The translations under genes were made by a program, and so were the position numbers. Source: Longimicrobiales bacterium (GTDB lineage Bacteria > Gemmatimonadota > Gemmatimonadetes > Longimicrobiales > Gaopeijiaceae). From it: a stretch of DNA of 64,000 bases. The stretch lies in assembly GCA_965219445.1 (NCBI GenBank), contig CBDCNQ010000002.1, positions 160,001 through 224,000 of the forward strand. The letters are read 5' to 3'. A model generated the notes under the pieces. It made no database searches, was not told the DNA's origin, and was given only the letters and a program-made list of their open reading frames with translations. Positions 1-64,000 of the stretch are shown in pieces; the stretch's first letter is position 1; the number at the start of each line of letters is the position of its first letter.

Positions 1-1302
1 GGGGTGCTCCTCGGCTAGCGTCATGAACACCGCCTCCGTGTCCCGCCAAGCGGCGTTCCTCGTCCACGTTCGTGCACCGCCGAGGACAAGGAGGAGAGTC
101 ACCGCACCGACCGCGCTCCATCTCAGTCGAGGGGGTGATTCGCGCAGAAGCCCAACCCCATACTGTCCTGCGCCCACCGCCAGCAGGGATACACCCACCG
201 ACGGAAGATAGAGTGTACGTTCCGCGATCCAGACGCCGACCGGGAATAGAACGTTCCCCACGACGGCGAGCGAAAGGGCGATCCATGCGATCCCAAGCAC
301 TATCCACGGCGACCGCCGGAGGCTCGCGACCGCCAGCATCCCCATGGCCAGGAGCACCCCGCTCCCCACCCAGAAGCGGAGCGCTCCGATGCCCGTCGGA
401 AGGATGACCCCGGGCCCGTAGTCCGCGACGAGGTCGGCTGGAAACAGGAAAAGCCGTGCGAACTCAGTGACGTTGGCTACGGCCGTGCTCAGCCGGAGCG
501 AGGCCGGCAACGCCACGATGTAGGGCGCCGCATCCCGATGGACGAGTGTGCCGAGCACCTGGTGGCGAAGTGCCAGGTACAGAAGGAGGACGCCGGCGAG
601 TGCCGCGAATAAGGGTAGCTGCGGAGAGAGCGCCGGAGCGCCGTGGATAGGATCACCATCCCCTGGGGCCTGCCCCGCCTGTCTGGCGCCGTGGGGGAAG
701 AGCAGCGTGAGGATCACGAGCAAGGCGGGGAGCACGACTCCGCTCTCCTTTGCAGCGAGCGCCAGCGCATAGGCGAGCCCGACCAGACCCACGCGGATCC
801 ACTCCGAGCGAAAGCGGTGGAGGTAGACCAGAGCGCCCGAGAGCACGAACAGAGCCATCAGGGCATCGCCCCGGCCCACCGAGTTGGCCACCGCTTCCAC
901 GTGAACGGGATGGACCGCGAAGATGGCGCCTCCGAGGAGCGCGAGGAGAGGTGCCGCACCGAGCGTCGTCAGAAGGATCGTGACGAGGGCAGTATTGGCG
1001 GCGTGGAGCGCAACGTTGAACCCGTGAAAGGGAAGGGGGCTTCCGGACCCCATGCTCCAGTTGAGCGCATACGTGAGCGACGTCAACGGCCGATACGGGG
1101 ATCGTTGTGGGGGCACCCTTCCCCGATACGGCGAGGTCAGGATCTCGCCGGTATTCGCCAGACCGTGGACCGTCGTGTTTTCGACGATGTCACCGGTGTC
1201 GTCGAGAGCGAAGCCATTGCCGAGTGAGGGGAGGTAGACGACGAGCGACCATACCACGGCGATCACCGCGGCGCTCCGCGAAGACACGCGGACCTTGCCC
1301 AT
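1..1302 (-). CDS. TMTC-like (DUF1736-type) membrane glycosyltransferase, 3' end outside window
   Basis: Manual translation (absent from ORF track because there is no stop in the window): MGKVRVSS...NGFALDD...YRPLT...FAVHPVHVEAVANSVGR...KES...AERTLYLPS...RNAAWRD; multiple TM helices; AAGGAG RBS upstream. Confidence 0.8.
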   Translation of the reverse strand, partial: MGKVRVSSRSAAVIAVVWSLVVYLPSLGNGFALDDTGDIVENTTVHGLANTGEILTSPYRGRVPPQRSPYRPLTSLTYALNWSMGSGSPLPFHGFNVALHAANTALVTILLTTLGAAPLLALLGGAIFAVHPVHVEAVANSVGRGDALMALFVLSGALVYLHRFRSEWIRVGLVGLAYALALAAKESGVVLPALLVILTLLFPHGARQAGQAPGDGDPIHGAPALSPQLPLFAALAGVLLLYLALRHQVLGTLVHRDAAPYIVALPASLRLSTAVANVTEFARLFLFPADLVADYGPGVILPTGIGALRFWVGSGVLLAMGMLAVASLRRSPWIVLGIAWIALSLAVVGNVLFPVGVWIAERTLYLPSVGVSLLAVGAGQYGVGLLRESPPRLRWSAVGAVTLLLVLGGARTWTRNAAWRDTEAVFMTLAEEHP

Positions 1303-1562
1303 CGTAAGCTCCTTTCGGTCGTCCCGTTCAGCGGTCGTGGCAGGCGATTCCGATGGACCGCACCCAGGCGACCACGCCCCTCGAGGATCCTCACCTGGGA
1401 TCTTCAATCATCGCGAGGGAACCGCCACGGGTGCAATCGTTTTTTGGGAGGAGGAGAGCGTGGAGAGCCAGGTCTGACCTGTCCACCAGTCCCTTACCGC
1501 GTACATTCAGCGCCAACTCGGCTTCACCTCGACTGAACCTCCTCCAGGCCCAAGAGCTGCTC

Positions 1563-2687
1563 ATGACCGACTCCTCTCGCCGCGATTTCCTACGGACCCT
1601 GTGTATTGCCACCGCAGCGGCGGCGCGGCCCCGGCTAGCGTTCGCACAGGAAGTTCGGGTGCGAACGATCGCGGGCACGGGCGTGGCCGGATACGAGATG
1701 GAGGGCTCGGGCGGTCTTGTGGCTACGCGGACCCCCGTAAACAATCCATACGGCATCGTGGTCGGACCCGATGGAGCCCTCTATTTCTGCGAGGTGGATA
1801 CGGGGCGGACCCGGAGAATGGACTTGGAGACAGGGTGCCTCACCACCGTTTCCGGGAACGGTGAAGCTGCCTACTCGGGGGACGGCGGACCGGCACTCGC
1901 CGCGTCCTTTTCGGCACCACACGAGATCCGGTTCGACCGCGACGGCCACCTCTTCGTCGTTGAGCGCGATGCGCATGTAGTACGTCGTGTAGACGCACAG
2001 ACCGGACTCGTGTCTACCGTGGCAGGGACGGGCGAAGCCGGATTTTCAGGGGATGGCGGGCCGGCCGTGGCTGCTCAGCTGCGCCAGCCGCACAGTATCG
2101 CGTTCGTGGCGAACGGCGACCTGCTCATCTGCGACATCGGCAACGGGCGGGTTCGCAGCGTGGATATGGGGGACGGCACGATCTCGACCCTCTCCGGCAC
2201 CGGGGAACGCCAACCCACCCCCGATACCGCACCGCTCGAGGGCACACCGCTCAGGGGGCCGCGCTCGCTCGACACCGACCCCGCGGGTAACGCCTACCTC
2301 GTGCTTCGCGAAGGCAATGCCGTGTTCCGGCTCGACACCAGGGCGGGCCGGCTCCGTCGTGTCGCGGGTACCGGAGAGAGTGGCTTCACTGGGGATGGAG
2401 GTCCGGGAGGGATCGCGACCTTCAACGGACCCAAAGGGATCGCCTACTCGGCTTCCGATCATGCTCTGTACATCGTGGACACGGAGAACCATGCCATCCG
2501 CCGTTTGAATCTGGACACGGGCGTCCTCGACACGATCCTGGGCACCGGCGAACGCGGCGACGGCCCCGACGGCGATCCCATGCGGTGCAAGCTCGCCCGC
2601 CCGCATGGCGTGTTTGCGCACGAGGGTGTGTTGTACGTGACGGATAGTGAGAATCATCGCGTGCGGGCGCTGGAGGGAGTTCTCTGA
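1563..2687 (+). CDS. NHL-repeat beta-propeller protein with Tat signal
   Basis: SRRDFL twin-arginine motif; repeated TVAGTG..GFSGDGGPA..L..P units. Confidence 0.9.
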   Translation: MTDSSRRDFLRTLCIATAAAARPRLAFAQEVRVRTIAGTGVAGYEMEGSGGLVATRTPVNNPYGIVVGPDGALYFCEVDTGRTRRMDLETGCLTTVSGNGEAAYSGDGGPALAASFSAPHEIRFDRDGHLFVVERDAHVVRRVDAQTGLVSTVAGTGEAGFSGDGGPAVAAQLRQPHSIAFVANGDLLICDIGNGRVRSVDMGDGTISTLSGTGERQPTPDTAPLEGTPLRGPRSLDTDPAGNAYLVLREGNAVFRLDTRAGRLRRVAGTGESGFTGDGGPGGIATFNGPKGIAYSASDHALYIVDTENHAIRRLNLDTGVLDTILGTGERGDGPDGDPMRCKLARPHGVFAHEGVLYVTDSENHRVRALEGVL

Positions 2688-2793
2688 AGGGGTTCTATCG
2701 CGCCGCATTCACGGACTTCTATGGCGGGTTGTGACGGCAAGATCGCAATTCAGACGTTCGCCGCGATGGTCGAGGAGAAGTAGGACAGCCCCC

Positions 2794-3570
2794 TCAATCA
2801 CCTCCACCGAACATGTTCGACAGCGTCCCGATTCCGTCGATGTGGATATCGACCGTGCTACCCAGCTTCATCGGGAGCGCCCCCAACGAGGTTCCGCAGG
2901 TGATGATGTCCCCAGGGAGGAGCGTCATACCACGGGCGATCCTCTGGACCAGTTCGAGCGGGGAGAAGAACATGTCACTCACGGGATAGTCCTGCCGAAC
3001 CTTACCGTTCAGCTGGGACGTGACTTGAAGCGACTGCAGGTCGAGGTCCGTCGCGATCACCGGCCCGAACGGCGTGAACGTGTCGAAGCTCTTCGCGCGG
3101 CTCCACTGGGCGAACGAGGGATCCTCGGTGATGATGTCGAGGGCGGTCGCGTCGTTGACGCACGTGTAGCCGAGGACGTGGTCGCCGACGTCCTGCATCG
3201 AGACGTCTTTGCAGCGCTTGCCGATCACGACCCCGAGCTCGCCCTCGAAGATCACCCTGCCCTCGTAGGTCTCCGGTCGGACGATGGTACCGCCCGGGGC
3301 GAGGATACCGGAGACGGGCTTGTAGAAATAGAGAGGCTCCGGGGGCTGGTCCAAACCGTTCTTGGCCGCCGCGGCGCCAAAGTTGTTCCACAGTCCGATT
3401 ATCTTCGTGGGCAGGCACGGGGTCAGGACCTCGACCGAGTCCATAGGGATGGTTTCGGACGTGGGCTTCGGTCCGTTGAACATGTCGCCCGTGTGAACGG
3501 AGATCTGCCCGTCGTCAAGGGTGCCAAACTTGATATCCTCGTTGTGTTTAGCACGAATCCATTGAGTCAT
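2794..3570 (-). CDS. Fumarylacetoacetate hydrolase family protein
   Basis: EGELGVVIGK, GYTCVND, RAKSFDTF, PGDIITCGT motifs. Confidence 0.92.
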   Translation of the reverse strand: MTQWIRAKHNEDIKFGTLDDGQISVHTGDMFNGPKPTSETIPMDSVEVLTPCLPTKIIGLWNNFGAAAAKNGLDQPPEPLYFYKPVSGILAPGGTIVRPETYEGRVIFEGELGVVIGKRCKDVSMQDVGDHVLGYTCVNDATALDIITEDPSFAQWSRAKSFDTFTPFGPVIATDLDLQSLQVTSQLNGKVRQDYPVSDMFFSPLELVQRIARGMTLLPGDIITCGTSLGALPMKLGSTVDIHIDGIGTLSNMFGGGD

Positions 3571-3852
3571 GACATTAACCTCAATGTGTGTCCCGCATCA
3601 GTGATCCTCATGGTCTCTCGCTCGTCGTAGGCGCACGCACCCTCACCTTCGTCCCACGGTAAGCTGGGAAATAATTAGTCCGACGCAACAAGGCGGGCCG
3701 TCTGGTTATGAGGTGGGTGGCGGTGGGCCCGCCGCTGAGGCGCGCGCTGGCGGGTGCCTTCGGGACCCTACTAAGATGGGCTGTTCGAACACGCCTTGTC
3801 TGCGCCAACTTCGAGGCCGAGACATTTTACGGCACCCCACCAAGAGAGGAGA

Positions 3853-5388
3853 ATGAATGTGGCCGACGCACAAACCATTCGAGCGTTTCTCGACAGAGCC
3901 GACGGCGCGTCTCCAGCGATCGGAGCGCCGGGCCGGGCCTACCTCGACTACGCAGGACTCGCCGAACACGTGGATGGCACCGTCTCTTCCCTGAACGAGC
4001 TGGGGCTCGGCCGCGGTGACCGCGTCGGCATCGTATTGCCGAATGGGCCGGAGATGGCGTCGGCGTTCGTGTCGCTTGCTGCCGGGACCACTACGGCGCC
4101 GCTCAACCCAGGCTACCGCCGCAAGGAGTACGACTTCTACCTGGAAGATCTGGGAGCGAAGGCTCTGATCGTCGAGGCGGGGAGCGAGTCCGAGTCCGTG
4201 GACAGCGCACGAAGCCTGGGCATCTCTGTGTTTGAGCTGCGTGTACCCGAGGGCGCACGGGCCGGGCAGTTCGAGCTCGAGCCCGATCCGGATGTCGAAC
4301 TCGGCCCGACTGTTTCGCCGGGACCCGCTGAGCCCGATGATGTGGCACTCGTGCTCCATACCTCCGGAACCACGTCGCGCCCCAAGATCGTCCCTCTCCT
4401 GCACCGAAACGTGTGCGCGTCGGCCAAGAATATCCGGACCACGCTCAGCCTGACGCCCGAGGACCGCTGCATGAACGTCATGCCGCTGTTCCACATCCAC
4501 GGGCTCATGGCGCCGGTCCTCTCGTCACTCTCCGCGGGCGCCTCGGTGGCGTGTACCCCGGGCTTCAACGCGCTCAAGTTCTTTTCATGGCTCGACGAGA
4601 TTGAGCCCACCTGGTACTCCGCCGTACCCACGATGCATCAGGCGCTCCTGTCTCGGGCGGGGCGCAACGAGGAGTCCGTCGCGCGCGCGCGGCTGCGATT
4701 CATCCGCTCCTCGTCGGCGTCTTTACCGCCCCAGGTCCTGGGCGAACTCGAGGAGACGTTCGGGGTGCCGGTCGTCGAGGCCTACGCCATGACCGAGGCC
4801 GCGCATCAGATGACATGCAACCAACTTCCCCCCGGTGTGCGCAAGCCCGGGACGGTAGGGCCGTCAGCGGGTCCCGAGGTCTCGGTGATGGACGCGGAGG
4901 GCAACCTGCTCGAGCCCGGCGGCGTGGGTGAGATCGTCATTCGCGGTCCGAACGTGACTCCCGGCTACGAGAACAACCCCGAGGCCAACGCTACGGCCTT
5001 CACCAACGGGTGGTTCCGGACCGGCGATCAAGGCGTCATGGACGAGGACCGCTACGTTACGCTCACCGGCCGACTCAAGGAGATCATCAACCGGGGAGGC
5101 GAGAAGATTTCACCGAAGGAGGTCGACGAGGTCCTCATGGATCACCCGGCGGTGCAGCAGGTCGTGACGTTCGCCGTTCCCCACGACAAGCTCGGTGAGG
5201 AGGTCGGCGCGGCCGTCGTGCTCCGTGAGGGTGCCGAAGCGACGACCGGCGAGATTCGTGACTTTGCCGCTGAACGGCTGGCCGCCTTCAAGGTTCCACG
5301 CACCGTATTGGTGCTTGACGAGATCCCAAAGGGCCCCACCGGCAAGCTGAGGCGCATTGGGCTCGCGGAGCAGCTGGGCCTCCCCTGA
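3853..5388 (+). CDS. AMP-dependent acyl-CoA synthetase, oxalate--CoA ligase-like
   Basis: LHTSGTTSRPK P-loop, MPLFHIHGL, YSAVPTMHQ, EAYAMTEAAHQM, GWFRTGD, PKGPTGKL; AGGAG RBS before ATG 3853. Confidence 0.85.
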   Translation: MNVADAQTIRAFLDRADGASPAIGAPGRAYLDYAGLAEHVDGTVSSLNELGLGRGDRVGIVLPNGPEMASAFVSLAAGTTTAPLNPGYRRKEYDFYLEDLGAKALIVEAGSESESVDSARSLGISVFELRVPEGARAGQFELEPDPDVELGPTVSPGPAEPDDVALVLHTSGTTSRPKIVPLLHRNVCASAKNIRTTLSLTPEDRCMNVMPLFHIHGLMAPVLSSLSAGASVACTPGFNALKFFSWLDEIEPTWYSAVPTMHQALLSRAGRNEESVARARLRFIRSSSASLPPQVLGELEETFGVPVVEAYAMTEAAHQMTCNQLPPGVRKPGTVGPSAGPEVSVMDAEGNLLEPGGVGEIVIRGPNVTPGYENNPEANATAFTNGWFRTGDQGVMDEDRYVTLTGRLKEIINRGGEKISPKEVDEVLMDHPAVQQVVTFAVPHDKLGEEVGAAVVLREGAEATTGEIRDFAAERLAAFKVPRTVLVLDEIPKGPTGKLRRIGLAEQLGLP

Positions 5389-5451
5389 TGAGCGAATTGG
5401 GGCAGGACGCTGAGCGCACGCCGATGAGGGTTTGCTGATGAAGGCACGCCG

Positions 5452-6441
5452 ATGAAGATCTGTATCTACGGCGCGGGCGCGATCGGAGGCTACCTGGGGG
5501 TGCAGCTCGCCCTGGCGGGCGAGGACGTCACGTTGATCGCACGGGGACCCCATCTGGAGGCCATGCAAAAGGTCGGGCTGAAGCTCCTCATCGACGGTGA
5601 GGAGCGCGTGGTGCATCCCGCGTGCACCAGCGATCCGTCCGAAGCAGGTCCCCAGGACTATGTGATCGTCACCCTCAAGGCCCATTCCGCTCCGGCTGTC
5701 GTCACACCCATGCAGGCCCTGCTCGGCCCCGAGACTGCCGTGGTGACCGCCATGAACGGTGTGCCCTGGTGGTACTTCTACCGGGTGGAAGGAGAGTGGA
5801 CGAACCACCGGCTCGAAAGCGTCGACCCCGGCGGGGTTCAGTGGGACGGGATCGGGCCCGAGCGCGCGATCGGATGCGTGGTCTATCCGGCCACCGAAGT
5901 GGTCCAGCCCGGCGTGATCCGACACATCGACGGCAACCGGTTCGCGCTCGGCGAGCCTTCGGGGGAGAAGAGCGAGCGCGTCCAGGGCCTCGCCGGTGCG
6001 CTCATCTCGGCCGGATTTCGGTCTCCGATACGCCGAATCCGAGACGAGATCTGGATGAAGCTTTGGGGCAACCTCTGCTTCAATCCCATCAGTGCGCTCA
6101 CGTTGGAGACCCTCGACGTGGTCGCCACCCAGGCGGGCACCCGAGGCGTCTCAAGGGCGATGATGTTGGAAGCCCAGGCAATCGGCGAAAAGCTGGGCGT
6201 GCGCTTCTCGGTCGACGTCGAGAAGAGGATGGACGGAGCCGCCGCCATCGGGGCGCATCGCACCTCGATGCTGCAGGATCTTGAGCGGGGGCGACCCATG
6301 GAGATCGACGCGCTGGTCACCGTGGTCCAGGAGATGGGGCGTCTGGTCGAGGTGGCGACCCCGACGATCGACGTGGTGCTGGCCCTGGTCCAACAGCGGG
6401 CCCACGAGGCGGGCCTCTATAATTATCGTTCCGAGCCCTAG
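5452..6441 (+). CDS. Ketopantoate reductase (PanE/ApbA) family; possible oxalyl-CoA reductase
   Basis: GAGAIGG Rossmann motif, MNGVPWWYF, WMKLWGN, TSMLQD..GRPMEID. Confidence 0.85.
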   Translation: MKICIYGAGAIGGYLGVQLALAGEDVTLIARGPHLEAMQKVGLKLLIDGEERVVHPACTSDPSEAGPQDYVIVTLKAHSAPAVVTPMQALLGPETAVVTAMNGVPWWYFYRVEGEWTNHRLESVDPGGVQWDGIGPERAIGCVVYPATEVVQPGVIRHIDGNRFALGEPSGEKSERVQGLAGALISAGFRSPIRRIRDEIWMKLWGNLCFNPISALTLETLDVVATQAGTRGVSRAMMLEAQAIGEKLGVRFSVDVEKRMDGAAAIGAHRTSMLQDLERGRPMEIDALVTVVQEMGRLVEVATPTIDVVLALVQQRAHEAGLYNYRSEP

Positions 6442-6507
6442 GGCACCGAAGGCACGACTGCACTCGAAAGCCCTGGTACCCCAACGTGCGATGCCTGCTA
6501 GCCGAAC

Positions 6508-8016
6508 CTACCCGCCGAAGCTCGGCACCAAGAGCGTCCAGTAGATCAGAATCAGCGTCATCGCGGTGAACACCACGAGGCTGGTCCAGCCGAACCAGCG
6601 TGCGAAGGTCGACGGATAGAACGCCCGGTCCTGCCGTGGGATGATGACCAAGCAGTAGTAGAAGTTCAGAAAGAAGATCACCGGCGCGACGAACGCCGCC
6701 AGCGCCGAGGCCACAAGCACCAGGAAGACGGGACGTTCGAGACCCGCCACGATGAGCGTTGAAGTAACGAGGGAATACAACATGGTCACACGGTAGATGT
6801 TGTACTCCGAATACCACGTCGCACGATGGGCTGCGGTCAGGCCGTCGTGGTCGATCCCGCTGAGCTCCGCCGTACCGCGGAACAGATTGCGGGAGCACGC
6901 GCCCACGATCCGGGGCCAACCGTCGAAGTAGTTGAAGGCTGTCGAGAACGTCGCCGCGAACGCACCCAGCATGAACACGGACATCATCCCGGGGCCGAGG
7001 CTCTGCGTGAAGATGCCCGCGATCTCACCCATGACTGCTCGGCCCTCGACCGGGTTCGGGTAGAGCCATACGGCTGCCAGAAGAAGGAAAATGCACGCCA
7101 GCACGAAAGAGACCACGTGACCCTGGCGGAAGTCCCAGATGCCGATCTTGAACCACTTCTGGCAATACTCCTGAGCGTTCGCCGGAAGCTTGGACGTATC
7201 GACGGAGAGATCGTTCCGGTTCGGATTGAACGGATCGAAACGGTTGGCGAGACCCATGTTCTCCATCCGATCGCGAATCTTACTCATGCCTTTCTTCTTG
7301 GCCTTGCCCCACTCGGAGGCCTGAAGCGATACGTCCATCCCGGTGGGTAACAGCCCGAGGAACGCAGCGATGATCAACCAGGACCCATCCGGGATCTCTA
7401 CCAGGAAGAAGTGGCCCATCTCGGAGAGCGGGGCAGGCGCCACGAAGTACACGGCCAGCGTCGAGAACACGAGAATCGCGGCGAGGATCTTCGCGGCGAG
7501 CTCGACCGCCTTGTAGCGGCCGCGCAGGATGATCGCTACGGAAACCACGGCCAGGATCAGGCCGTACATCGTGAGCGAGATCGGTAGCCCCATCGCCTCG
7601 GTGCCCACGTAGTACAGGACGGCCGCAGCGGCAATGAGGCGACCCGCTTGTCCCAGAGCGCACTGGATCAGAGTCGTGATCAACACATACCAGAGCGGCC
7701 ACTTCTTCCACGCCGTGCTGTACGCCTCGATCATGCTCTTCCCGGTCGCATTGGTGAAGCGGAAAGCCATCTCGAAGCCGTAATACTTGAACACGTACGC
7801 GACCGGGACGCACCACAGCAGCGCATACGCGAAGCGACCCCCCGCGGTGGGCGCGGTGACCAGGTGACTGGTGCCGATCCCGGTCATCATCAAAATGACC
7901 CCGGGACCGAAGTGGCTCATCAGTCCCTTGAGGGTCATGTCGGGCATCTCCAGGTCGGAGAATGTCTCATCAACTACAGGAATCGTCTCGGGCAGACTGC
8001 TCGGGTGGGAGTCCAT
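6508..8016 (-). CDS. NRAMP/MntH-like divalent metal transporter
   Basis: GPGVILMMTGIGTSHLV N-terminal motif; about 11 hydrophobic segments. Confidence 0.8.
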   Translation of the reverse strand: MDSHPSSLPETIPVVDETFSDLEMPDMTLKGLMSHFGPGVILMMTGIGTSHLVTAPTAGGRFAYALLWCVPVAYVFKYYGFEMAFRFTNATGKSMIEAYSTAWKKWPLWYVLITTLIQCALGQAGRLIAAAAVLYYVGTEAMGLPISLTMYGLILAVVSVAIILRGRYKAVELAAKILAAILVFSTLAVYFVAPAPLSEMGHFFLVEIPDGSWLIIAAFLGLLPTGMDVSLQASEWGKAKKKGMSKIRDRMENMGLANRFDPFNPNRNDLSVDTSKLPANAQEYCQKWFKIGIWDFRQGHVVSFVLACIFLLLAAVWLYPNPVEGRAVMGEIAGIFTQSLGPGMMSVFMLGAFAATFSTAFNYFDGWPRIVGACSRNLFRGTAELSGIDHDGLTAAHRATWYSEYNIYRVTMLYSLVTSTLIVAGLERPVFLVLVASALAAFVAPVIFFLNFYYCLVIIPRQDRAFYPSTFARWFGWTSLVVFTAMTLILIYWTLLVPSFGG

Positions 8017-8126
8017 GGTCTGTGGGTTGACGCTCTTTCTGGAGGAGCCGGCTCAGGGGACGCGCGAGGCACCATATTGCGCCATGGTCGAATGGCAGGC
8101 AATCTCTGAGGAGAATCCCCACAGGC

Positions 8127-9221
8127 TCACGGGAGCCACAGCTCGGGATTTTCGAAGAACGTCGAGAAGGCGAACCAGAACGACACGTAGGCCTCGGGGA
8201 TCATCGCGAGCCTCTGACCCGTTAGGGAGCCCGAAAGCGCTCTCCCCTCGAGACTCCACTCGCTCTCCGTTTCCACATCCACGAAGGCGCCGTTCCTCGC
8301 CTCGAAGGTCAGCATCTGGCCACCGGCCGATGGCCGATACGCCATCGCCGCGGACGCCTCGCTGTCCCAGAATACGACGATCGGCTCCTGGCCGTCGCCG
8401 GTCTCGTGGATCGCCGTGAGGTCACCGGCGTCGCGGAGCGCACCGAAGGGGAAGGCGAGCCCTCCTCCATTTTCGAAGGGAATCCCCAGCACGCGCTCCT
8501 TCGGAGCTCTCCGGGGATCGAACTCGTCTTGAGGGAAGAGCGTGAGGGAGTTGGTCTCGACTTCGTAGTTCCCATACGGATACCTGGTGTAGGTTCTCGA
8601 GAATCCGGTGTCCTCGCTCAGGACCCGCGTGTCGGGATGGAGCGCCACCCAATCTTCCCATTCGATCTCCAAGGCCGGAACCATCTCCAACTCCCGACCC
8701 TCCGCGGGGCCGCAGCGCCCTCCGGCCAACATCTGTGGCCACAAGGACTCGGCCACGCCAGAGGGGGAGCGGTCCACCATCACCAGATTGTTATTGAAGA
8801 GAAGCCCAGACACGCCGAATTCTGCTCCCTCGGCCGCCCCGCGGTCGAAGACCATGCTGGACCCGGTGAGGGGGCAATACGTGACGGCAAGACCGACGTC
8901 GTTCAAATTCACGATCTCATGCCACCAGAGAATGTTGTGCGGGACGGCTATGTATTCGCCCGCGACTTCGAGACCGATCACCCGGTCGGTGCCGAGTAGG
9001 TAGTCGGTCTCGGGATCACTCACCGCGACCAGCCTGGGATCTGAAAGTGCGGGAATTCCATCCCTTGCCGCCCCCGAGATGAGCCCAATCTGCAGTTCCT
9101 GGCACAGCGCGGTCATCGTTTCGCCCGGTAACGTCCCCCCATCACCACATGCCGAAATGCCGACTGTGGCCAAAATCAGGATGGGCAAGGGGAAGCGAAA
9201 TCCACCGGATCTATTGGGCAT
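8127..9221 (-). CDS. DUF3179 family lipoprotein
   Basis: RDGIPAL, WHEIVN, VTYCPLTGS, FGVSGLL motifs; lipobox ISAC; start uncertain. Confidence 0.85.
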   Translation of the reverse strand: MPNRSGGFRFPLPILILATVGISACGDGGTLPGETMTALCQELQIGLISGAARDGIPALSDPRLVAVSDPETDYLLGTDRVIGLEVAGEYIAVPHNILWWHEIVNLNDVGLAVTYCPLTGSSMVFDRGAAEGAEFGVSGLLFNNNLVMVDRSPSGVAESLWPQMLAGGRCGPAEGRELEMVPALEIEWEDWVALHPDTRVLSEDTGFSRTYTRYPYGNYEVETNSLTLFPQDEFDPRRAPKERVLGIPFENGGGLAFPFGALRDAGDLTAIHETGDGQEPIVVFWDSEASAAMAYRPSAGGQMLTFEARNGAFVDVETESEWSLEGRALSGSLTGQRLAMIPEAYVSFWFAFSTFFENPELWLP

Positions 9222-9496
9222 GTGCTGTACCTCCTGGGCCGCCGAGTCAGCACTTTCTTCGGGCTCTTCGTACAGCGCATTGAGCTGGAATCGTGATCTG
9301 CTCCTAAATTCGTGCACCCCTCCAGCAGTTCCCGCGCGATGGCCGTGACCCTATGATGCACCATGGCGGGCGGCAACACGATGGCGGACTGCTTCGCGAC
9401 ACCTCCGAGCGGAGGCCACGCCCTCTGAGGGCCGTGCCCGCCCGCTCGCCATAGTGCGTCCTCCCTTCAGGAGAAAGTACCATGTGATTCGCGCTT

Positions 9497-10276
9497 GTGA
9501 TGTTCATCGTTGGGCTCCTACCTGAGGTCGTCTCGGCCCAGGGGCCGGACACGGTGTTTCTCGAAGAGCTCACTTGGACCGAGGTGCGTGATGCGCTCGC
9601 CGGGGGTGCCACCACGGTGATCATTCCGACCGGTGGGACCGAGCAGAACGGGCCCCACATGCTGCTGGGAAAGCACAACTACCTCGTTGGCTACAAGGCA
9701 GGAGAGGTCGCTCGTCGTCTTGGCAACGCGTTGGTGGCTCCGGTCATGGCGTATGTGCCTGAGGGGGACGTAGACCCACCTACCGGGCACATGCGCTTCC
9801 CCGGCACGATCACGACGCCGCCAGAGGTGTTCGAGCAGGTGCTGGAGTTCGCCGCCCGAAGCCTCAAGCAGCACGGGTTCCTCGACATCGCGCTGCTTGG
9901 CGACAGTGGTGGCAATCAGACGTCACAGGCCGCTGTGGCTGAGCGACTCAACCGTGAGTGGGCGGCCACCCCGGTCCGGGTGCATCACCTGACGGACTAC
10001 TATCCCGGTCCGGGCGACGCGTGGCTGGTCACTCGAGGTGAACGCCAGGAGGACGTGGGCTCGCACGCCGGCATGCACGACACCTCGAGTCTCATGTTCC
10101 TCAACCCGTCCATGCTGCGGCTCGACGAGCTGCGGCCCGGCACGGGCGGCCGCGGCAACGGTGTCGTCGGCAACCCCGCGCGCTCGACGGCTGCCTACGG
10201 TGAGCAGATTCTGGAGATGCAAATCGACGCTGCCGTTCGCCAGATACGCGCGCTTCGGGAAAGTAGCAGGCGATAG
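9497..10276 (+). CDS. Creatininase family protein
   Basis: LEELTW, PTGGTEQNGPH, GDSGGN, HAG..DTS motifs; the natural start appears to be ATG 9482 followed by an in-frame TGA. Confidence 0.85.
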   Translation: MMFIVGLLPEVVSAQGPDTVFLEELTWTEVRDALAGGATTVIIPTGGTEQNGPHMLLGKHNYLVGYKAGEVARRLGNALVAPVMAYVPEGDVDPPTGHMRFPGTITTPPEVFEQVLEFAARSLKQHGFLDIALLGDSGGNQTSQAAVAERLNREWAATPVRVHHLTDYYPGPGDAWLVTRGERQEDVGSHAGMHDTSSLMFLNPSMLRLDELRPGTGGRGNGVVGNPARSTAAYGEQILEMQIDAAVRQIRALRESSRR

Positions 10277-10469
10277 AGATCGTGCCTGGGCGTGAGAAAA
10301 CGAGGATCCGGATGGCTTCCAGAGCAGAACAGTGTTCCGAAGGGTATCGGGATCGGAGCGCTTTTGGCCGTAGGGCGCGTGCTGTTGCGCGACGTGCTAG
10401 GCTGCGGAACTCCTCATCACACTTCCCAGTGGTCAACGCCCCGAGCAGTGGCTGAGCGACAGCCTGATC

Positions 10470-10945
10470 GTGTTCACGTGGGGGCCACCGCCCGTCGATC
10501 TGTGGATGCTGGATCTTTCGGATCCGGACAGCCCGAGGGCGGAGGCTTACCTGGAGCAGGAGGCCGACCTCCGTGAAATCGCGGTCTCACCGGATGGCAC
10601 ACTGGCGGCTTATCAGTCCGACGAGACGGGAACGCGAGAGATCTACGTTCGAAGTTTCCCTGACCCAGGTGAACGGACACTGGTGTCGGAGGGTGGAGGT
10701 GAGTTCCCCTTCTGGTCCCCAGATGGCAACACAGTCAACTACTGGACCCTACCCGTCGCTCTGGGAGGAGGAGGAGGAGGAGGAGACCTCTTCATGGCCG
10801 CCCGCCAACTGGTTCGAGGAGCTTCGCCAGCGGATGGGGAATTAATATGAAAGTGCTGAAGCCCGAGTTGGCTGCGGTCGTTGGTGCGGAGCGATTCCTG
10901 GCCGAGATCCAGGTCACAGCGAACCTCCAGCCCCCGCGGTACTGA
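10470..10945 (+). pseudogene. Remnants of a Ser/Thr kinase with TolB/PD40 propeller
   Basis: SPDG..AYQSDETG..EIYVRSFP, WSPDG, NWFEELRQR in shifting frames; then a kinase N-lobe piece KVLKPELAAVVGAERFLAEI at 10847-10945. Confidence 0.7.
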
Positions 10946-10952
10946 TGTGAAA

Positions 10953-10986
10953 GACGGCCACCCCCATCGTTCGGAGGTGGCCGTCT
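10953..10986. terminator. Hairpin, probable intrinsic terminator
   Basis: AGACGGCCACC...GGTGGCCGTCT stem between convergent genes; short T tract on the minus strand. Confidence 0.55.
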
Positions 10987-11015
10987 CCCCGTTCCGCCAA
11001 CATGTAGGCTAGGCC

Positions 11016-11486
11016 TTAGTTGAGCCTCGAATAGTCGGACGCACTCATCATGAATACCTGACTATTGACATTCACCGGGTATTTTGCCCGGAGAGTGATC
11101 CACTCCGGGTCGTCACGGAAGGCTGCCCAAACCTCTTCCCGATGGGCGCGGTCGCGATAGGCCAACATCCAAATCAAGGTGTTGGAATCCTCTAGGCTCT
11201 GCCACACAGCGACGACCTCTGCGCCGTGCTTCTCGAAAATCGCGACCTCTTGCTCCCGAAAGCGCTGATGCAGCTCGTCGATAGAACGCTCGTAATCGCC
11301 GACGCCGTCGCGCGAGGTGTTTGCCGTGTACATCCGGATCTCGAAGCAGCGTGAATTCGCCGCCACATTCGTGGAAAACTCGCCCGGGAGTTGAGCGGCC
11401 GGGCCACAGGCCGGCTGACTCTGCTGGGCATACGCCGGACTGCTGACAACGAAGCAGATGATGGCTGCGATGATCGCGGTCCTCAT
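11016..11486 (-). CDS. NIPSNAP family protein with signal peptide
   Basis: FEIRMY, LHQRF, FEKHG, WAAFRDDPEW; AYA signal cleavage site. Confidence 0.8.
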   Translation of the reverse strand: MRTAIIAAIICFVVSSPAYAQQSQPACGPAAQLPGEFSTNVAANSRCFEIRMYTANTSRDGVGDYERSIDELHQRFREQEVAIFEKHGAEVVAVWQSLEDSNTLIWMLAYRDRAHREEVWAAFRDDPEWITLRAKYPVNVNSQVFMMSASDYSRLN

Positions 11487-11750
11487 TTTGTCCTCTCTTT
11501 GAGTAATGACAGGTTTGGCCTTACGCTGAGGCGAGACAGATAACTACTACTGATCCCTCAATCGGAACAGATATGAGGTTCCTGGGAGTCGTAATCATAC
11601 TGGCAATCCTAGCACCCAACAACAGTGTTTTGTGCGTCTACAGTGTCGGTGCGGGGAGGTGTACGTGATAACGGCGAAGGCGTTTAGGTGGGCGTCGTGA
11701 GCACCTACCCGCCTAGATAGCCAACAGCCCCGAACGCCGGTGGTTCCACG

Positions 11751-12164
11751 TCAGCGGCCCCTCCTCGTCATCACTTCGATGACCCCGCCAGGAAAACCGG
11801 TGCCGTACTTGGTGGTGGCGTCGGAGGCGGAGAGGAACCGCATGGTTTCGATTTCATCAGTGATCACTCGGTAGAGGTGAGCGAGCTCGCCGCGGAGAAT
11901 TCCATCGACCACGACTCGCGCATACGAGGGTCCATAGCTGATACTGCCGCCGCGGAGTTGTAGCCAGCGCGGGTTTAGGTTCTCGACCGCCCGCCAGGCG
12001 CTCTGGCCCGGGAATAGTTCGAGCTGGGGTCGGTCGATCAGACGCGAGTTCCCCTGGGACGCGACAGAAGTCGTGAATTCCTCTCCGAAGGGCGTGCCTG
12101 ATGACGAAGCACAGGCGGAGACGACGAGGGCTAGGACGACGGATGCGCAGCGGCGGAAAGACAT
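11751..12164 (-). CDS. Small lipoprotein, TonB-plug-like domain
   Basis: Lipobox VSAC; VVVDG, IETMRFLSASDATTKYGTGFPGGVIEV. Confidence 0.6.
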   Translation of the reverse strand: MSFRRCASVVLALVVSACASSSGTPFGEEFTTSVASQGNSRLIDRPQLELFPGQSAWRAVENLNPRWLQLRGGSISYGPSYARVVVDGILRGELAHLYRVITDEIETMRFLSASDATTKYGTGFPGGVIEVMTRRGR

Positions 12165-12313
12165 GGATGGCCCCCCAATCATCGGGTGTGACCTTGAAAT
12201 TCTACCTTATCCGGGTCGTTCACGCCACGGCGAGGGCATGTTGCATACGGTAGCCGTCCCCTTCACTTTCGGGGCCGGTGGCAACGCATGCCGCACACTC
12301 GAGGAGACCGGAC

Positions 12314-13762
12314 ATGACACAACCAGGATCGCACACGTCTCTCCCGGATCAGGGGGCAAGTCGGCGGAAATTCTTCAAGTTCCTGGCCGCCAGTCCGCTG
12401 GCGGCCCTGGCCTACGCGGCGCTGCCGTCGAGCTGGCTGGAGCCTGAGCCTGTCGCGGGCGAGGTGCCACCCAGCAGGCCGGCACCGTTGCCCTGCGTCA
12501 ACTGCGGCGCCCCGGTGCTCCCGCCCGGCCTCGATCAGACTCGTGTAGTCCCGGCGATCCGTCCCCAGGAGATCCCTTCCCAGGAGCTCCCTCCCCAGCA
12601 AGCCCAGGAAGAACAGTTGACGGGGAGCCTCATTGCGTCGCCCGACGACGCGACCAACGTCTGGGACTTTGAGCGCGTGACCCATGAGAACAACCTGGCG
12701 CAGCACTGGGACTACCTGCACATGGGCGTCGACGACTACGAGACGCGCGTGGCGAACAGGGAGGGCTACCAGCGTCTGATGCTCCGTCCCCGCCGGCTCA
12801 GCGCGGAGCCCTCGAGCGAATTCAGCACGTCGATCGAGATCCTCGGCCAGCAGTTCGATTCACCCTTGTTCCTCTGCCCCGTGGCGGCCCTCCAGGCGTA
12901 CCACACGCAGGGGGAGGCCGGCGCCGGGCGGGCAGCTCGACGCAGGGGCGTGCTGCAGCTCCAGTCGCATTCGAGCTCGAATTCGTATGAAGAGATCGCC
13001 GAGGCGCGGGGCGAGCCGCATTGGTTCCAGATCTACACGAATCCCGACTGGAACCGTAATCAGCGGGTGATCAACCGCGTGGCGCGCGCGGGCTGCCCCA
13101 CACTCGTGTGGACGATCGACCTCCTCGGGGGAAGCAACCGGGAGCTGTCGCGGCGGTCGCTCGTCGGCGAGGGCAGGGAGGCAGAGCTCTGCACGCAGTG
13201 CCACAACCACCAAGAAGGCTACGAGCGGCCAATGCGCCGTGATCTAGACGGGCCAGAGGGTGAGCGTCCTCCGTACACCTGGGACTGGGTCAATCGTCTC
13301 AAGGACGCCAGCGACATGAACCTCGTCGTGAAGGGTATCGTCACAGCGGAAGAGGCAGAGCTGGCGATCGAGCACGGCGCCGACGGGATCTACGTCTCGA
13401 ACCACGGTGGACGGGCGGTGAACAGTCTCTGGTCGACGATCGATGCCTTGCCCGAAGTAGTCGCGGCAGTGAGAGGACGGGTCCCCGTGATGATCGACAG
13501 TGGGGTCCGTCGCGGCGGCGACGTCTTCAAGGCCCTCGCGCTCGGTGCCGACGCGGTCGGCATCGGTCGCCCCTACGTATGGGGCCTCGGAGCGTTCGGC
13601 GAGGACGGAGTCGACAGCGTGATCCAACTGATCATGGACGAGTTCCGCATGGTCATGCGGCAGACCCGGACCAACTCGATCGATCAAATCACTTCCCGCT
13701 TCGTGATGGAAGCGAAGAATCCCATCATGACGCGGCGCAACGAGTTCGGGTTCGGGCTGTGA
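12314..13762 (+). CDS. FMN-dependent alpha-hydroxy-acid oxidase with Tat signal and CxxCH motif
   Basis: SRRKFF; WFQIY, VVKGI, VSNHGGR, DSGVRRGGDVFKALALGA; CTQCH at 13190-13204. Confidence 0.88.
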   Translation: MTQPGSHTSLPDQGASRRKFFKFLAASPLAALAYAALPSSWLEPEPVAGEVPPSRPAPLPCVNCGAPVLPPGLDQTRVVPAIRPQEIPSQELPPQQAQEEQLTGSLIASPDDATNVWDFERVTHENNLAQHWDYLHMGVDDYETRVANREGYQRLMLRPRRLSAEPSSEFSTSIEILGQQFDSPLFLCPVAALQAYHTQGEAGAGRAARRRGVLQLQSHSSSNSYEEIAEARGEPHWFQIYTNPDWNRNQRVINRVARAGCPTLVWTIDLLGGSNRELSRRSLVGEGREAELCTQCHNHQEGYERPMRRDLDGPEGERPPYTWDWVNRLKDASDMNLVVKGIVTAEEAELAIEHGADGIYVSNHGGRAVNSLWSTIDALPEVVAAVRGRVPVMIDSGVRRGGDVFKALALGADAVGIGRPYVWGLGAFGEDGVDSVIQLIMDEFRMVMRQTRTNSIDQITSRFVMEAKNPIMTRRNEFGFGL

Positions 13763-13773
13763 GGACGAGAAGC

Positions 13774-14358
13774 ATGGCGGTCGCGCACATGGCTTCTCGG
13801 ACCGGTCTTGCACGGACCGTGACGGCCGGCATCGTCGGCCTGGCACTGTTGCAGGCGGGGCCGGCGTCCGCGCAGCGGTCCTCCGTCGATTTCACGGTGT
13901 CAGGCACTTCGACGGTACGGGGATGGACGTGTTCGGTGACTGGCTCGGCCCAGGTCACCGCCGGCTCGTCGACCCCGGTGCGGGGGCTCGATGGTGGAGT
14001 CCAGACCGCCACGCTCAGCGTGCCAGTAGACGATTTCACGTGTCCTGACGAGGAGATGAGGGAACATCTCCTGGAGGCGATGAGGGCAGACGAGTTCCCG
14101 GAGATCACCTTCCGGCTCGAGGGCTACGAGGCGAATAGCCAGGGCGCCGTCACTACTGGTACGCTCACCATCCTCGATGCCACTGAAGAGGTGAACTTCC
14201 CCCTCTCGCTGACGCCGTCCGGATCGGGTGCCCAGATTGAAGGAGAGCTGGCTTTGGACATGACCGCCTACGGTGTGGAGCCACCTGTGGTCATGCTCGG
14301 CCTGCTAAGGGTCAGGCCACGGATTCGCATCCAGTTTTCGGGCATCATCACCCCCTAG
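13774..14358 (+). CDS. YceI family protein
   Basis: Signal peptide; GTST..W, FPEITF, GTLTI, DMTAYGVEPP. Confidence 0.8.
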   Translation: MAVAHMASRTGLARTVTAGIVGLALLQAGPASAQRSSVDFTVSGTSTVRGWTCSVTGSAQVTAGSSTPVRGLDGGVQTATLSVPVDDFTCPDEEMREHLLEAMRADEFPEITFRLEGYEANSQGAVTTGTLTILDATEEVNFPLSLTPSGSGAQIEGELALDMTAYGVEPPVVMLGLLRVRPRIRIQFSGIITP

Positions 14359-14453
14359 GGGGGATAGGCGAAGCTTGCGTTCACCACATTAGCCGCGCAG
14401 CAGAAACGCTCCTCTTCTGGACAACCTCTGGGTAGCCACGCCCACGCTGCCGT

Positions 14454-14954
14454 TCACTTTTTCCACGGAAAGTGGAAGTTCAGGTATGTGATCGACTGCG
14501 AGTCCCCAAAATCCTTCCACCCGTGGACCATGCCCGGTGGGATGAACACCAAGTCCCCCGCTCTGACAATCCGTTCCACTCCACCGCGGATCGAGCTGCC
14601 CCGCTGATCACCCGGTCGTGACGCTGGTTGGGGATCCACTAGTGACCCACCGGTCACCAGCGTCGCCGACCCCTCCTGAATGACGTAGAGGTCGCTCAGG
14701 AACCCATGGATTGTGGCCGTTGGGGCGGTTCGGTGCAGCATCGTGACGCTGAAGACGTCTCCGCCCTCTAGAATCCTCCCGCTGGAGAGCTCGCCGACTC
14801 GCAATGCATTGAGCGCGGATTGAAGATCCGAGGCCTCCAAGACCACGGCTTCATCGTCCGTCGCTTCTTCTGGAAAGGTTGCCTGACTGAACCCAATGCC
14901 AGGGTACAGGGTCATCAAGACACCCGCGCACAGACTGGTCTTGAGAGCGCGCAT
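14454..14954 (-). CDS. Secreted cupin-domain protein
   Basis: EGSATLVTGG, GDLVFIPPGMVHGW. Confidence 0.75.
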   Translation of the reverse strand: MRALKTSLCAGVLMTLYPGIGFSQATFPEEATDDEAVVLEASDLQSALNALRVGELSSGRILEGGDVFSVTMLHRTAPTATIHGFLSDLYVIQEGSATLVTGGSLVDPQPASRPGDQRGSSIRGGVERIVRAGDLVFIPPGMVHGWKDFGDSQSITYLNFHFPWKK

Positions 14955-15163
14955 CCTTCTCCTCCTTAGTCGCACGATCTGCCGGACGGCTTCTTCAGGG
15001 GATTGTCGGACGTGCGGGAATCGCTCCCAAGCGGGTCCGAGAGATGAAGATGCACCGCGCTGATATGCGGAGCAAGGAAAAACCAGGTATTAACTAGTAG
15101 ATAATCGGCTAACCAACGTCCGGTTTCCGTGGAACAACTGAACGACAGGGAGGTGACGGACCG

Positions 15164-15640
15164 ATGCGAACCATTCTGCTTTCGATCGTTCTGCTAGGGA
15201 TTGGGGGGCCTGCGGGTCTGATCGCTGTGGTTGACGCGCAGGATCCCCAGCAGCTTCCCGCGACGTACACTTCCATGGCCGAGATCGAGGCCGCGTTGGA
15301 TGAACAGGGAGAATCCGGCGGCGGCGGTGCTGGCGTACACATCTCAGAGCCTGACGACTTCGCACCGGAGGTTCTCGTGCGACGCCGGTTCGCGTCACAG
15401 CCGAACAATGCCAGCGTCCACGCAGACCGCGACGAAATCTATCAAGTCATTGACGGCAGCGGCACCTTCGTGTCGGGTGGCACCTTTGTGGATCTCCGGG
15501 ATCGGCCCGCTGGCATCCGAGGGGGCGAGGCGCGCCAGATCGGGGTCGGTGATTTCGTGGTGATCCCGGCTGGAACCCTACACTGGTTCAGTCAGATCAA
15601 CGGGTCCATCACGTACGTGAACATTCGGCTCGCACCGTAG
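15164..15640 (+). CDS. Secreted cupin-domain protein
   Basis: H..RDEIYQVIDGSG, GDFVVIPAGTLHWF. Confidence 0.78.
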   Translation: MRTILLSIVLLGIGGPAGLIAVVDAQDPQQLPATYTSMAEIEAALDEQGESGGGGAGVHISEPDDFAPEVLVRRRFASQPNNASVHADRDEIYQVIDGSGTFVSGGTFVDLRDRPAGIRGGEARQIGVGDFVVIPAGTLHWFSQINGSITYVNIRLAP

Positions 15641-16015
15641 GACTGAAGGACGAGCCGATAACGCCCCTCTAAGCCACGTAGAGCGCGATCCTGGAGCGTC
15701 TGAAAGGGGTTCTGCTTGCGCCCACCGGCCCAGCACCATGTGATCTTGCGGATCACCTCCGGTCCACGTCTCTTGGATCAGTTGCGTCTGAGGACAGTAA
15801 TTCGTTCGTCGGCAGCCACTCCGAACTGCCGACACCCCCCGTTCAGAAGGAGGCCCGCATGAAGTGCCACCTGGTTTTTGTCGCAGTATCCTTGGCCGCC
15901 ACATCCCTCGCCATGGCGGGGTGCGGGGTCCCACGGTCGGATGCAAGTTCTGTTTATTCGCAAGCCACCTAATCAGCGCCTCGACGCCACCCTCAACCAC
16001 CGCGCATGGGGTATC

Positions 16016-17026
16016 ATGACTGCGAAAACAGCACGCCGGTTCAGAACCGCCATCATGATCATGATGGTCTGCATTCCCGTCGCCCTTGGCTATGAGTTCA
16101 TGAGCGACGGGAGGATTTCGATCATCGGTCTCGTCGTCGGGATCGCCCTCGCGATGCCGCTGGTCCTGCTCGAGGAGTCCACCTTCGACGAGCGGATGCG
16201 GCGTCTGCCGTTCTCGGTGGCACTACTGGCGAAGGCAATCACGTACATCGGATCCGTGATTGCCGTGTTCTCGGCGGTCGGCCTCGTCTTCGGTTTCCTT
16301 CAAGGCCTGACGATCGATGAATTTTGGGCGACTCTTTTAGAACCCACCCTCCCCCGCAAAGTCGCCATCGGTTTCCTTCTCTACGTGATCATCATCTTCT
16401 TTCGACAGCTCGATCGGATCCTCGGTCCGGGGGTGTTACTGAGCTACTTGCTGGGCCGATATCACCGGCCTCACCGCGAATCTCGCATCTTCATGTTCTT
16501 GGACCTCAAGTCCTCGACGTCGCTCGCGGAGGAGTTGGGGCACGAGGCCTACCTCGGCCTGATCAACGAGTTCTTCCGAGACATCTCCGGGCCAGTACTC
16601 GACAGTGCGGGTGAGATCTACGAGTACGTCGGAGACGAGGTCGTCCTAACGTGGAAGGAGGAGCGGGGGCTCAAGCATGCGAACTGCATCCGAGTGTTCT
16701 TCGACATCGACACGATCATGGAGAAGAGAAAGCAGGGGTATCTAGACCGATTCGGCGTCGTGCCGGAATACAAAGCCGGAGTCCATTTGGGTGAGGTAAT
16801 GACCGCGGAGATCGGAGATCTGAAGAAGGGGCTGATCTTCAACGGCGACGTGCTCAACACCGGCGCCCGGATTCAAGGAGAGTGTACCCGGCTGGGACGG
16901 CGTCTCGTTTCGTCGGCCGACCTCTTCCACCGCTTGGGTCTTCCTGATGAGTGGACGGGCGAGGCGATGGGGTCCGTGACCCTGAGAGGGAAGTCCGAGC
17001 CGACAGAGCTGGTGGCGTTCGCGTGA
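16016..17026 (+). CDS. Membrane-anchored class III adenylate/guanylate cyclase
   Basis: N-terminal TMs; FMFLDLKSST, YVGDE, KAGVHLG, GDVLNTGARIQ, LRGK. Confidence 0.9.
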   Translation: MTAKTARRFRTAIMIMMVCIPVALGYEFMSDGRISIIGLVVGIALAMPLVLLEESTFDERMRRLPFSVALLAKAITYIGSVIAVFSAVGLVFGFLQGLTIDEFWATLLEPTLPRKVAIGFLLYVIIIFFRQLDRILGPGVLLSYLLGRYHRPHRESRIFMFLDLKSSTSLAEELGHEAYLGLINEFFRDISGPVLDSAGEIYEYVGDEVVLTWKEERGLKHANCIRVFFDIDTIMEKRKQGYLDRFGVVPEYKAGVHLGEVMTAEIGDLKKGLIFNGDVLNTGARIQGECTRLGRRLVSSADLFHRLGLPDEWTGEAMGSVTLRGKSEPTELVAFA

Positions 17027-17392
17027 GCCTGGTAAGAAGGGAACACCGAAACCTTATCGCAAACGGGCCTCCCTGGGCCAGGCTTTGCAAGCCAGAGGTT
17101 GCCGGGTCGCATCTCTGGGCCGGTTCGTGTGTCGGTTGGGCCGGTTCTTGTGTCGATTCAAAGCGGCAGATGTGAGCATCGGCTCGCGGCAAGAGTAGCA
17201 AATCGTGCGCCCTGCCAAGGGTTTGTGTGGTTTCTTGCCGTAAAACGCACAACTTGAATCCGATACCGTCCAATGATTTCCGGGTAGGTGCATAACATCC
17301 AGTATTTACAACAGGTTACGTAGTTTCTTTCTTGTCTCGTTCTGCCAGCAGTGCCCTTTGCGATCCCGTTCCATCCCAGTTATGATTGGGGG

Positions 17393-18613
17393 ATGGATAA
17401 TGTGATTCGATCTCCCGTCAAGCGCCGCCTAGGCAAGCCCAAGGGCCGCCATCCCCACAAGCGGCTCTCGACCGCCTTCGTGCGCTCGGCACCGCCCGGC
17501 AGGCACTGCGATGGCAACGGTCTCTACCTTTACGTCCAGAAGACCGGAACCCGGAGTTGGATTCAGCGGCTCGTGATCCGGGGCCGCAAGCGCGAGCTCG
17601 GACTCGGCAACGCCCAACTGGTCTTGCTCGCCGAGGCGCGGGAGCAGGCGCTGGCCAACCGCAAGCTTGCCCGCGCGGGCGGCGATCCGCTGGCCGAGAA
17701 GCGGCGTTCGGCGGGCATTCCCACCTTCGCCGAGGCCGCTAAGCGCGTCATCGAGCAGAAGAGCGCCGGATGGCGCAACGCGGCGGTGCCGAGGAACTGG
17801 TATCGCAGCTTCGAGATTCACGTCTTCCCAAGGATCGGGAGGGTGCCGGTCTCCGAGATGACGAGCGCCGACGTGCTCGAGATCCTCACACCCATCTGGC
17901 ACGCGAACCCGCCGACGGCCCGGATCGTTCGCCACCGCATCCGCGCCGTGCTGGAATGGGCCATCGCCATGGACTGGAGAACGGACAACCCGTGCGACCG
18001 GCTCCTGCCGGTGCTCGGCTCCCAGCAACATGTCGTCAGACACCGGAAGGCCCTGCCTCACCGCGAGGTGGGGGCGGCCATCGAGAAGGTCCGGGCGGCG
18101 AAGGCGGGCAAGGTGGACGCGCTGGCGTTCGAGTTCATGGTGCTCACGGCGGCGCGGGGCGTCGAGGTCCGCGGGGCGGTATGGAGCGAGATCGACCGGG
18201 AGGAGCGCGTCTGGACGGTCCCCGCGAGCCGGATGAAGAGCCTGCGCGCGCACCGTGTGCCGCTGTGCGGCCGCGCGCTGGAGATTCTCGACGCGGCGCG
18301 GAAGCTGGGCGGCGGCGGGAGTCCGATCGTGTTCGTCGGCAAGCGCGGCAGAGAGGTGGGCGGCGAGCAGATGGGCCGGCTGCTCAGGAAGCACGGGATC
18401 GCGGCGGTGCCGCATGGGTTCAGGTCGTCGTTCAGGGACTGGGCCGCCGAAGAGACGGACCACCCCCGCGAAGTCGTCGAGGCGGCCCTGGCCCATGTAG
18501 TCCGGAACCCGGTCGAGGCCGCCTACATGCGCTCCGACCTGTTCGAGCGCCGGCGTCGGCTCATGGACGATTGGGCTGCCTACCTGAGTAGGGAGCTTAG
18601 GGCAGGTCCCTGA
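17393..18613 (+). CDS. P4/IntA-like tyrosine integrase
   Basis: Arm domain DGNGLYL...RELGLG; TAAR, HGFRSSFRDW, LAH, AAY catalytic set. Confidence 0.93.
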   Translation: MDNVIRSPVKRRLGKPKGRHPHKRLSTAFVRSAPPGRHCDGNGLYLYVQKTGTRSWIQRLVIRGRKRELGLGNAQLVLLAEAREQALANRKLARAGGDPLAEKRRSAGIPTFAEAAKRVIEQKSAGWRNAAVPRNWYRSFEIHVFPRIGRVPVSEMTSADVLEILTPIWHANPPTARIVRHRIRAVLEWAIAMDWRTDNPCDRLLPVLGSQQHVVRHRKALPHREVGAAIEKVRAAKAGKVDALAFEFMVLTAARGVEVRGAVWSEIDREERVWTVPASRMKSLRAHRVPLCGRALEILDAARKLGGGGSPIVFVGKRGREVGGEQMGRLLRKHGIAAVPHGFRSSFRDWAAEETDHPREVVEAALAHVVRNPVEAAYMRSDLFERRRRLMDDWAAYLSRELRAGP

Positions 18614-18823
18614 TCGTTCAGATCCAACAATGCAGCCGAAGCGTCTCTCTGAACCACGCGCGTTTTCCGATGAATACGGAGGGTTGGGGAGTTCTTGCCT
18701 CGTCCTCCTCGATGCCTTAGCCGGAAGCCCGTCAGCTTCTCCCCCCTCGCAAGGAAGGGAACTCACCAAGTTCGGTGACCTAAGGCGCGAGGTACATCAC
18801 GCCCAGGCTTGAACATGACGACA

Positions 18824-20071
18824 CTAGGGCCCACCCCGTGCGTAAGAGACGACCATCCCGCCCTGGTGTAGACGATAGTGTTTTGGGAATCCCTCCTCGA
18901 AGGGGTTGGGGAGCCAGTCGATTTCGGGGTCTGCCGAAAGGGCGTCGCGCACCCTCAGGATCCGCCATCGCCACGTGTCACCGCGACGCCTGGCAATGCG
19001 AGTCGCCGCTTCGATTTCGCTAATCCCGAGGTCGAAGGACGTTTCTTCCCCTTTCGTTGCCTTCACCTCGACGTGCCACCTGATGCCGTAGTGGTTGAAC
19101 CGGAAATCGAAGCCGTGCCCGTCGCTTATCTCGTCCTTTTCGCCGTCTACGAGCGGGAGAACCTTCAGCCGTGACTCCGAAACCCATGCGCTCGGCCGCA
19201 CCGCTCGGCCCCCGAACTCCTTACGTAGATATCGGTAGGCGTGCATTTCCCCGACAATGCCAACCACTTCGGCCTCCTCCGGGGACAGACGCCGATGCCC
19301 GCTCCTGCCTTTCTTCTCCCCGCCGCCTCCAGAGCCGCCACGGCGCGCAGGCGGGCCAAGCGGCGTGAACTCGTCCTCGGCTGCCCGTGGCCCGCCGGGG
19401 TACTCCAGCGCGACGGTGTGCTGCCGAAGCAATTCCGTGTAATCGATCGTCTCGGTCTCGAAGGACTCGCCCGCGATCTCCACCTTTCTCCGCTTCCGCG
19501 CCGCCTCCCTCTCCTGCTCCGCTCGATCCCGTCGCCTCTCTTCGATTGCTTCCTCGTCGAGTCCCAGCCGGTCCCTGATCCCTTGTGGATCCGAAGGCTC
19601 GCCGCAGGCCGCGGCGAACCGCTCGTCGCCCAGGGCGGCCAATGCGAGACGCCAGAGGTCCGCATCGGACCACAGGCAAAGGTACGCCTCCGCCCCGAGT
19701 TCGGGAGCCGTCGGCCGATCGGGCACGGCGGATTCCGGGAGGTGAACCTCAAGCCAGGTTCGGTACAGGTCGTGCACCTGCAAGAGCACCCTGTTGAACT
19801 GGTCGCCATTGAGGCGGGCCGTGTCGTACGGGTCCGGGTCGATGCCGATCCCGCTTTCCTCCAGGGCAACCCGGAGCTGAGGAGCCGACGTCGCACCCGG
19901 CAGCGCTTCGAGGTTCCCCGCGTCCACGATCTCCCGGTAGCTCTCGCGGAGGGCGTCGACCACGGCCGCGAACGGGACTTCCTACCACCGGTTCGACCAG
20001 TTGTCAGGCGCCGTGAACGCGCGCGTCGCGCCTTCGATCTTCCGGAACAGCAGCGGCTCGCCGCAATCGAT
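18824..20071 (-). pseudogene. C-terminal part of a large DUF3883 (NOV-C, PD-(D/E)XK-like) protein truncated by IS3
   Basis: GEMHAY, GHGFDF, VEVKAT..FDLGISE; in-frame TAG upstream of 19963; frame runs up to the IS3 end. Confidence 0.7.
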
Positions 20072-20169
20072 TGCTCCAACCCCCGTTTCCTGGTCCAGGG
20101 TGACTAACGTAGGAGGGAGCTAGATTGGGGGCCGACACGACCCGTAGGAAGCGGGGGAGGGGGAGTCCG

Positions 20170-20436
20170 ATGCGGAAGACGAGATTCAGCGAAGAACAGA
20201 TCGCTATGGCGCTGCGCCAGGGCGAGGTTGGCACGCCGGTGGCGGAGATCATCAGGAAGCTTGGGATCAGCGAGCAGACGTACTACCGGTGGAAGAGGAA
20301 GTACGGCGGGCTCGGAGTGTCGGAGCTTCGTGAGCTCAAGGCGATCCGAGAAGAGAACCGTCGACTGAAGACGCTGGTGGCGGATCTGTCGTTGGACAAG
20401 ACGATCCTGCGGGAGGCGCTGAGAAAAAAATGGTGA
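20170..20436 (+). CDS. IS3 transposase OrfA
   Basis: RFSEEQI..GISEQTYYRWK HTH; A7 slippery run at 20424-20430. Confidence 0.92.
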   Translation: MRKTRFSEEQIAMALRQGEVGTPVAEIIRKLGISEQTYYRWKRKYGGLGVSELRELKAIREENRRLKTLVADLSLDKTILREALRKKW

Positions 20437-21296
20437 GCCCGACGCAGCGAAGGGCGGGAGTCCGGTGGGCGCGGGAGGCCTACCAGCTACCCGAGCGTCG
20501 GGCATGCAGGGTGATGGGGTTCTCCCGATCCACGGAACGCTACCAGAGCGTGCGGCCATCACGGGAGCCGTTGCGGGCTCGGCTGAAGGAGCTGGCCGCG
20601 GTTCGTGTGAGCTATGGGTATAGACGGTTGCACATCATGCTGCGCCGCGAGGGCTGGCCGGTTAACCGGAAGCTGATCGAGCGCCTGTACCGTGAAGAAG
20701 GTCTTACGCTGAAGCGGAAGAAGCCGAAGCGCCGTCGCAGTGCTGTGCGACGAGAGCGATCCACTCCGGCTGCGTCGGTCAACGAGCGGTGGGCCATGGA
20801 TTTCGTGCACGATACGCTGTCCAACAGCCGGACGGTGCGGGTGCTGACGGTTCTGGATGTGTACAGCAGGGAGTGCGTGGCACTTGAGGCTGGTGTAGGG
20901 TTCAGAGGCGAAGACGTGGGCCGGGTGCTGAGTGCGGCAGCCGAGGAACGAGGGAGCCTGCCGAAGATGATCTCGGTGGACAACGGGACGGAGTTCACTT
21001 CGAGAGCGCTCGATCACTGGGCGTACTGGAACCGGGTCAAGCTTGACTTCAGCCGGCCGGGAAAGCCGACCGACAACCCGTTCATCGAGGCGTTCAACGG
21101 CAGCCTCAGGCGTGAGTGCCTATCGCAACATTGGTTCGTCGATCTGGACGACGCGCAGCAGACCCTCCACCATTGGAAGGACGAGTACAACAACGTGAGA
21201 CCACACAGTAGTTTGGACGACCAGGCCCCCGCCCACTTCGGCGGCGGCGGCCACTTCATCCCAACCCCAAATCGGCTCGGTTTCTCACCCTCCTAG
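20430..21296 (+). CDS. IS3 transposase OrfB (DDE), -1 frame
   Basis: YGYRRL, WAMDF, DNGTEF, PGKPTDN..IEAFN. Confidence 0.92.
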   Translation: MVSPTQRRAGVRWAREAYQLPERRACRVMGFSRSTERYQSVRPSREPLRARLKELAAVRVSYGYRRLHIMLRREGWPVNRKLIERLYREEGLTLKRKKPKRRRSAVRRERSTPAASVNERWAMDFVHDTLSNSRTVRVLTVLDVYSRECVALEAGVGFRGEDVGRVLSAAAEERGSLPKMISVDNGTEFTSRALDHWAYWNRVKLDFSRPGKPTDNPFIEAFNGSLRRECLSQHWFVDLDDAQQTLHHWKDEYNNVRPHSSLDDQAPAHFGGGGHFIPTPNRLGFSPS

Positions 21297-21430
21297 TGGA
21301 CCAGATTCGGGGGGCGGTGCAACAGGTGCTGGGACTAACATAGGATGTGGTACCGCTCTTGGGGGCAGGTCAGTCGCGGAAGCCCATATTTCGGGGGGTA
21401 GCCGAACAGATGGCACAAAAGGAAATCACG

Positions 21431-22336
21431 ATGAAACTCAGAACAACCGTGCTCCTCGCCGCATTGCTCGCCACAGCAGGGTGCGGAGGCGACGACGACA
21501 GCAGCGGGCTGCTGTCGCCCACCGCCCCGTCCCTGGTAACCGGGGTCGCAGCCCAGAACGACGCTGGACGTCAGAGCGACCCGCAGGTCGGCGCAACCAG
21601 CCTGATGGATGGTATGCGGGCCGCGATGGCGCCGGCAACCACCATCGACTTCTCCAGCGTGACATGGAGCTGGAACTCGGCAGAGACCCACCTGGAGCCG
21701 TCCAACATCCCGGATTCCAGGGTGCAGGCGGGGTCCAACGTCTGGCAGCGAGACGACGACACCGGGCTGATCCGGATCTTCAGCGACGAGGATCTCGGCG
21801 GCTGGACCTTCGTGACCGCCGGGTCCAGCTGGCCTCTGAGCACGCGGAGGCCAGGGCTGTACGTGTCGAACATCTCCGCCGCCGATGTCGAGCTGATCGC
21901 CTCCGGAGGCGGTGGCAGCGGCGGAAACGGGCCTCGGGGAGAGCCCAGGAACGAACCTGGGAACAGACCTCGTGCGGCGTGCACACTGGTCTACAACTAC
22001 CACGATTCGAGCGCGTACGACGGGCCGCTCGGCCACTATGTGTACGCGACTGACGGGGCGGGTTACACGCCATCAACGGCACAGGCCGGCTACATTGGAG
22101 CCTTCATCCACCTCGATCTATCAGGGGACTGCTCCGGCGGAAGCTCGGCCGATCGCACGGCTCTGTATAGTCTGGCGAAGCCAAACTCGTTCAGCTATCT
22201 CCGCTACGATCACTATGCGGAGTGGTCTCCCGGCGGGTCAGGCTCATGGCTGCAAAATGTAGAGGACTACGGCGCAATTCAAGGACGCCACTACTACTAC
22301 ATCGGTCAGGCGATGGCGAACTTGTCGACCCTGTAA
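21431..22336 (+). CDS. Hypothetical lipoprotein
   Basis: MKLR..LLAALLATAGC lipobox; Gly-rich linker. Confidence 0.6.
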   Translation: MKLRTTVLLAALLATAGCGGDDDSSGLLSPTAPSLVTGVAAQNDAGRQSDPQVGATSLMDGMRAAMAPATTIDFSSVTWSWNSAETHLEPSNIPDSRVQAGSNVWQRDDDTGLIRIFSDEDLGGWTFVTAGSSWPLSTRRPGLYVSNISAADVELIASGGGGSGGNGPRGEPRNEPGNRPRAACTLVYNYHDSSAYDGPLGHYVYATDGAGYTPSTAQAGYIGAFIHLDLSGDCSGGSSADRTALYSLAKPNSFSYLRYDHYAEWSPGGSGSWLQNVEDYGAIQGRHYYYIGQAMANLSTL

Positions 22337-22341
22337 CCAAG

Positions 22342-23020
22342 ATGTGGGTCCGTGTGATACTTTTTGGGACAAACGGCGGGACACAGAAACGAGGGCGGAT
22401 CGGATGGGCCGGGTCTGCCGCGGGGATGCCGGACATCACCATAACCTGGAACGGACTTGACTCACAGCTCATCCCGCCACGGCCGCCGCGCCCCACTCCA
22501 CGCGTGGAGTGCGTAGAAGGCTGCGTCGTCCAGCAAGGGCGGCGAGCTGGAACTCAGGCTCGTGCTGGACGAGCCTCTGATCCCCGGTTTACCCAAACTG
22601 CTCCGACCCAGATTCGACCCCCCGGCCATCTTCAGAGAGGTGACGGGGCGCACGCAGAGAGATGACTGGCGGGAGTGCGGAATAGGCCAGACCGACCGTG
22701 CCGAGTGCCTCTGGCGTGTCAAGCAGACCTCCGGCCCGGGGTCACTACTCGGCGGATCGTCGTACTCGTTCCTCTGGAAAGCACCGAGAGATCCAGGCTC
22801 GCACAAAATCAAAATCGGGTACGAGTACAAGGCCTGGGGTAGCTTCAAGGAATGGGGCTACAGAGATACCGCCTTCGAGGGCGTCGACGTGACGGTCACC
22901 GTGCCACCACCTCGGGCGGACAGAGGCCCGGTGACGACGCCGCTGGTGTGTGCCCCTCTGATCCCACCGGACACCGGATGGCCCTGCTCCGTGAAGATCA
23001 ACGCAGAGGACGAGAAGGGA
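22342..23020 (+). pseudogene. Frameshifted fragment of a beta-rich surface protein
   Basis: Two overlapping frames with Ig/PKD-like character (WKAP..PG..KI.IGY); fused to an unrelated fragment. Confidence 0.3.
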
Positions 23021-23370
23021 CGACCCTCATCAAGCTGCACCGAGGCCGTCCCAAGATCTCGTACCTGTCCTATCCCGATTTCGACGAAGTGGCTCACCCA
23101 ACACTTGCGTTCTCCGTAGTTGTCCGGCTGGACACCATGGTGGCGACATTCCATGACTTCTCCAGGCGAGGCAACCCTCCGATCCTCCACAGGAAAGAGG
23201 CTTTCGTACCGGCAGACTATCCCTGTCGTGAGCGCTTCGCTCGATTGACGCGGCAGGAGGAAAAGCGTGGCCTACTCAATCGGGGAGAGATCGGTACGCT
23301 GCGCGGGTGGCATGAGCTCCTCGAGGCAGAGGGCTTGAGGGTGGCCGGGCATGTCCTGCGGCGGCAGTAA
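23020..23370 (+). pseudogene. C-terminal fragment of DNA phosphorothioation-associated putative methyltransferase
   Basis: LIKLH..PKISYLSYPDFD..AHPTL, NPPILHRKE.FV..DYP...FARLT.QEE. Confidence 0.75.
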
Positions 23371-23608
23371 TGGCTGACCGGGCTCCAGTCGAAGTCGATG
23401 TGCGGAGCGTAACAGGCCCAAGGTGGTGAGATACGGTGTGTGTGGTACTTGGCCAGGTCCGAGTGGACCTGACGTCGTGGTGTCTGGATATGGGGGTTGG
23501 CCCCGGGGATGCCCTTGGCAGGGATGGCCTGGACTTGTCGGTTGTCCTTGATTATCTAATGAATGTAAGGCATTAGTGGGTTTTGGGGGGAATTCTTTGG
23601 AGGACACC

Positions 23609-23842
23609 GTGATCGAATCCGCTATCACGTCGAAGGGGCAAACGACATTGCCCAAGCCCGTACGGGAAGCGCTCGGCATACGGCCTGGGGACCGAGTGCG
23701 TTACGTAATTCTGGACCATGAGGTTCGAATCATCCCGGTGCGGCCCGTTCGTCGCCTGTATGGCGCATTCCAGTATGACGGTCCGCCTGTGACGCTGCAG
23801 GACATGGAGCGCGCCGTCACCGAGGGAGCGGTCGGGGAGTGA
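23609..23842 (+). CDS. AbrB/MazE-like antitoxin
   Basis: ITSKGQTTLPK.VREALGI.PGD. Confidence 0.9.
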   Translation: MIESAITSKGQTTLPKPVREALGIRPGDRVRYVILDHEVRIIPVRPVRRLYGAFQYDGPPVTLQDMERAVTEGAVGE

Positions 23843-24246
23843 TTGCGCTCGATACGAATGTCCTGGTCCGATATCTGGTGGCCGATGACGCCAAGCAGGC
23901 GGAAGCAGCACGGGTGCTGCTGGCGGGTTTGACAGCTGAGCGGTGCGGCTTTCTGTGCCGCGAGGTGACGGTAGAGCTTGTTTGGGTGCTGGAACGGGCC
24001 TATCGATTCTCCCGTGACCGGATTGCGACCGTGCTCGAGCAACTGGTGGCGACTGAAGAGCTCGAGCTTGAGGCTGTCGATGATATTGCACGCGCAGCCC
24101 GTGGTTACCGTCGAGGCGGAGCTGACTTCTCCGACCTGATGATTGCCGCCGCCGCAAGAAGGTCCGGAGCGCATCCTCTCTACACTTTCGACCGACGAGC
24201 AGCCCAACTTAAGGGAGCAGAACTGGTGAAGGAGCCAAGCTCATGA
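23839..24246 (+). CDS. vapC: PIN-domain toxin
   Basis: MIALDTNVLVRY, E..WVL, DFSD..I, YTFD; overlaps the antitoxin stop. Confidence 0.9.
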   Translation: MIALDTNVLVRYLVADDAKQAEAARVLLAGLTAERCGFLCREVTVELVWVLERAYRFSRDRIATVLEQLVATEELELEAVDDIARAARGYRRGGADFSDLMIAAAARRSGAHPLYTFDRRAAQLKGAELVKEPSS

Positions 24247-24895
24247 GTACAGACTTGGAACACAGCACCGTTGGCACACCTAACCGTGAGGCCGATGATC
24301 GAATGTCAGTTTTATCCACCCTGGCTCATCAGGCTGTGACAGCAGTACCAAAGCTCGTGATTTCAGATCGATTGCGTAAGGCCGCCAAGTACGATCCCTC
24401 AAAGCAATACGAGTTTCGATATCGCGCGAAAGGTCATCGCGACCTTCCCCACGTTGTCAAGTTGTCTGGAGGACGCTCAAGCGGGATGCTCCTGTTCGCG
24501 CTCCTTGAGAACAAGATCCTCGACCCAGACCGAGGAGACGTAATCGTTTTCAACAACACCTCGGCGGAGCACCCGGATACGTACCGCTTCACGCGAGACT
24601 GCAAGGTCGCTTCTAGCCGTTACGGAGTACCGTTTTTCTGGGTTGAATTCCAGACCTATGAGGACGCCCGCAACGGCGAGTGGACCCGCATTCCATCCTA
24701 TCGCCTCGTCAATGACGAGATCAGATCTCCGGACAATCCAGATGGATTTCATTGGCGCGGCGAGGTCTTTGAGGAGTTGCTATCCTGGTCAGGATATATC
24801 CCGAATCAGTTCAGTCGCATCTGCACCAGAAATATGAAACTAGAGGCAACGCGCCTGTTCCTGAAAGACTGGTTGGCATGCAAGGAGTCCATCCC
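24243..24895 (+). pseudogene. PAPS-reductase-like PP-loop protein, 5' part (IS256-interrupted)
   Basis: VVKLSGGRSSG PP-loop, FNNTSAEHPDTY, RICT..MK; ends at TSD TCCATCCC. Confidence 0.8.
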
Positions 24896-24924
24896 GAGGT
24901 TGGGTCAATAGGTGTGTAAATGTT

Positions 24925-26169
24925 TCAGGCGGCGTTTTTCCGCTGTTGGGTTGAGACGGGCTTTCCGTCTTCGAACTTTCTTCCTTCAAATACGTCCTTG
25001 AGGAGGTGAGGAGCGTCGAGCCTTCTGAAGCGCTTCTCCGCCACCAAGAGCAGCTTCCAGATCAGCGCCGTAGCGCTCTCGACCCGCTTGAAGCGCTTCG
25101 CCGCCGTTGTCCTGAGCCGTACTGCGGCAAAGGGGCTCTCGACCACGTTCGTCGTGCGTAGATGCTTCCAGTGGTCCTCGGGGAAGTCGTAGAACGCCAC
25201 CATCCGCTCCCAGTCGTCCTCGAGTACATCCACCGCCTTCGGATACCACGGTCTGTAGCGCCTGGCGAACGCCTCACGGGCCTTCAGCGCCTCGGACCGC
25301 CTCGGTGCGTAGACCACGGTCCTGAGAAGGTCCTTCGCCTCGCTCTGCTCCCGCTGAGGCAGCCGGTCCAGCACGTTCCTCATCTTGTGGTTCCAGCACC
25401 GTTGCTCGCCCGCCTCAGGCCATACCTGCCGTACTGCGCCCCAGATCGCCGCGTTGCCGTCCGCCATCAAAAGCCGGGGCGCCTCGATGCCGCGTGCCTT
25501 CAGATCCCGCAACACCTCGGACCAGGACTCGACCGACTCTCGGTAGCCCGATCTCAGGGCCAACACCTCCTTCGTACCATCTCGCATCGCACCGAGAACC
25601 ACCAGCAGCGCTGCCTTGTCCCGCTCGAGCCCCGCCTTCACGTAGATCCCGTCCGCCCAGACGTAGACGACCTCACGGTCGGCCAGCGAGCGCTTCGACC
25701 ATTCCTCGAATTTCCTTGTCCATCCCGCCCGCAGCCGCCAAATCGAAGACTTCGACAACGGGGCCCCCTCGCCCAGCAGGCCCCGCATCGCCAGCTCGAA
25801 GTCTCCCTCCGCCAGCCCGTGCAGATACAGCTCCGGAAGCAGAGCACCCACCTCCTTCGTCCGTCGTGCGAACAACGGCAACACCCGACTCTCGAACCGC
25901 TCCTCAATGCCTCGAACCCGGGGCCGTCGGAGCATGATCGTGCCCGAGCTCATCGCCAGCCGCCGAGCCTTGCCGTAGCCGTTGCGGTAGCCTGGCGCCG
26001 GGTCTACGACCGTCTTCCGCTCCGACTTCTCCCGGCCGAGCAACTCCGTCACTTCCTCCTCCAGAATCCGCTGGACCATCTCCTGGGCCTTCTCACGAAC
26101 CAGCGCTTCCAAGCACTCCCACGTCGGCGTGCTGGACTCACTCTCGGGTCCCACCATATTCTTCCTCAC
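24925..26169 (-). CDS. IS256 transposase
   Basis: YRNGY, LYLHG, WADGIY, ADG, QRCWNHK, RTTNVVES. Confidence 0.95.
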   Translation of the reverse strand: MRKNMVGPESESSTPTWECLEALVREKAQEMVQRILEEEVTELLGREKSERKTVVDPAPGYRNGYGKARRLAMSSGTIMLRRPRVRGIEERFESRVLPLFARRTKEVGALLPELYLHGLAEGDFELAMRGLLGEGAPLSKSSIWRLRAGWTRKFEEWSKRSLADREVVYVWADGIYVKAGLERDKAALLVVLGAMRDGTKEVLALRSGYRESVESWSEVLRDLKARGIEAPRLLMADGNAAIWGAVRQVWPEAGEQRCWNHKMRNVLDRLPQREQSEAKDLLRTVVYAPRRSEALKAREAFARRYRPWYPKAVDVLEDDWERMVAFYDFPEDHWKHLRTTNVVESPFAAVRLRTTAAKRFKRVESATALIWKLLLVAEKRFRRLDAPHLLKDVFEGRKFEDGKPVSTQQRKNAA

Positions 26170-26439
26170 GAGGCATCGTTCCTTTCCCCCGGGCGCTCAC
26201 CCGGGATTCGCTGGTTAACTTCTTACTACCTAGCGGAAAGGGGTCGCCTCTTTTTTTACACACCCTTCTATGGGGCTGGCGGTCAAGACGCACCTTCCCC
26301 ACGCGCCGTCGGCTCATTTTTTGACCGTCGGCGTCCGCATGGTTTGGATTGCCCGGTCGACGACTCAGGGTGGGGAGGGGTGCGCTCGCAGGGTCCGCAT
26401 CGCAGTCCGGAAGACGTTCACAGCCGTCGCGTTCTCCGC

Positions 26440-26600
26440 TCTGGAGCGGGAACCATCCTTCTATCTGGGACTCTGTGGCCCATCGCTTCGTTCGGCTCTT
26501 CCAGGGGTGCATAGCCTTTGAGTGGGGGCTTGGGCTCTCTGCCCCGGCCCACGGTGTGTATGGATGCTGTCCCCTGTAACCGGTTCGCTTCCGTTTCGTC
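26440..26600 (-). ncRNA. Putative bridge/seek RNA of the IS110 element (boundaries approximate)
   Basis: Stem-flanked internal loop carrying UACACACC and UCAAAGG (match the target) plus AUAGAAGG (matches the donor junction). Confidence 0.75.
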
Positions 26601-26653
26601 GGACCCCATGTTGTGACCGCTTTCGACCCCACGCTCGCCGATCCCAGGCCGGT

Positions 26654-27709
26654 TTACTCCGTCGCTTCCAGTCTCTTGGGGTCGTACGCTTCGCCCGTGC
26701 GCCACACCGCTAGCACGATCGAGGCGAGCTGACGCGCGATCGTCAGCTTCGCCAGATTCGGCTTCGTGCCCCCCTCCAGGAGTCGCTCGTAGTGGCGGTA
26801 CAAGGGTTCGTTTTCGGCCCGACCGATCACCGTCGTCGCTGCGCCCTTGAACACACGCTTCAGCGTGTGGTTGAAGTTCCGATTCAGCCCCCGCGTCTGC
26901 TGTACCGGTTCCCTTACCCACCGCCCACCCGGACCCCGCACCCAGTCCGACGAGCTCCGCATCACGACGCCCAGTCCGCAGTACGCCCAGAACCTGCTCC
27001 GGCTCTGGAACCGGTACGGCGTCACCACCACCGGCAGGAGCTCCGCCGTCCGGATCGGACCCAGACCCGGGCACGTCTTCAGCACATGCCACTCTCGATG
27101 CTTGCGTGCTTCCGCCAGCAACGCCTTCTCGGCCTTCGCCCTCAATGCCACGAGTGCGTCGTGCTCCTCGTACAGCAACCCGGCCGTCGTCCTGCTCGCT
27201 TCCGGCAGCTTGGCCAACCACTCCTCCCGGTCGCGCTTTAAGTAGACCGAGCGCCCCGCGCCGTAGGCCACTCCTCTCGAGCGCAGCACGCTCTTGAGCC
27301 GGTTCTTCACCCGCACCGTGTCGCCGACCAAGAAGTCGTAGCTCTTCGCCCGTTCCCCCAGCCGCCTGAACTGGCCCCGGTTCTTGTAGACCGTCGTCTC
27401 CAGTGATCCGATCCGCAGCTTCTCCGCCAGGGCAAACGCGTCCAGCTTGTCGGTCTTCGGGCCCCGGCTCTTGCCGACCCCCGCCACCGTCAGCTCCTCC
27501 ACGTGCGGCTTCAGCACCTCGTACAGCCACCCCGACAGCGTCCCTTCTTCCAGGCATAAGTGCCGGTTCCTCGGAATCCCTCGCAGCACCTCGATCAGCG
27601 CCCGCGCGTTCGTCTCCACCACCTGCGAGCCCAAGCGCTTGCCGCTGGGGCCTACAATCCCCAGCGTGCAGCTCGACGCGTGTGCGTCGAGTCCGATATA
27701 CCTCTCCAT
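26654..27709 (-). CDS. IS110 DEDD recombinase/transposase
   Basis: YIGLD, LEEG, KTDKLDA, PGLGP, YCGL..RSSS; GAGGAGG RBS. Confidence 0.93.
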   Translation of the reverse strand: MERYIGLDAHASSCTLGIVGPSGKRLGSQVVETNARALIEVLRGIPRNRHLCLEEGTLSGWLYEVLKPHVEELTVAGVGKSRGPKTDKLDAFALAEKLRIGSLETTVYKNRGQFRRLGERAKSYDFLVGDTVRVKNRLKSVLRSRGVAYGAGRSVYLKRDREEWLAKLPEASRTTAGLLYEEHDALVALRAKAEKALLAEARKHREWHVLKTCPGLGPIRTAELLPVVVTPYRFQSRSRFWAYCGLGVVMRSSSDWVRGPGGRWVREPVQQTRGLNRNFNHTLKRVFKGAATTVIGRAENEPLYRHYERLLEGGTKPNLAKLTIARQLASIVLAVWRTGEAYDPKRLEATE

Positions 27710-27884
27710 GGGCATCCTCCTCTTGGGTAGGACGGGTTGGGTTGCTTGCTTGCGCGAATAATGATGAACGCGCACCCGCTCCCGGAGGAGAACGCCTCTT
27801 CGTCTTCGGGCTGCTTCGCTGCTGATCGGTACCGGTAGCGGTCGCCATGCCCCTATGATGCCTTTGATCCTAGCTCTCCATCCC

Positions 27885-28665
27885 CCGGCTAGGCCACTAC
27901 GGGAGTCGTTCTCGGGTCGATATCGCCATGATGTATCAGCGACATCGTCGCAACCGAGGCGGGGTCCCCAAAGAGGTCTTTGCCGAAAAGAGGAAATACG
28001 CACTGACACGTCCTTACGTCCGCTCGGAACAGCGATACCGAGATTTCTCCTCGGTTTGGCGCCCCTTCCATAATGCTGCCCTCGAGGGCAGAGCCTACGG
28101 GGACCAGGCTTGGTTCGGTGACGGAGGCGCCGAGTACCTAGCTTTCGTCGGACTTCGGGCAGACGAGCAACTTCGTGTTAAGCGTGTCGAGGCACGAAAC
28201 GCCGGTCCGGGAGCGTCCGGCTATGAGGGCGAGCATGTATACATGCCCTTAGCCGACATGGCTGTAGCCCGGGACGATGTGAACACGTTCTGGGACCAAC
28301 AAGATTGGGACCTCTCGTTGCCCAAGGCCGGAAGCCTCTCCAACTGCGTCTTCTGCTTTCTTAAGGGTGCCGCCAATCTAAGAGCTGTCCACAACAAAAT
28401 GGAAGAACAGAAGCAACAAGATAATCCCGGATTTGGTTCACTAGTGGGTACACCTTCCGATGTGTCATGGTGGATACGCATGGAACAAACCTATGGCCGA
28501 GACCTAGACGCCGAGGAGAGAGAAATCACAGGGACACCAGAGCACAATTTTCTTGGTTTCTTTGGAGCATCGAGTACCTTTTCCTATGAGTTTCTAGCTC
28601 AGAGTGACGAGTGCGAGATCACGAAATATTCGAGCACACTCCTACCGTGCGACTGTACGGAATGA
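27885..28665 (+). pseudogene. PAPS-reductase-like PP-loop protein, 3' part
   Basis: In frame with the 5' part after IS removal; VGLRADE..R, SNCVFCFLKG, terminal PCDCTE. Confidence 0.8.
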
Positions 28666-28693
28666 CCATCACATACACCCGCTGAGCCGCTAG

Positions 28694-29875
28694 ATGCGAT
28701 TGGTCAGCGACCGGGTAGCCTATCTGGATAACCAGGCGACCACGCCGGTAGACCCCCGAGTCCGCCACGCGATGTTCCCTTTCTTCGATAGTTGTTTTGG
28801 GAATCCGCATTCGAGGGACCATGTGTACGGATGGAACGCCACAGACGCTGTAACTGTGGCACGAGCTCAGGTAGCACAGTTCATCGGTGCAGACGATCAC
28901 GAGATCCTCTTCACGTCGGGAGCTACCGAGTCATGTAACCTAGCGCTACGTGGCATCGCGAGGGCCTCTGACGGTAAACGGAATAAGCTGATCACCGTGG
29001 CGACGGAACATCCTGCCGTTTTGGAAACAGCACTGGACCTGCGACGTCTCGGGTTCGAGGTGGTTGTCCTACCGGTGTCCTCCGAAGGTCTCCTCGATCC
29101 TTCTGACCTCGAGCGGACACTCGACAACCGAACCCTGCTCGTGTCTATCATGGCGGCAAACAACGAGATTGGTGTCCTCCAGGACCTTACTGACATCGCC
29201 CACTTATGCCATGCCAAAGGTGTGCTGTTTCATACCGACGCAACGCAAGCTGCTGGGCGGATTCGTATCGACGTAGGCACATGGGACGTTGACCTCCTTA
29301 GCCTGTCTGCCCACAAGTTCTACGGTCCAAAGGGCGTAGGAGCTCTATTCGTTCGATCCGGTGTATCGCTTGAACCAATGCTGACAGGTGGTGGCCAAGA
29401 GCGTGGGTTACGACCAGGAACAGTGTCACCAGCCCTCACGGTTGGCTTCGGCGAAGCATGCCGTATAGCTGGAGAGGAATGGAGAGACGATACCCGGCGA
29501 ATGTCTGAACTCACGGTACGCCTTAGGCAGGGCCTGCATGCCTTGTGTCCGAACATCCGTATCTTCGGCCATCTGCAACAACGGCTGCCGGGTTCCCTCA
29601 TGGTGGGTTTTCCGGGAATTCCGGCGAGCGAAGTCATTTCTATCGTGTCGGATCGCATAGCGGTGTCTACTGGTTCCGCGTGTGCTTCCGGTACCGCCGA
29701 GGCCTCGAAAGTCCTTCTCGCATTAGGTGTGGCACCGGATATCGCCATGACGGGTGTGAGAGTGAGCTTGGGACGCTTCACGAAGGAATGCGATATCGAG
29801 ACTGCACTCGCTGCCCTGTCTGACATTGCTCCGATTGCCGCCAGGAACCGACCCTACGATGACAAAGTTTCTTGA
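28694..29875 (+). CDS. Cysteine desulfurase (IscS/DndA-like)
   Basis: YLDNQATT, FTSGATES, ANNEIG, HTDATQ, SAHKFYGPKG, STGSACAS. Confidence 0.95.
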   Translation: MRLVSDRVAYLDNQATTPVDPRVRHAMFPFFDSCFGNPHSRDHVYGWNATDAVTVARAQVAQFIGADDHEILFTSGATESCNLALRGIARASDGKRNKLITVATEHPAVLETALDLRRLGFEVVVLPVSSEGLLDPSDLERTLDNRTLLVSIMAANNEIGVLQDLTDIAHLCHAKGVLFHTDATQAAGRIRIDVGTWDVDLLSLSAHKFYGPKGVGALFVRSGVSLEPMLTGGGQERGLRPGTVSPALTVGFGEACRIAGEEWRDDTRRMSELTVRLRQGLHALCPNIRIFGHLQQRLPGSLMVGFPGIPASEVISIVSDRIAVSTGSACASGTAEASKVLLALGVAPDIAMTGVRVSLGRFTKECDIETALAALSDIAPIAARNRPYDDKVS

Positions 29876-30413
29876 CCTTCGATTTGCACCAGGATCTCTG
29901 ACCGGTTTCACTCCGCGCGGTATCGCAGGGTTCGGAGACCTGCGGCCGGCAGCGGTGGTCCGAGAGCTCATTCAGAATTCCCTTGATGCCACCGCCGAAG
30001 CTGGGGAAACATCCGCGATCGTCCGCTTCCGGCTTACTCAAGTGAGAACGGACGATATCCCAGGAATTCGGAGCTACAAGAAAGCTTTTTTTGAAGCAGT
30101 GCAAAGTAATAAACGGAGCAATAATGGCACACTCCCGAGTCAAGCAGCGAGAGTCGTCCAGGTCATCAGGGAGGCACTGGATCGGGACAAGCAAGACGTT
30201 CTCTCTGTACTCGATAACGGTATTGGCTTGAACGAAGCTCGGTTGACTGCTCTGCTGAGTGATGGAATGAGTGTCAAGAGTGACGCGGCTACAGGCACGT
30301 TCGGCAACGGACACTCCGTCGTCATCCCGGCGTCCGACTTCCGCTACGTGCTTTATGGAGGAGTTACCAACTCGTACAAGAAACTTGTGACCTCATCACC
30401 TAAGGCATCGTAA
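29859..30413 (+). pseudogene. GHKL (HATPase_c-like) ATPase protein, apparently 3'-truncated
   Basis: VRELIQNSLDA, DNGIGL, GTFGNG boxes; ends soon after the last box. Confidence 0.7.
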
Positions 30414-31148
30414 TTCTCTTTCGCACGATACAGACGCGTCCAAGTATCAACCAGCTGTTCGGGCACATCATGGATCGTCATGATCAGCGGGGTATCGGAA
30501 GCAACTCGTCCCAAGCCAACACGGTCAACACGACGGGCACTACGACAACCACAGCAACCCCAACCGCCGCTGCCGGCGGGGAGTCGCCTTGTGGACGCTC
30601 ATCGGAACCGCGCATGGTCCTAGGCGCCTCGTCTCGGTGAGTAGGTACTCAGGATCGTGGCACGATACCGAACAGCGTTGCGACTCCACAGAGCTCTGTG
30701 GTCATGGCTACCTGAAAGGTGAACGTGGACCCCCGCTTTTTCAAGCTTCGCGATCAGATAGGTCCAAGAAATCTAGGGCCCCCGATTTCTCTGGACGGTG
30801 GATTTGGCAAGGAGCCGGGGTCCCAAGAAAGAGGGGGTTGCAAATGCTTTCAAAGGCTGGGGAGTCCGAAGTGAACGAAGGTCGCACACGACACCGCCAT
30901 CTATCGGGCTTGCAGGAAGGAGCACCGCCGCCTGCTCGAGCGATCCGGCGAGTGCGCCTCGACGGCGAGCTCAAAAGCACCGTCGCGCGCCGGAGCGAGT
31001 CCGCCCGTGCGCGAGACGGCTGGCGGGCTGCGGAGGCCGGGCGGCACCACGCTGCCCGGCAACTGGAGCTACTCATGGACGCGGAGGGCGGCGTTCTCTT
31101 CCCCGATGCAGCAGATCGAGTACATCGACTCCGACGGGCGGACCGGCG

Positions 31149-31290
31149 GTGACGAGCCAATCGGCGTCGATATCGAGCGATTGTTCTGCTGTCTGTGTGG
31201 TCACCGCAACAACGCCGTCACGGCTGCCGCCCTTTGAAAGGGCCTGCTCTAGCGCATCATCGAGCAGACGGCGATCCTCTGGCGCAAAGG
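31149..31290 (-). pseudogene. cas3: Cas3 helicase-C fragment
   Basis: FAPEDRRLLD...VVAVTTQTAEQSLDIDADWLVT. Confidence 0.7.
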
Positions 31291-31539
31291 TGCAAAACGT
31301 CCGTGGTGGGGTGCGACCACGCCTCTGCACGGCGGTTCGAGATGCCCGCCAGTCATTCCCGCCATTTGATGGCGTTTTCTCGCCCTTTAAGCACGGCAGC
31401 ATCAGGCATGGTAGGACGGCAAGAACGGCAGATCATGCAGTCCTAGTTGAACTTAGACGATTTCTTGCCGGGGTTCACGCTCACTGGGATGTGCCTGATG
31501 TGCACTCGCCGATCAGCACCGACGCTCGCCGATCCGCGT

Positions 31540-32430
31540 TCAAAATCGGCCTCCAGGGAGCCGTCTCGAGCGCCATGTCGCGAAGCCGTGGATCATCGTT
31601 CCGGGACTCGAGGATCGGTGGAGGTCGTTCAACTCGACGATCCGCTTGAGGCAGGCCTGCAGGTCGCCATACTCTTTGAGCACCCGGTCATCCTTGGCGC
31701 GGATGGCCCGCTCGATTCGGGCGATCTCGCGGCGGGCCGCACTGTCGGGTTCCGGAGCGGCGGAGGGGCCGGATGCTGTAGATGTGTTGGTCCAGTTCTC
31801 GAGGATCGTCTCCGCCCGGCCCCGCTCGTCCGTTGTCCGGACGACGACCACGACTTCGATCCCGCGGCCGCGATCCCAAAGCGCCTCCCAGAGTTCGCGG
31901 TGCGCGGCACCCCAGGAGCGGAGCGCCGTCGGGGTCTCGTGGCCCGGATCGACGTAGACGAAGACGGCGCGCTCGGCGTCCAGCGCGACCGGGAGCCGGA
32001 GCGGGAAGTAGCGCCGGGCGTTCCCGGCCGCTCCCCGATAGACTCGCCGGGGCAGGAGCGGGCGCTCGATGCCGAGCGCCTCGAAGGCGGCCACCTTCTC
32101 CAGCTCGGTCCGGAGCCAAGGCAGGCGGGAATGATCAAGCACATAGTCGAGCGAGAGCAGGCGCCGCATCAGCACTTCCGTGGAGGTGATCCGGCGGCGG
32201 CGGCGGTTCCCGGCGCCGAGCGCCCGGTAGATCCGGCGCGCGTGGATTCGGCACACTCGACCGATGCCGTCGATGCCGGGCGGATCCTCTTCGACGGCCA
32301 CGCCCTGCGCGACGAGGGCGCGGACGGCGCGGCGCACCTTTTCGTGGTGGCAACCCAGAAAGCTCGTCCACTGAGCCCGAGTGAACACGCCGCCATGGAG
32401 ACAGGCCAGGGCGATCCATTCGGCACGGCG
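31540..32430 (-). CDS. Mobile-element-associated hypothetical protein (5' end uncertain)
   Basis: Long ORF; a close partial paralogue lies at about 60560-61045. Confidence 0.6.
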   Translation of the reverse strand, partial: RRAEWIALACLHGGVFTRAQWTSFLGCHHEKVRRAVRALVAQGVAVEEDPPGIDGIGRVCRIHARRIYRALGAGNRRRRRITSTEVLMRRLLSLDYVLDHSRLPWLRTELEKVAAFEALGIERPLLPRRVYRGAAGNARRYFPLRLPVALDAERAVFVYVDPGHETPTALRSWGAAHRELWEALWDRGRGIEVVVVVRTTDERGRAETILENWTNTSTASGPSAAPEPDSAARREIARIERAIRAKDDRVLKEYGDLQACLKRIVELNDLHRSSSPGTMIHGFATWRSRRLPGGRF

Positions 32431-32520
32431 CCAGCGCTCTTCGCGCGTGAAGTCACTAAAGGGCCACGACGCTCGCCCGACAAGTCACAACTCACTCACA
32501 AAATAGCGCGTAGCTTTCCG

Positions 32521-32554
32521 GATAGCTCTCGATAATTGTAGTTATCGAGAGTAA
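32521..32554. repeat. lox-like recombination site A
   Basis: GATAG CTCTCGATAA TTGTAG TTATCGAGAG TAA. Confidence 0.85.
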
Positions 32555-32601
32555 CCCGCGGCAAGGATTGTGACCAGAGAGGCCCCCGAGTTCTTCGGGG
32601 C

Positions 32602-33588
32602 TCATCTGCGTTTCTGAAGCCGTGCCAGCTGTGCGGCGCCGTTGCGCTTGGCCAGCAGCCGCTCGCCGTAGCGCTGCACCATCTGGGCGTTCTTCCAGCG
32701 CCCGGCCTGCATGATCGCCGGGATCCCGATCCCTTTGGCGATCATGTCCTGAGCCGCGCCCACGCGGGGGCTGTGCCCGGAGAGCCGCCGCACGATCTGC
32801 TCCGGCAGCCCGGCCCGTTCGGCCATCGCCTTGTAGATGCGCGGCACCTGGCTCTCATGCAGTTGGCCGCCCAGCGTGCCGTCCTTGCGCATCGAACGGA
32901 AGAGCGGCCCGCCACTGATCCCGCTCGCGCCCAGCCACTCCGAGAGCAGCCTCACGCTGTCTCGGTGCAGGTAGAGCATCGCGCCGCCGCCCTCCGGATC
33001 GGTCTTCGCGCGGCGCACGAGGAGCGAGGCCGAGCCGCCCCTTTCTATCGTCACATCAACGACTTGCAGCGCGACCAGCTCGGAGCGCCGGAGCATGGCG
33101 TCGTAGGCCACGGCCAGGATCGCGCGGTTCCTGACGTCGATCACCCGGTCGCCCGCGGCCTCCATCAGGCGCCGGCGGAGCGCCCAGGTCAGACCCTGCA
33201 CCTGCCTCTGCCGGCACCCCCTCTGCCGGTGCATCCGCTTCAGCGCCCGCCGCACGGTCACGTGCTCGAGCGGGCTCCGCTCCCCGGCCGCCTTGTGCAC
33301 GGTGGCGACGCTCGAGACGTAGCGCCGCACGGTGGCCGGCGCTCGCTCGCTCGCCATCGCCTCGACGTAGGCCACCACCGTGGCCGCGCGCGCGGGCAGC
33401 GGAGAGAGCCCCCGCTCGGCGCACCACCCCGCGAACCGTTCCAGGTCCGCTCGCACCGCTCGCACGGTATGGCCGCTCAGGGCGCCGCGGGCGTCCTCCA
33501 GGTAGGCGGTCAGGCACTCGCCGGTTTGTGACTTCTGAGTGGCCGGGTCGGGACGGTCGGACACACCTTCTGGGGCCGAAATACGCAT
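32602..33588 (-). CDS. Cre-like tyrosine recombinase
   Basis: Core-binding N-domain without arm domain; MLRRSEL, AKTD, HSPRVG, AGRWK, RY. Confidence 0.9.
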   Translation of the reverse strand: MRISAPEGVSDRPDPATQKSQTGECLTAYLEDARGALSGHTVRAVRADLERFAGWCAERGLSPLPARAATVVAYVEAMASERAPATVRRYVSSVATVHKAAGERSPLEHVTVRRALKRMHRQRGCRQRQVQGLTWALRRRLMEAAGDRVIDVRNRAILAVAYDAMLRRSELVALQVVDVTIERGGSASLLVRRAKTDPEGGGAMLYLHRDSVRLLSEWLGASGISGGPLFRSMRKDGTLGGQLHESQVPRIYKAMAERAGLPEQIVRRLSGHSPRVGAAQDMIAKGIGIPAIMQAGRWKNAQMVQRYGERLLAKRNGAAQLARLQKRR

Positions 33589-33624
33589 AAGTGCCCTCTA
33601 CACAATGACATACAGCAAAAAAGT

Positions 33625-33658
33625 TTACTCTCGATAACTACAATTATCGAGAGCTATC
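33625..33658. repeat. lox-like recombination site B (exact reverse complement of A)
   Basis: TTA CTCTCGATAA CTACAA TTATCGAGAG CTATC. Confidence 0.85.
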
Positions 33659-33764
33659 GAGCACGAGGAGTGGGGAAGGTCCACGTGGAAGTGAGGCAGG
33701 CAGCCGAATCAGGGGGTGGTCCGACATCCCTGCCCGACTGTCATTCATCAAAGTGAGAGACAGA

Positions 33765-34715
33765 ATGAACGGTCGAACAGAGATTATCGGGTGCGGCGTG
33801 CGACGAGGTGCGGTCGCGGCCGGCATACTCGCGGCAACAATTGGGTTGCTGGTGGCCTGCTGGGATGGAGGCGGGGACGCCGTCACCGGGCCGGACCCCG
33901 AAGAGTTGGGATCCATTCCGGCTATTCTGCCCATTGCCGCGCGCGCCGAGCACACCAAGGCCTTCGTCAACAACGCCATCAGCCGGTACGAGACCCAGGG
34001 GCTCGATGCTACCCTTGCCCATTACAACCGTGAGGAAAGCGTTGAAGGTGAGTGGTACCTGTTCATCATCAACGGGGACGACCTGGTGATCGGACACCCA
34101 CACCCCCATCGCCGGGGGCAGGACCTGAAGGGCTGGGTCGGGACCGATGCCAACGGGTATGACTTCGGCCCGGAGATGCTATCAGCCGGCGAGGACGGCA
34201 CGTGGGTTTCCTACGTCTATACGAACCCCAAGAACGGCCGCATCGACTCCCCAGATCCCACGGACGTGGAGCTCAAGAGCGCATGGGCGGTGCGGCACGA
34301 CGGGCTACTCTTCGTCTCCGGCTGGTATGTCGACGCCGACGAGTTCACCCAGTACCTGGTGGCCACCGCGGTCCGCATCTTCCGTTTGGCGGGACTGCAA
34401 GCGACCGTGGAAGCCTTCAATGGCCGAGAGAGCGCCACGGCGGGACTGGCAACGACCATCGAATACTACAACAACGCCCCGCACATCGAGGGGGAATGGG
34501 TCGCGTTCATAGCGGACGAAAGCGGCAATATCGTAGATAGCTACCACCCCGCAATGCTGGGAAGGGACCTGCATGACATCTTGGGCACGGATGTGCTCAC
34601 TTTCACCGAAAGCGGCAACTGGATCACCTCAGAGTCCGTGCGCGTCTGGGTGGTCAGCTGGGATGGGTTCGTGTTCGGCGCGGGCTGGCTCCAAGACCCT
34701 AAAACCGGCAGCTGA
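33765..34715 (+). CDS. Cache-domain lipoprotein
   Basis: Lipobox LVAC; WYLFII..IGHP..G, DANG, WVSY.YTNP, K.AW, FVSGWY; second degenerate Cache repeat. Confidence 0.7.
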   Translation: MNGRTEIIGCGVRRGAVAAGILAATIGLLVACWDGGGDAVTGPDPEELGSIPAILPIAARAEHTKAFVNNAISRYETQGLDATLAHYNREESVEGEWYLFIINGDDLVIGHPHPHRRGQDLKGWVGTDANGYDFGPEMLSAGEDGTWVSYVYTNPKNGRIDSPDPTDVELKSAWAVRHDGLLFVSGWYVDADEFTQYLVATAVRIFRLAGLQATVEAFNGRESATAGLATTIEYYNNAPHIEGEWVAFIADESGNIVDSYHPAMLGRDLHDILGTDVLTFTESGNWITSESVRVWVVSWDGFVFGAGWLQDPKTGS

Positions 34716-34797
34716 GGGAGGCGACCACTATCCCGGCTGCGCCCAATTACTCACGCCCGGACGTCGCGGACCCTCGCACAAGACACAAGGAGCCCTG

Positions 34798-35628
34798 GTG
34801 ACACGCACTGATAGACAACGACCAACCAGCCTGTTCGACACCATCGTCGCTCTGGCCATGGCGGGCGCCGCGCTCGCCCTGCTCTTCTCCCCGCTCCAGG
34901 CGCAAGATGACACTGTTGCCCCGGAGTTCGTGAGCGCGAGGACCGACGGGGGTTATGTGATCGTTACCTTCAGCGAAGATATCACCGTCAGTCCGCCGGT
35001 GGCATACGCCGTAGAATCGTTGAACGTTCCCATATACCGGTTTTTCAAAGCGGTTATGGACGTGTCCGTGGACGGCCATGACGACGTTCTATCGGACAAT
35101 GACTACATCTCCGGCAACGAGCTCTGGCTGCAACTGACATTCGCTGTATCCGGTCACCAAGAAGTGCGCGTGGCATACGACAACATGTTCGCCGTGGCCG
35201 GGGACGGCATTCTGGTTGACGCCGCCGGGAATGCCGTTCCGCTCTTTTCCTACCAGACGGTCCAGAACGACGCTCGAACTTATCCTCGTCCCGACAGAGC
35301 GCCCGTGTTCGATTTGTCCACGGAAGATATCAGAGTAGCGGAAGGGGACACCGCCACATACACCGTCTCCCTCGTCTCGCAGCCGTCAGAGGACGTTACG
35401 GTCAACGTAAGTCCTTACCAGACCGTGCAGTCAACGCCCTCCAGTTTGACATTCACTCCAGAGAACTGGAACACGCCCCAAACAGTGACGGTGTCCACCT
35501 ACGACGATGATGACTCATTCGATGCCTGGGGAATAGTACGGCACTATGACCGCGACGATTACTCCACCTATTGGCGGGACCTTCGCATCCTCGTAGAAGA
35601 CCAGGACGCTCAAGTCGGCGGCCTCTAA
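34798..35628 (+). CDS. Secreted SwmB/Calx-beta-like surface protein
   Basis: Signal peptide; VTFSE, LVDAAGN, EG.TATYTVSL..P, LTFTPENWNTPQTVTV. Confidence 0.6.
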   Translation: MTRTDRQRPTSLFDTIVALAMAGAALALLFSPLQAQDDTVAPEFVSARTDGGYVIVTFSEDITVSPPVAYAVESLNVPIYRFFKAVMDVSVDGHDDVLSDNDYISGNELWLQLTFAVSGHQEVRVAYDNMFAVAGDGILVDAAGNAVPLFSYQTVQNDARTYPRPDRAPVFDLSTEDIRVAEGDTATYTVSLVSQPSEDVTVNVSPYQTVQSTPSSLTFTPENWNTPQTVTVSTYDDDDSFDAWGIVRHYDRDDYSTYWRDLRILVEDQDAQVGGL

Positions 35629-35639
35629 CGGCTATTGCG

Positions 35640-36840
35640 CTGACGTTCGCGCCGGGGGGAGGACGAGAAGACGGTGTCGGTGCCGATCACGGACGACGAC
35701 GTGGAGGACGACGGGGAGACGTTCACGCTGATGCTGAGCAACGCCTCGGGCGCGGGCTTCGCGAACAACGACAACGAGGCGACGGGCACGATCCGGAACA
35801 CCGAGACGACGGCGCGGCCGGACCTGACGGCGTCGTTCGAGGGCATGCCGGCTGAACATCGTGGCGAGGGCGGGTTCCACTTCCGGGTGGCGTTCAGCGA
35901 GGACATCGGGATCAGTTTCCGGGCGTTGCGCGAGGATGCGTTCACGGTGACCGGCGGGCGGGTCACGGGCGGCTCGCGCGTGGACGGCCGGCGCGACCTG
36001 TTCAAGATGACGGTGAGGCCGGACTCGGACGGGGACGTGACGATCACGCTGGCGGCGGGGCGCGAGTGCGCGACGTCCGGTGCGATCTGCACCAAGGGCG
36101 AGAACCGGCGGCAGTTGACCAACAGCCCGTCGGCGACGGTGGCCGGCCCGGTGGGCATCTCCGTGGCGGATGCGCGGGTGGAGGAAGGCGCGGGCGCCAT
36201 GCTCGAGTTCGCGGTCACCTTGAGCCGCGCGGCTGCCGGGCAGGTGACGGTGGACTACCAGACGGTGAACGGTGCGGCGGCGGTGGGGACGGACTACACG
36301 GCGGCGAACGGGACACTGACGTTCCGGGCGGGCGAGTCGTCGAAGACGGTCGAGGTCGCGGTGCTCGACGATTCGCACGACGAGGGCGAGGAGACGATGA
36401 CGCTCCGGCTCTTGCATCCGTCGGAGGGCTGGCTGGCCGACACGGAAGCGACCGGGACGATCGAGAACACCGACCCGCTGCCGCGGGCGCTGTTGGCGCG
36501 GGTCGCGCCCTCGTGGGGCGGTCAGGCGATGAGCGGTGCCGACGCGCTCTGGGGCCGCGATACGATGGAGGGGCTCGGGGCGGCAGGCCCGGGATCGGGC
36601 GACCGCATCGACGCCGAGCTCGGCTACGCGCTGCCGGTCGGGAGTCGGCTGGTGGGGACCCCGAGGTTCGGTGTCACGACTTCCGAGTACGGGCGCGGCT
36701 ACCGGCTGGGCTACAGCCTGGCTGTCGTGCAGGGTGGCGCCATGAGCTTCCAGTTCGGCCTCGACGCCCAGCGCCGCGAGAGTCTGCTTCAGGACAAGCC
36801 GGACCACAGCTTGGTGGGCCGACTCACCGCGCGCTGGTAG
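35640..36840 (+). pseudogene. Calx-beta adhesin/autotransporter-like remnant
   Basis: LTF..GE..KTV.V..DD..E..ETFTL.L repeats; terminal ARW; no N-terminus, shortened barrel. Confidence 0.65.
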
Positions 36841-37212
36841 ACGCGGACAGTTCGAGTAGTGTCCCCGGCGCGCCGCGTGTCCTTGCGAGCGTCGTACTCC
36901 GGGCGATGGCCGTCCCGCACACGGTAGGCCAGCGCGGCTTTGTCGCGCGGCCGGCCGCAGGCCCGGTTCGATCCTGCGGTCGAAACATCTCATGGCTCCC
37001 CTGTGGTGTCAGCTTCTAGTCGCGGCCGCCCGCACTGGCCGCCCTGCCGGCATCGATGTCAATGCACCGCACGGTGCAGCCCTTCGCCGCGATCCGTCGG
37101 CCGGCCCTCGACTCACTTAGCACCACCCTCCGAGGCGGCATCCGGTCGCGCTCGGCCACGCGCCGCAGTGCATGAACGGGTCCTCACATGCCGGATCTCG
37201 ACCCCAACTGCC

Positions 37213-37479
37213 ATGGAGACGCTGACGAAGCACTTCGAATCGCGAGTGGATGCATCCCTCGAGCGCACGGGCCTGAAGCCGTCGACGTTCGACCTGCAGG
37301 CGGTGGGCTATCTCAACCCGGTGCGTCAGCTCCGTCCTGGCCGATCACCGAGGCTGGCGATGGCCTGCCAGGTCCCCGTGTTCATCGAAGCCTGCCGCCG
37401 GGCCCAAGTGGCCCCTGTTCCCTCCCGGGGCAACGCGCCCCGGAATTCTTCACCGAACAGAACGGAGGCAGACCGATGA
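37213..37479 (+). CDS. Small Cro-like DNA-binding protein, possibly degenerate
   Basis: Short ORF coupled to the AlpA gene; GRSPRL motif. Confidence 0.4.
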   Translation: METLTKHFESRVDASLERTGLKPSTFDLQAVGYLNPVRQLRPGRSPRLAMACQVPVFIEACRRAQVAPVPSRGNAPRNSSPNRTEADR

Positions 37480-37703
37480 CCAGAGCAATGGAACAGGGCA
37501 TGGACGCGCCCGCGCGCGTCCTGCGGTTACCTCGAGTGCAGGCCCGCACCGGGCTGGCGCGGAGCACGATCTACGTGCGGGTGGCCGACGGGAGCTTTCC
37601 CCAACCGATCCGGCTAGGCGCGCGCGCCGTCGGCTGGATCGAGTCCGAAGTGGATGCGTGGATCCGAGAACAGATCGCCGCGAGCCGCAGCAGTGCCGAG
37701 TGA
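37476..37703 (+). CDS. alpA: AlpA family regulator/excisionase
   Basis: LRLPRVQARTGLARSTIY..GSFPQPIRLGARAVGWIESEV. Confidence 0.9.
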   Translation: MTRAMEQGMDAPARVLRLPRVQARTGLARSTIYVRVADGSFPQPIRLGARAVGWIESEVDAWIREQIAASRSSAE

Positions 37704-38059
37704 TCTGAGACGATAACCATCTGACAGTTCGCGATGCGAGAGGACAGGGGCCATCGACAACCCGCCCTCCCGCAAGGTTCGCTCCTTCGCCGCCTCCGCA
37801 GCAGTTCCCCAATTCGCGTCGACATCGGCGGAATGCGGAGTCGCCCGACTGCCGACGCCAATGGGGGTGACATGGCGCTCAGTGAGGTTGGGTAGGTGTA
37901 AACGTTCGGTCGTGCCGTGGTATTGACGTCCCGCGCTGGCCCTACGGCGTCCGCGCACAACGGCGTCCGATCGCCCGACGACCTGTCGCACGGGTTGCCA
38001 TGGTCGATGGGCGAGGAGCGCAGACGCGACCTCATGGCGTCGGCATTTCCGGTCAGATC

Positions 38060-38220
38060 GAGTGCCGCAATTGACTTCGCCGCTGGGGAAATGACGCTGC
38101 TACGCGCACTGATCGCCGGCCCGCCGACGCTCAACCGCCATCCCCTGTCCAGGGAGTTCTGCCGGGGCATCGGCTGGTTCAAGCCCGACAGCGGCCTGAA
38201 GGACATGATGGCCCGGGTGG
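38060..38220 (+). pseudogene. DUF4338-like N-terminal fragment
   Basis: LSREFC..IGWFKPD.GLKDMMARV. Confidence 0.55.
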
Positions 38221-38331
38221 CTGCGGCACGGCCGCCGGAGCTGCGACGCCGCTCCGGAGCTTTCGGCCGTAGAAGGGAGCGACCCCCCCTTTGGGGATGC
38301 CTCGATCGGGGAAGCGGCTGGCGCTGGGCGT

Positions 38332-38619
38332 CTACGTCTTTTTCGCTGGCTCGACGATGATTCGCCCGCGCCCGCGTTTGACCACATAGCCGCCAGAACG
38401 AATCGCAAGCTTGCCTTGCTCAACAAGGGACCAAAGACTTTCGGCGATCAACTCGGCGTTCCGGTCGCTCGCCCTTGCGGTTGCTGGCCGGGAGAGCCAC
38501 TCGGCGAACGCCCGCTCGCCGATATCTTCGCCGACGGACTTGCGAAGTGCGTTCAGCTTGCGGAGGTGGCCCTTCGTTAGAGCACTCTCATCAATGTCCC
38601 TCGAGGATGTCTGCGGCAT
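38332..38619 (-). CDS. Small basic hypothetical protein
   Basis: Clean ORF with GGGAG RBS. Confidence 0.6.
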   Translation of the reverse strand: MPQTSSRDIDESALTKGHLRKLNALRKSVGEDIGERAFAEWLSRPATARASDRNAELIAESLWSLVEQGKLAIRSGGYVVKRGRGRIIVEPAKKT

Positions 38620-39264
38620 AGCTCTCCCTTCCGCGATACTTATGTGCTGAGACCGTGGTGTGATTATAGCAGACTAGGGCCTTCGTCAACCTCCTCCCGC
38701 CGATGAGGTCTCCACGGCGGCTCTCCTTGAGGGGAGCTATTGATCTTCGATCCCTGTAAGCAGGTCCGCTTGGATGCGGCGAATCTTCCTGACCACCTGG
38801 CAGACCTGACGAGCGGCCTCGGGGGTCTCGGCATAGTAGTTTGCGTGGGCGAGGTGATCGCGCAGATCACGGATATCATTGAAGCCGCGCTTTACTGTGG
38901 TGGACGACACCGAGCGCAAGTGCTTGATCTTCGGCTCCAGCGGGTGGGTACGTAGTCGTCAAAGATGGCAATCGGGTGGCCGACGTGTCCGCCAGGGTCC
39001 GCTAGGGTCGTTTGGAATCCAGTTCCTAAAAATGGGTATGAAAAGGGGACAACCAAAGAGATAGCATATGTATATCGTGGTACCACAGTAACTTATCAGA
39101 TCCATCATGATTCTTGCCGGGATTCGGCCAATCCTGTGGACGAATGGGGTTCAGGGGGTCGCCGGTTCCCCGTTCTTTAGACTTTCAGGTGCCTCTGAGG
39201 CAACCGCGCCACCGCCTAGTTGCAGCAGTGGTAGCCGCACTGTGCCAAAGACTGTCAGCACCCA

Positions 39265-40107
39265 TCACCTGGGGGTGTCCATATTGATAGCGATGTAGCC
39301 GAACGAGTCCGGCGGACCAGATTCATTGTTCCTGGTCTCCACCCACTGATGTGGTGTTGTGGCCGGCACGATCATGATGCCACCCTTCCTGATTTGATAA
39401 TAGGCCGCAGGCCCGACCGGTCTTCCGTCAACAATGTCCGCGCCGGGCGTACCGGTCATGTAGGTCGCCTCACCGTCCATCAACAGGAAGATGTGGCTGT
39501 GATTCGGATGCGCTTCGGCACCGTCGCGCGCGCCCACCCGCTGCGCATAAAACACGACACCCGGGTCCCAGAGCAACGGATCTCGGGATCCTCCCGGCTC
39601 CGACATTCTCGTCCGGATCCTCTCGGAGCCGATGAGCTGCACGACGTCTGGAATTCCCCAAGTATTGCCGGATCTCGGCGTCTCTTTGTGCACTGCAAGA
39701 TACGCGATCGTTCCCGTGGGTACTTCCTTCCACCAGTAGGGTGTATTTGCCGGAATGACGATCAAATCGCCCTCGTTCAAATCGCGATCCCGTCCTCCCT
39801 CGATCACACCGTTCGAAAGCGTTCCTTCGGTAATGAGAGTTGCGGAGCCCTCTTTGACGACAATGATGTGATTCGTTGTCACATCCAGTACGGCCGTGGG
39901 AGACGCGGAGATACGTTCGACCGCAATCGTTAGTCCCGGATCTTGAAGCAGAATGTCGCCCTCTGCCAGGGCCGCTTCCACTTCTGTGTCAGGGATGTAT
40001 CCGGGCGACACCGGAGCAGCGAACTGAGCCGCGGCCACCGTGGGTAAACTCACGATGACCGTTACGGCCGCCATTCCTACAACTGCCGAGAGCAACTTCG
40101 TCATCAA
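39265..40107 (-). CDS. Secreted bicupin protein
   Basis: Signal peptide; GDLIVIPANTPYWW and GGIMIVPATTPHQW; GGAGG RBS. Confidence 0.75.
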   Translation of the reverse strand: MMTKLLSAVVGMAAVTVIVSLPTVAAAQFAAPVSPGYIPDTEVEAALAEGDILLQDPGLTIAVERISASPTAVLDVTTNHIIVVKEGSATLITEGTLSNGVIEGGRDRDLNEGDLIVIPANTPYWWKEVPTGTIAYLAVHKETPRSGNTWGIPDVVQLIGSERIRTRMSEPGGSRDPLLWDPGVVFYAQRVGARDGAEAHPNHSHIFLLMDGEATYMTGTPGADIVDGRPVGPAAYYQIRKGGIMIVPATTPHQWVETRNNESGPPDSFGYIAINMDTPR

Positions 40108-40542
40108 TTCATCCTCCCTAGTCGTCCGAAGAAACTCGAAGGCATGGCGCCAACGGCGACGGTAGCTGATCGCTGTATCCTCCGCACTCGCAACACTGAT
40201 AATCGAGAATCCGCTCCGCCGTCAACATGTGGGTGCCCGGCGGCAACATCTTGCAGCGGATGCCTTCGGTCTCAGGGCCAACGCCGAGGGCGGATCTGAT
40301 CCTCCCACTAAACTTCCGGTTTCCTTGCCCCCCATGTAACCCACCGGCATCTTCCTCAGCAGTATTAGCCTGGGCGCAGCTCCGTTGACTCCACTTTGCA
40401 ACGGGACGTATAGCCAGCTCCTCTGACAAACCGCTTCTTGAACACCTGAAAGAGCGGAAGGTCGTTCAGTGGGCGCTCGCCTACTTGGCCGGCTCTTGGG
40501 CGTTCTGGCCGGGCTGTTCAGTTCCAGGTTCTTTTCCTCCGA

Positions 40543-41068
40543 TGGCGTTAGCACCGAGTCGACAAGTGCCCCAGACGCCCCCGATGGAGCCCAGCGTAGC
40601 AGTCCTTCCGTTCGTAAACATGAGCGGCAATCCGGACAACAATACTTCTCGGATGGAATCACCGAGGAGCTGTTGAACGCCCTGGCTCAGCTGCCTGGCG
40701 TCCGCGTGCCCGCGCGCACATCCTCGTTCGCCTTTAAGGGGCAGAACGTCCCGGTTCGGCAAATCGCTGACACACTGGGCGTCGTTCACCTCCTCGAGGG
40801 GAGCGTCCGTCGTGACGGGGAACGGGTCCTGATCACCGCTCAGCTTGTAGACGCCGTGGCCGACGCATACGAGGTCGCCGTCACTCACCTTGCCCTTGGC
40901 GACTACGAGGGCGCTTTCGATTGGTTCGACAACGCTGTAGACGACCGGGCGGATTGCATTCCCGGGCTGGGGGTTGATCCCAGGCTCGATCCAGTGCGGG
41001 ACGATCCCCGCTACCAGGCGTTACTCGAAGAGGCGGGGAATTACGTGGTGAGAGCTAAGCGTGGTTGA
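40543..41068 (+). pseudogene. TolB-like/TPR domain remnant
   Basis: SVAVLPFVNMS | YFSDGITEELLNAL..ARTSSFAFKG..LEGSVRR; frameshift and internal deletion. Confidence 0.75.
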
Positions 41069-41256
41069 GCCGGGCATCACCATGCGAAAGCATCCGGCTG
41101 TTCTTCGCTACCGCTCTCTGATTCGTAATGGGAAGGCCTCCACCTCTTGCCACGGACACCGTTCCGGTCCTATCCCTACTCGCACGAGGTAGCAGGAGCT
41201 GGGTATGGCCCGGCCCGAAGCGCTGGACCCGCGCCCTTTCAGCCTGGGAGATCCGC

Positions 41257-42453
41257 ATGAAGGTCAAATGCCACGCCCGCATTGCCGCGCTTCTGCTACC
41301 TGGCTTGCTCGCGGTTGGCCACGCCCAGGGGCAAGAGACTATCGGGGTACCAGTGCCGCCGTTAGGGGCGGGGCCTTGGGTGTTCGATACAGCCGAGCAG
41401 CACGAGATCCGTGTCAGCGTCGTGACCAGAGGCCTCTCGCATCCATGGGCCATCGCGTTCCTGCCCGACGGAGCCATGCTCATCACCGAGCGACCCGGCC
41501 GCCTTCGCGTCGTCCGAGACGGCGTACTCGACCCGCACGCCATCTCGGGCGTGCCGGAGGTCAGAACGGACGGTAACGGTGGGCTGATGGACGTCGCTCT
41601 CCATCCTGGCTTCGCCGAGAACGGCCTGGTCTACCTGACCTATACCAAGCCGGTAGGAAACGGACGGGGTGCACCAGCGCTCGCTCGGGGTCGGCTCGAG
41701 GGCGGAATGCTCACCGACGTCCGAGATCTCGTCGTCACCGATGCGTTTGAGGGCAACTCGGGTCTCAACGGTCGTGTCGCCTTCGGGCGCGATGGCAAAG
41801 TCTATATGTCGACAGGCGGCCGAGTCGGGACGGCTGCACAAGATCCGATGAGCCTGCGCGGGAAGGTCCTCCGGATCAACGACGATGGTACGGTGCCACA
41901 TGATAACCCGTTCGTGGACCGCGAAGGCTATCGGCCGGAAATCTACACCTTGGGACACCGCAATACCCTGGGTCTCATCCAGCGCCCTGAGACCGGCGAG
42001 CTCTGGCAGCACGAGAACGGACCCAACGGTGGCGACGAGATTAACGTCCTCTCGCGGGGCCGTAACTACGGATGGCCGCTCGTCAGCTTTGGACGCGACT
42101 ATTCTGGCGAAAGGATCACCGACCATCCGACGCGCGAGGGGATGGAATCGCCTCTGGTGGTCTGGTTGCCCGCCATAGCCGCGGCAGGGATGGCCGTCTA
42201 CACGGGCGACCAGTTCCCGGCGTGGAGGGGAAATGTATTCGTCGGATCGCTCCGCCAGGGCGGCATACCGGGCACGGGCCATCTGCAGCGCATTGTCTTC
42301 AATGAGAGGACCGAGGAACTACGCCGTGAGTCGATCTTGACCAAGTTGAGGCGACGCATTCGGGAAGTGCGCGAAGGCCCGGACGGATTCTTGTACCTAC
42401 TGACGGACGAAGACGACGACGGGGCACTCCTGCGCATCGAGCCCGCACCTTGA
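41257..42453 (+). CDS. PQQ-dependent sugar (glucose/sorbosone) dehydrogenase family
   Basis: GLSHPW..AFLPDG, GGLMDVALHP, GKVLRI, GHRN, GPNGGDEIN, NYGWP. Confidence 0.92.
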   Translation: MKVKCHARIAALLLPGLLAVGHAQGQETIGVPVPPLGAGPWVFDTAEQHEIRVSVVTRGLSHPWAIAFLPDGAMLITERPGRLRVVRDGVLDPHAISGVPEVRTDGNGGLMDVALHPGFAENGLVYLTYTKPVGNGRGAPALARGRLEGGMLTDVRDLVVTDAFEGNSGLNGRVAFGRDGKVYMSTGGRVGTAAQDPMSLRGKVLRINDDGTVPHDNPFVDREGYRPEIYTLGHRNTLGLIQRPETGELWQHENGPNGGDEINVLSRGRNYGWPLVSFGRDYSGERITDHPTREGMESPLVVWLPAIAAAGMAVYTGDQFPAWRGNVFVGSLRQGGIPGTGHLQRIVFNERTEELRRESILTKLRRRIREVREGPDGFLYLLTDEDDDGALLRIEPAP

Positions 42454-42684
42454 ATTCCCCCTCCTGAGCTGTGATCGCTGGGCGCTTCGTAATGACCCTT
42501 CCGATCCGATCACCCGCTTGAACGCTGCCCTCGAAAGTCGCTACGGGCTGGCGAAGCTCGTTCGGATCCTGGGCGTGGGTGTAGGGCTGACGGCCCTGTA
42601 CGGTGCTTCTGAGGCAGGCGTCCCACCGCCTAGTTCCAGCATTCTTGGCAGAACTGTGCCAAAGACCGTCGGTTAACGCGCCCC

Positions 42685-43957
42685 CTACCCGCTCTGCATG
42701 GCGACGAGGGACCGGAGTCGATCTCCGAGCACTTCCCTATGCTTCTCCACCCGGTATTCCAACACGTCAGACCGATACGGGCTTCCCTGCGCATGGCCGT
42801 AGATCCGGTCGACGAGCTGGCCGCCTCCGTGGCCCATCTCCTTCTGAACCTGGAACCTCGCCACCTCGACGTACTCCCACGCGTCGGGGTCGTCCGGCTC
42901 CCTCCCGGGCTTCAGAATCCTCTGCACCGTCTGGAGTCGTGCCGAGCAGTACGTATGCCGGAAGCGTCGCGTTCGGACCTCGCCGGCCTCCATGCCACTC
43001 AGCCTGGCCGCGGCATCCAGGCTCTTACGAATGTCACGCACCACACCACCACTTGGGGCAGGGAAGAGGAGCCCCGACGTGCGTGGGGTCTCCCCACCGT
43101 ACAGCCAATCCTGGAGGATATCTCGTAACTGGGGCCAGAGCGGAACCGCTCGCACGCTTGTCTGCGCCTTGAGTCCACGGTGCGCGTTTGGTCGGAACCG
43201 AACCAGGCTGCGGTCAAAACTCACGTCGTCAACGTCAAGCCCCATGACCTCAGAGTACCGACCGCCGATCAAGAGGAACGTCGCGACGATGGAATAGAAT
43301 CCGGGCGTGGCGTGCACCCGGTCCTGTGCCTCAAGGACCTTGGATGCCTCAAGGAGCAGAGCAGCTTCTGCCACCTCGAAGAATGCGGCCTCGCTCTTCC
43401 AGCGGCCTGTCGGCTTCTCCTGGAGGGCCGCGACGGGGTTGTAGCCGGGGGCGACGTAGAGCCCCTCTTGCGCTCGTCCATAGAGTCCCGACAGGGCGTT
43501 CAGATAGTGACGCACCGTGCCTGGCTTCCTCTTCCCACCTTCGGAGACGGTCTCACTCCAGGGAGCGCACATCATCGGGGACGATAGAACGTGGGTCGCG
43601 GTCGCGACCAAAGTGCTCCAGCGTCGCACGCAGACGAGACTCCAGGTCGAACATGTGAGAGTCGGACGTTCGAGCGGCCCTGGCCTTCATGAGGAGGTGA
43701 TGGCGAGTGAGTTCAGCGAGCGTCGTGCTCTTCTGTTCCGGGACGCCGACGCGCCCGCGGCGTTTAGCCTTCAACTCCGCGAGCTTCGACTCGAAGAGGA
43801 TCAAAGCGACGTCCTCGTCCGTGGTGCCCCAGCTTGACCCCGCTTGGTTCAGCGCCTCCCGCCCTCCGCCGACGTCGGAGTAAGCTCGAAGGTCGGCGTA
43901 GGCCCGTCCGTTGCGCCAATAGATATGAGGGCCGTTCTTCTTCTTGGGTCGTGCCAT
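42685..43957 (-). pseudogene. Tyrosine integrase with a single frameshift near 43560
   Basis: N-part MARPKKK (43957) joins C-part GGRYSE, RFRHTY, EMGH, IYGH if one base is removed. Confidence 0.8.
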
Positions 43958-44118
43958 ATTGCGCCCCACCTCGATGTTGACCTTCAGGTGGCTAGTAGGG
44001 TAGCCTTCGGTCATGGAAATCATGATGGCTGACCAGGGGTTTCGCAACAATTTTTGGCACAGTTTGCAAAATGACCACTTTAAGTAAGTATACGTATATT
44101 GTTGTAAAATAATAACTT

Positions 44119-44161
44119 CGGGGCGTGGCGCAGCTCGGTAGCGCGCCTGCTTTGGGAGCAG
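44119..44161 (+). tRNA. 5' half of tRNA-Pro(TGG), att-site remnant
   Basis: CGGGGCGTGGCGCAGCTCGGTAGCGCGCCTGCTTTGGGAGCAG: acceptor 5' strand, D arm and anticodon arm; no T arm. Confidence 0.85.
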
Positions 44162-44334
44162 TAATTCGGTCGTCCCTGCCGATCCGGTACCATCCCTCCT
44201 AGTTCCCTAAAAGCATTGATAAAGCTATACTTAAGGGGAGTTTTTGTCCGTGAGTGTCCACTGACGTAGCGTGCTGTACACCGTATTGTGGACCCCAAAG
44301 TGGACCCCACAGGGACCGAAAAGGGGGGCTGACA

Positions 44335-45543
44335 GTGCCGAGGCTGAAGCTAAGCGCGCGCGGGGTCATGGCATTAGAGACGGATCGGGCACGCGAAGAA
44401 TTCTGGGACACGGTCACGCCCGGGCTGGTCCTCAGGGTAAGTGGCGAGAGCGGCGGAAAGACGTGGAGCGTCAGGTACCGGCTGAACGGTGCACGTCGCC
44501 GTCAGACGCTGGGAAGCTACCCGACGCTCAGTCTGGCGGAGGCGCGAGCGGCTGCGCGCGAGGTGCAACGGCAAGCCGACGCGGGAGAGGATCCTGCAAA
44601 GGAGCGCGCGGACCGCAAAGCGGGCCGTTACACGTTCAAGGAGCTTTCCGACGAAGTCTTGGAGGCACGGGCGATGCGGACCCGGGAAGCAACCCAGCGG
44701 GAGAGAAAGCGGATCCTCGGCAAGGAGCTCGCGCCCACTTGGGGCCATCGGCCGGCTGCGGACATCACTCGCCGGGAGGTTGTCCACCTGGTCGAGGAGA
44801 TTGCCAAGAGAGGGGCCCCGATCGTCGCGAATCGGACGCTGAGCCTCATCCGGCTGATCTTCAACGATGGGCTACGCCGAGGCTTTCCGACTCTGGAGGC
44901 CAATCCCGCACACCTTGTCGAGCTCCCGGCCGAGGAAGTGGGGAGGGATCGGTACCTGACTCGAGAAGAGGTCAAGCTCATCTGGCAGACGACGGGGGAC
45001 GAGACTCGGGCAACACGTGGTGCCTTCCGCCTCGCGCTACTGACGGGTCAGCGGATCGGCTCTGTGTTAGCGATGCGATGGGATGGAATCACAGGCGACC
45101 TATGGACGATTCCGCCGGAACACTTCAAGGGAAGGCGGACCCATGTGGTTCCGCTCTCGAGCGAGGCGTATGAAGGCATCGAGGAGCTGAAGGAGACCGC
45201 CTACTCCGATACATGGGTCTTTCCGTCGCGGGCAAGAGCGAAGAGACCCCATTTGACGAGCATGGGCCGCTCGCTCTCCAGGGTCCGCAATAAGACATCG
45301 ATCCCGAGCTGGACCGTCCATGACTTCCGCACGACCTTCCGGACCCACGCCGTCCGGGCGAGAGAGGACGGCGGTTTCGCGATCCCAGGCCATGTAGCGG
45401 ACGCTGTACTCGGCCACAAGGAAGCGACTCTTGGATTCGAGAGGTACACAGGGGACCGGGACCGCTACCTCTTACATGAGAAGCGAGACGCTCTGCGAAA
45501 GTGGGGTGCGTTCATCATGGACGCGGTGGAGGCGGAGAGGTGA
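44335..45543 (+). CDS. Tyrosine integrase with arm-binding domain
   Basis: WD..PGL.LRV, LGSYP.LSLAEAR, TGQR, HDFR, LGH, RY; GTGGACCCCA tandem repeat upstream. Confidence 0.92.
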   Translation: MPRLKLSARGVMALETDRAREEFWDTVTPGLVLRVSGESGGKTWSVRYRLNGARRRQTLGSYPTLSLAEARAAAREVQRQADAGEDPAKERADRKAGRYTFKELSDEVLEARAMRTREATQRERKRILGKELAPTWGHRPAADITRREVVHLVEEIAKRGAPIVANRTLSLIRLIFNDGLRRGFPTLEANPAHLVELPAEEVGRDRYLTREEVKLIWQTTGDETRATRGAFRLALLTGQRIGSVLAMRWDGITGDLWTIPPEHFKGRRTHVVPLSSEAYEGIEELKETAYSDTWVFPSRARAKRPHLTSMGRSLSRVRNKTSIPSWTVHDFRTTFRTHAVRAREDGGFAIPGHVADAVLGHKEATLGFERYTGDRDRYLLHEKRDALRKWGAFIMDAVEAER

Positions 45544-45702
45544 AGAGAGCCTACTCGCCACTGTCGGGTACCGCATGCTGCACTAAACTGGACCATCGTG
45601 GCCATGAACGGGGAAGGCACGCGGCGCAAAAGGAGCGTACCGGCGATGCCACACAGCGGAGCACCGGACCAGATCGCCAGAAGGTGGGGATCGACTCAGA
45701 TT

Positions 45703-46143
45703 ATGAACATCCGACCGGCGGTTGCCGCCGACTACGGCGCGCTGCTGGACATCTGGCTGCGATCGGTGCGGGCAACCCACACCTTTCTCTCGGAGGAAGA
45801 CATTCAGGCTTTCCTTCCGCTCGTGCGGGACCACGCGCTGACGGAGCTTGAGGTCTGGGTGCTCTTCGCCGACGAGGGGACCCTCATGGGTTTCATGGGC
45901 CTGTCTGGCAACAGGCTGGAGGCTCTCTTCCTGGCGCCGGAGTTCTTTAGGCGCGGTGGCGGACGCCGGCTCGTCGAGCACGCTCGAAGCTTGAAGGGAC
46001 CACTGTCGCTGGACGTCAACGAGCAGAACCCGCAGGCGCGGGTCTTCTACGAGTCGCAGGGCTTCGTCGTCGAGGGGCGATCGCCCGGTCGACAGCACGG
46101 GGCAGCCCTTCCCCCTCCTCCACAAAAGGAGAGGGGGTTGTGA
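45703..46143 (+). CDS. GNAT acetyltransferase (YjaB-like), frameshift near the C-terminus
   Basis: W.RSVRATH.FL, LF..P...GGG, VNEQN.QA..FY; the expected tail VDSTGQPFPLLH is in another frame after about 46085. Confidence 0.85.
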   Translation: MNIRPAVAADYGALLDIWLRSVRATHTFLSEEDIQAFLPLVRDHALTELEVWVLFADEGTLMGFMGLSGNRLEALFLAPEFFRRGGGRRLVEHARSLKGPLSLDVNEQNPQARVFYESQGFVVEGRSPGRQHGAALPPPPQKERGL

Positions 46144-46224
46144 GTTGCCTTCAAGAGCTGGGGAGTCCAAAGCGACTGGGAGTCGCACAGGAAAGGGGAG
46201 CTACCGGAGCGATGGAGTGCGCGG

Positions 46225-46325
46225 CGGAAGGGCGGAGCCAGCCGTCCGTCTGGCGTTCGAGTTCCTGGTGCTGACGGCTGCGAGGTGGAGCGAGGTGCGG
46301 TGGGCCGAGTGGGCAGAAGCCGACA
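46225..46325 (+). pseudogene. P4-like integrase fragment
   Basis: LAFEFLVLTAARWSEVR. Confidence 0.7.
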
Positions 46326-46390
46326 GGTTCACATCTGCTTGGGGTAATTGAACTTACGGGCATACCGGACCGGATTCCCGCCGATTGGTC

Positions 46391-47055
46391 TCAGGCGCGA
46401 ACTCTGCGGCGGCTTTCCAGAGCCTTCCTGAGCTGTGCCTCATCGGCCCGCTGGTAGCAGTGCAGCACCGTCTTGGCCTCCTTCCAACCGCCGAGTTCGC
46501 AGAGCACTTTGAGCGGCTGGTCCATGAGGTCGGAGGCGAACTTCCGCCTTAGGGAGTGCCAGCCGCGGCCACGCTTGGATTCCAGCCCTGCGAGCGCTAC
46601 GGCCTTCTCCCACCAGCGCTGCGTCCAGGAACAGCTCACGCACCTCGAGCGATCCCAAGGCGAGGGCAGCACGGGCGCGTCCCCGATACCGGGATTCCTC
46701 TTTCGCGCCTCCTCCAAGACGGCGAGCGCCTCGGCGGTGACCGGCGTCCGGTGCTCGTAGCCCGACTTGTCGTGCTCTGCGCGCCAGCGGATGGTCTTGC
46801 CCTCCATGTCGATGTCCGACCACCGGAGCTTGCGGATTGCGCCGATCCGGTGTCCGGTCTCGTGCGCGAGCACGAGCGCGGCGCGGAACCGCCAGTCGAC
46901 CTGCCGGGACACCTGTAGAAGCGCTTGGTACTCCTCCTCGGCCAGGACGATTCGGGCCGGGTTCTTCTGCTTGGGCGTCTTCAGGCCCTTGAGCGGGTTC
47001 GAGCCGAGGAGCAGTTCGCCCCGCTCGTCCCTCGACTTCACGGCCAAGTTCAGTA
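46391..47055 (-). pseudogene. C-terminal half of an integrase paralogous to 61972-63135
   Basis: ETGHRIGAIR, GWHSLRRKFA, LGGWK, CYQ; N-terminus missing. Confidence 0.85.
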
Positions 47056-47227
47056 TTGTGTTCGCCAAGATCATCCCATGCCGTCCCATGACGTTCTGTA
47101 ACCACATGTATTTCAATATATTAAGGCGATCCTAGGCCGCTTCATGGCCTTGCCTCTTGTCCTGATCCGTCTGGTATTGTATCATTATTTCTCCGTCATT
47201 TCGTGATACACAAGTAGGACACCCCGC

Positions 47228-48412
47228 ATGCGTAAACGACCCCTTACCGCTGCCTTCGTGGCGCGGGTGAAGACGCCGGGCCGCTACGGCGACGGTGGAC
47301 GAGGCGGGCTCGGGCTGTACCTCCGCGTCCACCGTATGAAGTCGGGGCGGGTCTCCAAGTCGTGGGGCCAACGCGTTCGAGTGGGGGGCAAGCCCACCAA
47401 TCTCGGACTCGGCTCGTACCCGGTCGTGACGCTCAAGGAGGTGAGGGAGAAGGCGCTTGAGAACAGGCGGGCCGTCCATTGGGGCCATGACCCGAGAGAC
47501 GCGGGGGTTCCCACCTTCGAGGCGGCCGTCAAGAAGGTGATCGAGATTCACTCGCCGACTTGGAAGAACCCTTCCCGCATCTCGGGGCAGTGGCGGCAGA
47601 CGTTGCGGGACTACGCCCATCCGCGCATTGGCCGGAAGAGGGTGAGCGAGGTCGCGACGGCCGACGTGCTAGCCATCCTCAAGCCCATCTGGTCGCGCAA
47701 GCCCGCGACCGCGAGGGCCGTGCGTCAAAGGATCGGCGCGGTGATGAAGTGGGCCGTCGCGAAGGGCTACCGGCCGGACAACCCGGCGGGAGACGCCATC
47801 GCCGCGGCGCTCCCGCGCAACGGGAACACGACCCGGCATTTCAAGGCGCTCCCGCACGGCGAGGTGTCCGTGGCCCTGGTCAAGGTCCGCAACTCGGGGG
47901 CCTACGCCGGTGGCAAGCTGGCGCTCGAGTTCATGGTTCTGACCGCGACACGCTCGAGCGAGGTCCGGGGCGCGACGTGGGACGAGTTCGAGCACGATGT
48001 CTGGACCATTCCCGCCAGCCGCATGAAGGCGAAGCGCGAGCACCGGGTTCCCCTGTCGAGGCGGGCGTTGGAGATCCTTGAGGAAGCCCGGGAGCGCCAC
48101 GACGACGGCGGGCTCGTGTTCCGGGGTGCCAGGGGAGGAAGGATCGATGCCTCGATGTTTGGCGCCTTGCTCCGGCGTCTCGGCTTCGACTGTACGCCGC
48201 ACGGGATGCGGTCCTCGTTCCGCGACTGGTGCTCGGAAACGGGCGTGGCGCGCGAGGTGGCCGAAGCGGCGCTGGCCCACGCTGTCAAGAGCAAGGTTGA
48301 GGCCGCCTACGCCCGCTCAGACCTGTTGGAGCGGAGGCGCAAGGTCATGGAGGCTTGGGCCGACTACGTCGCCGGCGAGCATCCCGAATCGGAGGCCGAA
48401 CCGGGCCGCTGA
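47228..48412 (+). CDS. P4/IntA-like tyrosine integrase
   Basis: PGRYGDG..GLYL, TATR, HGMRSSFRDW, LAH, AAY. Confidence 0.93.
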   Translation: MRKRPLTAAFVARVKTPGRYGDGGRGGLGLYLRVHRMKSGRVSKSWGQRVRVGGKPTNLGLGSYPVVTLKEVREKALENRRAVHWGHDPRDAGVPTFEAAVKKVIEIHSPTWKNPSRISGQWRQTLRDYAHPRIGRKRVSEVATADVLAILKPIWSRKPATARAVRQRIGAVMKWAVAKGYRPDNPAGDAIAAALPRNGNTTRHFKALPHGEVSVALVKVRNSGAYAGGKLALEFMVLTATRSSEVRGATWDEFEHDVWTIPASRMKAKREHRVPLSRRALEILEEARERHDDGGLVFRGARGGRIDASMFGALLRRLGFDCTPHGMRSSFRDWCSETGVAREVAEAALAHAVKSKVEAAYARSDLLERRRKVMEAWADYVAGEHPESEAEPGR

Positions 48413-48440
48413 GGCGCTGGCTTATGACCGTTACTGGTCC

Positions 48441-48521
48441 TAAGCCAGCCTACCCTTTGTACCCACAAAGGGGCTGGCGAGGGGCTCCGCCCCTTCGATC
48501 CCGAAGGACGCCCGCGCTCCG
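48441..48521 (-). other. ColE1-like oriT, copy 1
   Basis: Minus strand GGGGCGGAGCCCC..CCCTTTGT/ACAAAGGG hairpin..CTGGCTTA; 80/81 identical to 57459-57539. Confidence 0.65.
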
Positions 48522-48736
48522 CTGCGGTGTGCGTGCTCGCCCAGCGGAGTACCGAAGGCCCGAATCACGGCAGGAGATCACGTAAGTCTAATCAGGACTG
48601 CACGATCTGCCACTCTTGCCGTTGGGCTATATCCGTTTCCGTCAGATCATGATGGCGGGAAAAACAGGGTTGATCAGCGGGAATCCGGACTAGCTTAGAG
48701 TGCTCTTGTCGGCGGTCGAAGGATCATCGCGGCGGC

Positions 48737-49440
48737 CTACAAGGGAGAGGGTTCCCATGAGGACTGGTCCTCTTTCATCCGGTAGTGTGACACACGCGAG
48801 CCGACCAGACGCCCTGGGTCCAGCGGATGCTTGGCGAACGGGTTGTGGTACACAGCCAAAGCATACTCGGGGTCTCCTGCCGTGTCCGGTAATTCCGGCC
48901 CGGACAGACCGAAAGGAATCGCGACGCCATCGAAAAACTCGCGCAGCACGGCGATGCAGGACACCGATGTGTTCATCTCGGGAGTCAGCTTCTTGCCGGG
49001 ACCTGTTCGCGGATAGGAACGATAGGCGAGCCCTGATCTGTCGGAACGTAGTACTCGATGACATCCAGACCGCGCATGGCGGTGAGCACGGCGTAGGGGT
49101 CGTCGTGTAGTGTGCATGGGGTACGGTTGTACACGACCACCATTCCCGGGTCAGACTGTCCAAGCGCCTTTAGCTGATTGTTGGCCTTCGGGATCACCTG
49201 ACGCAGCCGATGTCCCGGTTTGCCGCCTAGCACGCCTGACCCCCTTCCTTGTGCTGCTTCCTGTTCCTCCGGATTCGGATCGAATTGCTTGACCTCCACT
49301 ACGATACCAGCACTATCCCCCAACTGGAGGCGGAAATCGGGCACCTTGCTGCCCTCCGCCACGGAGTGCTCGTCAATCCTCTCGACCCGCCAGCCTTGAG
49401 ACTTGCAGAAGCGGTGAAAAAGTTCTTCGGACTCGGTCAT
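48737..49440 (-). pseudogene. PD-(D/E)XK-like hypothetical protein, frameshift near 49010
   Basis: E..F, PDF, VEVK motif; the C-terminus continues in another frame. Confidence 0.55.
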
Positions 49441-49618
49441 CCGGCGTTCTATCTTTCAAATGAAGTTTCGAGGAGCTCAAGAGATCAAAGATAAACAGGC
49501 CGGCCGCGTCCGCGAGTCGGGCGATCAGTCGCGCCCGGGACTGTGACCGCGATCCGCAGTCCGCCCGCCCTGAAGCCTGCGGGCTCGACGGCCTCGGTCG
49601 TTTGACCCTTCGCGCGCC

Positions 49619-50880
49619 CTATTGGGGAAGCGCTTGTTCCAGCAACTCGTAATCCGTCACGAGATCCAACACATCTCGCGCCTTTCCGGAAAACTGCATC
49701 GGAGCGAGTTGCTCTGTCACCAGCGCCGACCGCAACTGCAATCGGTCTACGGGAACACCTACGAAGTCCGCAAGCCGTTGGCGATTGGCTTCAAGAAACG
49801 AAACACGGTCGAGGTGCCTCTGCAATGGCGTGCGTTTCCCGTCAACAGTTCCGGCAGAGTACTCTTTCAAGCGCTCCCCGATCTCGCCGCAGGTGCGGTC
49901 GCAACGGAGGCTCTTGCACTCGACAGCGTACACCAGCCCGGTAGCCGGTTGCCATGCCAAGACATCCACATCTCCGAGCGACTGGCCGCCTCCGAATCGC
50001 GGGAGCCTCACTTCCCCCTTCGTCTTCCACCGCAACTCGCCGAGCCGTTCGGCTACCCTGCGCGCGAACTCATGCCCATTCCTATCTGCCGCTCTTCCTA
50101 TACAGGCGCCCATCTCTGGACTGTCAAAGAGGGTCCCTGGAAGTTCGCCGAATGCCGCTTGGTGTAGGTAGCGCAACGTCCCAGCAAGTATCGAAGGCAC
50201 CACGGTCACGAAGGGATCGGCCTCCATCGACAATTGGACGAGCGGACGGCGCATGATGGACAGACGGCGGTTGTATCGCCACGGCCACCAGTCTCTTGCC
50301 CTGGCGTTGTCAGGATCATCCTCATTCCACCGAGATCTGGGAACAAGCGCAAATGCTTCGAATACACGCTCCGGATTCATCACGCCGACATGTCGTAGCC
50401 GCTGGACGACTTCGCTTCTCCTGAGCCGCAAATGGGCGCCGTTCGCCTCCAAGGCTTCCACCGTGAGTCGATGGACAAACGTCCCGTACTGTTCTGGGCT
50501 CAGGCCAAACTCGGCGAGAAAGGCGGATGGGAACTTCGGGTCCGCCGCTCCTTCCTCGCCTGCGCTCATACCGTCGACTTCGTCATCCGTCGCCGCATCC
50601 CGAAATGTTCGCTGCCAATGTTCGGTTATCAGCAGACCTGTCGCCGCTGCGGTTGACTCGTCGAATCCGAAGGAACCATTCGGGTGCATGACCGGCGGGT
50701 GCGTCGCTAAACCGTAGTGCAACGCGTCGCTTTGCCCGGCACATTCCAGAAGCGTCGCAACCTCCGCAACCAGAAGGTCGAGGTCCGTCCCCGAGCAGGG
50801 TGATCCGGTACCGTACGGCGATGTGCACAGCGCCATCTCCGCAATGATCCGGCAAGCCAGACCGGCGGTATCCCGGCGAA
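49619..50880 (-). pseudogene. C-terminal part of a large hypothetical protein with PD-(D/E)XK-like tail
   Basis: GHEF, GDVDVLAW, VECK; no convincing start. Confidence 0.5.
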
Positions 50881-50984
50881 GGACGTGCTCGTTCGCGGCA
50901 CCCCTGACCTGCGCATGGTCGTAGAGGGCGAGTTGCGCCGCCGTCGACGCGCATCCAGGCCCGGATCCAGACGGCCGCCGCCCT

Positions 50985-51159
50985 CGACGTGGACATCGAG
51001 GAGGCCCGCCAGACGCTGGCGCGGCTCGAGGAGACCACCTGGGGGATCGTGCTCCGGGAGATCGAGGGGGAGCGGTTCGTGGTGCTGCCGGCCGGCGCGC
51101 TGGCCTATCCGCCCTGGACCGTGGACACTCGGCCGGCCGTGAAGCTGTCGAGCAACTGA
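50985..51159 (+). pseudogene. Mobilization (MbeB-like) C-terminal fragment
   Basis: IEEARQTLARLEETTWGI..; lies directly upstream of the MbeD-like gene. Confidence 0.4.
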
Positions 51160-51168
51160 AGGAACTCT

Positions 51169-51360
51169 ATGACCGCGTTAGAACAGCAGTTGACGAAGGC
51201 TTTGCGGACGTTGTCCGCGCAGTACGAGCAGGCGCAGCAGCAGCACACCGCGCAGGTCGAGACCTTGCGGCGGCAGGTCGCGCAGCTCGACGGGCAAGTG
51301 AAGCACTTGGCCCGGGACTACAGGACGCTCGCCGAGACGTTGCGCGCGCGCTGGACCTGA
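51169..51360 (+). CDS. MbeD/MobD-like coiled-coil protein
   Basis: MTALEQQL..AL..L..QY pattern; AAGGA RBS. Confidence 0.6.
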   Translation: MTALEQQLTKALRTLSAQYEQAQQQHTAQVETLRRQVAQLDGQVKHLARDYRTLAETLRARWT

Positions 51361-51506
51361 TGCGCCAGCGTGGACGAGAGCGCGATCACGGTCCGAGCCG
51401 CTGATCACCCACCAGGGAATACGTACCCTCTGCGGCACACGAGACAGCACAGTTCTCCGAATGCGCCCGCAGTGGACTTCTCCACCACATTTCTTCCGAT
51501 ACTCTG

Positions 51507-52664
51507 CTAATTCCTCGTGTTCGTGCCCGTAAGGAACATCGCTGTGCGAAGAGCCACAAGCTCAGAGCGTGCGGCGGCGATGTTGTCGAGCACTGTTGTG
51601 CCTGCTTGCACCACAGCTGAGGGTTCATCGATATCTTCTACGCGGGGCTCCAGGGGAGCGACGAGGACGTCACGTCGCTGGTTTAGGAACAGCTGAATCT
51701 GGCTCTGCAGAGACACTCGATCTTGGGGGAGAAGCCTGTCCAAAGGCGGGAGGTCGAGCATGGATTGGAAAACAACCAAAGCACTCAACGGCTCGGGATC
51801 TCGTTCGACGATGCGCTCCTGGAAGGCGTGAAGACGGAAGAATGGCGACTCCGAATCAGGGACCTCTGGCTCATTCGATAACTCATCGAATGTTACGCCA
51901 AGCCACCATTCTCTCCAGGCCGACGGTGGGGCAAATGACCATTCTCGCTGCGCGAATATGCGATCCACCGTTGCCCTGGACCGTTCAGAACGAACGGCCA
52001 AGATCGACAAAACGGAGTCAGCAAATATTCGTGCAGTGTCGGATGCTGCGGACATAGCTGGGGCATTCGCGGACCACGTCAAAACGTCGTCACTGGCCTC
52101 GCGCATGCTGTCCGACAGCGCCGCTAACTGGAAAAAACGGTCCCGGAAGAAACGTTCTTGTGCTCGGACACGAGCTAGTGTGGCTAGTTCTGTGATCGAG
52201 TCAACCTCGGGCACCCGGTGTTCCAATTCGAGTTGGCGTCCCACCTCCAGCCATTCGAGGAGTTCCTGATATTGAATAGCTCGATGTACCTCGTCTTCTA
52301 GCGTCTCTAGCTCGCGGATGGCGATGTCGTATACGTCCACCACAACCCGTTCATAAGTATCGGAGAAGTACTGACTTCGATCTTCACGGAGCGACATTAC
52401 TTCGGTGGACAACGACGATCGGGTCGCTCTTAGATCGCTTACGCTGTCGAGAACGGCCCTCAGCTCATTGCCGAGCGAGTCGAGCTCCGTACGGATGTCG
52501 TAAATCACACGCCGTGACTCTCTAAGCTCTTGTTGTGGAGCAAACAACCGAATTCCGATTAGCGTTACCAAGAGCACGAAAGTTCCGAGAATAGAAGTAA
52601 GAGCCCACATCGATATCTGTCTACGGGGTTTCGACGATCTATGGCTCGTATTTGTATCAAACAT
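51507..52664 (-). CDS. Hypothetical membrane-anchored coiled-coil protein
   Basis: 385-aa ORF; N-terminal TM followed by heptads. Confidence 0.65.
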   Translation of the reverse strand: MFDTNTSHRSSKPRRQISMWALTSILGTFVLLVTLIGIRLFAPQQELRESRRVIYDIRTELDSLGNELRAVLDSVSDLRATRSSLSTEVMSLREDRSQYFSDTYERVVVDVYDIAIRELETLEDEVHRAIQYQELLEWLEVGRQLELEHRVPEVDSITELATLARVRAQERFFRDRFFQLAALSDSMREASDDVLTWSANAPAMSAASDTARIFADSVLSILAVRSERSRATVDRIFAQREWSFAPPSAWREWWLGVTFDELSNEPEVPDSESPFFRLHAFQERIVERDPEPLSALVVFQSMLDLPPLDRLLPQDRVSLQSQIQLFLNQRRDVLVAPLEPRVEDIDEPSAVVQAGTTVLDNIAAARSELVALRTAMFLTGTNTRN

Positions 52665-53818
52665 CAGGACAAGCCACGCTTCCGGACTTGCTCAGTCAAA
52701 CGAAACACCTGAACTGAAATTAGGAAAACAGCTACTGAAGACCCGGTATATGTCAAGAATTGCCACCATGGCTCCTCTGGACTGGACACCGCGCGACCGC
52801 ATAGAACCGCGACGGCGATAGTTGGGAAAATGACCAAAGATGTGATCGACAATAACCGTGCTATCACATGTGACTGGAACAAAACGATCGGAAGGTTAGC
52901 TATCGCATCCTTGGTGTCCTCGGGATTCCCAGCGGAGAGGCTGAGGAGATTTGACAACAGAAACAGCATTAGGAAAATCATCCCGGGGAAAGCCAAGATC
53001 AGTGCCACCCGCTCACTTATCGAGAGACCGATGAACTGCAGGCTGTTCTCTTCTGCGGAGAGGCGCTCGGTTGCGACAGCCAGTCCCTCTCGTGGAAAAA
53101 GGTGGCGCACTTCACTCCAAACCGGTTGGAGCCTCGGGAAGACGCCGCCTGCTCCGGCGGCGAGGTCTACCAGAATAGGGTCGAAAGCGTGCGACCCGCC
53201 CCAGCCCGATCCACCTCCACTGACGGAGTCCATGACACTTGCAAGCCAGAGGCGACCCAGGTGGTTCGGAAACGGCGCCGGGATCGTATCCGAGGCGAAA
53301 ACCTCGAAACCCTGCTTACCCAGATCTTCTAATGTCTCGAATTCTACGATCCATGTGCTAAGCTGATCTCTGTGGATGCGGGCGAGCGATAGGCCGCAGG
53401 TTCCACAGGTCAGTCGCAGGGAAGCCACCGCAGCCGCAAACTCTGCTGAATCGGGGAGGATGATTGCCCAATTGGGTGCGTTGAAGAACTCCTGAAGTTG
53501 AGAAATCGTTGATTGTGGATCAAGTGGCTGAATCTCAACGAGTGGAGCGAAGTCCGGGGGTTCCTCCGTCTCAGTCGGTCGCACATCGCGATAGCGGACC
53601 AGCAAGTCGTGGACGGGTATCGCATCGCCCGCCTCAGCGAAGCTCGCCATGCGCTGCGTAACACCCTGAGAGAGGATTTCTACGAGTCCGTTCAACTCAG
53701 GGAGAGCGCTGGAGTACCGGTCTGTGTTCTTCGGCGCAAGGGCGAGTATCATCACCGCACCCGACGCCAGCGCTACTGAGCGATGAAGGACGCGGATCGT
53801 CTTGACTAGTTCTTCCAC
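52664..53818 (-). CDS. Hypothetical polytopic membrane protein
   Basis: 384-aa ORF; N-terminal TM, CGTC, three C-terminal TMs; TGATG coupling to the next gene. Confidence 0.65.
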   Translation of the reverse strand: MEELVKTIRVLHRSVALASGAVMILALAPKNTDRYSSALPELNGLVEILSQGVTQRMASFAEAGDAIPVHDLLVRYRDVRPTETEEPPDFAPLVEIQPLDPQSTISQLQEFFNAPNWAIILPDSAEFAAAVASLRLTCGTCGLSLARIHRDQLSTWIVEFETLEDLGKQGFEVFASDTIPAPFPNHLGRLWLASVMDSVSGGGSGWGGSHAFDPILVDLAAGAGGVFPRLQPVWSEVRHLFPREGLAVATERLSAEENSLQFIGLSISERVALILAFPGMIFLMLFLLSNLLSLSAGNPEDTKDAIANLPIVLFQSHVIARLLSITSLVIFPTIAVAVLCGRAVSSPEEPWWQFLTYTGSSVAVFLISVQVFRLTEQVRKRGLS

Positions 53819-54058
53819 GGGTGGACAGGTTCAGAACGAACGGACGAACGGAGTTCATCGCGCCGCCGTGTCGGAGTGTTGAGCATGCCACGCGTTCTCG
53901 GCCGAAGCGGTGCGACTTGGCATGTGCACAATCGGAATAGCCATCTTGGAACAGGAGCGCGAGTGCACAGCGCATGTGCCACCCTAGGTGTCATGACCGT
54001 GATTCCCCGAACGGCAGTGTATCCGCCCGATCGCTGGCCCGTAGGCGCGCCTGCTTTT

Positions 54059-54520
54059 TCAACACGAGGATCGATTGCCCAGCGGAGTCCGCGCCACGCC
54101 GTCCGTACGATCCAGGAATTCCCGTATGCGATCTGCAATCCCATCTCCCGCCGCAACGTCACACTCCCAAACCACTAGAACGCTCCAGCCCAACTCCGCA
54201 AGCCGCGCTTGGTGCTTAACATCGCGGGTGACGTTGTGTTCCAACTTCGGCAGCCAGTAGTGCTGGTTTGACTTCGGGCGGCGAGCGATATTGCAGGTAG
54301 GATCGGGGTGCTGGTGCCAGAAACAACCGTGTACGAAGATCACTTTCCGCCGACCTAGAAATACCAAGTCGGGTTTTCCTGGAAGATCGTTGCGATGCAG
54401 CCGATAGCGGTAACCCATTGCATGGACAAGCCGACGCACGGCCATCTCGGGTTTCATACCCTTGGCTCGGATGTTGGACATGATCTCGCTGCGGCGCTGC
54501 GGAGTGACGGTGTCGGCCAT
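54059..54520 (-). CDS. vsr: Very-short-patch repair endonuclease
   Basis: RSEIMS.I, KPE, LPGKPD, FVHGCFWH, VWEC. Confidence 0.93.
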   Translation of the reverse strand: MADTVTPQRRSEIMSNIRAKGMKPEMAVRRLVHAMGYRYRLHRNDLPGKPDLVFLGRRKVIFVHGCFWHQHPDPTCNIARRPKSNQHYWLPKLEHNVTRDVKHQARLAELGWSVLVVWECDVAAGDGIADRIREFLDRTDGVARTPLGNRSSC

Positions 54521-54671
54521 CAGGATTCCTGACCACGAGCGGGTTGCACCGATAGGCCGGTCGACGCCCTCGTCCGGTCGCACCGCTCCGGCTGCGCTGC
54601 ATTCATAACGCATTGCACATGGCGATGACTCGGGTGGCGCCGTCCGAACGCGGCATTGGCTGCTCCTAAAC

Positions 54672-55532
54672 CTAGATCACGAGATCAAGGGGAAGGTCGG
54701 AGATGTCTCGGAGCCGTTTGCCCTGAGTCATGGTCTCCAGCATTTCTTCGGCGTCGGCGAAACCGAGATCTCTGACGGTATCCTCTAGTTCGGGTAGAGC
54801 AAAGTGATAGACGCAATCAATGTCGCCCGTTCCAAGCGCGATTGAGGCTATGCGGTTTGGTGTCGGTTCGCCGGTTACAACGGCAACGTGAGGAAGACGG
54901 CCCTTGCGGTTCCGCACCAAGTTCAACGCTTCGGAGCGCGCGTTCTGCGCGCGATCGCTACGGATCGTCCATTTGCACGACACGCTGGCATGAAGAATTG
55001 GCATCCTGCTGTTCACCTGCCGCAAGGGAGTGCGGCGTGCTTGCATGTTGTCCACCAGCAGTCCGCCGGTGTTGATGGTCCTATCGGTCTCGGGAAATCG
55101 GATGACTACCACATCGGGCTTGATGAGATAGTCGCCTCCAAGGGCAGCGGCCAGTTCGCGGTTGGCCTTGGCGGCGGCCTCCAGTGCAGCCAAGTGCTCG
55201 TATTGGTCGTATTGTGCGATGGCTGCGCGTCCGCCGATACCCTTGCTGACCTCCCAATGGCCAGGACGGAGATGAGCGAGGCGGGGAAAAGTGTGCTCCA
55301 GATACTGCTTGCAGATTTCCTCGAACTGACTGCCGGCCATCTGTCCGGCCAAGCGCCCACCGGCGGCTCTAGGCCCAAGGCGTTCAAGGATACCACGAGC
55401 AATGCTGACGCTTTGTCTGCTGTGTTTATCCGCGTTGCTCGGGATGCCCCTTGAGTCAGTGCGAAGCACGGTGGCCAAAAGGGCGTTGTGGAAACTCCGG
55501 CGGGCCTCGGAGAAAAAAACCTCGGCGGTCAT
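54672..55532 (-). CDS. NgoMIV-family type II restriction endonuclease
   Basis: SNAD, AGQ..G..FE, QYEHL, DYLIKPD, SCKWTIRSDRAQNARSE. Confidence 0.88.
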   Translation of the reverse strand: MTAEVFFSEARRSFHNALLATVLRTDSRGIPSNADKHSRQSVSIARGILERLGPRAAGGRLAGQMAGSQFEEICKQYLEHTFPRLAHLRPGHWEVSKGIGGRAAIAQYDQYEHLAALEAAAKANRELAAALGGDYLIKPDVVVIRFPETDRTINTGGLLVDNMQARRTPLRQVNSRMPILHASVSCKWTIRSDRAQNARSEALNLVRNRKGRLPHVAVVTGEPTPNRIASIALGTGDIDCVYHFALPELEDTVRDLGFADAEEMLETMTQGKRLRDISDLPLDLVI

Positions 55533-56512
55533 CCGGCGATCTTCATGACCTGTACAGAACGGGGCACAGCAAGGCAGTGGTGAATCTTCCCTGCGACGGC
55601 GCGCGCTACAGGAGGAGGGAAGGCGTTGCCAACTTGGCGGTACGAAGCGGTCTTGCGGCCCGAGAATTTCCAGTCGTCAGGGAAGCCTTGAAGACGGGCC
55701 ACCATGCGAACGGTGAGGCGGGGCATCCCGACGAAGTCACGGGCGGGTGGTTCGTCAGCGATGCCAAGGCCATCAACTCCTAGTGTCGCCCATGCCTTCC
55801 TGGCACGGGTCGGCCCCAGGTCTGGACCACCGTGTTTCAGCGAACCGCCGACGATCGTGGGGGCGATATCGTCAGCGCGCTTCTTCCATGCAGGCGCGCC
55901 CTTCCATCGGCGTTCAGTGATAAGATCATAGAGGGTATCACCGACTGTTGGCGCGTTACGGCCCGTGCCAGTCGGCCAAGAGAAATGATGGGCAATGTTC
56001 TTGCGCAATGCGACTATCACCACGCGCGGCCGGAGTTGCGGCACGCCAAAGTCGGAAGCGTTGAAGAGGTGCCATTCGGCGTGGTAGCCCATCTTCTCGA
56101 ATCGGGCCTTGAGCCGCTGCCGAAAGTCTTCGAATACTGCGCCGAGGATGCCCCGGACGTTTTCGAGCATGACCGCGCGGGGTTGCGTAATATCGACAAG
56201 ATCAAGGGCGACTGGGAACAGGTTGCGCTCGTCCCGATCGCCGAGCTGCTTGCCAGCTATTGAGAACGGTGGACACGGAAGGCCACCCGCCAGTAACTCA
56301 ATGCCTCTGAAGGATTCCCCGTCGAGGTGAACGAAGTCGCGCAGATCCTTCTCGAACACCTGCCATGCAGGCCGGTTGAGCCTCAGTGTATTGCAATAGT
56401 GGCGCTCGATCTCGACGAGCCCTTCGTGTCCGAACCCGGCTTGCTCCAGGCCGAGTGCCTGGCCGCCGCCTCCAGCGCAAATCTCCAATGAGCTGATCGA
56501 GGTCCCAATCAT
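55529..56512 (-). CDS. C5-cytosine DNA methyltransferase (M.NgoMIV/M.NaeI-like)
   Basis: CAGGGG, GGLPCPPFS, ENVRG, PQLRPR, GGSLKHGGPDLGPTRA, QVGNAFPP. Confidence 0.93.
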   Translation of the reverse strand: MIGTSISSLEICAGGGGQALGLEQAGFGHEGLVEIERHYCNTLRLNRPAWQVFEKDLRDFVHLDGESFRGIELLAGGLPCPPFSIAGKQLGDRDERNLFPVALDLVDITQPRAVMLENVRGILGAVFEDFRQRLKARFEKMGYHAEWHLFNASDFGVPQLRPRVVIVALRKNIAHHFSWPTGTGRNAPTVGDTLYDLITERRWKGAPAWKKRADDIAPTIVGGSLKHGGPDLGPTRARKAWATLGVDGLGIADEPPARDFVGMPRLTVRMVARLQGFPDDWKFSGRKTASYRQVGNAFPPPVARAVAGKIHHCLAVPRSVQVMKIAG

Positions 56513-56709
56513 GTTCGGTTCCCCGTGCGGGAGATCCTGCCAAGATCGAGCGGGAGCTGCAAATCCCGGTCGCGGTAGCGGTCGAGAAACTCAATGAGCG
56601 CTTGGCGGCCGATCCAAGCCTTCGAAACGCGGCTGGTTTCCGCCAAGGCGGCAACCTCCCGGTGTTCTTCCGGGGTTAGGTTGAGCGACAGGCGATGTTT
56701 CGACGGCAT
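56509..56709 (-). CDS. Ribbon-helix-helix (CopG-like) regulator heading the R-M operon
   Basis: RLSLNL..E...LA...VSKAWI.RQAL; ATGA overlap with the MTase. Confidence 0.7.
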   Translation of the reverse strand: MPSKHRLSLNLTPEEHREVAALAETSRVSKAWIGRQALIEFLDRYRDRDLQLPLDLGRISRTGNRT

Positions 56710-57458
56710 GGCAGTGTGAGGCAGAGTGGGCCGTTCGTACGCATGGTGCAGCACCGCTACGCACATTAGCGGGGAAGGTGCGATCTGTCAATTCTCTTGC
56801 GATTCTGGTGATCCGCACGGATCGAAGCTGTCACCTGCCGCGAGACCAGTAGCTGGCTCCCCCTGCTAGTCCAGGGTCAATCGGACCGACCACCTGCTCC
56901 ACACACGTCTTCCACGGTCTAGTGGATTCTCGATCAGATTTGTATACCCGAAATGGTACGTGAATCACACGGCTCTAAGCTAACTCATTTCATAACAACC
57001 AGATAGAGTCATGCGTTCCTAGTCCTCGGCGAACAGGCTCCCCTCGAAGGGCCGGACGATCGTCATCCGTAACCTCCCAAGCCCAATAGCCCCGAGTCAG
57101 CTTGGCCCAGCAGTGCAGTCCTAACTATCGTCGAATCCCCCTCTGCAGTTGATCCGGCCCGTGCATCCAAACTTAGCTCCCGCCGCGCTGGAGCGCGCCT
57201 CGTCGAAAGCCCACCAGAGCCCACAAGCGAAGCGTGCTTCCGCTCGTCGGGAAGCTGACGGAGGTGCCGTCGCCGGAGGCTGATCCGACTCCGGGACGGC
57301 GCTGGAACCCTTGGGAAACCGTCTTGATTCAGGCGGTTGACACCGCCCGAACGGAGCCTCTCCGTGTACGGTATGGAGATTTCGTCGTCCCGAGATTCCT
57401 GCCCCCGGAGCCCGTCAGGCGCGCTTGCAGGGGAGCTGTCTAGCACCCTTAGGGTGCG

Positions 57459-57539
57459 TAAGCCAGCATACCCTTTGTACCCACAAAGGGGCTGGCGAGG
57501 GGCTCCGCCCCTTCGATCCCGAAGGACGCCCGCGCTCCG
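57459..57539 (-). other. ColE1-like oriT, copy 2
   Basis: GGGTATGCTGGCTTA resembles the ColE1 nic region GTGTATACTGGCTTA. Confidence 0.65.
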
Positions 57540-58232
57540 GCGGAGTGCGCGGGCGGGGGGCTCGCCCCCCGAACCCCCGTGGCGGTGCGCTGATGGCTGA
57601 TCGCCGCCTTGATTCTAGTTCTTTACCGACCGAGGGGGGCGTCTAGGCCCTGCCGCTGTGTGGATGGGTGGGTGCACGGCCCCAACGCGCCCAGAAGCGA
57701 AGCTAGGCCCCTCTAGCGTGCGTCGATGGCGAGGGGATCCGGGAGCAGTAGCAACGTCCCCAACCACCACCGCACGACCAACGCATCCCGTGAATCTTTT
57801 TGGTGTGTTGGTTGTGTTGGAGGCCGACGGGCCTGACGACCCAGTCTATCTTGGCGTCTCTCGAACGGCTGCGTATCAGGCACCTAGCTCTGCGTAGTAG
57901 TCCAGACCGAGATGAATCTTTTGTGTCATGTGAGCCACCGCATGCAGATCATGGAGCACGTGGTAGCCACCGTCCTCAGGATAAGGCGAGCCAGCGCGCT
58001 TCCACGTCTCTCTCACGTTGATCCTAGCTCGCCTTGCGGAGCGCAGGGGTAAATGCGGGATCGTCCATCTCGCCGGTATCGACCCCGGCAGCGTGGCTGA
58101 TGGCGGACATGGCTTGGGCGCTGACGACGAAGAAACAGATCTACCGGGCTCACGCCACTGCCTGACGCGGCGGCAGGAGGTAGGAAGCTGTAGGGGATCT
58201 GGGCGGGACGAAGAACGAGTGAGGACAAACGA

Positions 58233-58940
58233 TCAACGATAGGGGATCGGGGAACCCGGCATCTTCCGTATTAGTTCTTCGAACCGGTCAAGGAAGTGTG
58301 TGTCGTACTGTCGTGCCACATGTTTCACATTCCAAAGTCCGCTCATTCGGATTTCGTTCTTGGAACTGTGGACACCCAGCCATTCGCTATTGGGCCGGTC
58401 CATCGGACTGAGCTCGTTGGAGAGTAACGCTATAGCATTCTGCTCAACGTAAGCACGTGCACTGCGTGGACCCGGGTCGTCGGGTACGGCCAGCCACAGT
58501 ATCGACAACCCCACGATGTACTCGGACACCAGGCGTTCGTGAGGAACTTCCGCGTTCCTCACGTCGCGCGCGGCCGATCGGCCGATACCCCATTTTGGCA
58601 CGGCAGCGGCGCCTCCATCCCTTTGGAGCAGCGCTAACCCCACATGGAGCCGGAAAACGGATCCGCGGTGGTTCCCTCGTCCGTCCTTCCCGCCACGGTG
58701 CGCCCGCAACCGGGGCCACAGCTTGGACGTGGCGTTCGCGCTCACGGCGTGGGTCCCTACCCTGATAACACGCGACATCTCTGGGTGCCCGGTTCGCTGT
58801 TGACCCGGATCACGGAAGAAGTACACGCCGCGATCCGGCCAAGCCGATCTACCCGTGTATTCACCGAGCCGCCGACCTTGACCCGGCAGCGTTGCCAGGA
58901 TGCCAACGAGTTCGTAGAACCGGTCTACGTCTGAGGTCAT
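58233..58940 (-). CDS. Hypothetical protein, GIY-YIG-like
   Basis: GVYFF..RVG..L..RL..H..S.FR..E pattern. Confidence 0.55.
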   Translation of the reverse strand: MTSDVDRFYELVGILATLPGQGRRLGEYTGRSAWPDRGVYFFRDPGQQRTGHPEMSRVIRVGTHAVSANATSKLWPRLRAHRGGKDGRGNHRGSVFRLHVGLALLQRDGGAAAVPKWGIGRSAARDVRNAEVPHERLVSEYIVGLSILWLAVPDDPGPRSARAYVEQNAIALLSNELSPMDRPNSEWLGVHSSKNEIRMSGLWNVKHVARQYDTHFLDRFEELIRKMPGSPIPYR

Positions 58941-59404
58941 TCCCCGAGCAGGCCTTGGATCTTCAAATGCTGAAGTTGTTTCCCGAAGGAGAGGCCCTCG
59001 AGCGGAATGGTAACAGAGAAACCACGGTCGCGGAGAAAAGGAACGAGGTTTTCCCGGTAGCGTACACCGGCCAGGATGACCACCTCGGCCCCGAGTGGCA
59101 GAACCTCAAGTAGTTGTCGTTGGACCAGCGTTGCCCATTGTAGCCTCTCGGCCTTACCGAGCCGATTGAGCGTCCTCTCATACGGCTCAAGTACCTGGGC
59201 TGGGGGAATCAACCCATGTTGTGCGGAAAGGACGAACCAGGTGTCTGCGTTCTTCTCGGCGTACCGGCGCAGCCCGCGGAACAATGGCGACGTGTACAGG
59301 TCGCGGGCCGCTGCGGGGGCCGCACTCTTGGACTTGACGCATGAGACGAGTGCTACTCGCATGGATCGATCACTTCTTGCTGACGATGATATCCGCTCAT
59401 TCAT
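58937..59404 (-). CDS. DUF6884-like protein
   Basis: LVSCVKSK..AARDLYTSPLF, VLSAQHGL, PYE.TL, LAG.RY, PLEGL.FGKQ. Confidence 0.75.
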   Translation of the reverse strand: MNERISSSARSDRSMRVALVSCVKSKSAAPAAARDLYTSPLFRGLRRYAEKNADTWFVLSAQHGLIPPAQVLEPYERTLNRLGKAERLQWATLVQRQLLEVLPLGAEVVILAGVRYRENLVPFLRDRGFSVTIPLEGLSFGKQLQHLKIQGLLGE

Positions 59405-59429
59405 TGGTGCTTTCTTCCTTTCACATTGT

Positions 59430-60365
59430 ACGCCACCGCTTCTCGGCCACCAAGAGCAACTTCCAGATCAGCGCCGTAGCGCTCTCGACCCGCTTGAATC
59501 GCTTCGCCGCCGTCGTCCTGAGCCGTAGCGCAGCGAACGGGCTCTCGACCACGTTCGTCGTGCGTAGATGCTTCCAGTGATCCTCGGGGAAGTCGTAGAA
59601 CGCCACCATCCGCTCCCAGTCGTCCTCGAGTACGTCCACCGCCTTCGGATACCACGGCCTGTAGCGCCTGGCGAACACTTCGCGGGCCTTCACAGCCTCG
59701 GCCCGGCTCGGTGCGTAGACCACGGCCCTGAGAAGATCCTTCGCCTCGCTCTGCTCCCGCTGCGGCAGCCGGTCCAGCACGTTCCTCATCTTGTGGTTCC
59801 AGCACCGTTGCTCGCCCGCCTCAGGCCATACCTGCCGTACTGCGCCCCAGATCGCCGCGTTACCGTCCGCCATCAGAAGCCGGGGCGCCTCGATGCCGCG
59901 TGCCTTCAGATCCCGCAACACCTCGGACCAGGACTCGACCGACTCTCGGTAGCCCGATCTCAGGGCCAACACCTCCTTCGTCCCGTCTCGCATCGCGCCC
60001 AGCACCACCAGCAGCGCCGCCTTGTCCCGCTCGAGCCCTGCCTTCACGTAGATCCCGTCCGCCCATACGTAGACGACCTTCACGGCCCTCCAGGCGACGC
60101 TGGCTCCATTCCTCGAACTCCCTTGTCCATCCCGCCCGCAGTCTCCGAATCGAAGACTTCGACAGCGGTGCCCCCTCGCCTAGCAGTCCCCGCATCGCCA
60201 GCTCGAAGTCTCCCTCTGCCAGTCCGTGCAGATACAGCTCCGGAAGCAGAGCGCCCAGCTCCTTCGTCCGCCTCGCGAACAACGGCAGCACCCGACTCTC
60301 GAACCGCTCCTCGACGCCCCGAACCCGAGGGCGTCGGAGTGTGATCGTGCCCGAGCTCATCGCCG
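59430..60365 (-). pseudogene. Truncated, frameshifted IS256 transposase (relative of 24925-26169)
   Basis: Near-identical peptide; extra base near 60081; both ends and TIRs missing. Confidence 0.9.
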
Positions 60366-60559
60366 CGTGCTGGGCATTTTCAGCAGCACGGTGGGTCCTG
60401 ATCCTCCCGGATCTACGGCCCGTGGTCCGTGGCAGCCGCCCGTCCGTGGGTCCGTGGTCCGCGGGTTTCTGTCCTAAACCCAACGGGTAGCACGATTTGC
60501 GATCTTCGCACACACCCAGTGATACACGTCTCCCGCAAGGTACTGCAAGCCGTTGTCCC

Positions 60560-61045
60560 ATCGGGATTTGCGAATACTGATCCCGGCTTCCCGCCAAGCT
60601 GCCGGTCGCGCTGGACGCTGGCCGCGCCGTCTTCGTGTACGTCGATCCGGGGCACCAGACCTCCACGGCGCTCCGCTCTTGGGGCGCGGCCCACCACGGC
60701 CTCTGGAAGGCTCTGAGAAAGCGGTGCAGATCCGTCGAGGTCGTGGCCGTCGTCCGCAGCGTGAGGGAGCTGCAGCGCGCCGGGACGATCCTCGAGAACT
60801 GGATCGGTGCCCGCACGTCCGACTCCTCCGGCCCGTCCGATCAAACAGCCCGCCGCGAGATCGCCCGGATCGAGCGGGCCATCCTCGAGGGGGACGACCG
60901 CGCGCTGAAGGAGTACGGGGATCTCCAGGCCGGCCTCGAGCGGATCGTCGAGCTGAAAGAGCTCCAGCGGATCTCGAGGTCCCTAGCGCCGATCGATTGC
61001 TTCGCTACGTGGCGCTCGAGCCGGCTCCCCGGAGGGTGGTCATGA
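60560..61045 (+). pseudogene. 3' part of a paralogue of 31540-32430
   Basis: YVDPGH.T.TALRSWGAAH, ARREIARIERAI, FATWRS.RLPGG shared. Confidence 0.75.
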
Positions 61046-61222
61046 ACGCCGATCGGCGAGGGTCCGTGCCGATCGGGAAGCGCACATCAGACAATCGTGC
61101 GTGTGTGCGCCGGGACGCTGTTCCCCGGCAAACACACGCTCCTTCTCATGTGGTTGACTGTCTTGCGGTTACGGGCTGGCCGCACGCGCGGCCGCCCAGC
61201 CCCGAGGGGCTCGGGGCAAAGA

Positions 61223-61664
61223 GGGAGCGACCCCCCGATTTGGGATGCCTCGATCGGCATCGCGGAGGATTGGCATGTGCACGCCCATGCCACCCTCCGC
61301 CGGGGGGTCGCTCCCTACCATTGATCCCTGCGGGAAGGCGGTTGGCCGCCGCTTCGACGGCGGCGATTCATCCGCGCGACGACCGCTCGTCCGTCGAGCC
61401 GAGGAGCATCGGGCGGCGCCCGCGGCACCGTTCCCGGGCACGGCACGGGAAAACGGGCCGACAACAACGGACGCCGGGACGAGCGGGCTGGACGGTCCTT
61501 GGCATTCCCTCGCGCAGTAGTCCGTCTTCTCGAAGCGGCGGTCGATGGCCTTCCTGCAAGGACTGCTGGCTGGGAGCGACCCCGCAGCGGAGGGGACGAT
61601 GGGGATGCACATCGCCATCCTCCCCGATGCCGATCGAGGCATGCCGAGATGGGGGGTCGCTCCC
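61223..61664. repeat. Two 93-bp units in inverted orientation (61223-61315, 61572-61664)
   Basis: Each unit is bounded by GGGAGCGACCCC...GGGGTCGCTCCC; shared core ATGCCTCGATCGGCATCG. Confidence 0.8.
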
Positions 61665-61971
61665 ATCCACGGCCAAGGAACGCGGATCGGCATCGGCGTT
61701 CCGCTGGCCGTGGTGCAACCGCAAGCGCGCAAGCGACATGGGGCGGCGGCGGCGTGTCCCATCGCAGGCGCGATTTCGTGTCCGGCCACCCCCAAAGTGC
61801 CATGGGCACTCGTGGATCGGCATCGGGCGCACCGATTCGGGTCCGGGCCAACGCCTTCCGAGCGGCTGAACAGGGCGCAGGGCCGGCCGAGCAGCGCCTG
61901 GCGGAGAAGCCCCGCCGACGCGACGTTTCAAACGCGCAGATCGTGCAGTCCATCATCGAAAAAGGAATCGA

Positions 61972-63135
61972 ATGATGGCACGCACGAAACGAGTTCGGCG
62001 CAGCTATGGCGCCGGCGAATGGGGCCGGAACCGGGTGAGGGTCTTTCCCGATCCCAAGACCGGCTTGTTCCAGATCGAGTGGCGCGAGAACGGGCGCAGG
62101 CTCACGAGGTCGCTGAAGCACCGCGACTGGAGGTCGGCGAAGCGGCAGGCCGACGAGTTCGCCGCGGGCTTCGCCGGGCCGGAGCTGAACGGCAAGAAGA
62201 ACGCCGAGCCCGAGCCGCTCACGCTGAAGACGCTTTTTGACATCTACGGTGAAGAGGTGACGCCCACCAAGGCCGAGGGGACACAGCAGAGCGACAGGAC
62301 CGCGACCGGGATGTTCCTCCAGTTCTTCGGCAGGGACCGCGACCCGTCCACACTCTCCCAGCGCGACTGGGACCGGTTCATCCGGGAGCGGCGCGCGGGA
62401 AGGATCGGCATCTCGGGCAAGCCCGTGTCCAATCGGACGATCGAATGGGACCTGACGTTCCTGATGGCCGTGCTCAACTGGGCGGCGAGGTCGAGGGACG
62501 AGCGGGGCCGCCTGCTCCTTGACCGGAACCCGCTGAAGGGCCTCAGGAAGCCTATGGAGAAGAACCCCACCCGGGTCGTCCTCACCGAACAGGAGTACCA
62601 GGCGTTGTTGAGGGTGTCCCGGGAGGTGGACTGGCGGTTCCATGTCGCGCTCGTGCTCGCGCACGAGACCGGGCACCGCATCGGTGCCATCCGCAAGCTC
62701 CGGTGGTCCGATATCGACTCCGAGGGCGAAGCGGTGCGGTGGCGGGCGAAGCACGAGAAGACGGGCTACGAGCACACCACGCCCGTGACCGACGAGGCGT
62801 TGGCCGCTTTGGAGGAAGCGCGAGCGATGAGCGCCGGGACCGGGGACGGGCCGGTGCTGCCCGCCCCGACGGATGCCTCGCGGTGCGTGGGCCGGTCGCT
62901 GCCGAGCTTCTGGTGGCAGAGAGCCCAGAAGCTCGCGGCGCTGGAACCGAAGCGGGGCCGAGGCTGGCACTCGCTGAGGCGGAAATTCGCGTCCGACCTC
63001 ATGGACCAGCCGCTCAAGGTGCTGTGCGAACTCGGCGGCTGGAAGACGGCCAAGACCGTCCTCCAGTGCTATCAGAGAGCCGACGAGGGACAGCTGAGGC
63101 AGGCGCTCGCGGACCGCCGGAGAGTTCGGGCCTGA
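61972..63135 (+). CDS. Tyrosine integrase
   Basis: ETGHR, HSLRR, LGGWK, CYQ; AAGGA RBS. Confidence 0.9.
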   Translation: MMARTKRVRRSYGAGEWGRNRVRVFPDPKTGLFQIEWRENGRRLTRSLKHRDWRSAKRQADEFAAGFAGPELNGKKNAEPEPLTLKTLFDIYGEEVTPTKAEGTQQSDRTATGMFLQFFGRDRDPSTLSQRDWDRFIRERRAGRIGISGKPVSNRTIEWDLTFLMAVLNWAARSRDERGRLLLDRNPLKGLRKPMEKNPTRVVLTEQEYQALLRVSREVDWRFHVALVLAHETGHRIGAIRKLRWSDIDSEGEAVRWRAKHEKTGYEHTTPVTDEALAALEEARAMSAGTGDGPVLPAPTDASRCVGRSLPSFWWQRAQKLAALEPKRGRGWHSLRRKFASDLMDQPLKVLCELGGWKTAKTVLQCYQRADEGQLRQALADRRRVRA

Positions 63136-63736
63136 TTCCCAATCGGCGGGAATCAATCGGCGGGAATGGCGTCGGCCGAATCCGTAAGTTCAATGATAAC
63201 AACAGATCCGCACGGGAATGCGCATGCTCGCCCAGCGTGCGAGCCGTGTCCGGTCGCGCCCGATGGATCCTGGCCAGGCGGCTCCGCAGCGACCGCGTCA
63301 CCACCTGCGGCCTCGTGGCGATAGGCGGCGTGCTCCGCCGGGCGTGGGCACGAGCTGCGCCGGTGACGCTGAGGCGGTCCGCGGGGATCGCACCGGCGAC
63401 GCGGTTCGCGACGGCGGCACCCACCGCTCGCTGCCCCGGCAGCGGCGCGGGAAGTTGGGGGACAGGGGCCGGATCCCGGCGCTCGGGGCCGTAGAATCGT
63501 TTCTAGGCGCATTGGGGCCGCCACCCACAACCCCCCCGGGGGTTAGGGGTTCGCCACGCGCAGGCGGTCCCTCACCGCGAAGGCGACGGCTATCACCGCG
63601 CTCCGCCGCCGCCGCCGTTCACTCAACTCGGCAGCATCGTCAAGCGTCCACGTGAGCGTAGGGACGCCCGCGAACGTAGGCAGCAGTCGAAGGTTGAAGA
63701 ACTGGCAGCGAAAAAAAGCCGCCGCGCTTCGAGAGA

Positions 63737-64000
63737 TCATGCCATATCGGCCAAAGTCTCCCGAACTAATGCTACATCTTCCTCGAATCGATGGTCTTTA
63801 CCATCACCGGATAACCCAATCACTCGATATGTCCGGAGATCGGGTGCCAGGCGATTGAATACAAACCGACACTGATTAACGCATTGCCTAGTTTTTTTGT
63901 TCTTCAAATTCGGCTTCATCAGTACCAGTAACTTCTTGGGGCAGGGGTGCATCAATAGATCAACAATGGCTGCCCGAACCTGTTTCTCGTTTCTCGCTTC
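63737..64000 (-). CDS. C-terminus of an AT-rich hypothetical gene starting outside the window
   Basis: Frame open from the window edge (EARNEKQVRAAIVDLL...) to the stop at 63737. Confidence 0.5.
   Translation of the reverse strand, partial: EARNEKQVRAAIVDLLMHPCPKKLLVLMKPNLKNKKTRQCVNQCRFVFNRLAPDLRTYRVIGLSGDGKDHRFEEDVALVRETLADMA

What the first reader, a model, noticed from the sequence alone, without database searches (positions are those of the whole stretch)
23609..30413. Candidate non-canonical sulfur-modification system: PP-loop/PAPS-reductase-like + cysteine desulfurase + GHKL ATPase, headed by vapBC
Seen: joining 24243-24895 to 27885-28665 gives an unbroken 1434-nt ORF (477 aa; junction CKESIPRLGHYG) with SGGRSS, RICT, GLRADE, CVFC and terminal CDC. 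It is coupled to vapC (ATGA overlap) and followed after 28 bp by an IscS-like gene overlapping a GHKL ATPase gene; the block is visibly more AT-rich than the core genes. Established: desulfurase + PP-loop Fe-S enzyme is the chemistry of DndA/DndC, SspA/SspD and tRNA thiolases. No DndB/D/E or SspB/C is recognisable here, and the Cys pattern looks more like phage-type PAPS-reductase proteins. Inference: a distinct nucleic-acid thiolation/defence module, inactivated in this copy.
Basis: partly seen in the sequence, partly recalled or inferred. Interest (0 to 1): 0.8.

Follow-up and report, generated by a model that had tools for sequence, protein, structure and literature searches.

The report
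Dead copy of undescribed sulfur-marking module
This is a broken copy of an unstudied bacterial gene set in which an ATP-driven three-protein unit is paired with a sulfur-transfer-type enzyme, while related units are often paired with a DNA methylase instead, so it probably puts a sulfur mark on DNA in a way not yet described.

Summary
Observation confirmed. A 2,981-bp IS256+IS110 composite (8-bp target duplication) splits a 477-aa PAPS-reductase-type PP-loop gene; an IS-free allele exists. The GHKL gene breaks at about 30370 and two partner genes were not found in this genome, so this copy is dead. vapBC is not conserved.

Intact relatives form a five-gene operon in 65 of 80 loci: PP enzyme, desulfurase, GHKL ATPase (~660 aa), and two unknown proteins. 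These three resemble the untested candidate PDC-M33 (DUF6339). PP-linked GHKLs fall on one branch; the desulfurase is optional.

A C5 cytosine methylase lies near 9 of 14 PP-less GHKL loci (6 within 720 bp) and in 0 of 119 PP-bearing loci. That swap mirrors BREX-1 versus BREX-4, but may be a single event. 51 of 68 complete loci carry Pbe-, DndB-, GmrSD- or TIGR04096-like neighbours.

The enzyme is no DndC, SspD or CysH orthologue; it is closest to phage PAPS-reductase-like proteins and keeps SspD's cysteine layout. Best reading: a DNA phosphorothioation-like writer on a GHKL motor (0.5; any DNA sulfur mark 0.65). No sulfur was shown. Not found in nine literature searches. This scan reported the system before on other genomes.

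The parts
22852..23370 (+). C-terminal remnant of a TIGR04096 'phosphorothioation-associated putative methyltransferase'; the family is an accessory gene in 16 of 80 related loci
   Evidence: E 2.6e-30, profile 360-476 of 478; below cut-off
23609..23842 (+). vapB-like AbrB/MazE antitoxin; not conserved with the module
23839..24246 (+). vapC-like PIN toxin; not conserved with the module
   Evidence: a contig of run X1 carries vapBC and then leaves the window at 24375
24243..24895 (+). 5' half of the PAPS-reductase-type PP-loop gene (SGGRSS; invariant C194 in RxCT)
24888..24895 (.). target-site duplication, left copy (TCCATCCC)
24896..27876 (-). 2,981-bp composite element: IS256 transposase 24925-26169 and IS110 transposase ~26654-27709; 16 full copies in the genome
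27877..27884 (.). target-site duplication, right copy
27885..28665 (+). 3' half of the PP-loop gene (GLRADE; invariant C372, C375, C473, C475)
28694..29875 (+). intact NifS/IscS-type cysteine desulfurase (PADLOC SspA 466 and DndA 464 bits; below the NCBIfam IscS, NifS and DndA cut-offs); SAHK and GSACAS motifs present
29862..30413 (+). truncated GHKL ATPase (PDC-M33A-like); homology ends at about 30370; full length in relatives is ~660 aa; the two downstream core genes are missing
18824..19963 (-). C-terminal remnant similar to Tiamat TmtA (context: decayed defence island)
   Evidence: E 1.5e-47, profile 1463-1779 of 1782

Best explanation
The intact module is a DNA-modification unit of a restriction-modification-like defence system. 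A conserved trio (GHKL ATPase, protein B, DUF6339-like protein C) finds or engages DNA sites and recruits a writer. In one branch the writer is this five-cysteine PAPS-reductase-type enzyme. It would hold an Fe-S cluster, use ATP at its PP-loop to activate the DNA backbone and exchange in sulfur from the linked, or a housekeeping, desulfurase, giving a phosphorothioate mark as DndC, SspD and BrxP do. Many sister trios are paired with a C5 cytosine methylase instead. Interchangeable neighbours (PbeA/PbeC-like, GmrSD-like, DndB-like) would read, regulate or restrict. SHOWN: gene content, conservation, branch structure, writer exclusivity, fold class, invariant residues, inactivation here. INFERRED: DNA as substrate, backbone as site, Fe-S binding, physical contact with the trio, defence function.
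For: Operon: of 80 PP-anchored loci, GHKL 74, desulfurase 72, B 71, C 68, all four 65. Reverse: PP in 28 of 33 GHKL-anchored metagenome loci, with gene order reshuffled to GHKL-B-C-PP in distant ones. PP distances track GHKL, B and C (Spearman 0.82) more than the desulfurase's do (0.63-0.69), 58 loci, descriptive only. Swap: C5 methylase in 9 of 14 PP-less loci (0-718 bp from the trio in 6) and in 0 of 119 PP+GHKL loci; the profile finds the window's own methylase as control. Among the 6 PP-less loci with a Pfam DUF6339 hit, 5 have it within 720 bp. Two plasmid trios without PP sit among methylase and restriction genes. Context: 51 of 68 trio-complete loci carry PbeA (23), GmrSD (21), TIGR04096 (16), PbeC (12) or DndB-like (8) genes. 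Enzyme: model pLDDT 82, best matches PAPS/APS reductases, Z 10.1, rmsd 3.6 over 192. SGG, RxCT, CxxC and terminal CxC are invariant in 41 diverse relatives, the layout of SspD. Precedent: BREX-4 swaps a methylase for a PAPS-reductase protein and makes phosphorothioate (PMC12914056, passages); DndDE/CxC cores can recruit cytosine methylases, and DndA is present in only 32% of taxa (PMC10853773, passages).
Against: No sulfur or DNA activity was measured. The enzyme is much closer to phage PAPS-reductase-like proteins, for which I found no tested function (hhalign E 2.7e-46), than to SspD (9.8e-19) or DndC (2.9e-6). Dnd, Ssp and BREX-4 use a P-loop ATPase (PMC12914056, PMC12707154 passages); a GHKL has no precedent in the papers read. 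PP-linked GHKLs are one branch, so the swap may be one evolutionary event, not many independent observations. 5 of 14 PP-less loci (L176, L180-183) have neither writer, and for these and L156, L159, L178 PADLOC did not recognise the partner genes. The desulfurase is in only 6 of 18 PP-linked places of the even sample. In Pseudomonadota 6 of 8 GHKL places lack the PP enzyme. The GmrSD neighbour is BrxU-like, not shown to be SspE-like. 17 of 68 complete loci show none of the listed accessories within the fetched stretch. No control was run for how often such accessories flank unrelated defence genes.
Confidence: 0.5

Rival explanations
1. Same architecture, but the enzyme thiolates a DNA base (for example cytosine), not the backbone: a sulfur counterpart of the 5-methylcytosine writer it replaces, using the adenylate-then-Fe-S chemistry of tRNA thiolases.
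For: The alternative partner is specifically a cytosine methylase. tRNA thiolases NcsA (Z 9.0) and TtuA (Z 8.1) score close to the PAPS reductases (Z 10.1). The closest relatives are phage proteins; one lies two genes from a DNA methyltransferase.
Against: Fold and profile ranks put the PAPS-reductase branch (SspD, BrxP, DndC) first. Common neighbours belong to families named for phosphorothioation. I know of no thio-base in bacterial chromosomal DNA (recalled).
Confidence: 0.15
2. The PP enzyme modifies a protein, nucleotide or RNA (adenylation or thiolation of a trio subunit or a phage target), and the desulfurase only builds its Fe-S cluster. The trio is a stand-alone defence unit and the methylase link is an island effect.
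For: Trios occur with neither writer (5 of 14). The desulfurase is optional. The fold list includes Cap9 (Z 6.9), a defence PP-loop enzyme that modifies a protein (recalled). PDC systems were defined as cassettes embedded in RM, BREX and DISARM loci (10.1101/2024.01.29.577857, passages), which alone enriches nearby methylases.
Against: An island effect does not explain 0 methylases in 119 PP-bearing loci against gaps of 0-75 bp on the same strand in 4 PP-less loci, nor the Pbe, DndB and TIGR04096 neighbours.
Confidence: 0.2
3. The enzyme is a phage-derived, sulfur-independent protein captured once beside the trio (for example a DNA-adenylating or anti-restriction factor), and the desulfurase joined later in a sub-branch for unrelated reasons.
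For: Phage-type proteins are the nearest relatives. The desulfurase is patchy on the tree (4 changes) and tracks the other genes less well.
Against: The desulfurase sits right after the PP gene in two gene orders (PP-CSD-GHKL-B-C and GHKL-B-C-PP-CSD; L050, L104, L116). Five cysteines are invariant.
Confidence: 0.12
4. An ordinary sulfate-assimilation CysH or housekeeping tRNA thiolase beside an iscS gene.
For: CysH and APS reductases are the top fold matches.
Against: 13-16% identity; no Pfam or NCBIfam hit for P0001; found in 1 of 40 related genomes; no conserved cys or isc neighbours among the families clustered.
Confidence: 0.03

Closest known systems
SspABCD-SspE phosphorothioation
   Same: Desulfurase + PAPS-reductase-type enzyme with RxCT / CxxC / terminal cysteine pair + ATPase + accessory proteins; a DUF262 nuclease nearby in 21 of 80 loci.
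   Different: 38 bits on the SspD profile against ~450 for true SspD; 477 aa with large inserts against ~280; GHKL in place of the AAA+ SspC; no SspB match; the nuclease is BrxU-like by sequence.
BREX type 4 (BrxP, BrxC) versus methylase-bearing BREX types
   Same: One scaffold uses either a methylase or a PAPS-reductase-type sulfur writer; desulfurase optional (56% of taxa in PMC12839542, passages).
   Different: No BrxC, PglZ, BrxL or DUF4007 among the conserved families; BrxP similarity limited to the PP-loop region (E 0.003).
DndABCDE and the CxC/Pbe core (PMC10853773)
   Same: ATPase core proposed to recruit either phosphorothioation enzymes or cytosine methylases; PbeA/PbeC-like and DndB-like genes are frequent neighbours here.
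   Different: No DndC; DndC's ECP and PSC cysteines are absent and DndC lacks the terminal pair; no ABC ATPase or DndE in the core.
PADLOC candidate PDC-M33 (A, B, C = DUF6339)
   Same: GHKL, B and C hit PDC-M33A (E 1e-28 to 1e-36), M33B (1e-4 to 1e-9) and M33C/DUF6339 (weak), in that order.
   Different: Far lower scores than typical members (E ~1e-100); a separate branch tied to the PP enzyme. PDCs are untested, and M33 is not in the preprint's main text.
Phage/prophage PAPS-reductase-like proteins (PHROG 424)
   Same: Nearest sequence relatives: SGGR(T/S)S, RxCT, NCxxCF, WW, terminal CxC.
   Different: ~270 aa, ~29% identity, no GHKL or desulfurase annotated in the 4 phage regions read; no close viral member.
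MORC/paraMORC GHKL ATPases of RM systems (PMC2292703)
   Same: GHKL ATPases linked to mostly cytosine methylases, proposed to loop DNA.
   Different: The passages searched name no PAPS or PP-loop partner; no SF2 helicase in this core; family assignment not tested.

Membership tests
Dnd | DndC orthologue (TIGR03183 above cut-off; DndC cysteine motifs) | tested here: not met
   No NCBIfam hit for P0001 or in the genome; 8 of 41 relatives hit PADLOC DndC weakly, best E 9e-5; motifs differ
Dnd | DndD ABC ATPase and DndE in the core | tested here: not met
   Core ATPase is a GHKL; a PbeC/DndD-like gene is accessory in 13 of 80 loci
Ssp | SspD orthologue | tested here: not met
   38 bits against 278-454 for true SspD
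Ssp | SspD-like cysteine layout (RxCT, CxxC, terminal pair) | tested here: met
   terminal CxC here, CxxC in SspD
Ssp | SspC AAA+ ATPase | tested here: not met
   No SspC hit among the conserved families; GHKL instead
Ssp | SspB-like winged-helix recognition subunit | tested here: inconclusive
   No profile hit; protein C model gave no clear fold match, best Z 6.6; protein B not modelled
Phosphorothioation systems in general | PAPS-reductase-type PP-loop enzyme | tested here: met
   (40 of 41 relatives hit the SspD profile)
Phosphorothioation systems in general | Cysteine desulfurase linked or housekeeping | tested here: met
   72 of 80 close loci; 6 of 18 in the even sample
Phosphorothioation systems in general | Neighbouring P-loop NTPase (search criterion in PMC12914056) | tested here: not met
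   Core ATPase is GHKL with intact N, D and G boxes
Phosphorothioation systems in general | Sulfur in the DNA backbone | not testable with these tools
   needs iodine cleavage and LC-MS
BREX type 4 | BrxP (PAPS + DUF4007), BrxC, PglZ, BrxL | tested here: not met
   none among the conserved families
TdpABC | TdpC with TdpA and TdpB | not testable with these tools
   No Tdp hit in the scans run; the system is known to me only from a mention in PMC12914056 and from recall
PDC-M33 | Three genes A-B-C in order matching the PADLOC models | tested here: met
   Intact relatives, weak scores for B and C; the window keeps only part of A
CysH / APS reductase | Family profile match and sulfate-assimilation context | tested here: not met
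   fold class only
GmrSD/BrxU (accessory gene) | DUF262 N-terminus with DGQQR plus HNH-like C-terminus | tested here: met
   specificity untested

The most novel reading that the evidence does not exclude
A further architecture of DNA sulfur modification: a GHKL-driven three-protein platform with exchangeable writers (5-methylcytosine or sulfur), whose sulfur writer belongs with the phage-type PAPS-reductase-like proteins. If the mark is on the backbone it is the first phosphorothioation system without a P-loop ATPase; if on a base, a new bacterial DNA mark. Either would also give a function to the phage PAPS-reductase-like genes.
Probability: 0.62. Interest if true: 0.82.

Novelty: new variant of a known kind. 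Interest (0 to 1): 0.62.

Why it matters
Surveys of phosphorothioation have required a P-loop ATPase beside the PAPS-reductase gene (PMC12914056), so a GHKL-based system would be missed. It would widen the known sulfur epigenome, here across uncultured bacteria of at least seven phyla. It would assign a role to PDC-M33/DUF6339 as a general DNA-modification platform. It also offers a clean test of how a writer is targeted, since sister trios take a methylase or a sulfur enzyme. The copy in this window is only a decayed witness; the value lies in the intact relatives.

Tried and rejected
vapBC as head of the system: rejected. B and C as paralogues: an artefact of overlapping reading frames in the first clustering. 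Missing genes elsewhere in the genome: not found. Sequence searches of solved structures with the PP, B and C profiles: nothing meaningful; the GHKL profile gave only weak Hsp90/MutL/MORC hits. ESM Atlas: B matched only unnamed clusters, C gave weak GAP1 leads, not pursued. Protein C model: no clear fold in two searches; SspB, DndG and BrxA were not listed, which does not exclude them. Foldseek on the PP model gave no E <= 0.001 in PDB. No close viral member; no full-length plasmid member. A Fisher test on the methylase split was computed and is not used, because the loci are kin. The maximum-likelihood tree did not finish; only FastTree is reported, with long-branch warnings among PP-less rows. 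tRNA attachment site: none in the window. A word search of earlier findings returned nothing, nor did the place search.
Full report
1. Observation. The insert, 24896-27876, encodes IS256 and IS110 transposases and has 16 full copies in the genome, 7 with 8-9 bp duplications. An intact protein, P0001, is 99% identical to the C-half, and a contig from run X11 joins the halves. The desulfurase is intact. The GHKL gene covers positions 5-180 of a 662-position profile and breaks at about 30370. Upstream lie a TIGR04096 methyltransferase remnant, a TmtA-like remnant and an integrase: a decayed defence island.

2. The intact unit. A scan of GTDB with the PP alignment matched 204 stretches, 183 true relatives, of which the best 80 were returned. 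All 80 titles are metagenome-assembled genomes, from Pseudomonadota, Acidobacteriota, Actinomycetota, Chloroflexota, Spirochaetota, Latescibacterota, Longimicrobiales and others. Clustering and profile counts (profiles built from these loci) gave GHKL 74, desulfurase 72, protein B 71, protein C 68 and all four in 65 of 80. Four of the 15 exceptions end at a contig edge. Three have a GmrSD-like gene in the desulfurase slot, and four divergent ones have none of the partners. GHKL, B and C resemble PDC-M33A, B and C/DUF6339. Of 68 trio-complete loci, 51 carry PbeA-, GmrSD-, TIGR04096-, PbeC- or DndB-like genes; these families were named from representative members. vapC was found in none. B and C were not found in the window's genome, and the PP gene was found in 1 of 40 relatives.

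3. Reverse tests. Anchored on the GHKL, 28 of 33 metagenome loci (some near-duplicates) carry the PP gene and 17 the desulfurase; most of the five misses are short or end close to the trio. For a less biased view I searched two evenly drawn sets of 401 genomes with the PDC-M33A profile and fetched all 32 places other than the window and the seed locus. PP was present at 2 of 8 in Pseudomonadota and 16 of 24 in the window's own phylum; 6 of these 18 had the desulfurase. On a FastTree of 54 GHKLs that I picked from these sets, the 35 PP-linked and 3 undetermined rows form one side of a branch (support 99) against 16 PP-less rows.

4. The writer swap. A Pfam scan of 59 chosen neighbours of PP-less loci found C5 cytosine methylases at L155, L156, L160, L161, L162 and L174, 0-718 bp from the trio. 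A profile built from those six added L178 (1.8 kb; confirmed), L154 and L159 (5-7 kb): 9 of 14. It found none in 119 loci holding both PP and GHKL (95 of them at least 14 kb; duplicates included), while it did detect the window's own methylase. Adenine-methylase queries hit 2 of the PP-bearing loci, both over 4 kb from the GHKL gene. Lactococcus and Ligilactobacillus plasmid trios lack PP and sit among methylase and restriction genes. Limits: the split follows one branch; five PP-less loci have neither writer; several distant ones are not confirmed trios.

5. The enzyme. The model (pLDDT 82) matches PAPS/APS reductases best (Z 10.1, rmsd 3.6, 192 aligned), with tRNA thiolases and GMP synthetases within about one unit. 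In 41 diverse relatives the SGG loop and C194, C372, C375, C473 and C475 are invariant. Profile comparison ranks phage PAPS-reductase-like proteins first (4 sequences, E 2.7e-46), then SspD (8, 9.8e-19), then DndC (8, 2.9e-6); SspD shares the cysteine layout and DndC does not. The GHKL keeps its ATP-binding boxes. Protein C models confidently as all-helical with invariant Arg and Trp residues but has no clear fold match. The GmrSD neighbour has DGQQR and an HNH-like tail; its best solved relative is 7P9K, which I recall as BrxU.

6. Mechanism. Most likely the trio engages DNA with ATP and presents sites to a writer, and in this branch the writer activates the backbone and inserts sulfur (0.5). 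Base thiolation (0.15), a non-DNA target (0.2), a sulfur-independent phage-derived passenger (0.12) and housekeeping (0.03) are the rivals. Architecture and exclusivity are shown; the chemistry is inferred from DndC, SspD and BrxP.

7. Literature. Nine searches found no paper joining a GHKL ATPase to a PAPS-reductase enzyme; PDC-M33, DUF6339 and PF19866 gave 0 papers. Seen as passages: PMC12839542, PMC10853773 (abstract and passages; no GHKL or MORC), PMC12914056, bioRxiv 2024.01.29.577857, PMC2292703, PMC12707154. Others were seen as listings only. Subscription papers, including the TdpABC paper (recalled), are outside the library. The preprint's PDC tables are closed and the other supplements were not read; they could list this arrangement.

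8. Earlier findings of this scan. Four notes on other genomes describe what appears to be the same system; they are leads, not support. One says the trio more often occurs without the sulfur genes and is marked as partly fallen. My sample agrees for Pseudomonadota (6 of 8 without) and not for the window's phylum (8 of 24 without). The methylase exchange is not mentioned in the lines shown to me.

9. Verdict. A real feature and a dead copy of a conserved module that I could not find described. It works like Ssp or BREX-4 in outline but is a member of neither. New variant of a known kind; interest 0.62.

Noticed in passing
window 24896-27876: The IS256+IS110 composite moves as one 2,981-bp unit (16 full copies). 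Several copies lack their own duplication but match another copy's flank, which suggests recombination between copies.
   Followed up: partly
window 32521-33658: Tyrosine recombinase gene (32602-33588) between perfect 34-bp inverted repeats; two more ~99% copies of 32433-33656 in the genome.
   Followed up: no
window 30876-31402: Cas3 C-terminal-like fragment (31073-31402, E 6e-10) overlapping a ~270-bp stretch repeated over ten times in the genome.
   Followed up: no
window 31540-32388: Multi-copy ORF of 282 aa with no Pfam, NCBIfam or PHROG hit, beside the recombinase.
   Followed up: no
window 54672-56512: NgoMIV-like restriction enzyme and C5 methylase pair.
   Followed up: no
window 49619-50836: C-terminal part of a Upx-like defence protein; two unannotated ORFs at 51507-53818.
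   Followed up: no
window 17351-18613, 44254-45543, 47228-48412: P4-type integrases; the first has many relatives in the genome, two of them 99% identical.
   Followed up: no
L176, L180-L183: A tight branch of GHKL three-gene arrays with neither PP enzyme nor methylase; SbcCD or GmrSD genes nearby.
   Followed up: partly
L043/L165, L021, L052, L170, L171: Tandem second modules, or extra B or C copies, after the operon; possibly added specificities.
   Followed up: no
L007:2555-9694 and 22 other loci: A ~660-aa protein with a sigma-70 region 4 usually precedes the PbeA/PbeC-like genes; a weak relative follows the methylase in L161.
   Followed up: partly
L077, L175: The PP gene appears split or partly duplicated in these loci too.
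   Followed up: no

Follow-up and report, generated by a model that had tools for sequence, protein, structure and literature searches.

Elements of the IS1111 type are known to strike the terminal repeats of other mobile elements: IS4321 and IS5075 reportedly insert at a fixed base in the terminal inverted repeat of the Tn21 family, an observation said to go back to Partridge and Hall in 2003. The locus described here follows the same habit, with the left terminal repeat of an IS256 element taking the place of the Tn21-family repeat. The RNA-guided mechanism of such insertions has also been published already. In IS621, as set out in the descriptions of its bridge RNA (Durrant 2024, PMC11208160; Hiraizumi 2024, PMC11208158), target and donor internal loops address a 14-bp site with a 2-bp core through a DEDD recombinase with a catalytic serine, and the core consists of a variable C and an invariant T (PMC11208158). 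In the seekRNA elements ISEc11, ISKpn4 and ISPa11 of the IS1111 group, as described by Siddiquee et al. (2024, PMC11187229), a long non-coding region lies downstream of tnp, the guide order is reversed relative to the IS110 type as read along tnp, insertion proceeds without target duplication, and relatives are naturally reprogrammed. Accounts differ as to whether an emptied target is closed again once the element has left, rejoining having been seen for IS621 and not for ISEc11 or CazIS110-1. A further described system, ISPpu9 with its RNA ssr9 (PMC12288879), has an AG core like the element reported here and differs from it in belonging to the IS110 group, in targeting REP sequences and, as described there, in having no junction promoter.

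In the window, by which we mean the whole 64,000-nucleotide stretch analysed, the IS110/IS1111-like element resides within an IS256 element (24896-27876, minus strand) that itself splits an SspD/DndC-like gene (Table 1). The host element has the Mutator-type transposase, the terminal repeats and the 8-9-bp duplication of the IS256 family, and the insertion point is the AG core inside its left terminal repeat, again without target duplication. The non-coding region downstream of the recombinase gene measures about 390 bp, compared with about 150 bp upstream, and it is in this longer region that the guide RNA stretch lies. In the RNA, the top-strand complement sits 5' of the bottom-strand match, and the subterminal inverted repeat comprises 12 matching bases with extensions of 7 (core counted) and 3 beyond it. 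The longer downstream region, the order of complement and match, the lack of target duplication and the natural reprogramming seen among relatives are those of ISEc11, ISKpn4 and ISPa11 (PMC11187229). The subterminal repeats of the IS1111 group are near perfect, 11-13 bp long and likewise have 7-bp and 3-bp extensions. The locus departs from those elements, as they are described there, in the imperfection of its subterminal repeat (two 1-nt gaps), in a clear covarying donor loop, in its IS256 target, and in the absence from the recombinase of the IS1111-group motif GL-P----S(t)G, in place of which it reads GLGVVMRSSSD. Because the layout rules of IS1111 are followed and the protein motif is not, we call the element IS1111-like. 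Beside the split SspD/DndC-like gene lie a cysteine desulfurase of the SspA/DndA type and a gene whose ATPase domain matches PADLOC PDC-M33A (window 24243-30413), possibly a phosphorothioate-type or sulfur-transfer defence locus that is here broken. A PIN-domain gene (23576-24246) and a small upstream ORF resembling its antitoxin may form a VapBC-like pair.

Both IS110 domains are present in the recombinase (PF01548, 39.7 bits with a cutoff of 29; PF02371, 32.5 bits with a cutoff of 21.3). D8, E54, E55, D87 and D90 are invariant among 66 sequences, and S252/S253 are at least 90% conserved, as expected of a catalytic serine; in a weak alignment, this serine run falls on the ESG loop of IS621. 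Judged by the Pfam matches and catalytic residues, the protein belongs to the broad IS110 family, and its fold assignment rests on the profile matches. Within that family its profile scores place it in a divergent clade: the NCBIfam full-length IS110 model NF033542 gave 112.6 bits over residues 4-340 and its cutoff of 140 bits was not reached, the best matches in a plasmid collection were annotated IS110 transposases at 24-28% identity, and similarity to the IS621 protein is barely detectable (E 0.022). Position 247 of the recombinase is G in 143 of 148 rows, and position 254 is S in 121, A in 19 and G in 4.

Table 1. Features of the locus in window coordinates; functions of the RNA parts and of the promoter are predicted.
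Feature	Coordinates	Strand	Details
IS256 8-bp target-site duplication	24888..24895	+	second copy 27877-27884
Interrupted host gene, SspD/DndC-like, 5' half	24243..24895	+	3' half 27885-28665; one 477-codon frame across halves
IS256 right terminal repeat	24896..24920	+	TCAATAG version, two differences from target; uninterrupted in 29/29 copies
IS256 transposase, 414 aa	24925..26169	-	NF033543 295 bits, cutoff 150
Target right half GGTGTGTA	26257..26264	-	inner part of IS256 left terminal repeat
IS110/IS1111-like element	26267..27861	-	1,595 bp; core copies flank at 26265-26266 and 27862-27863
-35 box TTGACC	26281..26286	-	17 bp from CATCAT (27855-27860) in joined circle; predicted promoter, read from junction
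3' hairpin of RNA	26436..26449	-	double changes in 5/5 pairs
Donor-binding loop, simple internal loop	26450..26498	-	comparative alignment
Left-donor guide AUAGAAG	26458..26464	-	identical to IS right end + core; 65/70 exact, 8 variants
Candidate short right-donor guide GAAGC	26485..26489	-	4/5 with GCATC; inferred from position and conservation
Target-binding loop of bridge/seek RNA	26502..26576	-	outer stem CAGGGG/CCCCUG, GCAU/AUGC, inner hairpin
Second target guide UCAAAG (left half + AG core), then GC	26514..26521	-	GC = first two donor bases, handshake-like
First target guide, 9 nt, UACACACC-G	26552..26560	-	complementary to GGTGTGTA right of core
IS110-family DEDD recombinase, 351 aa	26654..27709	-	D8, E54/E55, D87, D90; conserved S252/S253
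IS256 left terminal repeat, outer part	27864..27876	-	ends in left target half TCAA

An earlier note on this DNA had read the stretch as a bridge or seek RNA, and the motifs on which it relied are present on the minus strand: TACACACC at 26560-26553, TCAAAGG at 26521-26515, GATG at 26484-26481 and ATAGAAGG at 26464-26457, all falling within a CAGGGG.GCAT...ATGC.CCCCTG frame. Of 200,000 base-pair-block shuffles of the right end (363 nt), 0.5% contained the 8-mer, 1.4% the 7-mer and 0.009% the two combined; ATAGAAGG turned up in 0.3%. RNA folding, which the note had proposed as a check, gave weak support from the single sequence: the 256-nt region had a z of +1.3 and an uninformative minimum free energy structure without the loop, and the 86-nt loop folded alone reached z -2.2. 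Comparative folding supported the structure: the two-loop structure had 92.5% of cells paired and double changes in 16 of 31 pairs (68 of 81 distinct RNA sequences), a level attained by none of 500 shuffles, and slid controls were 35-53% paired, a comparison that favours the structure since it was drawn from the same alignment. A search of Rfam returned nothing relevant to the RNA stretch, the one match (E 0.89) being a chance one. An extra A is found in the linker between the loops (window 26499-26500) in 8 of 24 RNA copies, this one included, and 5 nt of the inner hairpin are missing from one copy. The target guides, each 9 nt long, are bracketed by CCA and UG or UA, which corresponds to a frame resembling box C/D that has been described for TIGR RNAs and bridge RNAs (PMC12045711).

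The reconstituted target TCAAAGGGTGTGTA has no occurrence in the genome of origin (G000). It is found intact in related genomes, inside intact IS256 left repeats, indicating that the reconstitution was right. Across 23 related genomes, selected principally because they possess the IS256 repeat (which is present in 23 of 314 family genomes, G000 counted), the pattern TCAAAGRGTGTGTA occurs 98 times in 16 genomes, with G in every one among the matches listed, and the empty site in relatives reads as the left half, AG and the right half. Covariation between guides and sites across relatives had been named beforehand as the test that could refute a bispecific IS110-family guide RNA directed at the IS256 end. 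Scaffold anchors allowed the target loop to be parsed in 100 of 157 related loci, the other 57 being truncated or too divergent, and IS ends were placed from IS-internal motifs; some loci may come from overlapping sets, both having been drawn from one genome collection. The second guide matched the left flank at 4.34 of 5 positions (23 classes, 68 loci), against a permutation mean of 2.45 and a maximum of 3.41 in 100,000, and the first guide matched the right flank at 5.67 of 7 positions (41 classes, 72 loci), against 3.42 and a maximum of 4.14 in 100,000, with the best of three registers taken for observed and null alike; kin are not independent, so that the permutation values overstate the case. 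Both target guides, together with the left-donor guide considered below, covary with their DNA sites, and at the level of sequence comparison these results demonstrate site specificity, the RNA fold and the correspondence of the three guides with their sites.

Individual relatives illustrate this correspondence. A relative with a 95% identical protein (L009) sits at a right-type repeat, TCAATAG, and its guide has changed to TCACTAGG, and IS256 relatives at 73-87% protein identity are hit at the same site as here. In several relatives (L029, L092, L121, L131, L136) the element's own guides fail to match its insertion site; these were presumably mobilised in trans or rearranged. The commonest target class among the relatives is GGATAG-GAAATCCAA, which many of them share (L010, L013, L014, L078-L116) with unrelated flanks.

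The junction had been placed as AGG|, which proved imprecise, as the evidence gives a 2-bp AG core: two relatives (L007, L223) have A directly after it. All 75 right ends and all 100 guides have A as the first core base, and the second varies between G and A, with AA in 6 of the 75 right ends, a pattern that mirrors the invariant T and variable C of IS621. At 63 of 68 loci, including 3 in which both sides change together, the left junction agrees with the two bases that surround the end of the second guide. On the plus strand of the window, the target reads ACACACC-CT-TTGAT and the donor ATGATGC-CT-TCTAT. This opposite-strand layout is that of IS621, with a CT core, an invariant T, a first guide identical to the left half, a second guide that covers the core, and two handshake-like bases past the second guide (as described in PMC11208158), and the 'reversed' guide order is therefore probably the same machine facing the other way. 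The claim that the guide design is that of both IS621 and IS1111 stands for the IS1111 order, and for IS621 only upon reading the opposite strand. Against this mapping stands the AG core of ISPpu9, a member of the IS110 group. Besides the double internal loops, the 14-bp site, the 2-bp core and the DEDD and serine residues that it shares with IS621 as described, the element differs from that system in carrying its RNA in the right end and in having target and donor inverted relative to tnp. It also differs in guide register: 31 of 42 first-guide classes have a clear register, and only 4 of these include the whole core, 15 stopping one base short and 12 two bases short. The first guide of this element stops one base short.

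G000 holds 24 left ends of the element, of which 23 share a single insertion base within the IS256 left repeat and one is off-target. One further orphan left end of a related element (C2:661602) lies at GGGATAG, a site of the class that the 80-85% relatives target. None of the 29 right IS256 repeats of G000, which differ at two positions, carries an IS110 insertion, and no intact target is left in this genome. Occupied junctions number 23 in G000, 7 in G124, 6 in G007, 5 in G170, 4 in G127, 2 in G169 and 1 in G123. Three of these seven genomes (G000, G169, G170) have no intact target, and the other four keep 5, 5, 1 and 46, so that a general saturation of targets does not hold.

Each of the five unoccupied IS256 left ends of G000 has its own one-base change within the 14-bp target. 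Three of them have no difference over about 1,370 bp of IS256 body, and each of the three is changed in the same 3 bp, reading TC, then 3, 2 or 1 bases of the element's right end, then the core. Such hybrids of a target prefix and a donor suffix make up only 4 of 92 one-edit variants, a class defined afterwards, and the three empties are among these. Variants of the target longer or shorter by one base occurred 0 times in 23 other genomes. The remaining two empties are not hybrids. In G170, which lacks an intact target, eight empties all have the core AT. We put it at about even that the three identical-body empties are excision scars of the recombinase. Precise excision would restore a site open to re-invasion, so that only imprecise excisions would last. 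Mis-repair of a heteroduplex at the two handshake positions was considered as a source of the hybrids and dropped, because the opposite-strand mapping puts these positions on the other side of the core, the variants lying beside the predicted first-strand cut.

For the empty ends alone, a different account is a genuine possibility, if short of probable: they may be ordinary mutants that survive because the guide cannot use them, and not footprints of the recombinase. The GTGAGTA variant, one of the two non-hybrid empties, is shared with G125, a genome in which no occupied junction turned up, and is accordingly a natural allele; TCAGAG is not a donor hybrid, the one-A deletion falls in an A run, and TCAAAAG and TCAAATG, which differ in the core, are common alleles in other genomes (G328, G170). 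Ordinary mutation does not readily explain why the three empties with identical bodies all changed within the same 3 bp and all fall in the hybrid class, even if that class is post hoc, nor why the length variants are missing from the 23 other genomes.

On the donor side, the right end of the element is reproduced by the left-donor guide in 65 of 70 loci, spanning 8 variants, the pattern used to find the end limiting the visible variation. GAUG had been suggested as a short right-donor guide and was dropped, since it is kept in only 8 of 27 distinct 5' sides of the donor loop while the donor end stays GCATCAT (56 of 64 loci). Just upstream of GAUG, AGC is conserved in 26 of the 27, at a position equivalent to the target guide, and GAAGC replaces GAUG as the candidate. 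Donor-loop handshake bases showed no covariation with the target (p 0.24 and 0.31). Where a site is occupied, the pair of bases left of the core agrees with the target at 53 of 64 left junctions, and at right junctions it agrees with the donor in 69 of 70. A junction of right end and left end is assembled in one relative (L151) and in no case in G000; the joined ends read TTGACC-17-CATCAT, a predicted junction promoter.

Very probably, then, this IS1111-like IS110 element uses an RNA encoded downstream of its recombinase to insert at the AG core in the IS256 left repeat, by a mechanism for which IS621 and ISEc11 serve as the analogy. Following the work on those two elements, the ends of the element would join to form a circle, the junction of which would create the promoter, and the circle-junction transcript would supply both recombinase and RNA. 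The target loop would open the 14-bp site and pair with both of its strands, the donor loop would pair with the circle junction, and a DEDD/serine tetramer would swap strands at the core. Existing IS256 copies would be invaded singly until no intact target remained in G000, and the interrupted copies would probably be immobilised. The proposal of a natural recombinase/guide/target/donor set is well supported, with about 40 readable guide variants in a clade below the NCBIfam cutoff. It is unlikely that the target loop is the working RNA by itself, with protein contacts at the subterminal repeats doing most of the donor-end recognition and insertion able to dispense with the donor loop. An 82-nt RNA alone is reported to support movement of ISEc11 (PMC11187229), target-loop-only RNA is given as 90% of transcripts for CazIS110-1 (bioRxiv 2025.10.25.684509), and the right-donor guide is weak here; but the left-donor guide tracks the right end as described above, the donor-loop stems are 98-99% paired, and full excision and integration of CazIS110-1 are reported to need the full-length RNA (same preprint).

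That the hybrid junctions of the empty ends arose in assembly or polishing from reads of occupied copies is distinctly improbable. Mis-aligned reads of occupied copies would introduce just the extra letters seen, and the check with independent contigs covers one of the three hybrid sites (C4:199262). At that site, however, the junction and its unique flank are spanned by contigs of two runs, X1 (depth 5) and X2 (depth 6.4), that agree with 0 other letters and 0 gaps, with 28 letters right of the inserted base where the bridging rule asks for 31; X1 and X2 belong to one study, each run with its own sample, and the source sample may be one of the two. Least probable is amplification of a single IS110 insertion by the IS256 transposase as a composite, which would make the repeated site one event: the outer 13 bp of the IS256 repeat stay intact and 7 of 19 occupied copies having both ends carry their own 8-9-bp duplication (some others with flanks swapped with another copy), but the IS256 bodies are mostly identical (0 differences) and the IS110 copies inside are mosaics (3-17 sites off consensus, one deleted copy at 318), so that the composite did not spread as a clone, and the idea is further contradicted by a near-identical IS110 haplotype in an IS256 154 differences away, by use of the same site in the IS256 relatives, and by guide-site covariation. 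At least 8 IS256 ends in G000 have 8-bp duplications that match the flank of another copy, which suggests rearrangements between copies or assembly misjoins.

Returning to excision scars as the reading of the identical-body empties, we tentatively propose, with slightly less than even confidence, that G000 shows the end state of an RNA-guided sweep. All intact IS256 left ends would have been taken, and the identical-body empties would once have been occupied and have lost the element imprecisely, keeping 1-3 end bases and hence being immune to re-invasion. The same proposal includes three first-guide registers, one RNA using two of them, and an identical IS256-directed guide pair that would have arisen or been exchanged at least twice on different scaffolds. 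As to register, the off-target copy (C2:336726) matches 6 of 9, counted by hand, in the first register, the one including the whole core. As to guide history, a tree was built from 44 recombinases, all relatives, taken from parsed loci of at least 57% identity with a match of more than 260 residues and one per guide/identity class. IS256-directed guides fall in two of its lineages, each beside relatives aimed at GGATAG-type sites, and a single clade was rejected (AU p 3e-5); the root is by midpoint only, so the tree does not give the order of events. A 68% identical relative (L093) occupies that same base in an IS256 whose transposase is 73% identical. The guides of L093 agree with those of this element at 9 of 10 and 8 of 10 positions, and its inter-guide hairpin agrees at 18 of 27 positions with this element's and at 19 of 27 with its sisters'. 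The IS256 guide pair on two lineages may reflect either an old exchange or an independent acquisition.

Among titles and abstract openings, we found no account of IS256 targeting, imprecise excision or retargeting of this kind; IS256 is absent from the main text of PMC11208160, and the supplementary target tables of PMC11208160 and PMC11187229 may include an IS256-targeting element. If the hybrid junctions are true scars, they would be genomic footprints of rejoining after excision. The tolerance in first-guide register bears on off-target prediction for bridge editing, and the same guide pair on two lineages on guide acquisition and natural reprogramming. The locus would also be a clean case of one IS silencing another.

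Several further configurations of the element were observed. At C5:1612737 in G000 and in L005, the IS110 right end abuts AG sites inside the 3' portion of its own tnp gene (corresponding to 26773 and 26746 in the window), and in these self-joined copies the RNA-bearing 3' end is duplicated in tandem. An orphan RNA copy (G000, C5:1023332-1023470), at which no recombinase match was found, has a donor loop that looks intact and a degenerate target loop with different guides. Copies C5:1023332 and C5:1612737 resemble the ssr9 copies described as detached from tnp or tied to a tnp 3' fragment (PMC12288879). Junction errors in occupied copies include a 3-bp repeat at the right junction and a missing C at the left junction (L002; G000, C5:1030825). 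Finally, a 1.9-kb group II intron-like element encoding a reverse transcriptase with a YADD motif (G000, C4:1169766-1171667) lies in an IS256 left repeat, three bases past the core at the IS110 right junction, giving a three-layer nest.

Follow-up and report, generated by a model that had tools for sequence, protein, structure and literature searches.

A probable invertible on/off switch that carries its own Cre-type recombinase

Why would a bacterial chromosome enclose a recombinase gene between two perfect, inverted copies of a lox-like site? The question is raised by a 1.14-kb segment of the window (the whole stretch of 64,000 nucleotides of Longimicrobiales DNA analysed here). An earlier reading of the letters alone, referred to below as the original prediction, took this segment for a self-inverting switch or, alternatively, for a minimal mobile cassette whose ends are the two sites. 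Our analysis makes it quite likely that the segment is an invertible on/off switch carrying its own Cre-type recombinase, with a putative outward promoter that would face a surface-protein gene when flipped.

A Cre relative between two inverted lox-like sites

The two 34-mers at 32521-32554 and 33625-33658 are 100% reverse complements, as originally described, and they form the longest inverted pair in the interval from 28 to 38 kb. Each has 10-bp arms flanking the asymmetric six bases TTGTAG, again as claimed. The loxP-type 13-8-13 register lies one base off the 34-mers, which places one site at 32522-32555, at the 3' end of the recombinase gene (spacer 32535-32542; position conserved in 95 copies), and the other, inverted to the first, at 33624-33657, at the 5' end (spacer 33637-33644). 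The latter stands 35 bp before the start codon (measured gap 35-36 bp), in keeping with the prediction of less than 40 bp. The two spacers match at 8/8 positions. The nine inner pairs of arm bases are perfectly symmetrical in each site and overall symmetry is 10/13, with three outer-base asymmetries; a published search rule for Cre-type sites allows at most two, and some homologues reach 13/13. When up to 8 mismatches are allowed, the 34-mer is present in the 4.56-Mb genome only at the recombinase gene and at its second copy (the matches on contigs C3 and C5 represent a single locus, since the two contigs overlap by 6.8 kb), and the site pair is therefore not a product of chance.

Between the sites there is, as predicted, a single real gene (32602-33588, minus strand). 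Its 328-aa product matches the Pfam families Phage_integrase and Phage_int_SAM_1, and its best matches in the PDB are all Cre variants (E ~1e-28, versus 4e-5 for XerD). The alignment spans Cre residues 34-332 which, together with the Cre-like E values, agrees with the earlier claim that an arm domain is missing. The residues R167, K195, H272, R275, W298 and Y307 all align to Cre and are invariant in 11 homologues, so the proposed R-K-HxxR-W-Y signature holds, tryptophan included. By alignment, then, the protein is a Cre relative with a core-binding and a catalytic domain and no arm-binding domain. Codon differences in the gene are about 1:1 synonymous to non-synonymous against seven close copies, and 2:9 against the second copy in the same genome, which suggests that selection on the recombinase is moderate.

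Site pairs and orientation across the family

Relatives of the recombinase were found in 14 GTDB loci, in metagenome-assembled genomes of Gemmatimonadota, Acidobacteriota, Latescibacterota and Gammaproteobacteria. Within the order of the window organism they occur in 30/374 genomes, all inside its own family, and they also occur in 17/104 genomes of an Acidobacteriota family and 4/85 of a gammaproteobacterial one; metagenome contigs contributed a further 79 loci, kept from 479 matches. A single genome may hold up to seven copies. Judging from their lineages, the bearers would be sponge associates (PMC11651109, in the part available). The closest plasmid proteins are at most 46% identical, and the filter used detected no lox-like site beside two plasmid relatives of 44-46% identity; viral contigs hold only relatives at 25-31%. 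The analysis that follows concerns 164 copies at 53% identity or above, which reduce to 114 unique ones.

The original prediction proposed that homologues be searched for the same flanking sites. Both sites were found in 95/114 unique copies, and their arrangement is always inverted (95/95, with 0/95 direct). The other 19/114 lack one or both sites by the pattern used, owing to truncations, contig ends, and degenerate or 9-bp-spacer sites. This pattern was itself derived from these sites, so that the conservation of the arms is partly circular, but it left the spacers free. There are 33 different spacers among the 95 paired copies, and in 95/95 the partners match better inverted than direct (8/8 bases in 73 copies, 7 in 19 and 6 in 3). 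Mismatches occur at position 1 (17), position 8 (6) and position 2 (2), which puts 23/25 of them at positions 1 and 8, and the central six bases are identical between partners in 93/95 copies. When clusters are reduced to representatives, the central six are identical in 42/42, as against 2.15 expected from cross-pairing. Even among copies that are 95-97% identical, both spacers change jointly between two versions. Tyrosine recombinases use a six-base overlap, and a matched central six with mismatches at the spacer edges fits such an overlap. Partner spacers are required to match, according to the available part of PMC11260471. This co-variation indicates selection for recombination between the paired sites.

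Two copies from one genome (L206 and L207 of G409) fall outside the 8-bp pattern. The sites of L206 have a 9-bp spacer and are still complementary when inverted; L207 is 99% alike and was also missed. In a published table of predicted sites (PMC10250229), two rows with an arm similar to that of L206 also imply a 9-bp spacer.

Clustering of the flanks placed 8/114 copies in swapped orientation, and the seven flipped rows in the tree need five changes. Several pairs display the rearrangement directly. L161 and L166 are related by a full reciprocal flip (regulator flank 98.6%, surface-gene flank 92-97.5%, cassette 96.6% identical); L007 and L167 are likewise reciprocal (regulator-side flank 96-98%, other flank 88%); and both flanks are swapped in L024 relative to L013 and L123. 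Within one genome, L008 and L166 are 99.4% identical and lie in opposite orientation to the same regulator flank. The site of L008 combines the outer arm of the 3' site of L166 with the inner arm of its 5' site, as predicted by crossover within the L166 spacers. L008 stands at a contig start and its second site is missing; a search for the missing half at the chromosome end was negative, and L008 may be either a second locus or the alternative form. A further truncated flipped copy, L014, lies outside the 114 and was not counted. Both orientations thus occur, whether different genomes are compared or two copies within one. This comparison indicates that the family inverts its segment, and the flipped copies in relatives, together with spacers that co-vary in inverted orientation, support the switch reading of the original prediction.

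Closer to the window the record is uniform: the 13 copies with at least 92% identity, the window copy included, are all unflipped. Public assembled contigs from 4/24 runs cover the locus in short pieces, none of those listed spanning the cassette, and the lack of a strand-changing joint among the matches listed is thus uninformative on flipping. In two public RNA runs just 6-8% of the words were present.

A ratio of 106/114 to 8/114 is a strong orientation bias, and a free-running Cre reaction alone would not give it. A stop-codon test (1/8 flipped versus 8/106 unflipped copies) gave no support to the view that most flipped copies are locked by an inactive enzyme, though it misses an IS inside the L161 gene and the lost sites of L039 and L040. 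The IS in L161 (2546-3980, oriented) sits in the first recombinase codons of that flipped copy and has possibly frozen its orientation. Elsewhere, long-contig assemblies break within ~1.5 kb of a module copy, or overlap across it, in three genomes (G000 at the end of C5 and start of C3, G059 at the start of C1, G104 at the end of C4); mixed orientations or repeats could lie behind these.

The tree, built by a quick method, unites the paired copies in a single branch of 99 rows (SH-aLRT 99), a claim from which 12 long-branch rows, probably wrong-frame translations, were excluded (6 paired, 6 single-site). More distant homologues, at 41-52% identity, have a single upstream site in 30/50 loci and none has a matching partner, five of these loci having fewer than 400 bases downstream. 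These homologues, on metagenome contigs (L047-L100), form a sister group, and the spacer of their lone upstream lox-like site differs in nearly every copy. A second related recombinase gene without detectable sites was also seen ~4 kb from a paired cassette (L252/L249 in G586, L253/L251 in G580, and L038).

The lone sites of these homologues bear on another explanation, in which the sites are operators through which the recombinase represses its own gene and an outward promoter, inversions being rare accidents with no regulatory meaning. The positions of the window sites would suit such a role, one lying just before the start codon and the other overlapping the -10 motif of the putative promoter described below, and so would the single orientation shared by 106/114 copies. 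Binding needs arms and not matched spacers, however, yet the central six bases co-vary almost perfectly, and flips recur in separate branches of the tree. We therefore regard a purely operator function as unlikely.

The putative outward promoter, its neighbours and the window copy

A putative promoter lies at the 3' end of the cassette. A promoter scan of 1.6 kb returned one site (32535-32564, minus strand), which reads outward from this end, the -35 lying inside the cassette and the -10 within the 3'-site spacer; shuffled sequences gave 0.2 +/- 0.4 sites. Across the family the strict scan found such a site in 17/95 copies, mostly close kin, and it was repeated with a looser pattern and cluster weighting. 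The looser pattern occurs at the 3' end in 44/95 copies and at the 5' end in 0/95; weighted by cluster, it is present in 12.9/42 versus 0.7 in shuffles. About 29/42 clusters are without the pattern, and for this reason we speak of a putative promoter. A promoter in the flank that would serve the recombinase in the flipped state alone was sought and occurs in 3/95, which offers no support for that arrangement.

The constant neighbour of the cassette is the 5'-side gene, which reads away from it and encodes a secreted protein of the Calx-beta/fn3/cadherin/LRR type. Domains of the fn3, Calx-beta, cadherin, Ig, SWM or LRR classes (E<=1e-4) were present in 24/30 and 17/23 of the 5'-side proteins scanned, and many of those that lack them are cut by the locus end. 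Exceptions are the flipped copy L217, which faces an oxygenase-family gene, and L009 and L023, which face a hexapeptide-repeat gene. With a promoter-like motif that points outward from the 3' end only, flipping probably turns the 5'-side surface-protein gene on, the common orientation being off and the rare one on. In the window copy, a flip would point the putative promoter first at a secreted or lipoprotein-like ORF (33753-34715, plus strand) with weak similarity to Cache domains (dCache_2, E 0.004, below the cut-off); the same gene is found in the ortholog L170. It is followed by a surface-protein gene with a Calx-beta domain in two pieces, 34573-35628 and 35674-36840 (together 34573-36840, plus strand), which is split in L170 too.

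Copies of the close clade have as their 3' neighbour a hybrid kinase-regulator of 780 aa with GAF, PAS, HisKA, HATPase, receiver and winged-helix Trans_reg_C domains. The region upstream of its gene is found beside 60 copies, where it adjoins the 3' end in 55 and the 5' end in 5. Conserved boxes occur on both sides of the 3' site. Inside the cassette, just upstream of the outward -35, lies a GTCAC-type box that may be bound by the regulator (32568-32575, minus strand); a box of this type is present in the last 45 nt of 45/51 regulator-clade copies (40 at one position) versus 8/44 others. Outside the site, the window has four GTGAC-like boxes spaced 11, 21 and 11 bp (32452-32499, minus strand), a remnant of the upstream region of the regulator gene. 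Across regulator flanks these boxes peak at offsets 22, 33, 54 and 65, with a mean of 3.5 per flank, whereas other clades average 0.36. Tandem boxes at 11-bp spacing are a typical feature of OmpR/PhoB-type regulators. The other clades have no constant 3' neighbour, and the regulator is thus not essential to the design.

The mechanism we propose is as follows. Crossover by the enzyme between the inverted lox-like sites, within their 6-bp cores, would flip the segment, a step indicated by comparative genomics of the family. The putative promoter at the 3' end of the recombinase gene would point outward through the site, away from the secreted or surface-protein gene in the common orientation (off) and into it in the flipped one (on). 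Less firmly, the regulator, with tandem boxes next to the site, may control either the promoter or the inversion. A tentative extension, which we hold to be possible but doubtful, is a signal-gated Cre switch: the one-chain kinase-regulator would bind the boxes that flank the 3' site, and thereby set the outward promoter or the direction of the flip. A type of recombinase that works without cofactors would in this way have become a device for the phase variation of eukaryote-like surface proteins, biased and regulated, and exchanged among host-associated bacteria of four phyla. In the window copy itself the regulator gene is lost, the recombinase is intact and the sites are perfect.

The loss is visible at ~32433, where the hybrid kinase-regulator gene normally begins and where it has been replaced, within its probable -10. 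For this reason the regulator was out of sight of the original prediction. The gene now joined there (31540-32432, minus strand) is 5'-truncated and belongs to an unnamed multi-copy family of ~300-aa proteins with ~40 tblastn matches in the same genome; it has no Pfam, NCBIfam or PADLOC match, and the corresponding Atlas clusters are hypothetical and commonest in Acidobacteriota. The original prediction held that inversion could alter expression of the outward-reading genes on both sides. This stands for the Cache-lipoprotein and surface-protein side, which fits the family pattern. It does not stand for the 'hypothetical protein' on the left: that gene is present, but as a truncated member of a multi-copy family it is neither the partner of the cassette nor a natural target or part of the switch. 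The ortholog L170, in another genome, represents the same locus (97.2% identity over 5196 bp) with the regulator intact. The 3' flank of another copy, L163 (G154:C3), has the same break point in the regulator promoter, but what follows is a later portion of that repeat-family gene; the deletion is therefore either common by descent or recurrent.

This replacement raises the question whether, in a family of switches, the window copy is a decayed relic that no longer flips in vivo. The split surface gene, a neighbourhood full of IS elements and fragments, and the lack of a flip among the closest 13 copies would all fit such decay. On the other hand, the recombinase ORF is intact with all its catalytic residues, the spacers match at 8/8 positions and shift jointly among the copies at 95-97% identity, and the regulator gene is intact at the second copy in the same genome. 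We give decay of this copy an appreciable chance, though one well short of even, and continue to read the segment as a probable invertible switch. Two further features of the surroundings may be recorded. A phosphorothioation-type cluster at 24243-29875 has an SspD-like gene split by two IS (24925-26169 and 26654-28009), followed by an intact DndA/SspA cysteine desulfurase. The intervals 31073-31402 and 37188-37703 hold a Cas3 C-terminal fragment and an AlpA-family regulator, and the surroundings have the look of a decayed island.

The second copy in the genome also helps to judge the alternative raised at the outset, a minimal mobile cassette, bounded by the two sites, that would insert itself ahead of surface genes. 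This copy lies on contig C5 at 1696026-1697161 and is an intact, near-identical module (gene 97% identical) with an intact regulator gene. The two copies are identical over the last ~990 bp, and all 18 differences lie in the first 230 of ~1220 columns, a clustering that makes the exchange of flanks look like homologous recombination inside the cassette and not like cassette movement. On the same ground, a swap of flanks by site-specific exchange between cassettes was rejected for this genome. Multiple copies per genome, the spread across four phyla, and flanks that change right at the 5' site are what a mobile element would leave. Yet in no paired copy are the sites direct repeats, excision of a segment between inverted sites is not open to a Cre-type reaction, and beyond the 3' site the homology extends for another ~2.6 kb and takes in the regulator gene. 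A search of the same genome for a locus that is otherwise identical but holds just one, empty site found none. Insertion as a mobile cassette is thus very unlikely, and the invertible switch remains our preferred reading. The perfect identity of the sites, originally taken as a sign of recent activity, may be so in part, but the ~990 bp shared with the second copy point to recent homologous exchange as well.

Comparison with known systems

Cre-type enzymes come from phages and plasmids and are used as tools; to our knowledge, the promoter switches described so far depend on serine invertases or on Fim-type enzymes. In the Hin/hix system of Salmonella a promoter in the segment drives a gene outside it, and Hin is a serine invertase that requires Fis and an enhancer. 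The layout is the same as that proposed here, with the recombinase gene inside its own invertible segment, but the window enzyme is a tyrosine recombinase with lox-type sites and the two systems are alike in layout only. The available parts of the relevant papers place the Hin gene within the segment inverted by Hin (PMC5903667) and describe the role of Fis for serine invertases (PMC2647292).

By output the proposed switch resembles those in which tyrosine recombinases invert a promoter controlling adhesins, namely FimB/FimE at fimS, MrpI and FotS/T (PMC9820224, PMC2647292); the corresponding promoter is putative in our case. As far as the accessible portions of these sources go, those switches differ in having segments of 252-314 bp, short repeats (9 bp in fimS), a recombinase gene outside the segment, and a dependence on IHF, Lrp or H-NS, and they are not Cre-type. 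RecV of Clostridioides difficile (PMC5903667, in part) is again a tyrosine recombinase, acting on switches beside a cell-wall protein gene and a two-component system. It is one master recombinase for several switches, whereas each switch of the window family has its own enzyme and its own lox-type pair. Recombinases near invertons are also reported in the sections available of a survey of gut invertons (PMC11892184).

With Cre/loxP, Vika/vox, Nigri/nox, Panto/pox, Dre/rox, VCre, SCre and the YR series (PMC10250229, PMC4957104, PMC3553980) the window system shares the protein family, the six catalytic residues and 13-8-13 sites beside the gene, at least as these appear in the portions available. 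It also shares the G-A-T-A motif beside the spacer that is present in the active sites of PMC10250229, in the part to hand, and its arm sequence was not found in the supplementary prediction table of that paper, where two rows have the arm sequence of a sister clade with a spacer of different length. In what is available of the discovery papers for Cre-type enzymes, each enzyme is paired with one nearby site in a phage or plasmid setting (PMC4957104, PMC10250229, PMC3553980). The window family, in contrast, has two inverted sites that enclose the gene, and does so on a chromosome. Our literature search, with most subscription papers outside its reach, found no paper on such a Cre-type self-inverting arrangement.

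The fn3, cadherin, Calx-beta and LRR domain classes are reported as enriched in sponge symbionts in the accessible part of PMC11706023, and the locus offers a direct test of whether uncultured bacteria of this kind phase-vary proteins with these domains. Some 95 naturally occurring enzyme/site pairs, in which 33 spacers and several types of arm are represented, are candidate orthogonal recombinases. A Cre-type enzyme that inverts its own gene would join two fields, that of the Cre-type recombinases and that of the promoter switches.
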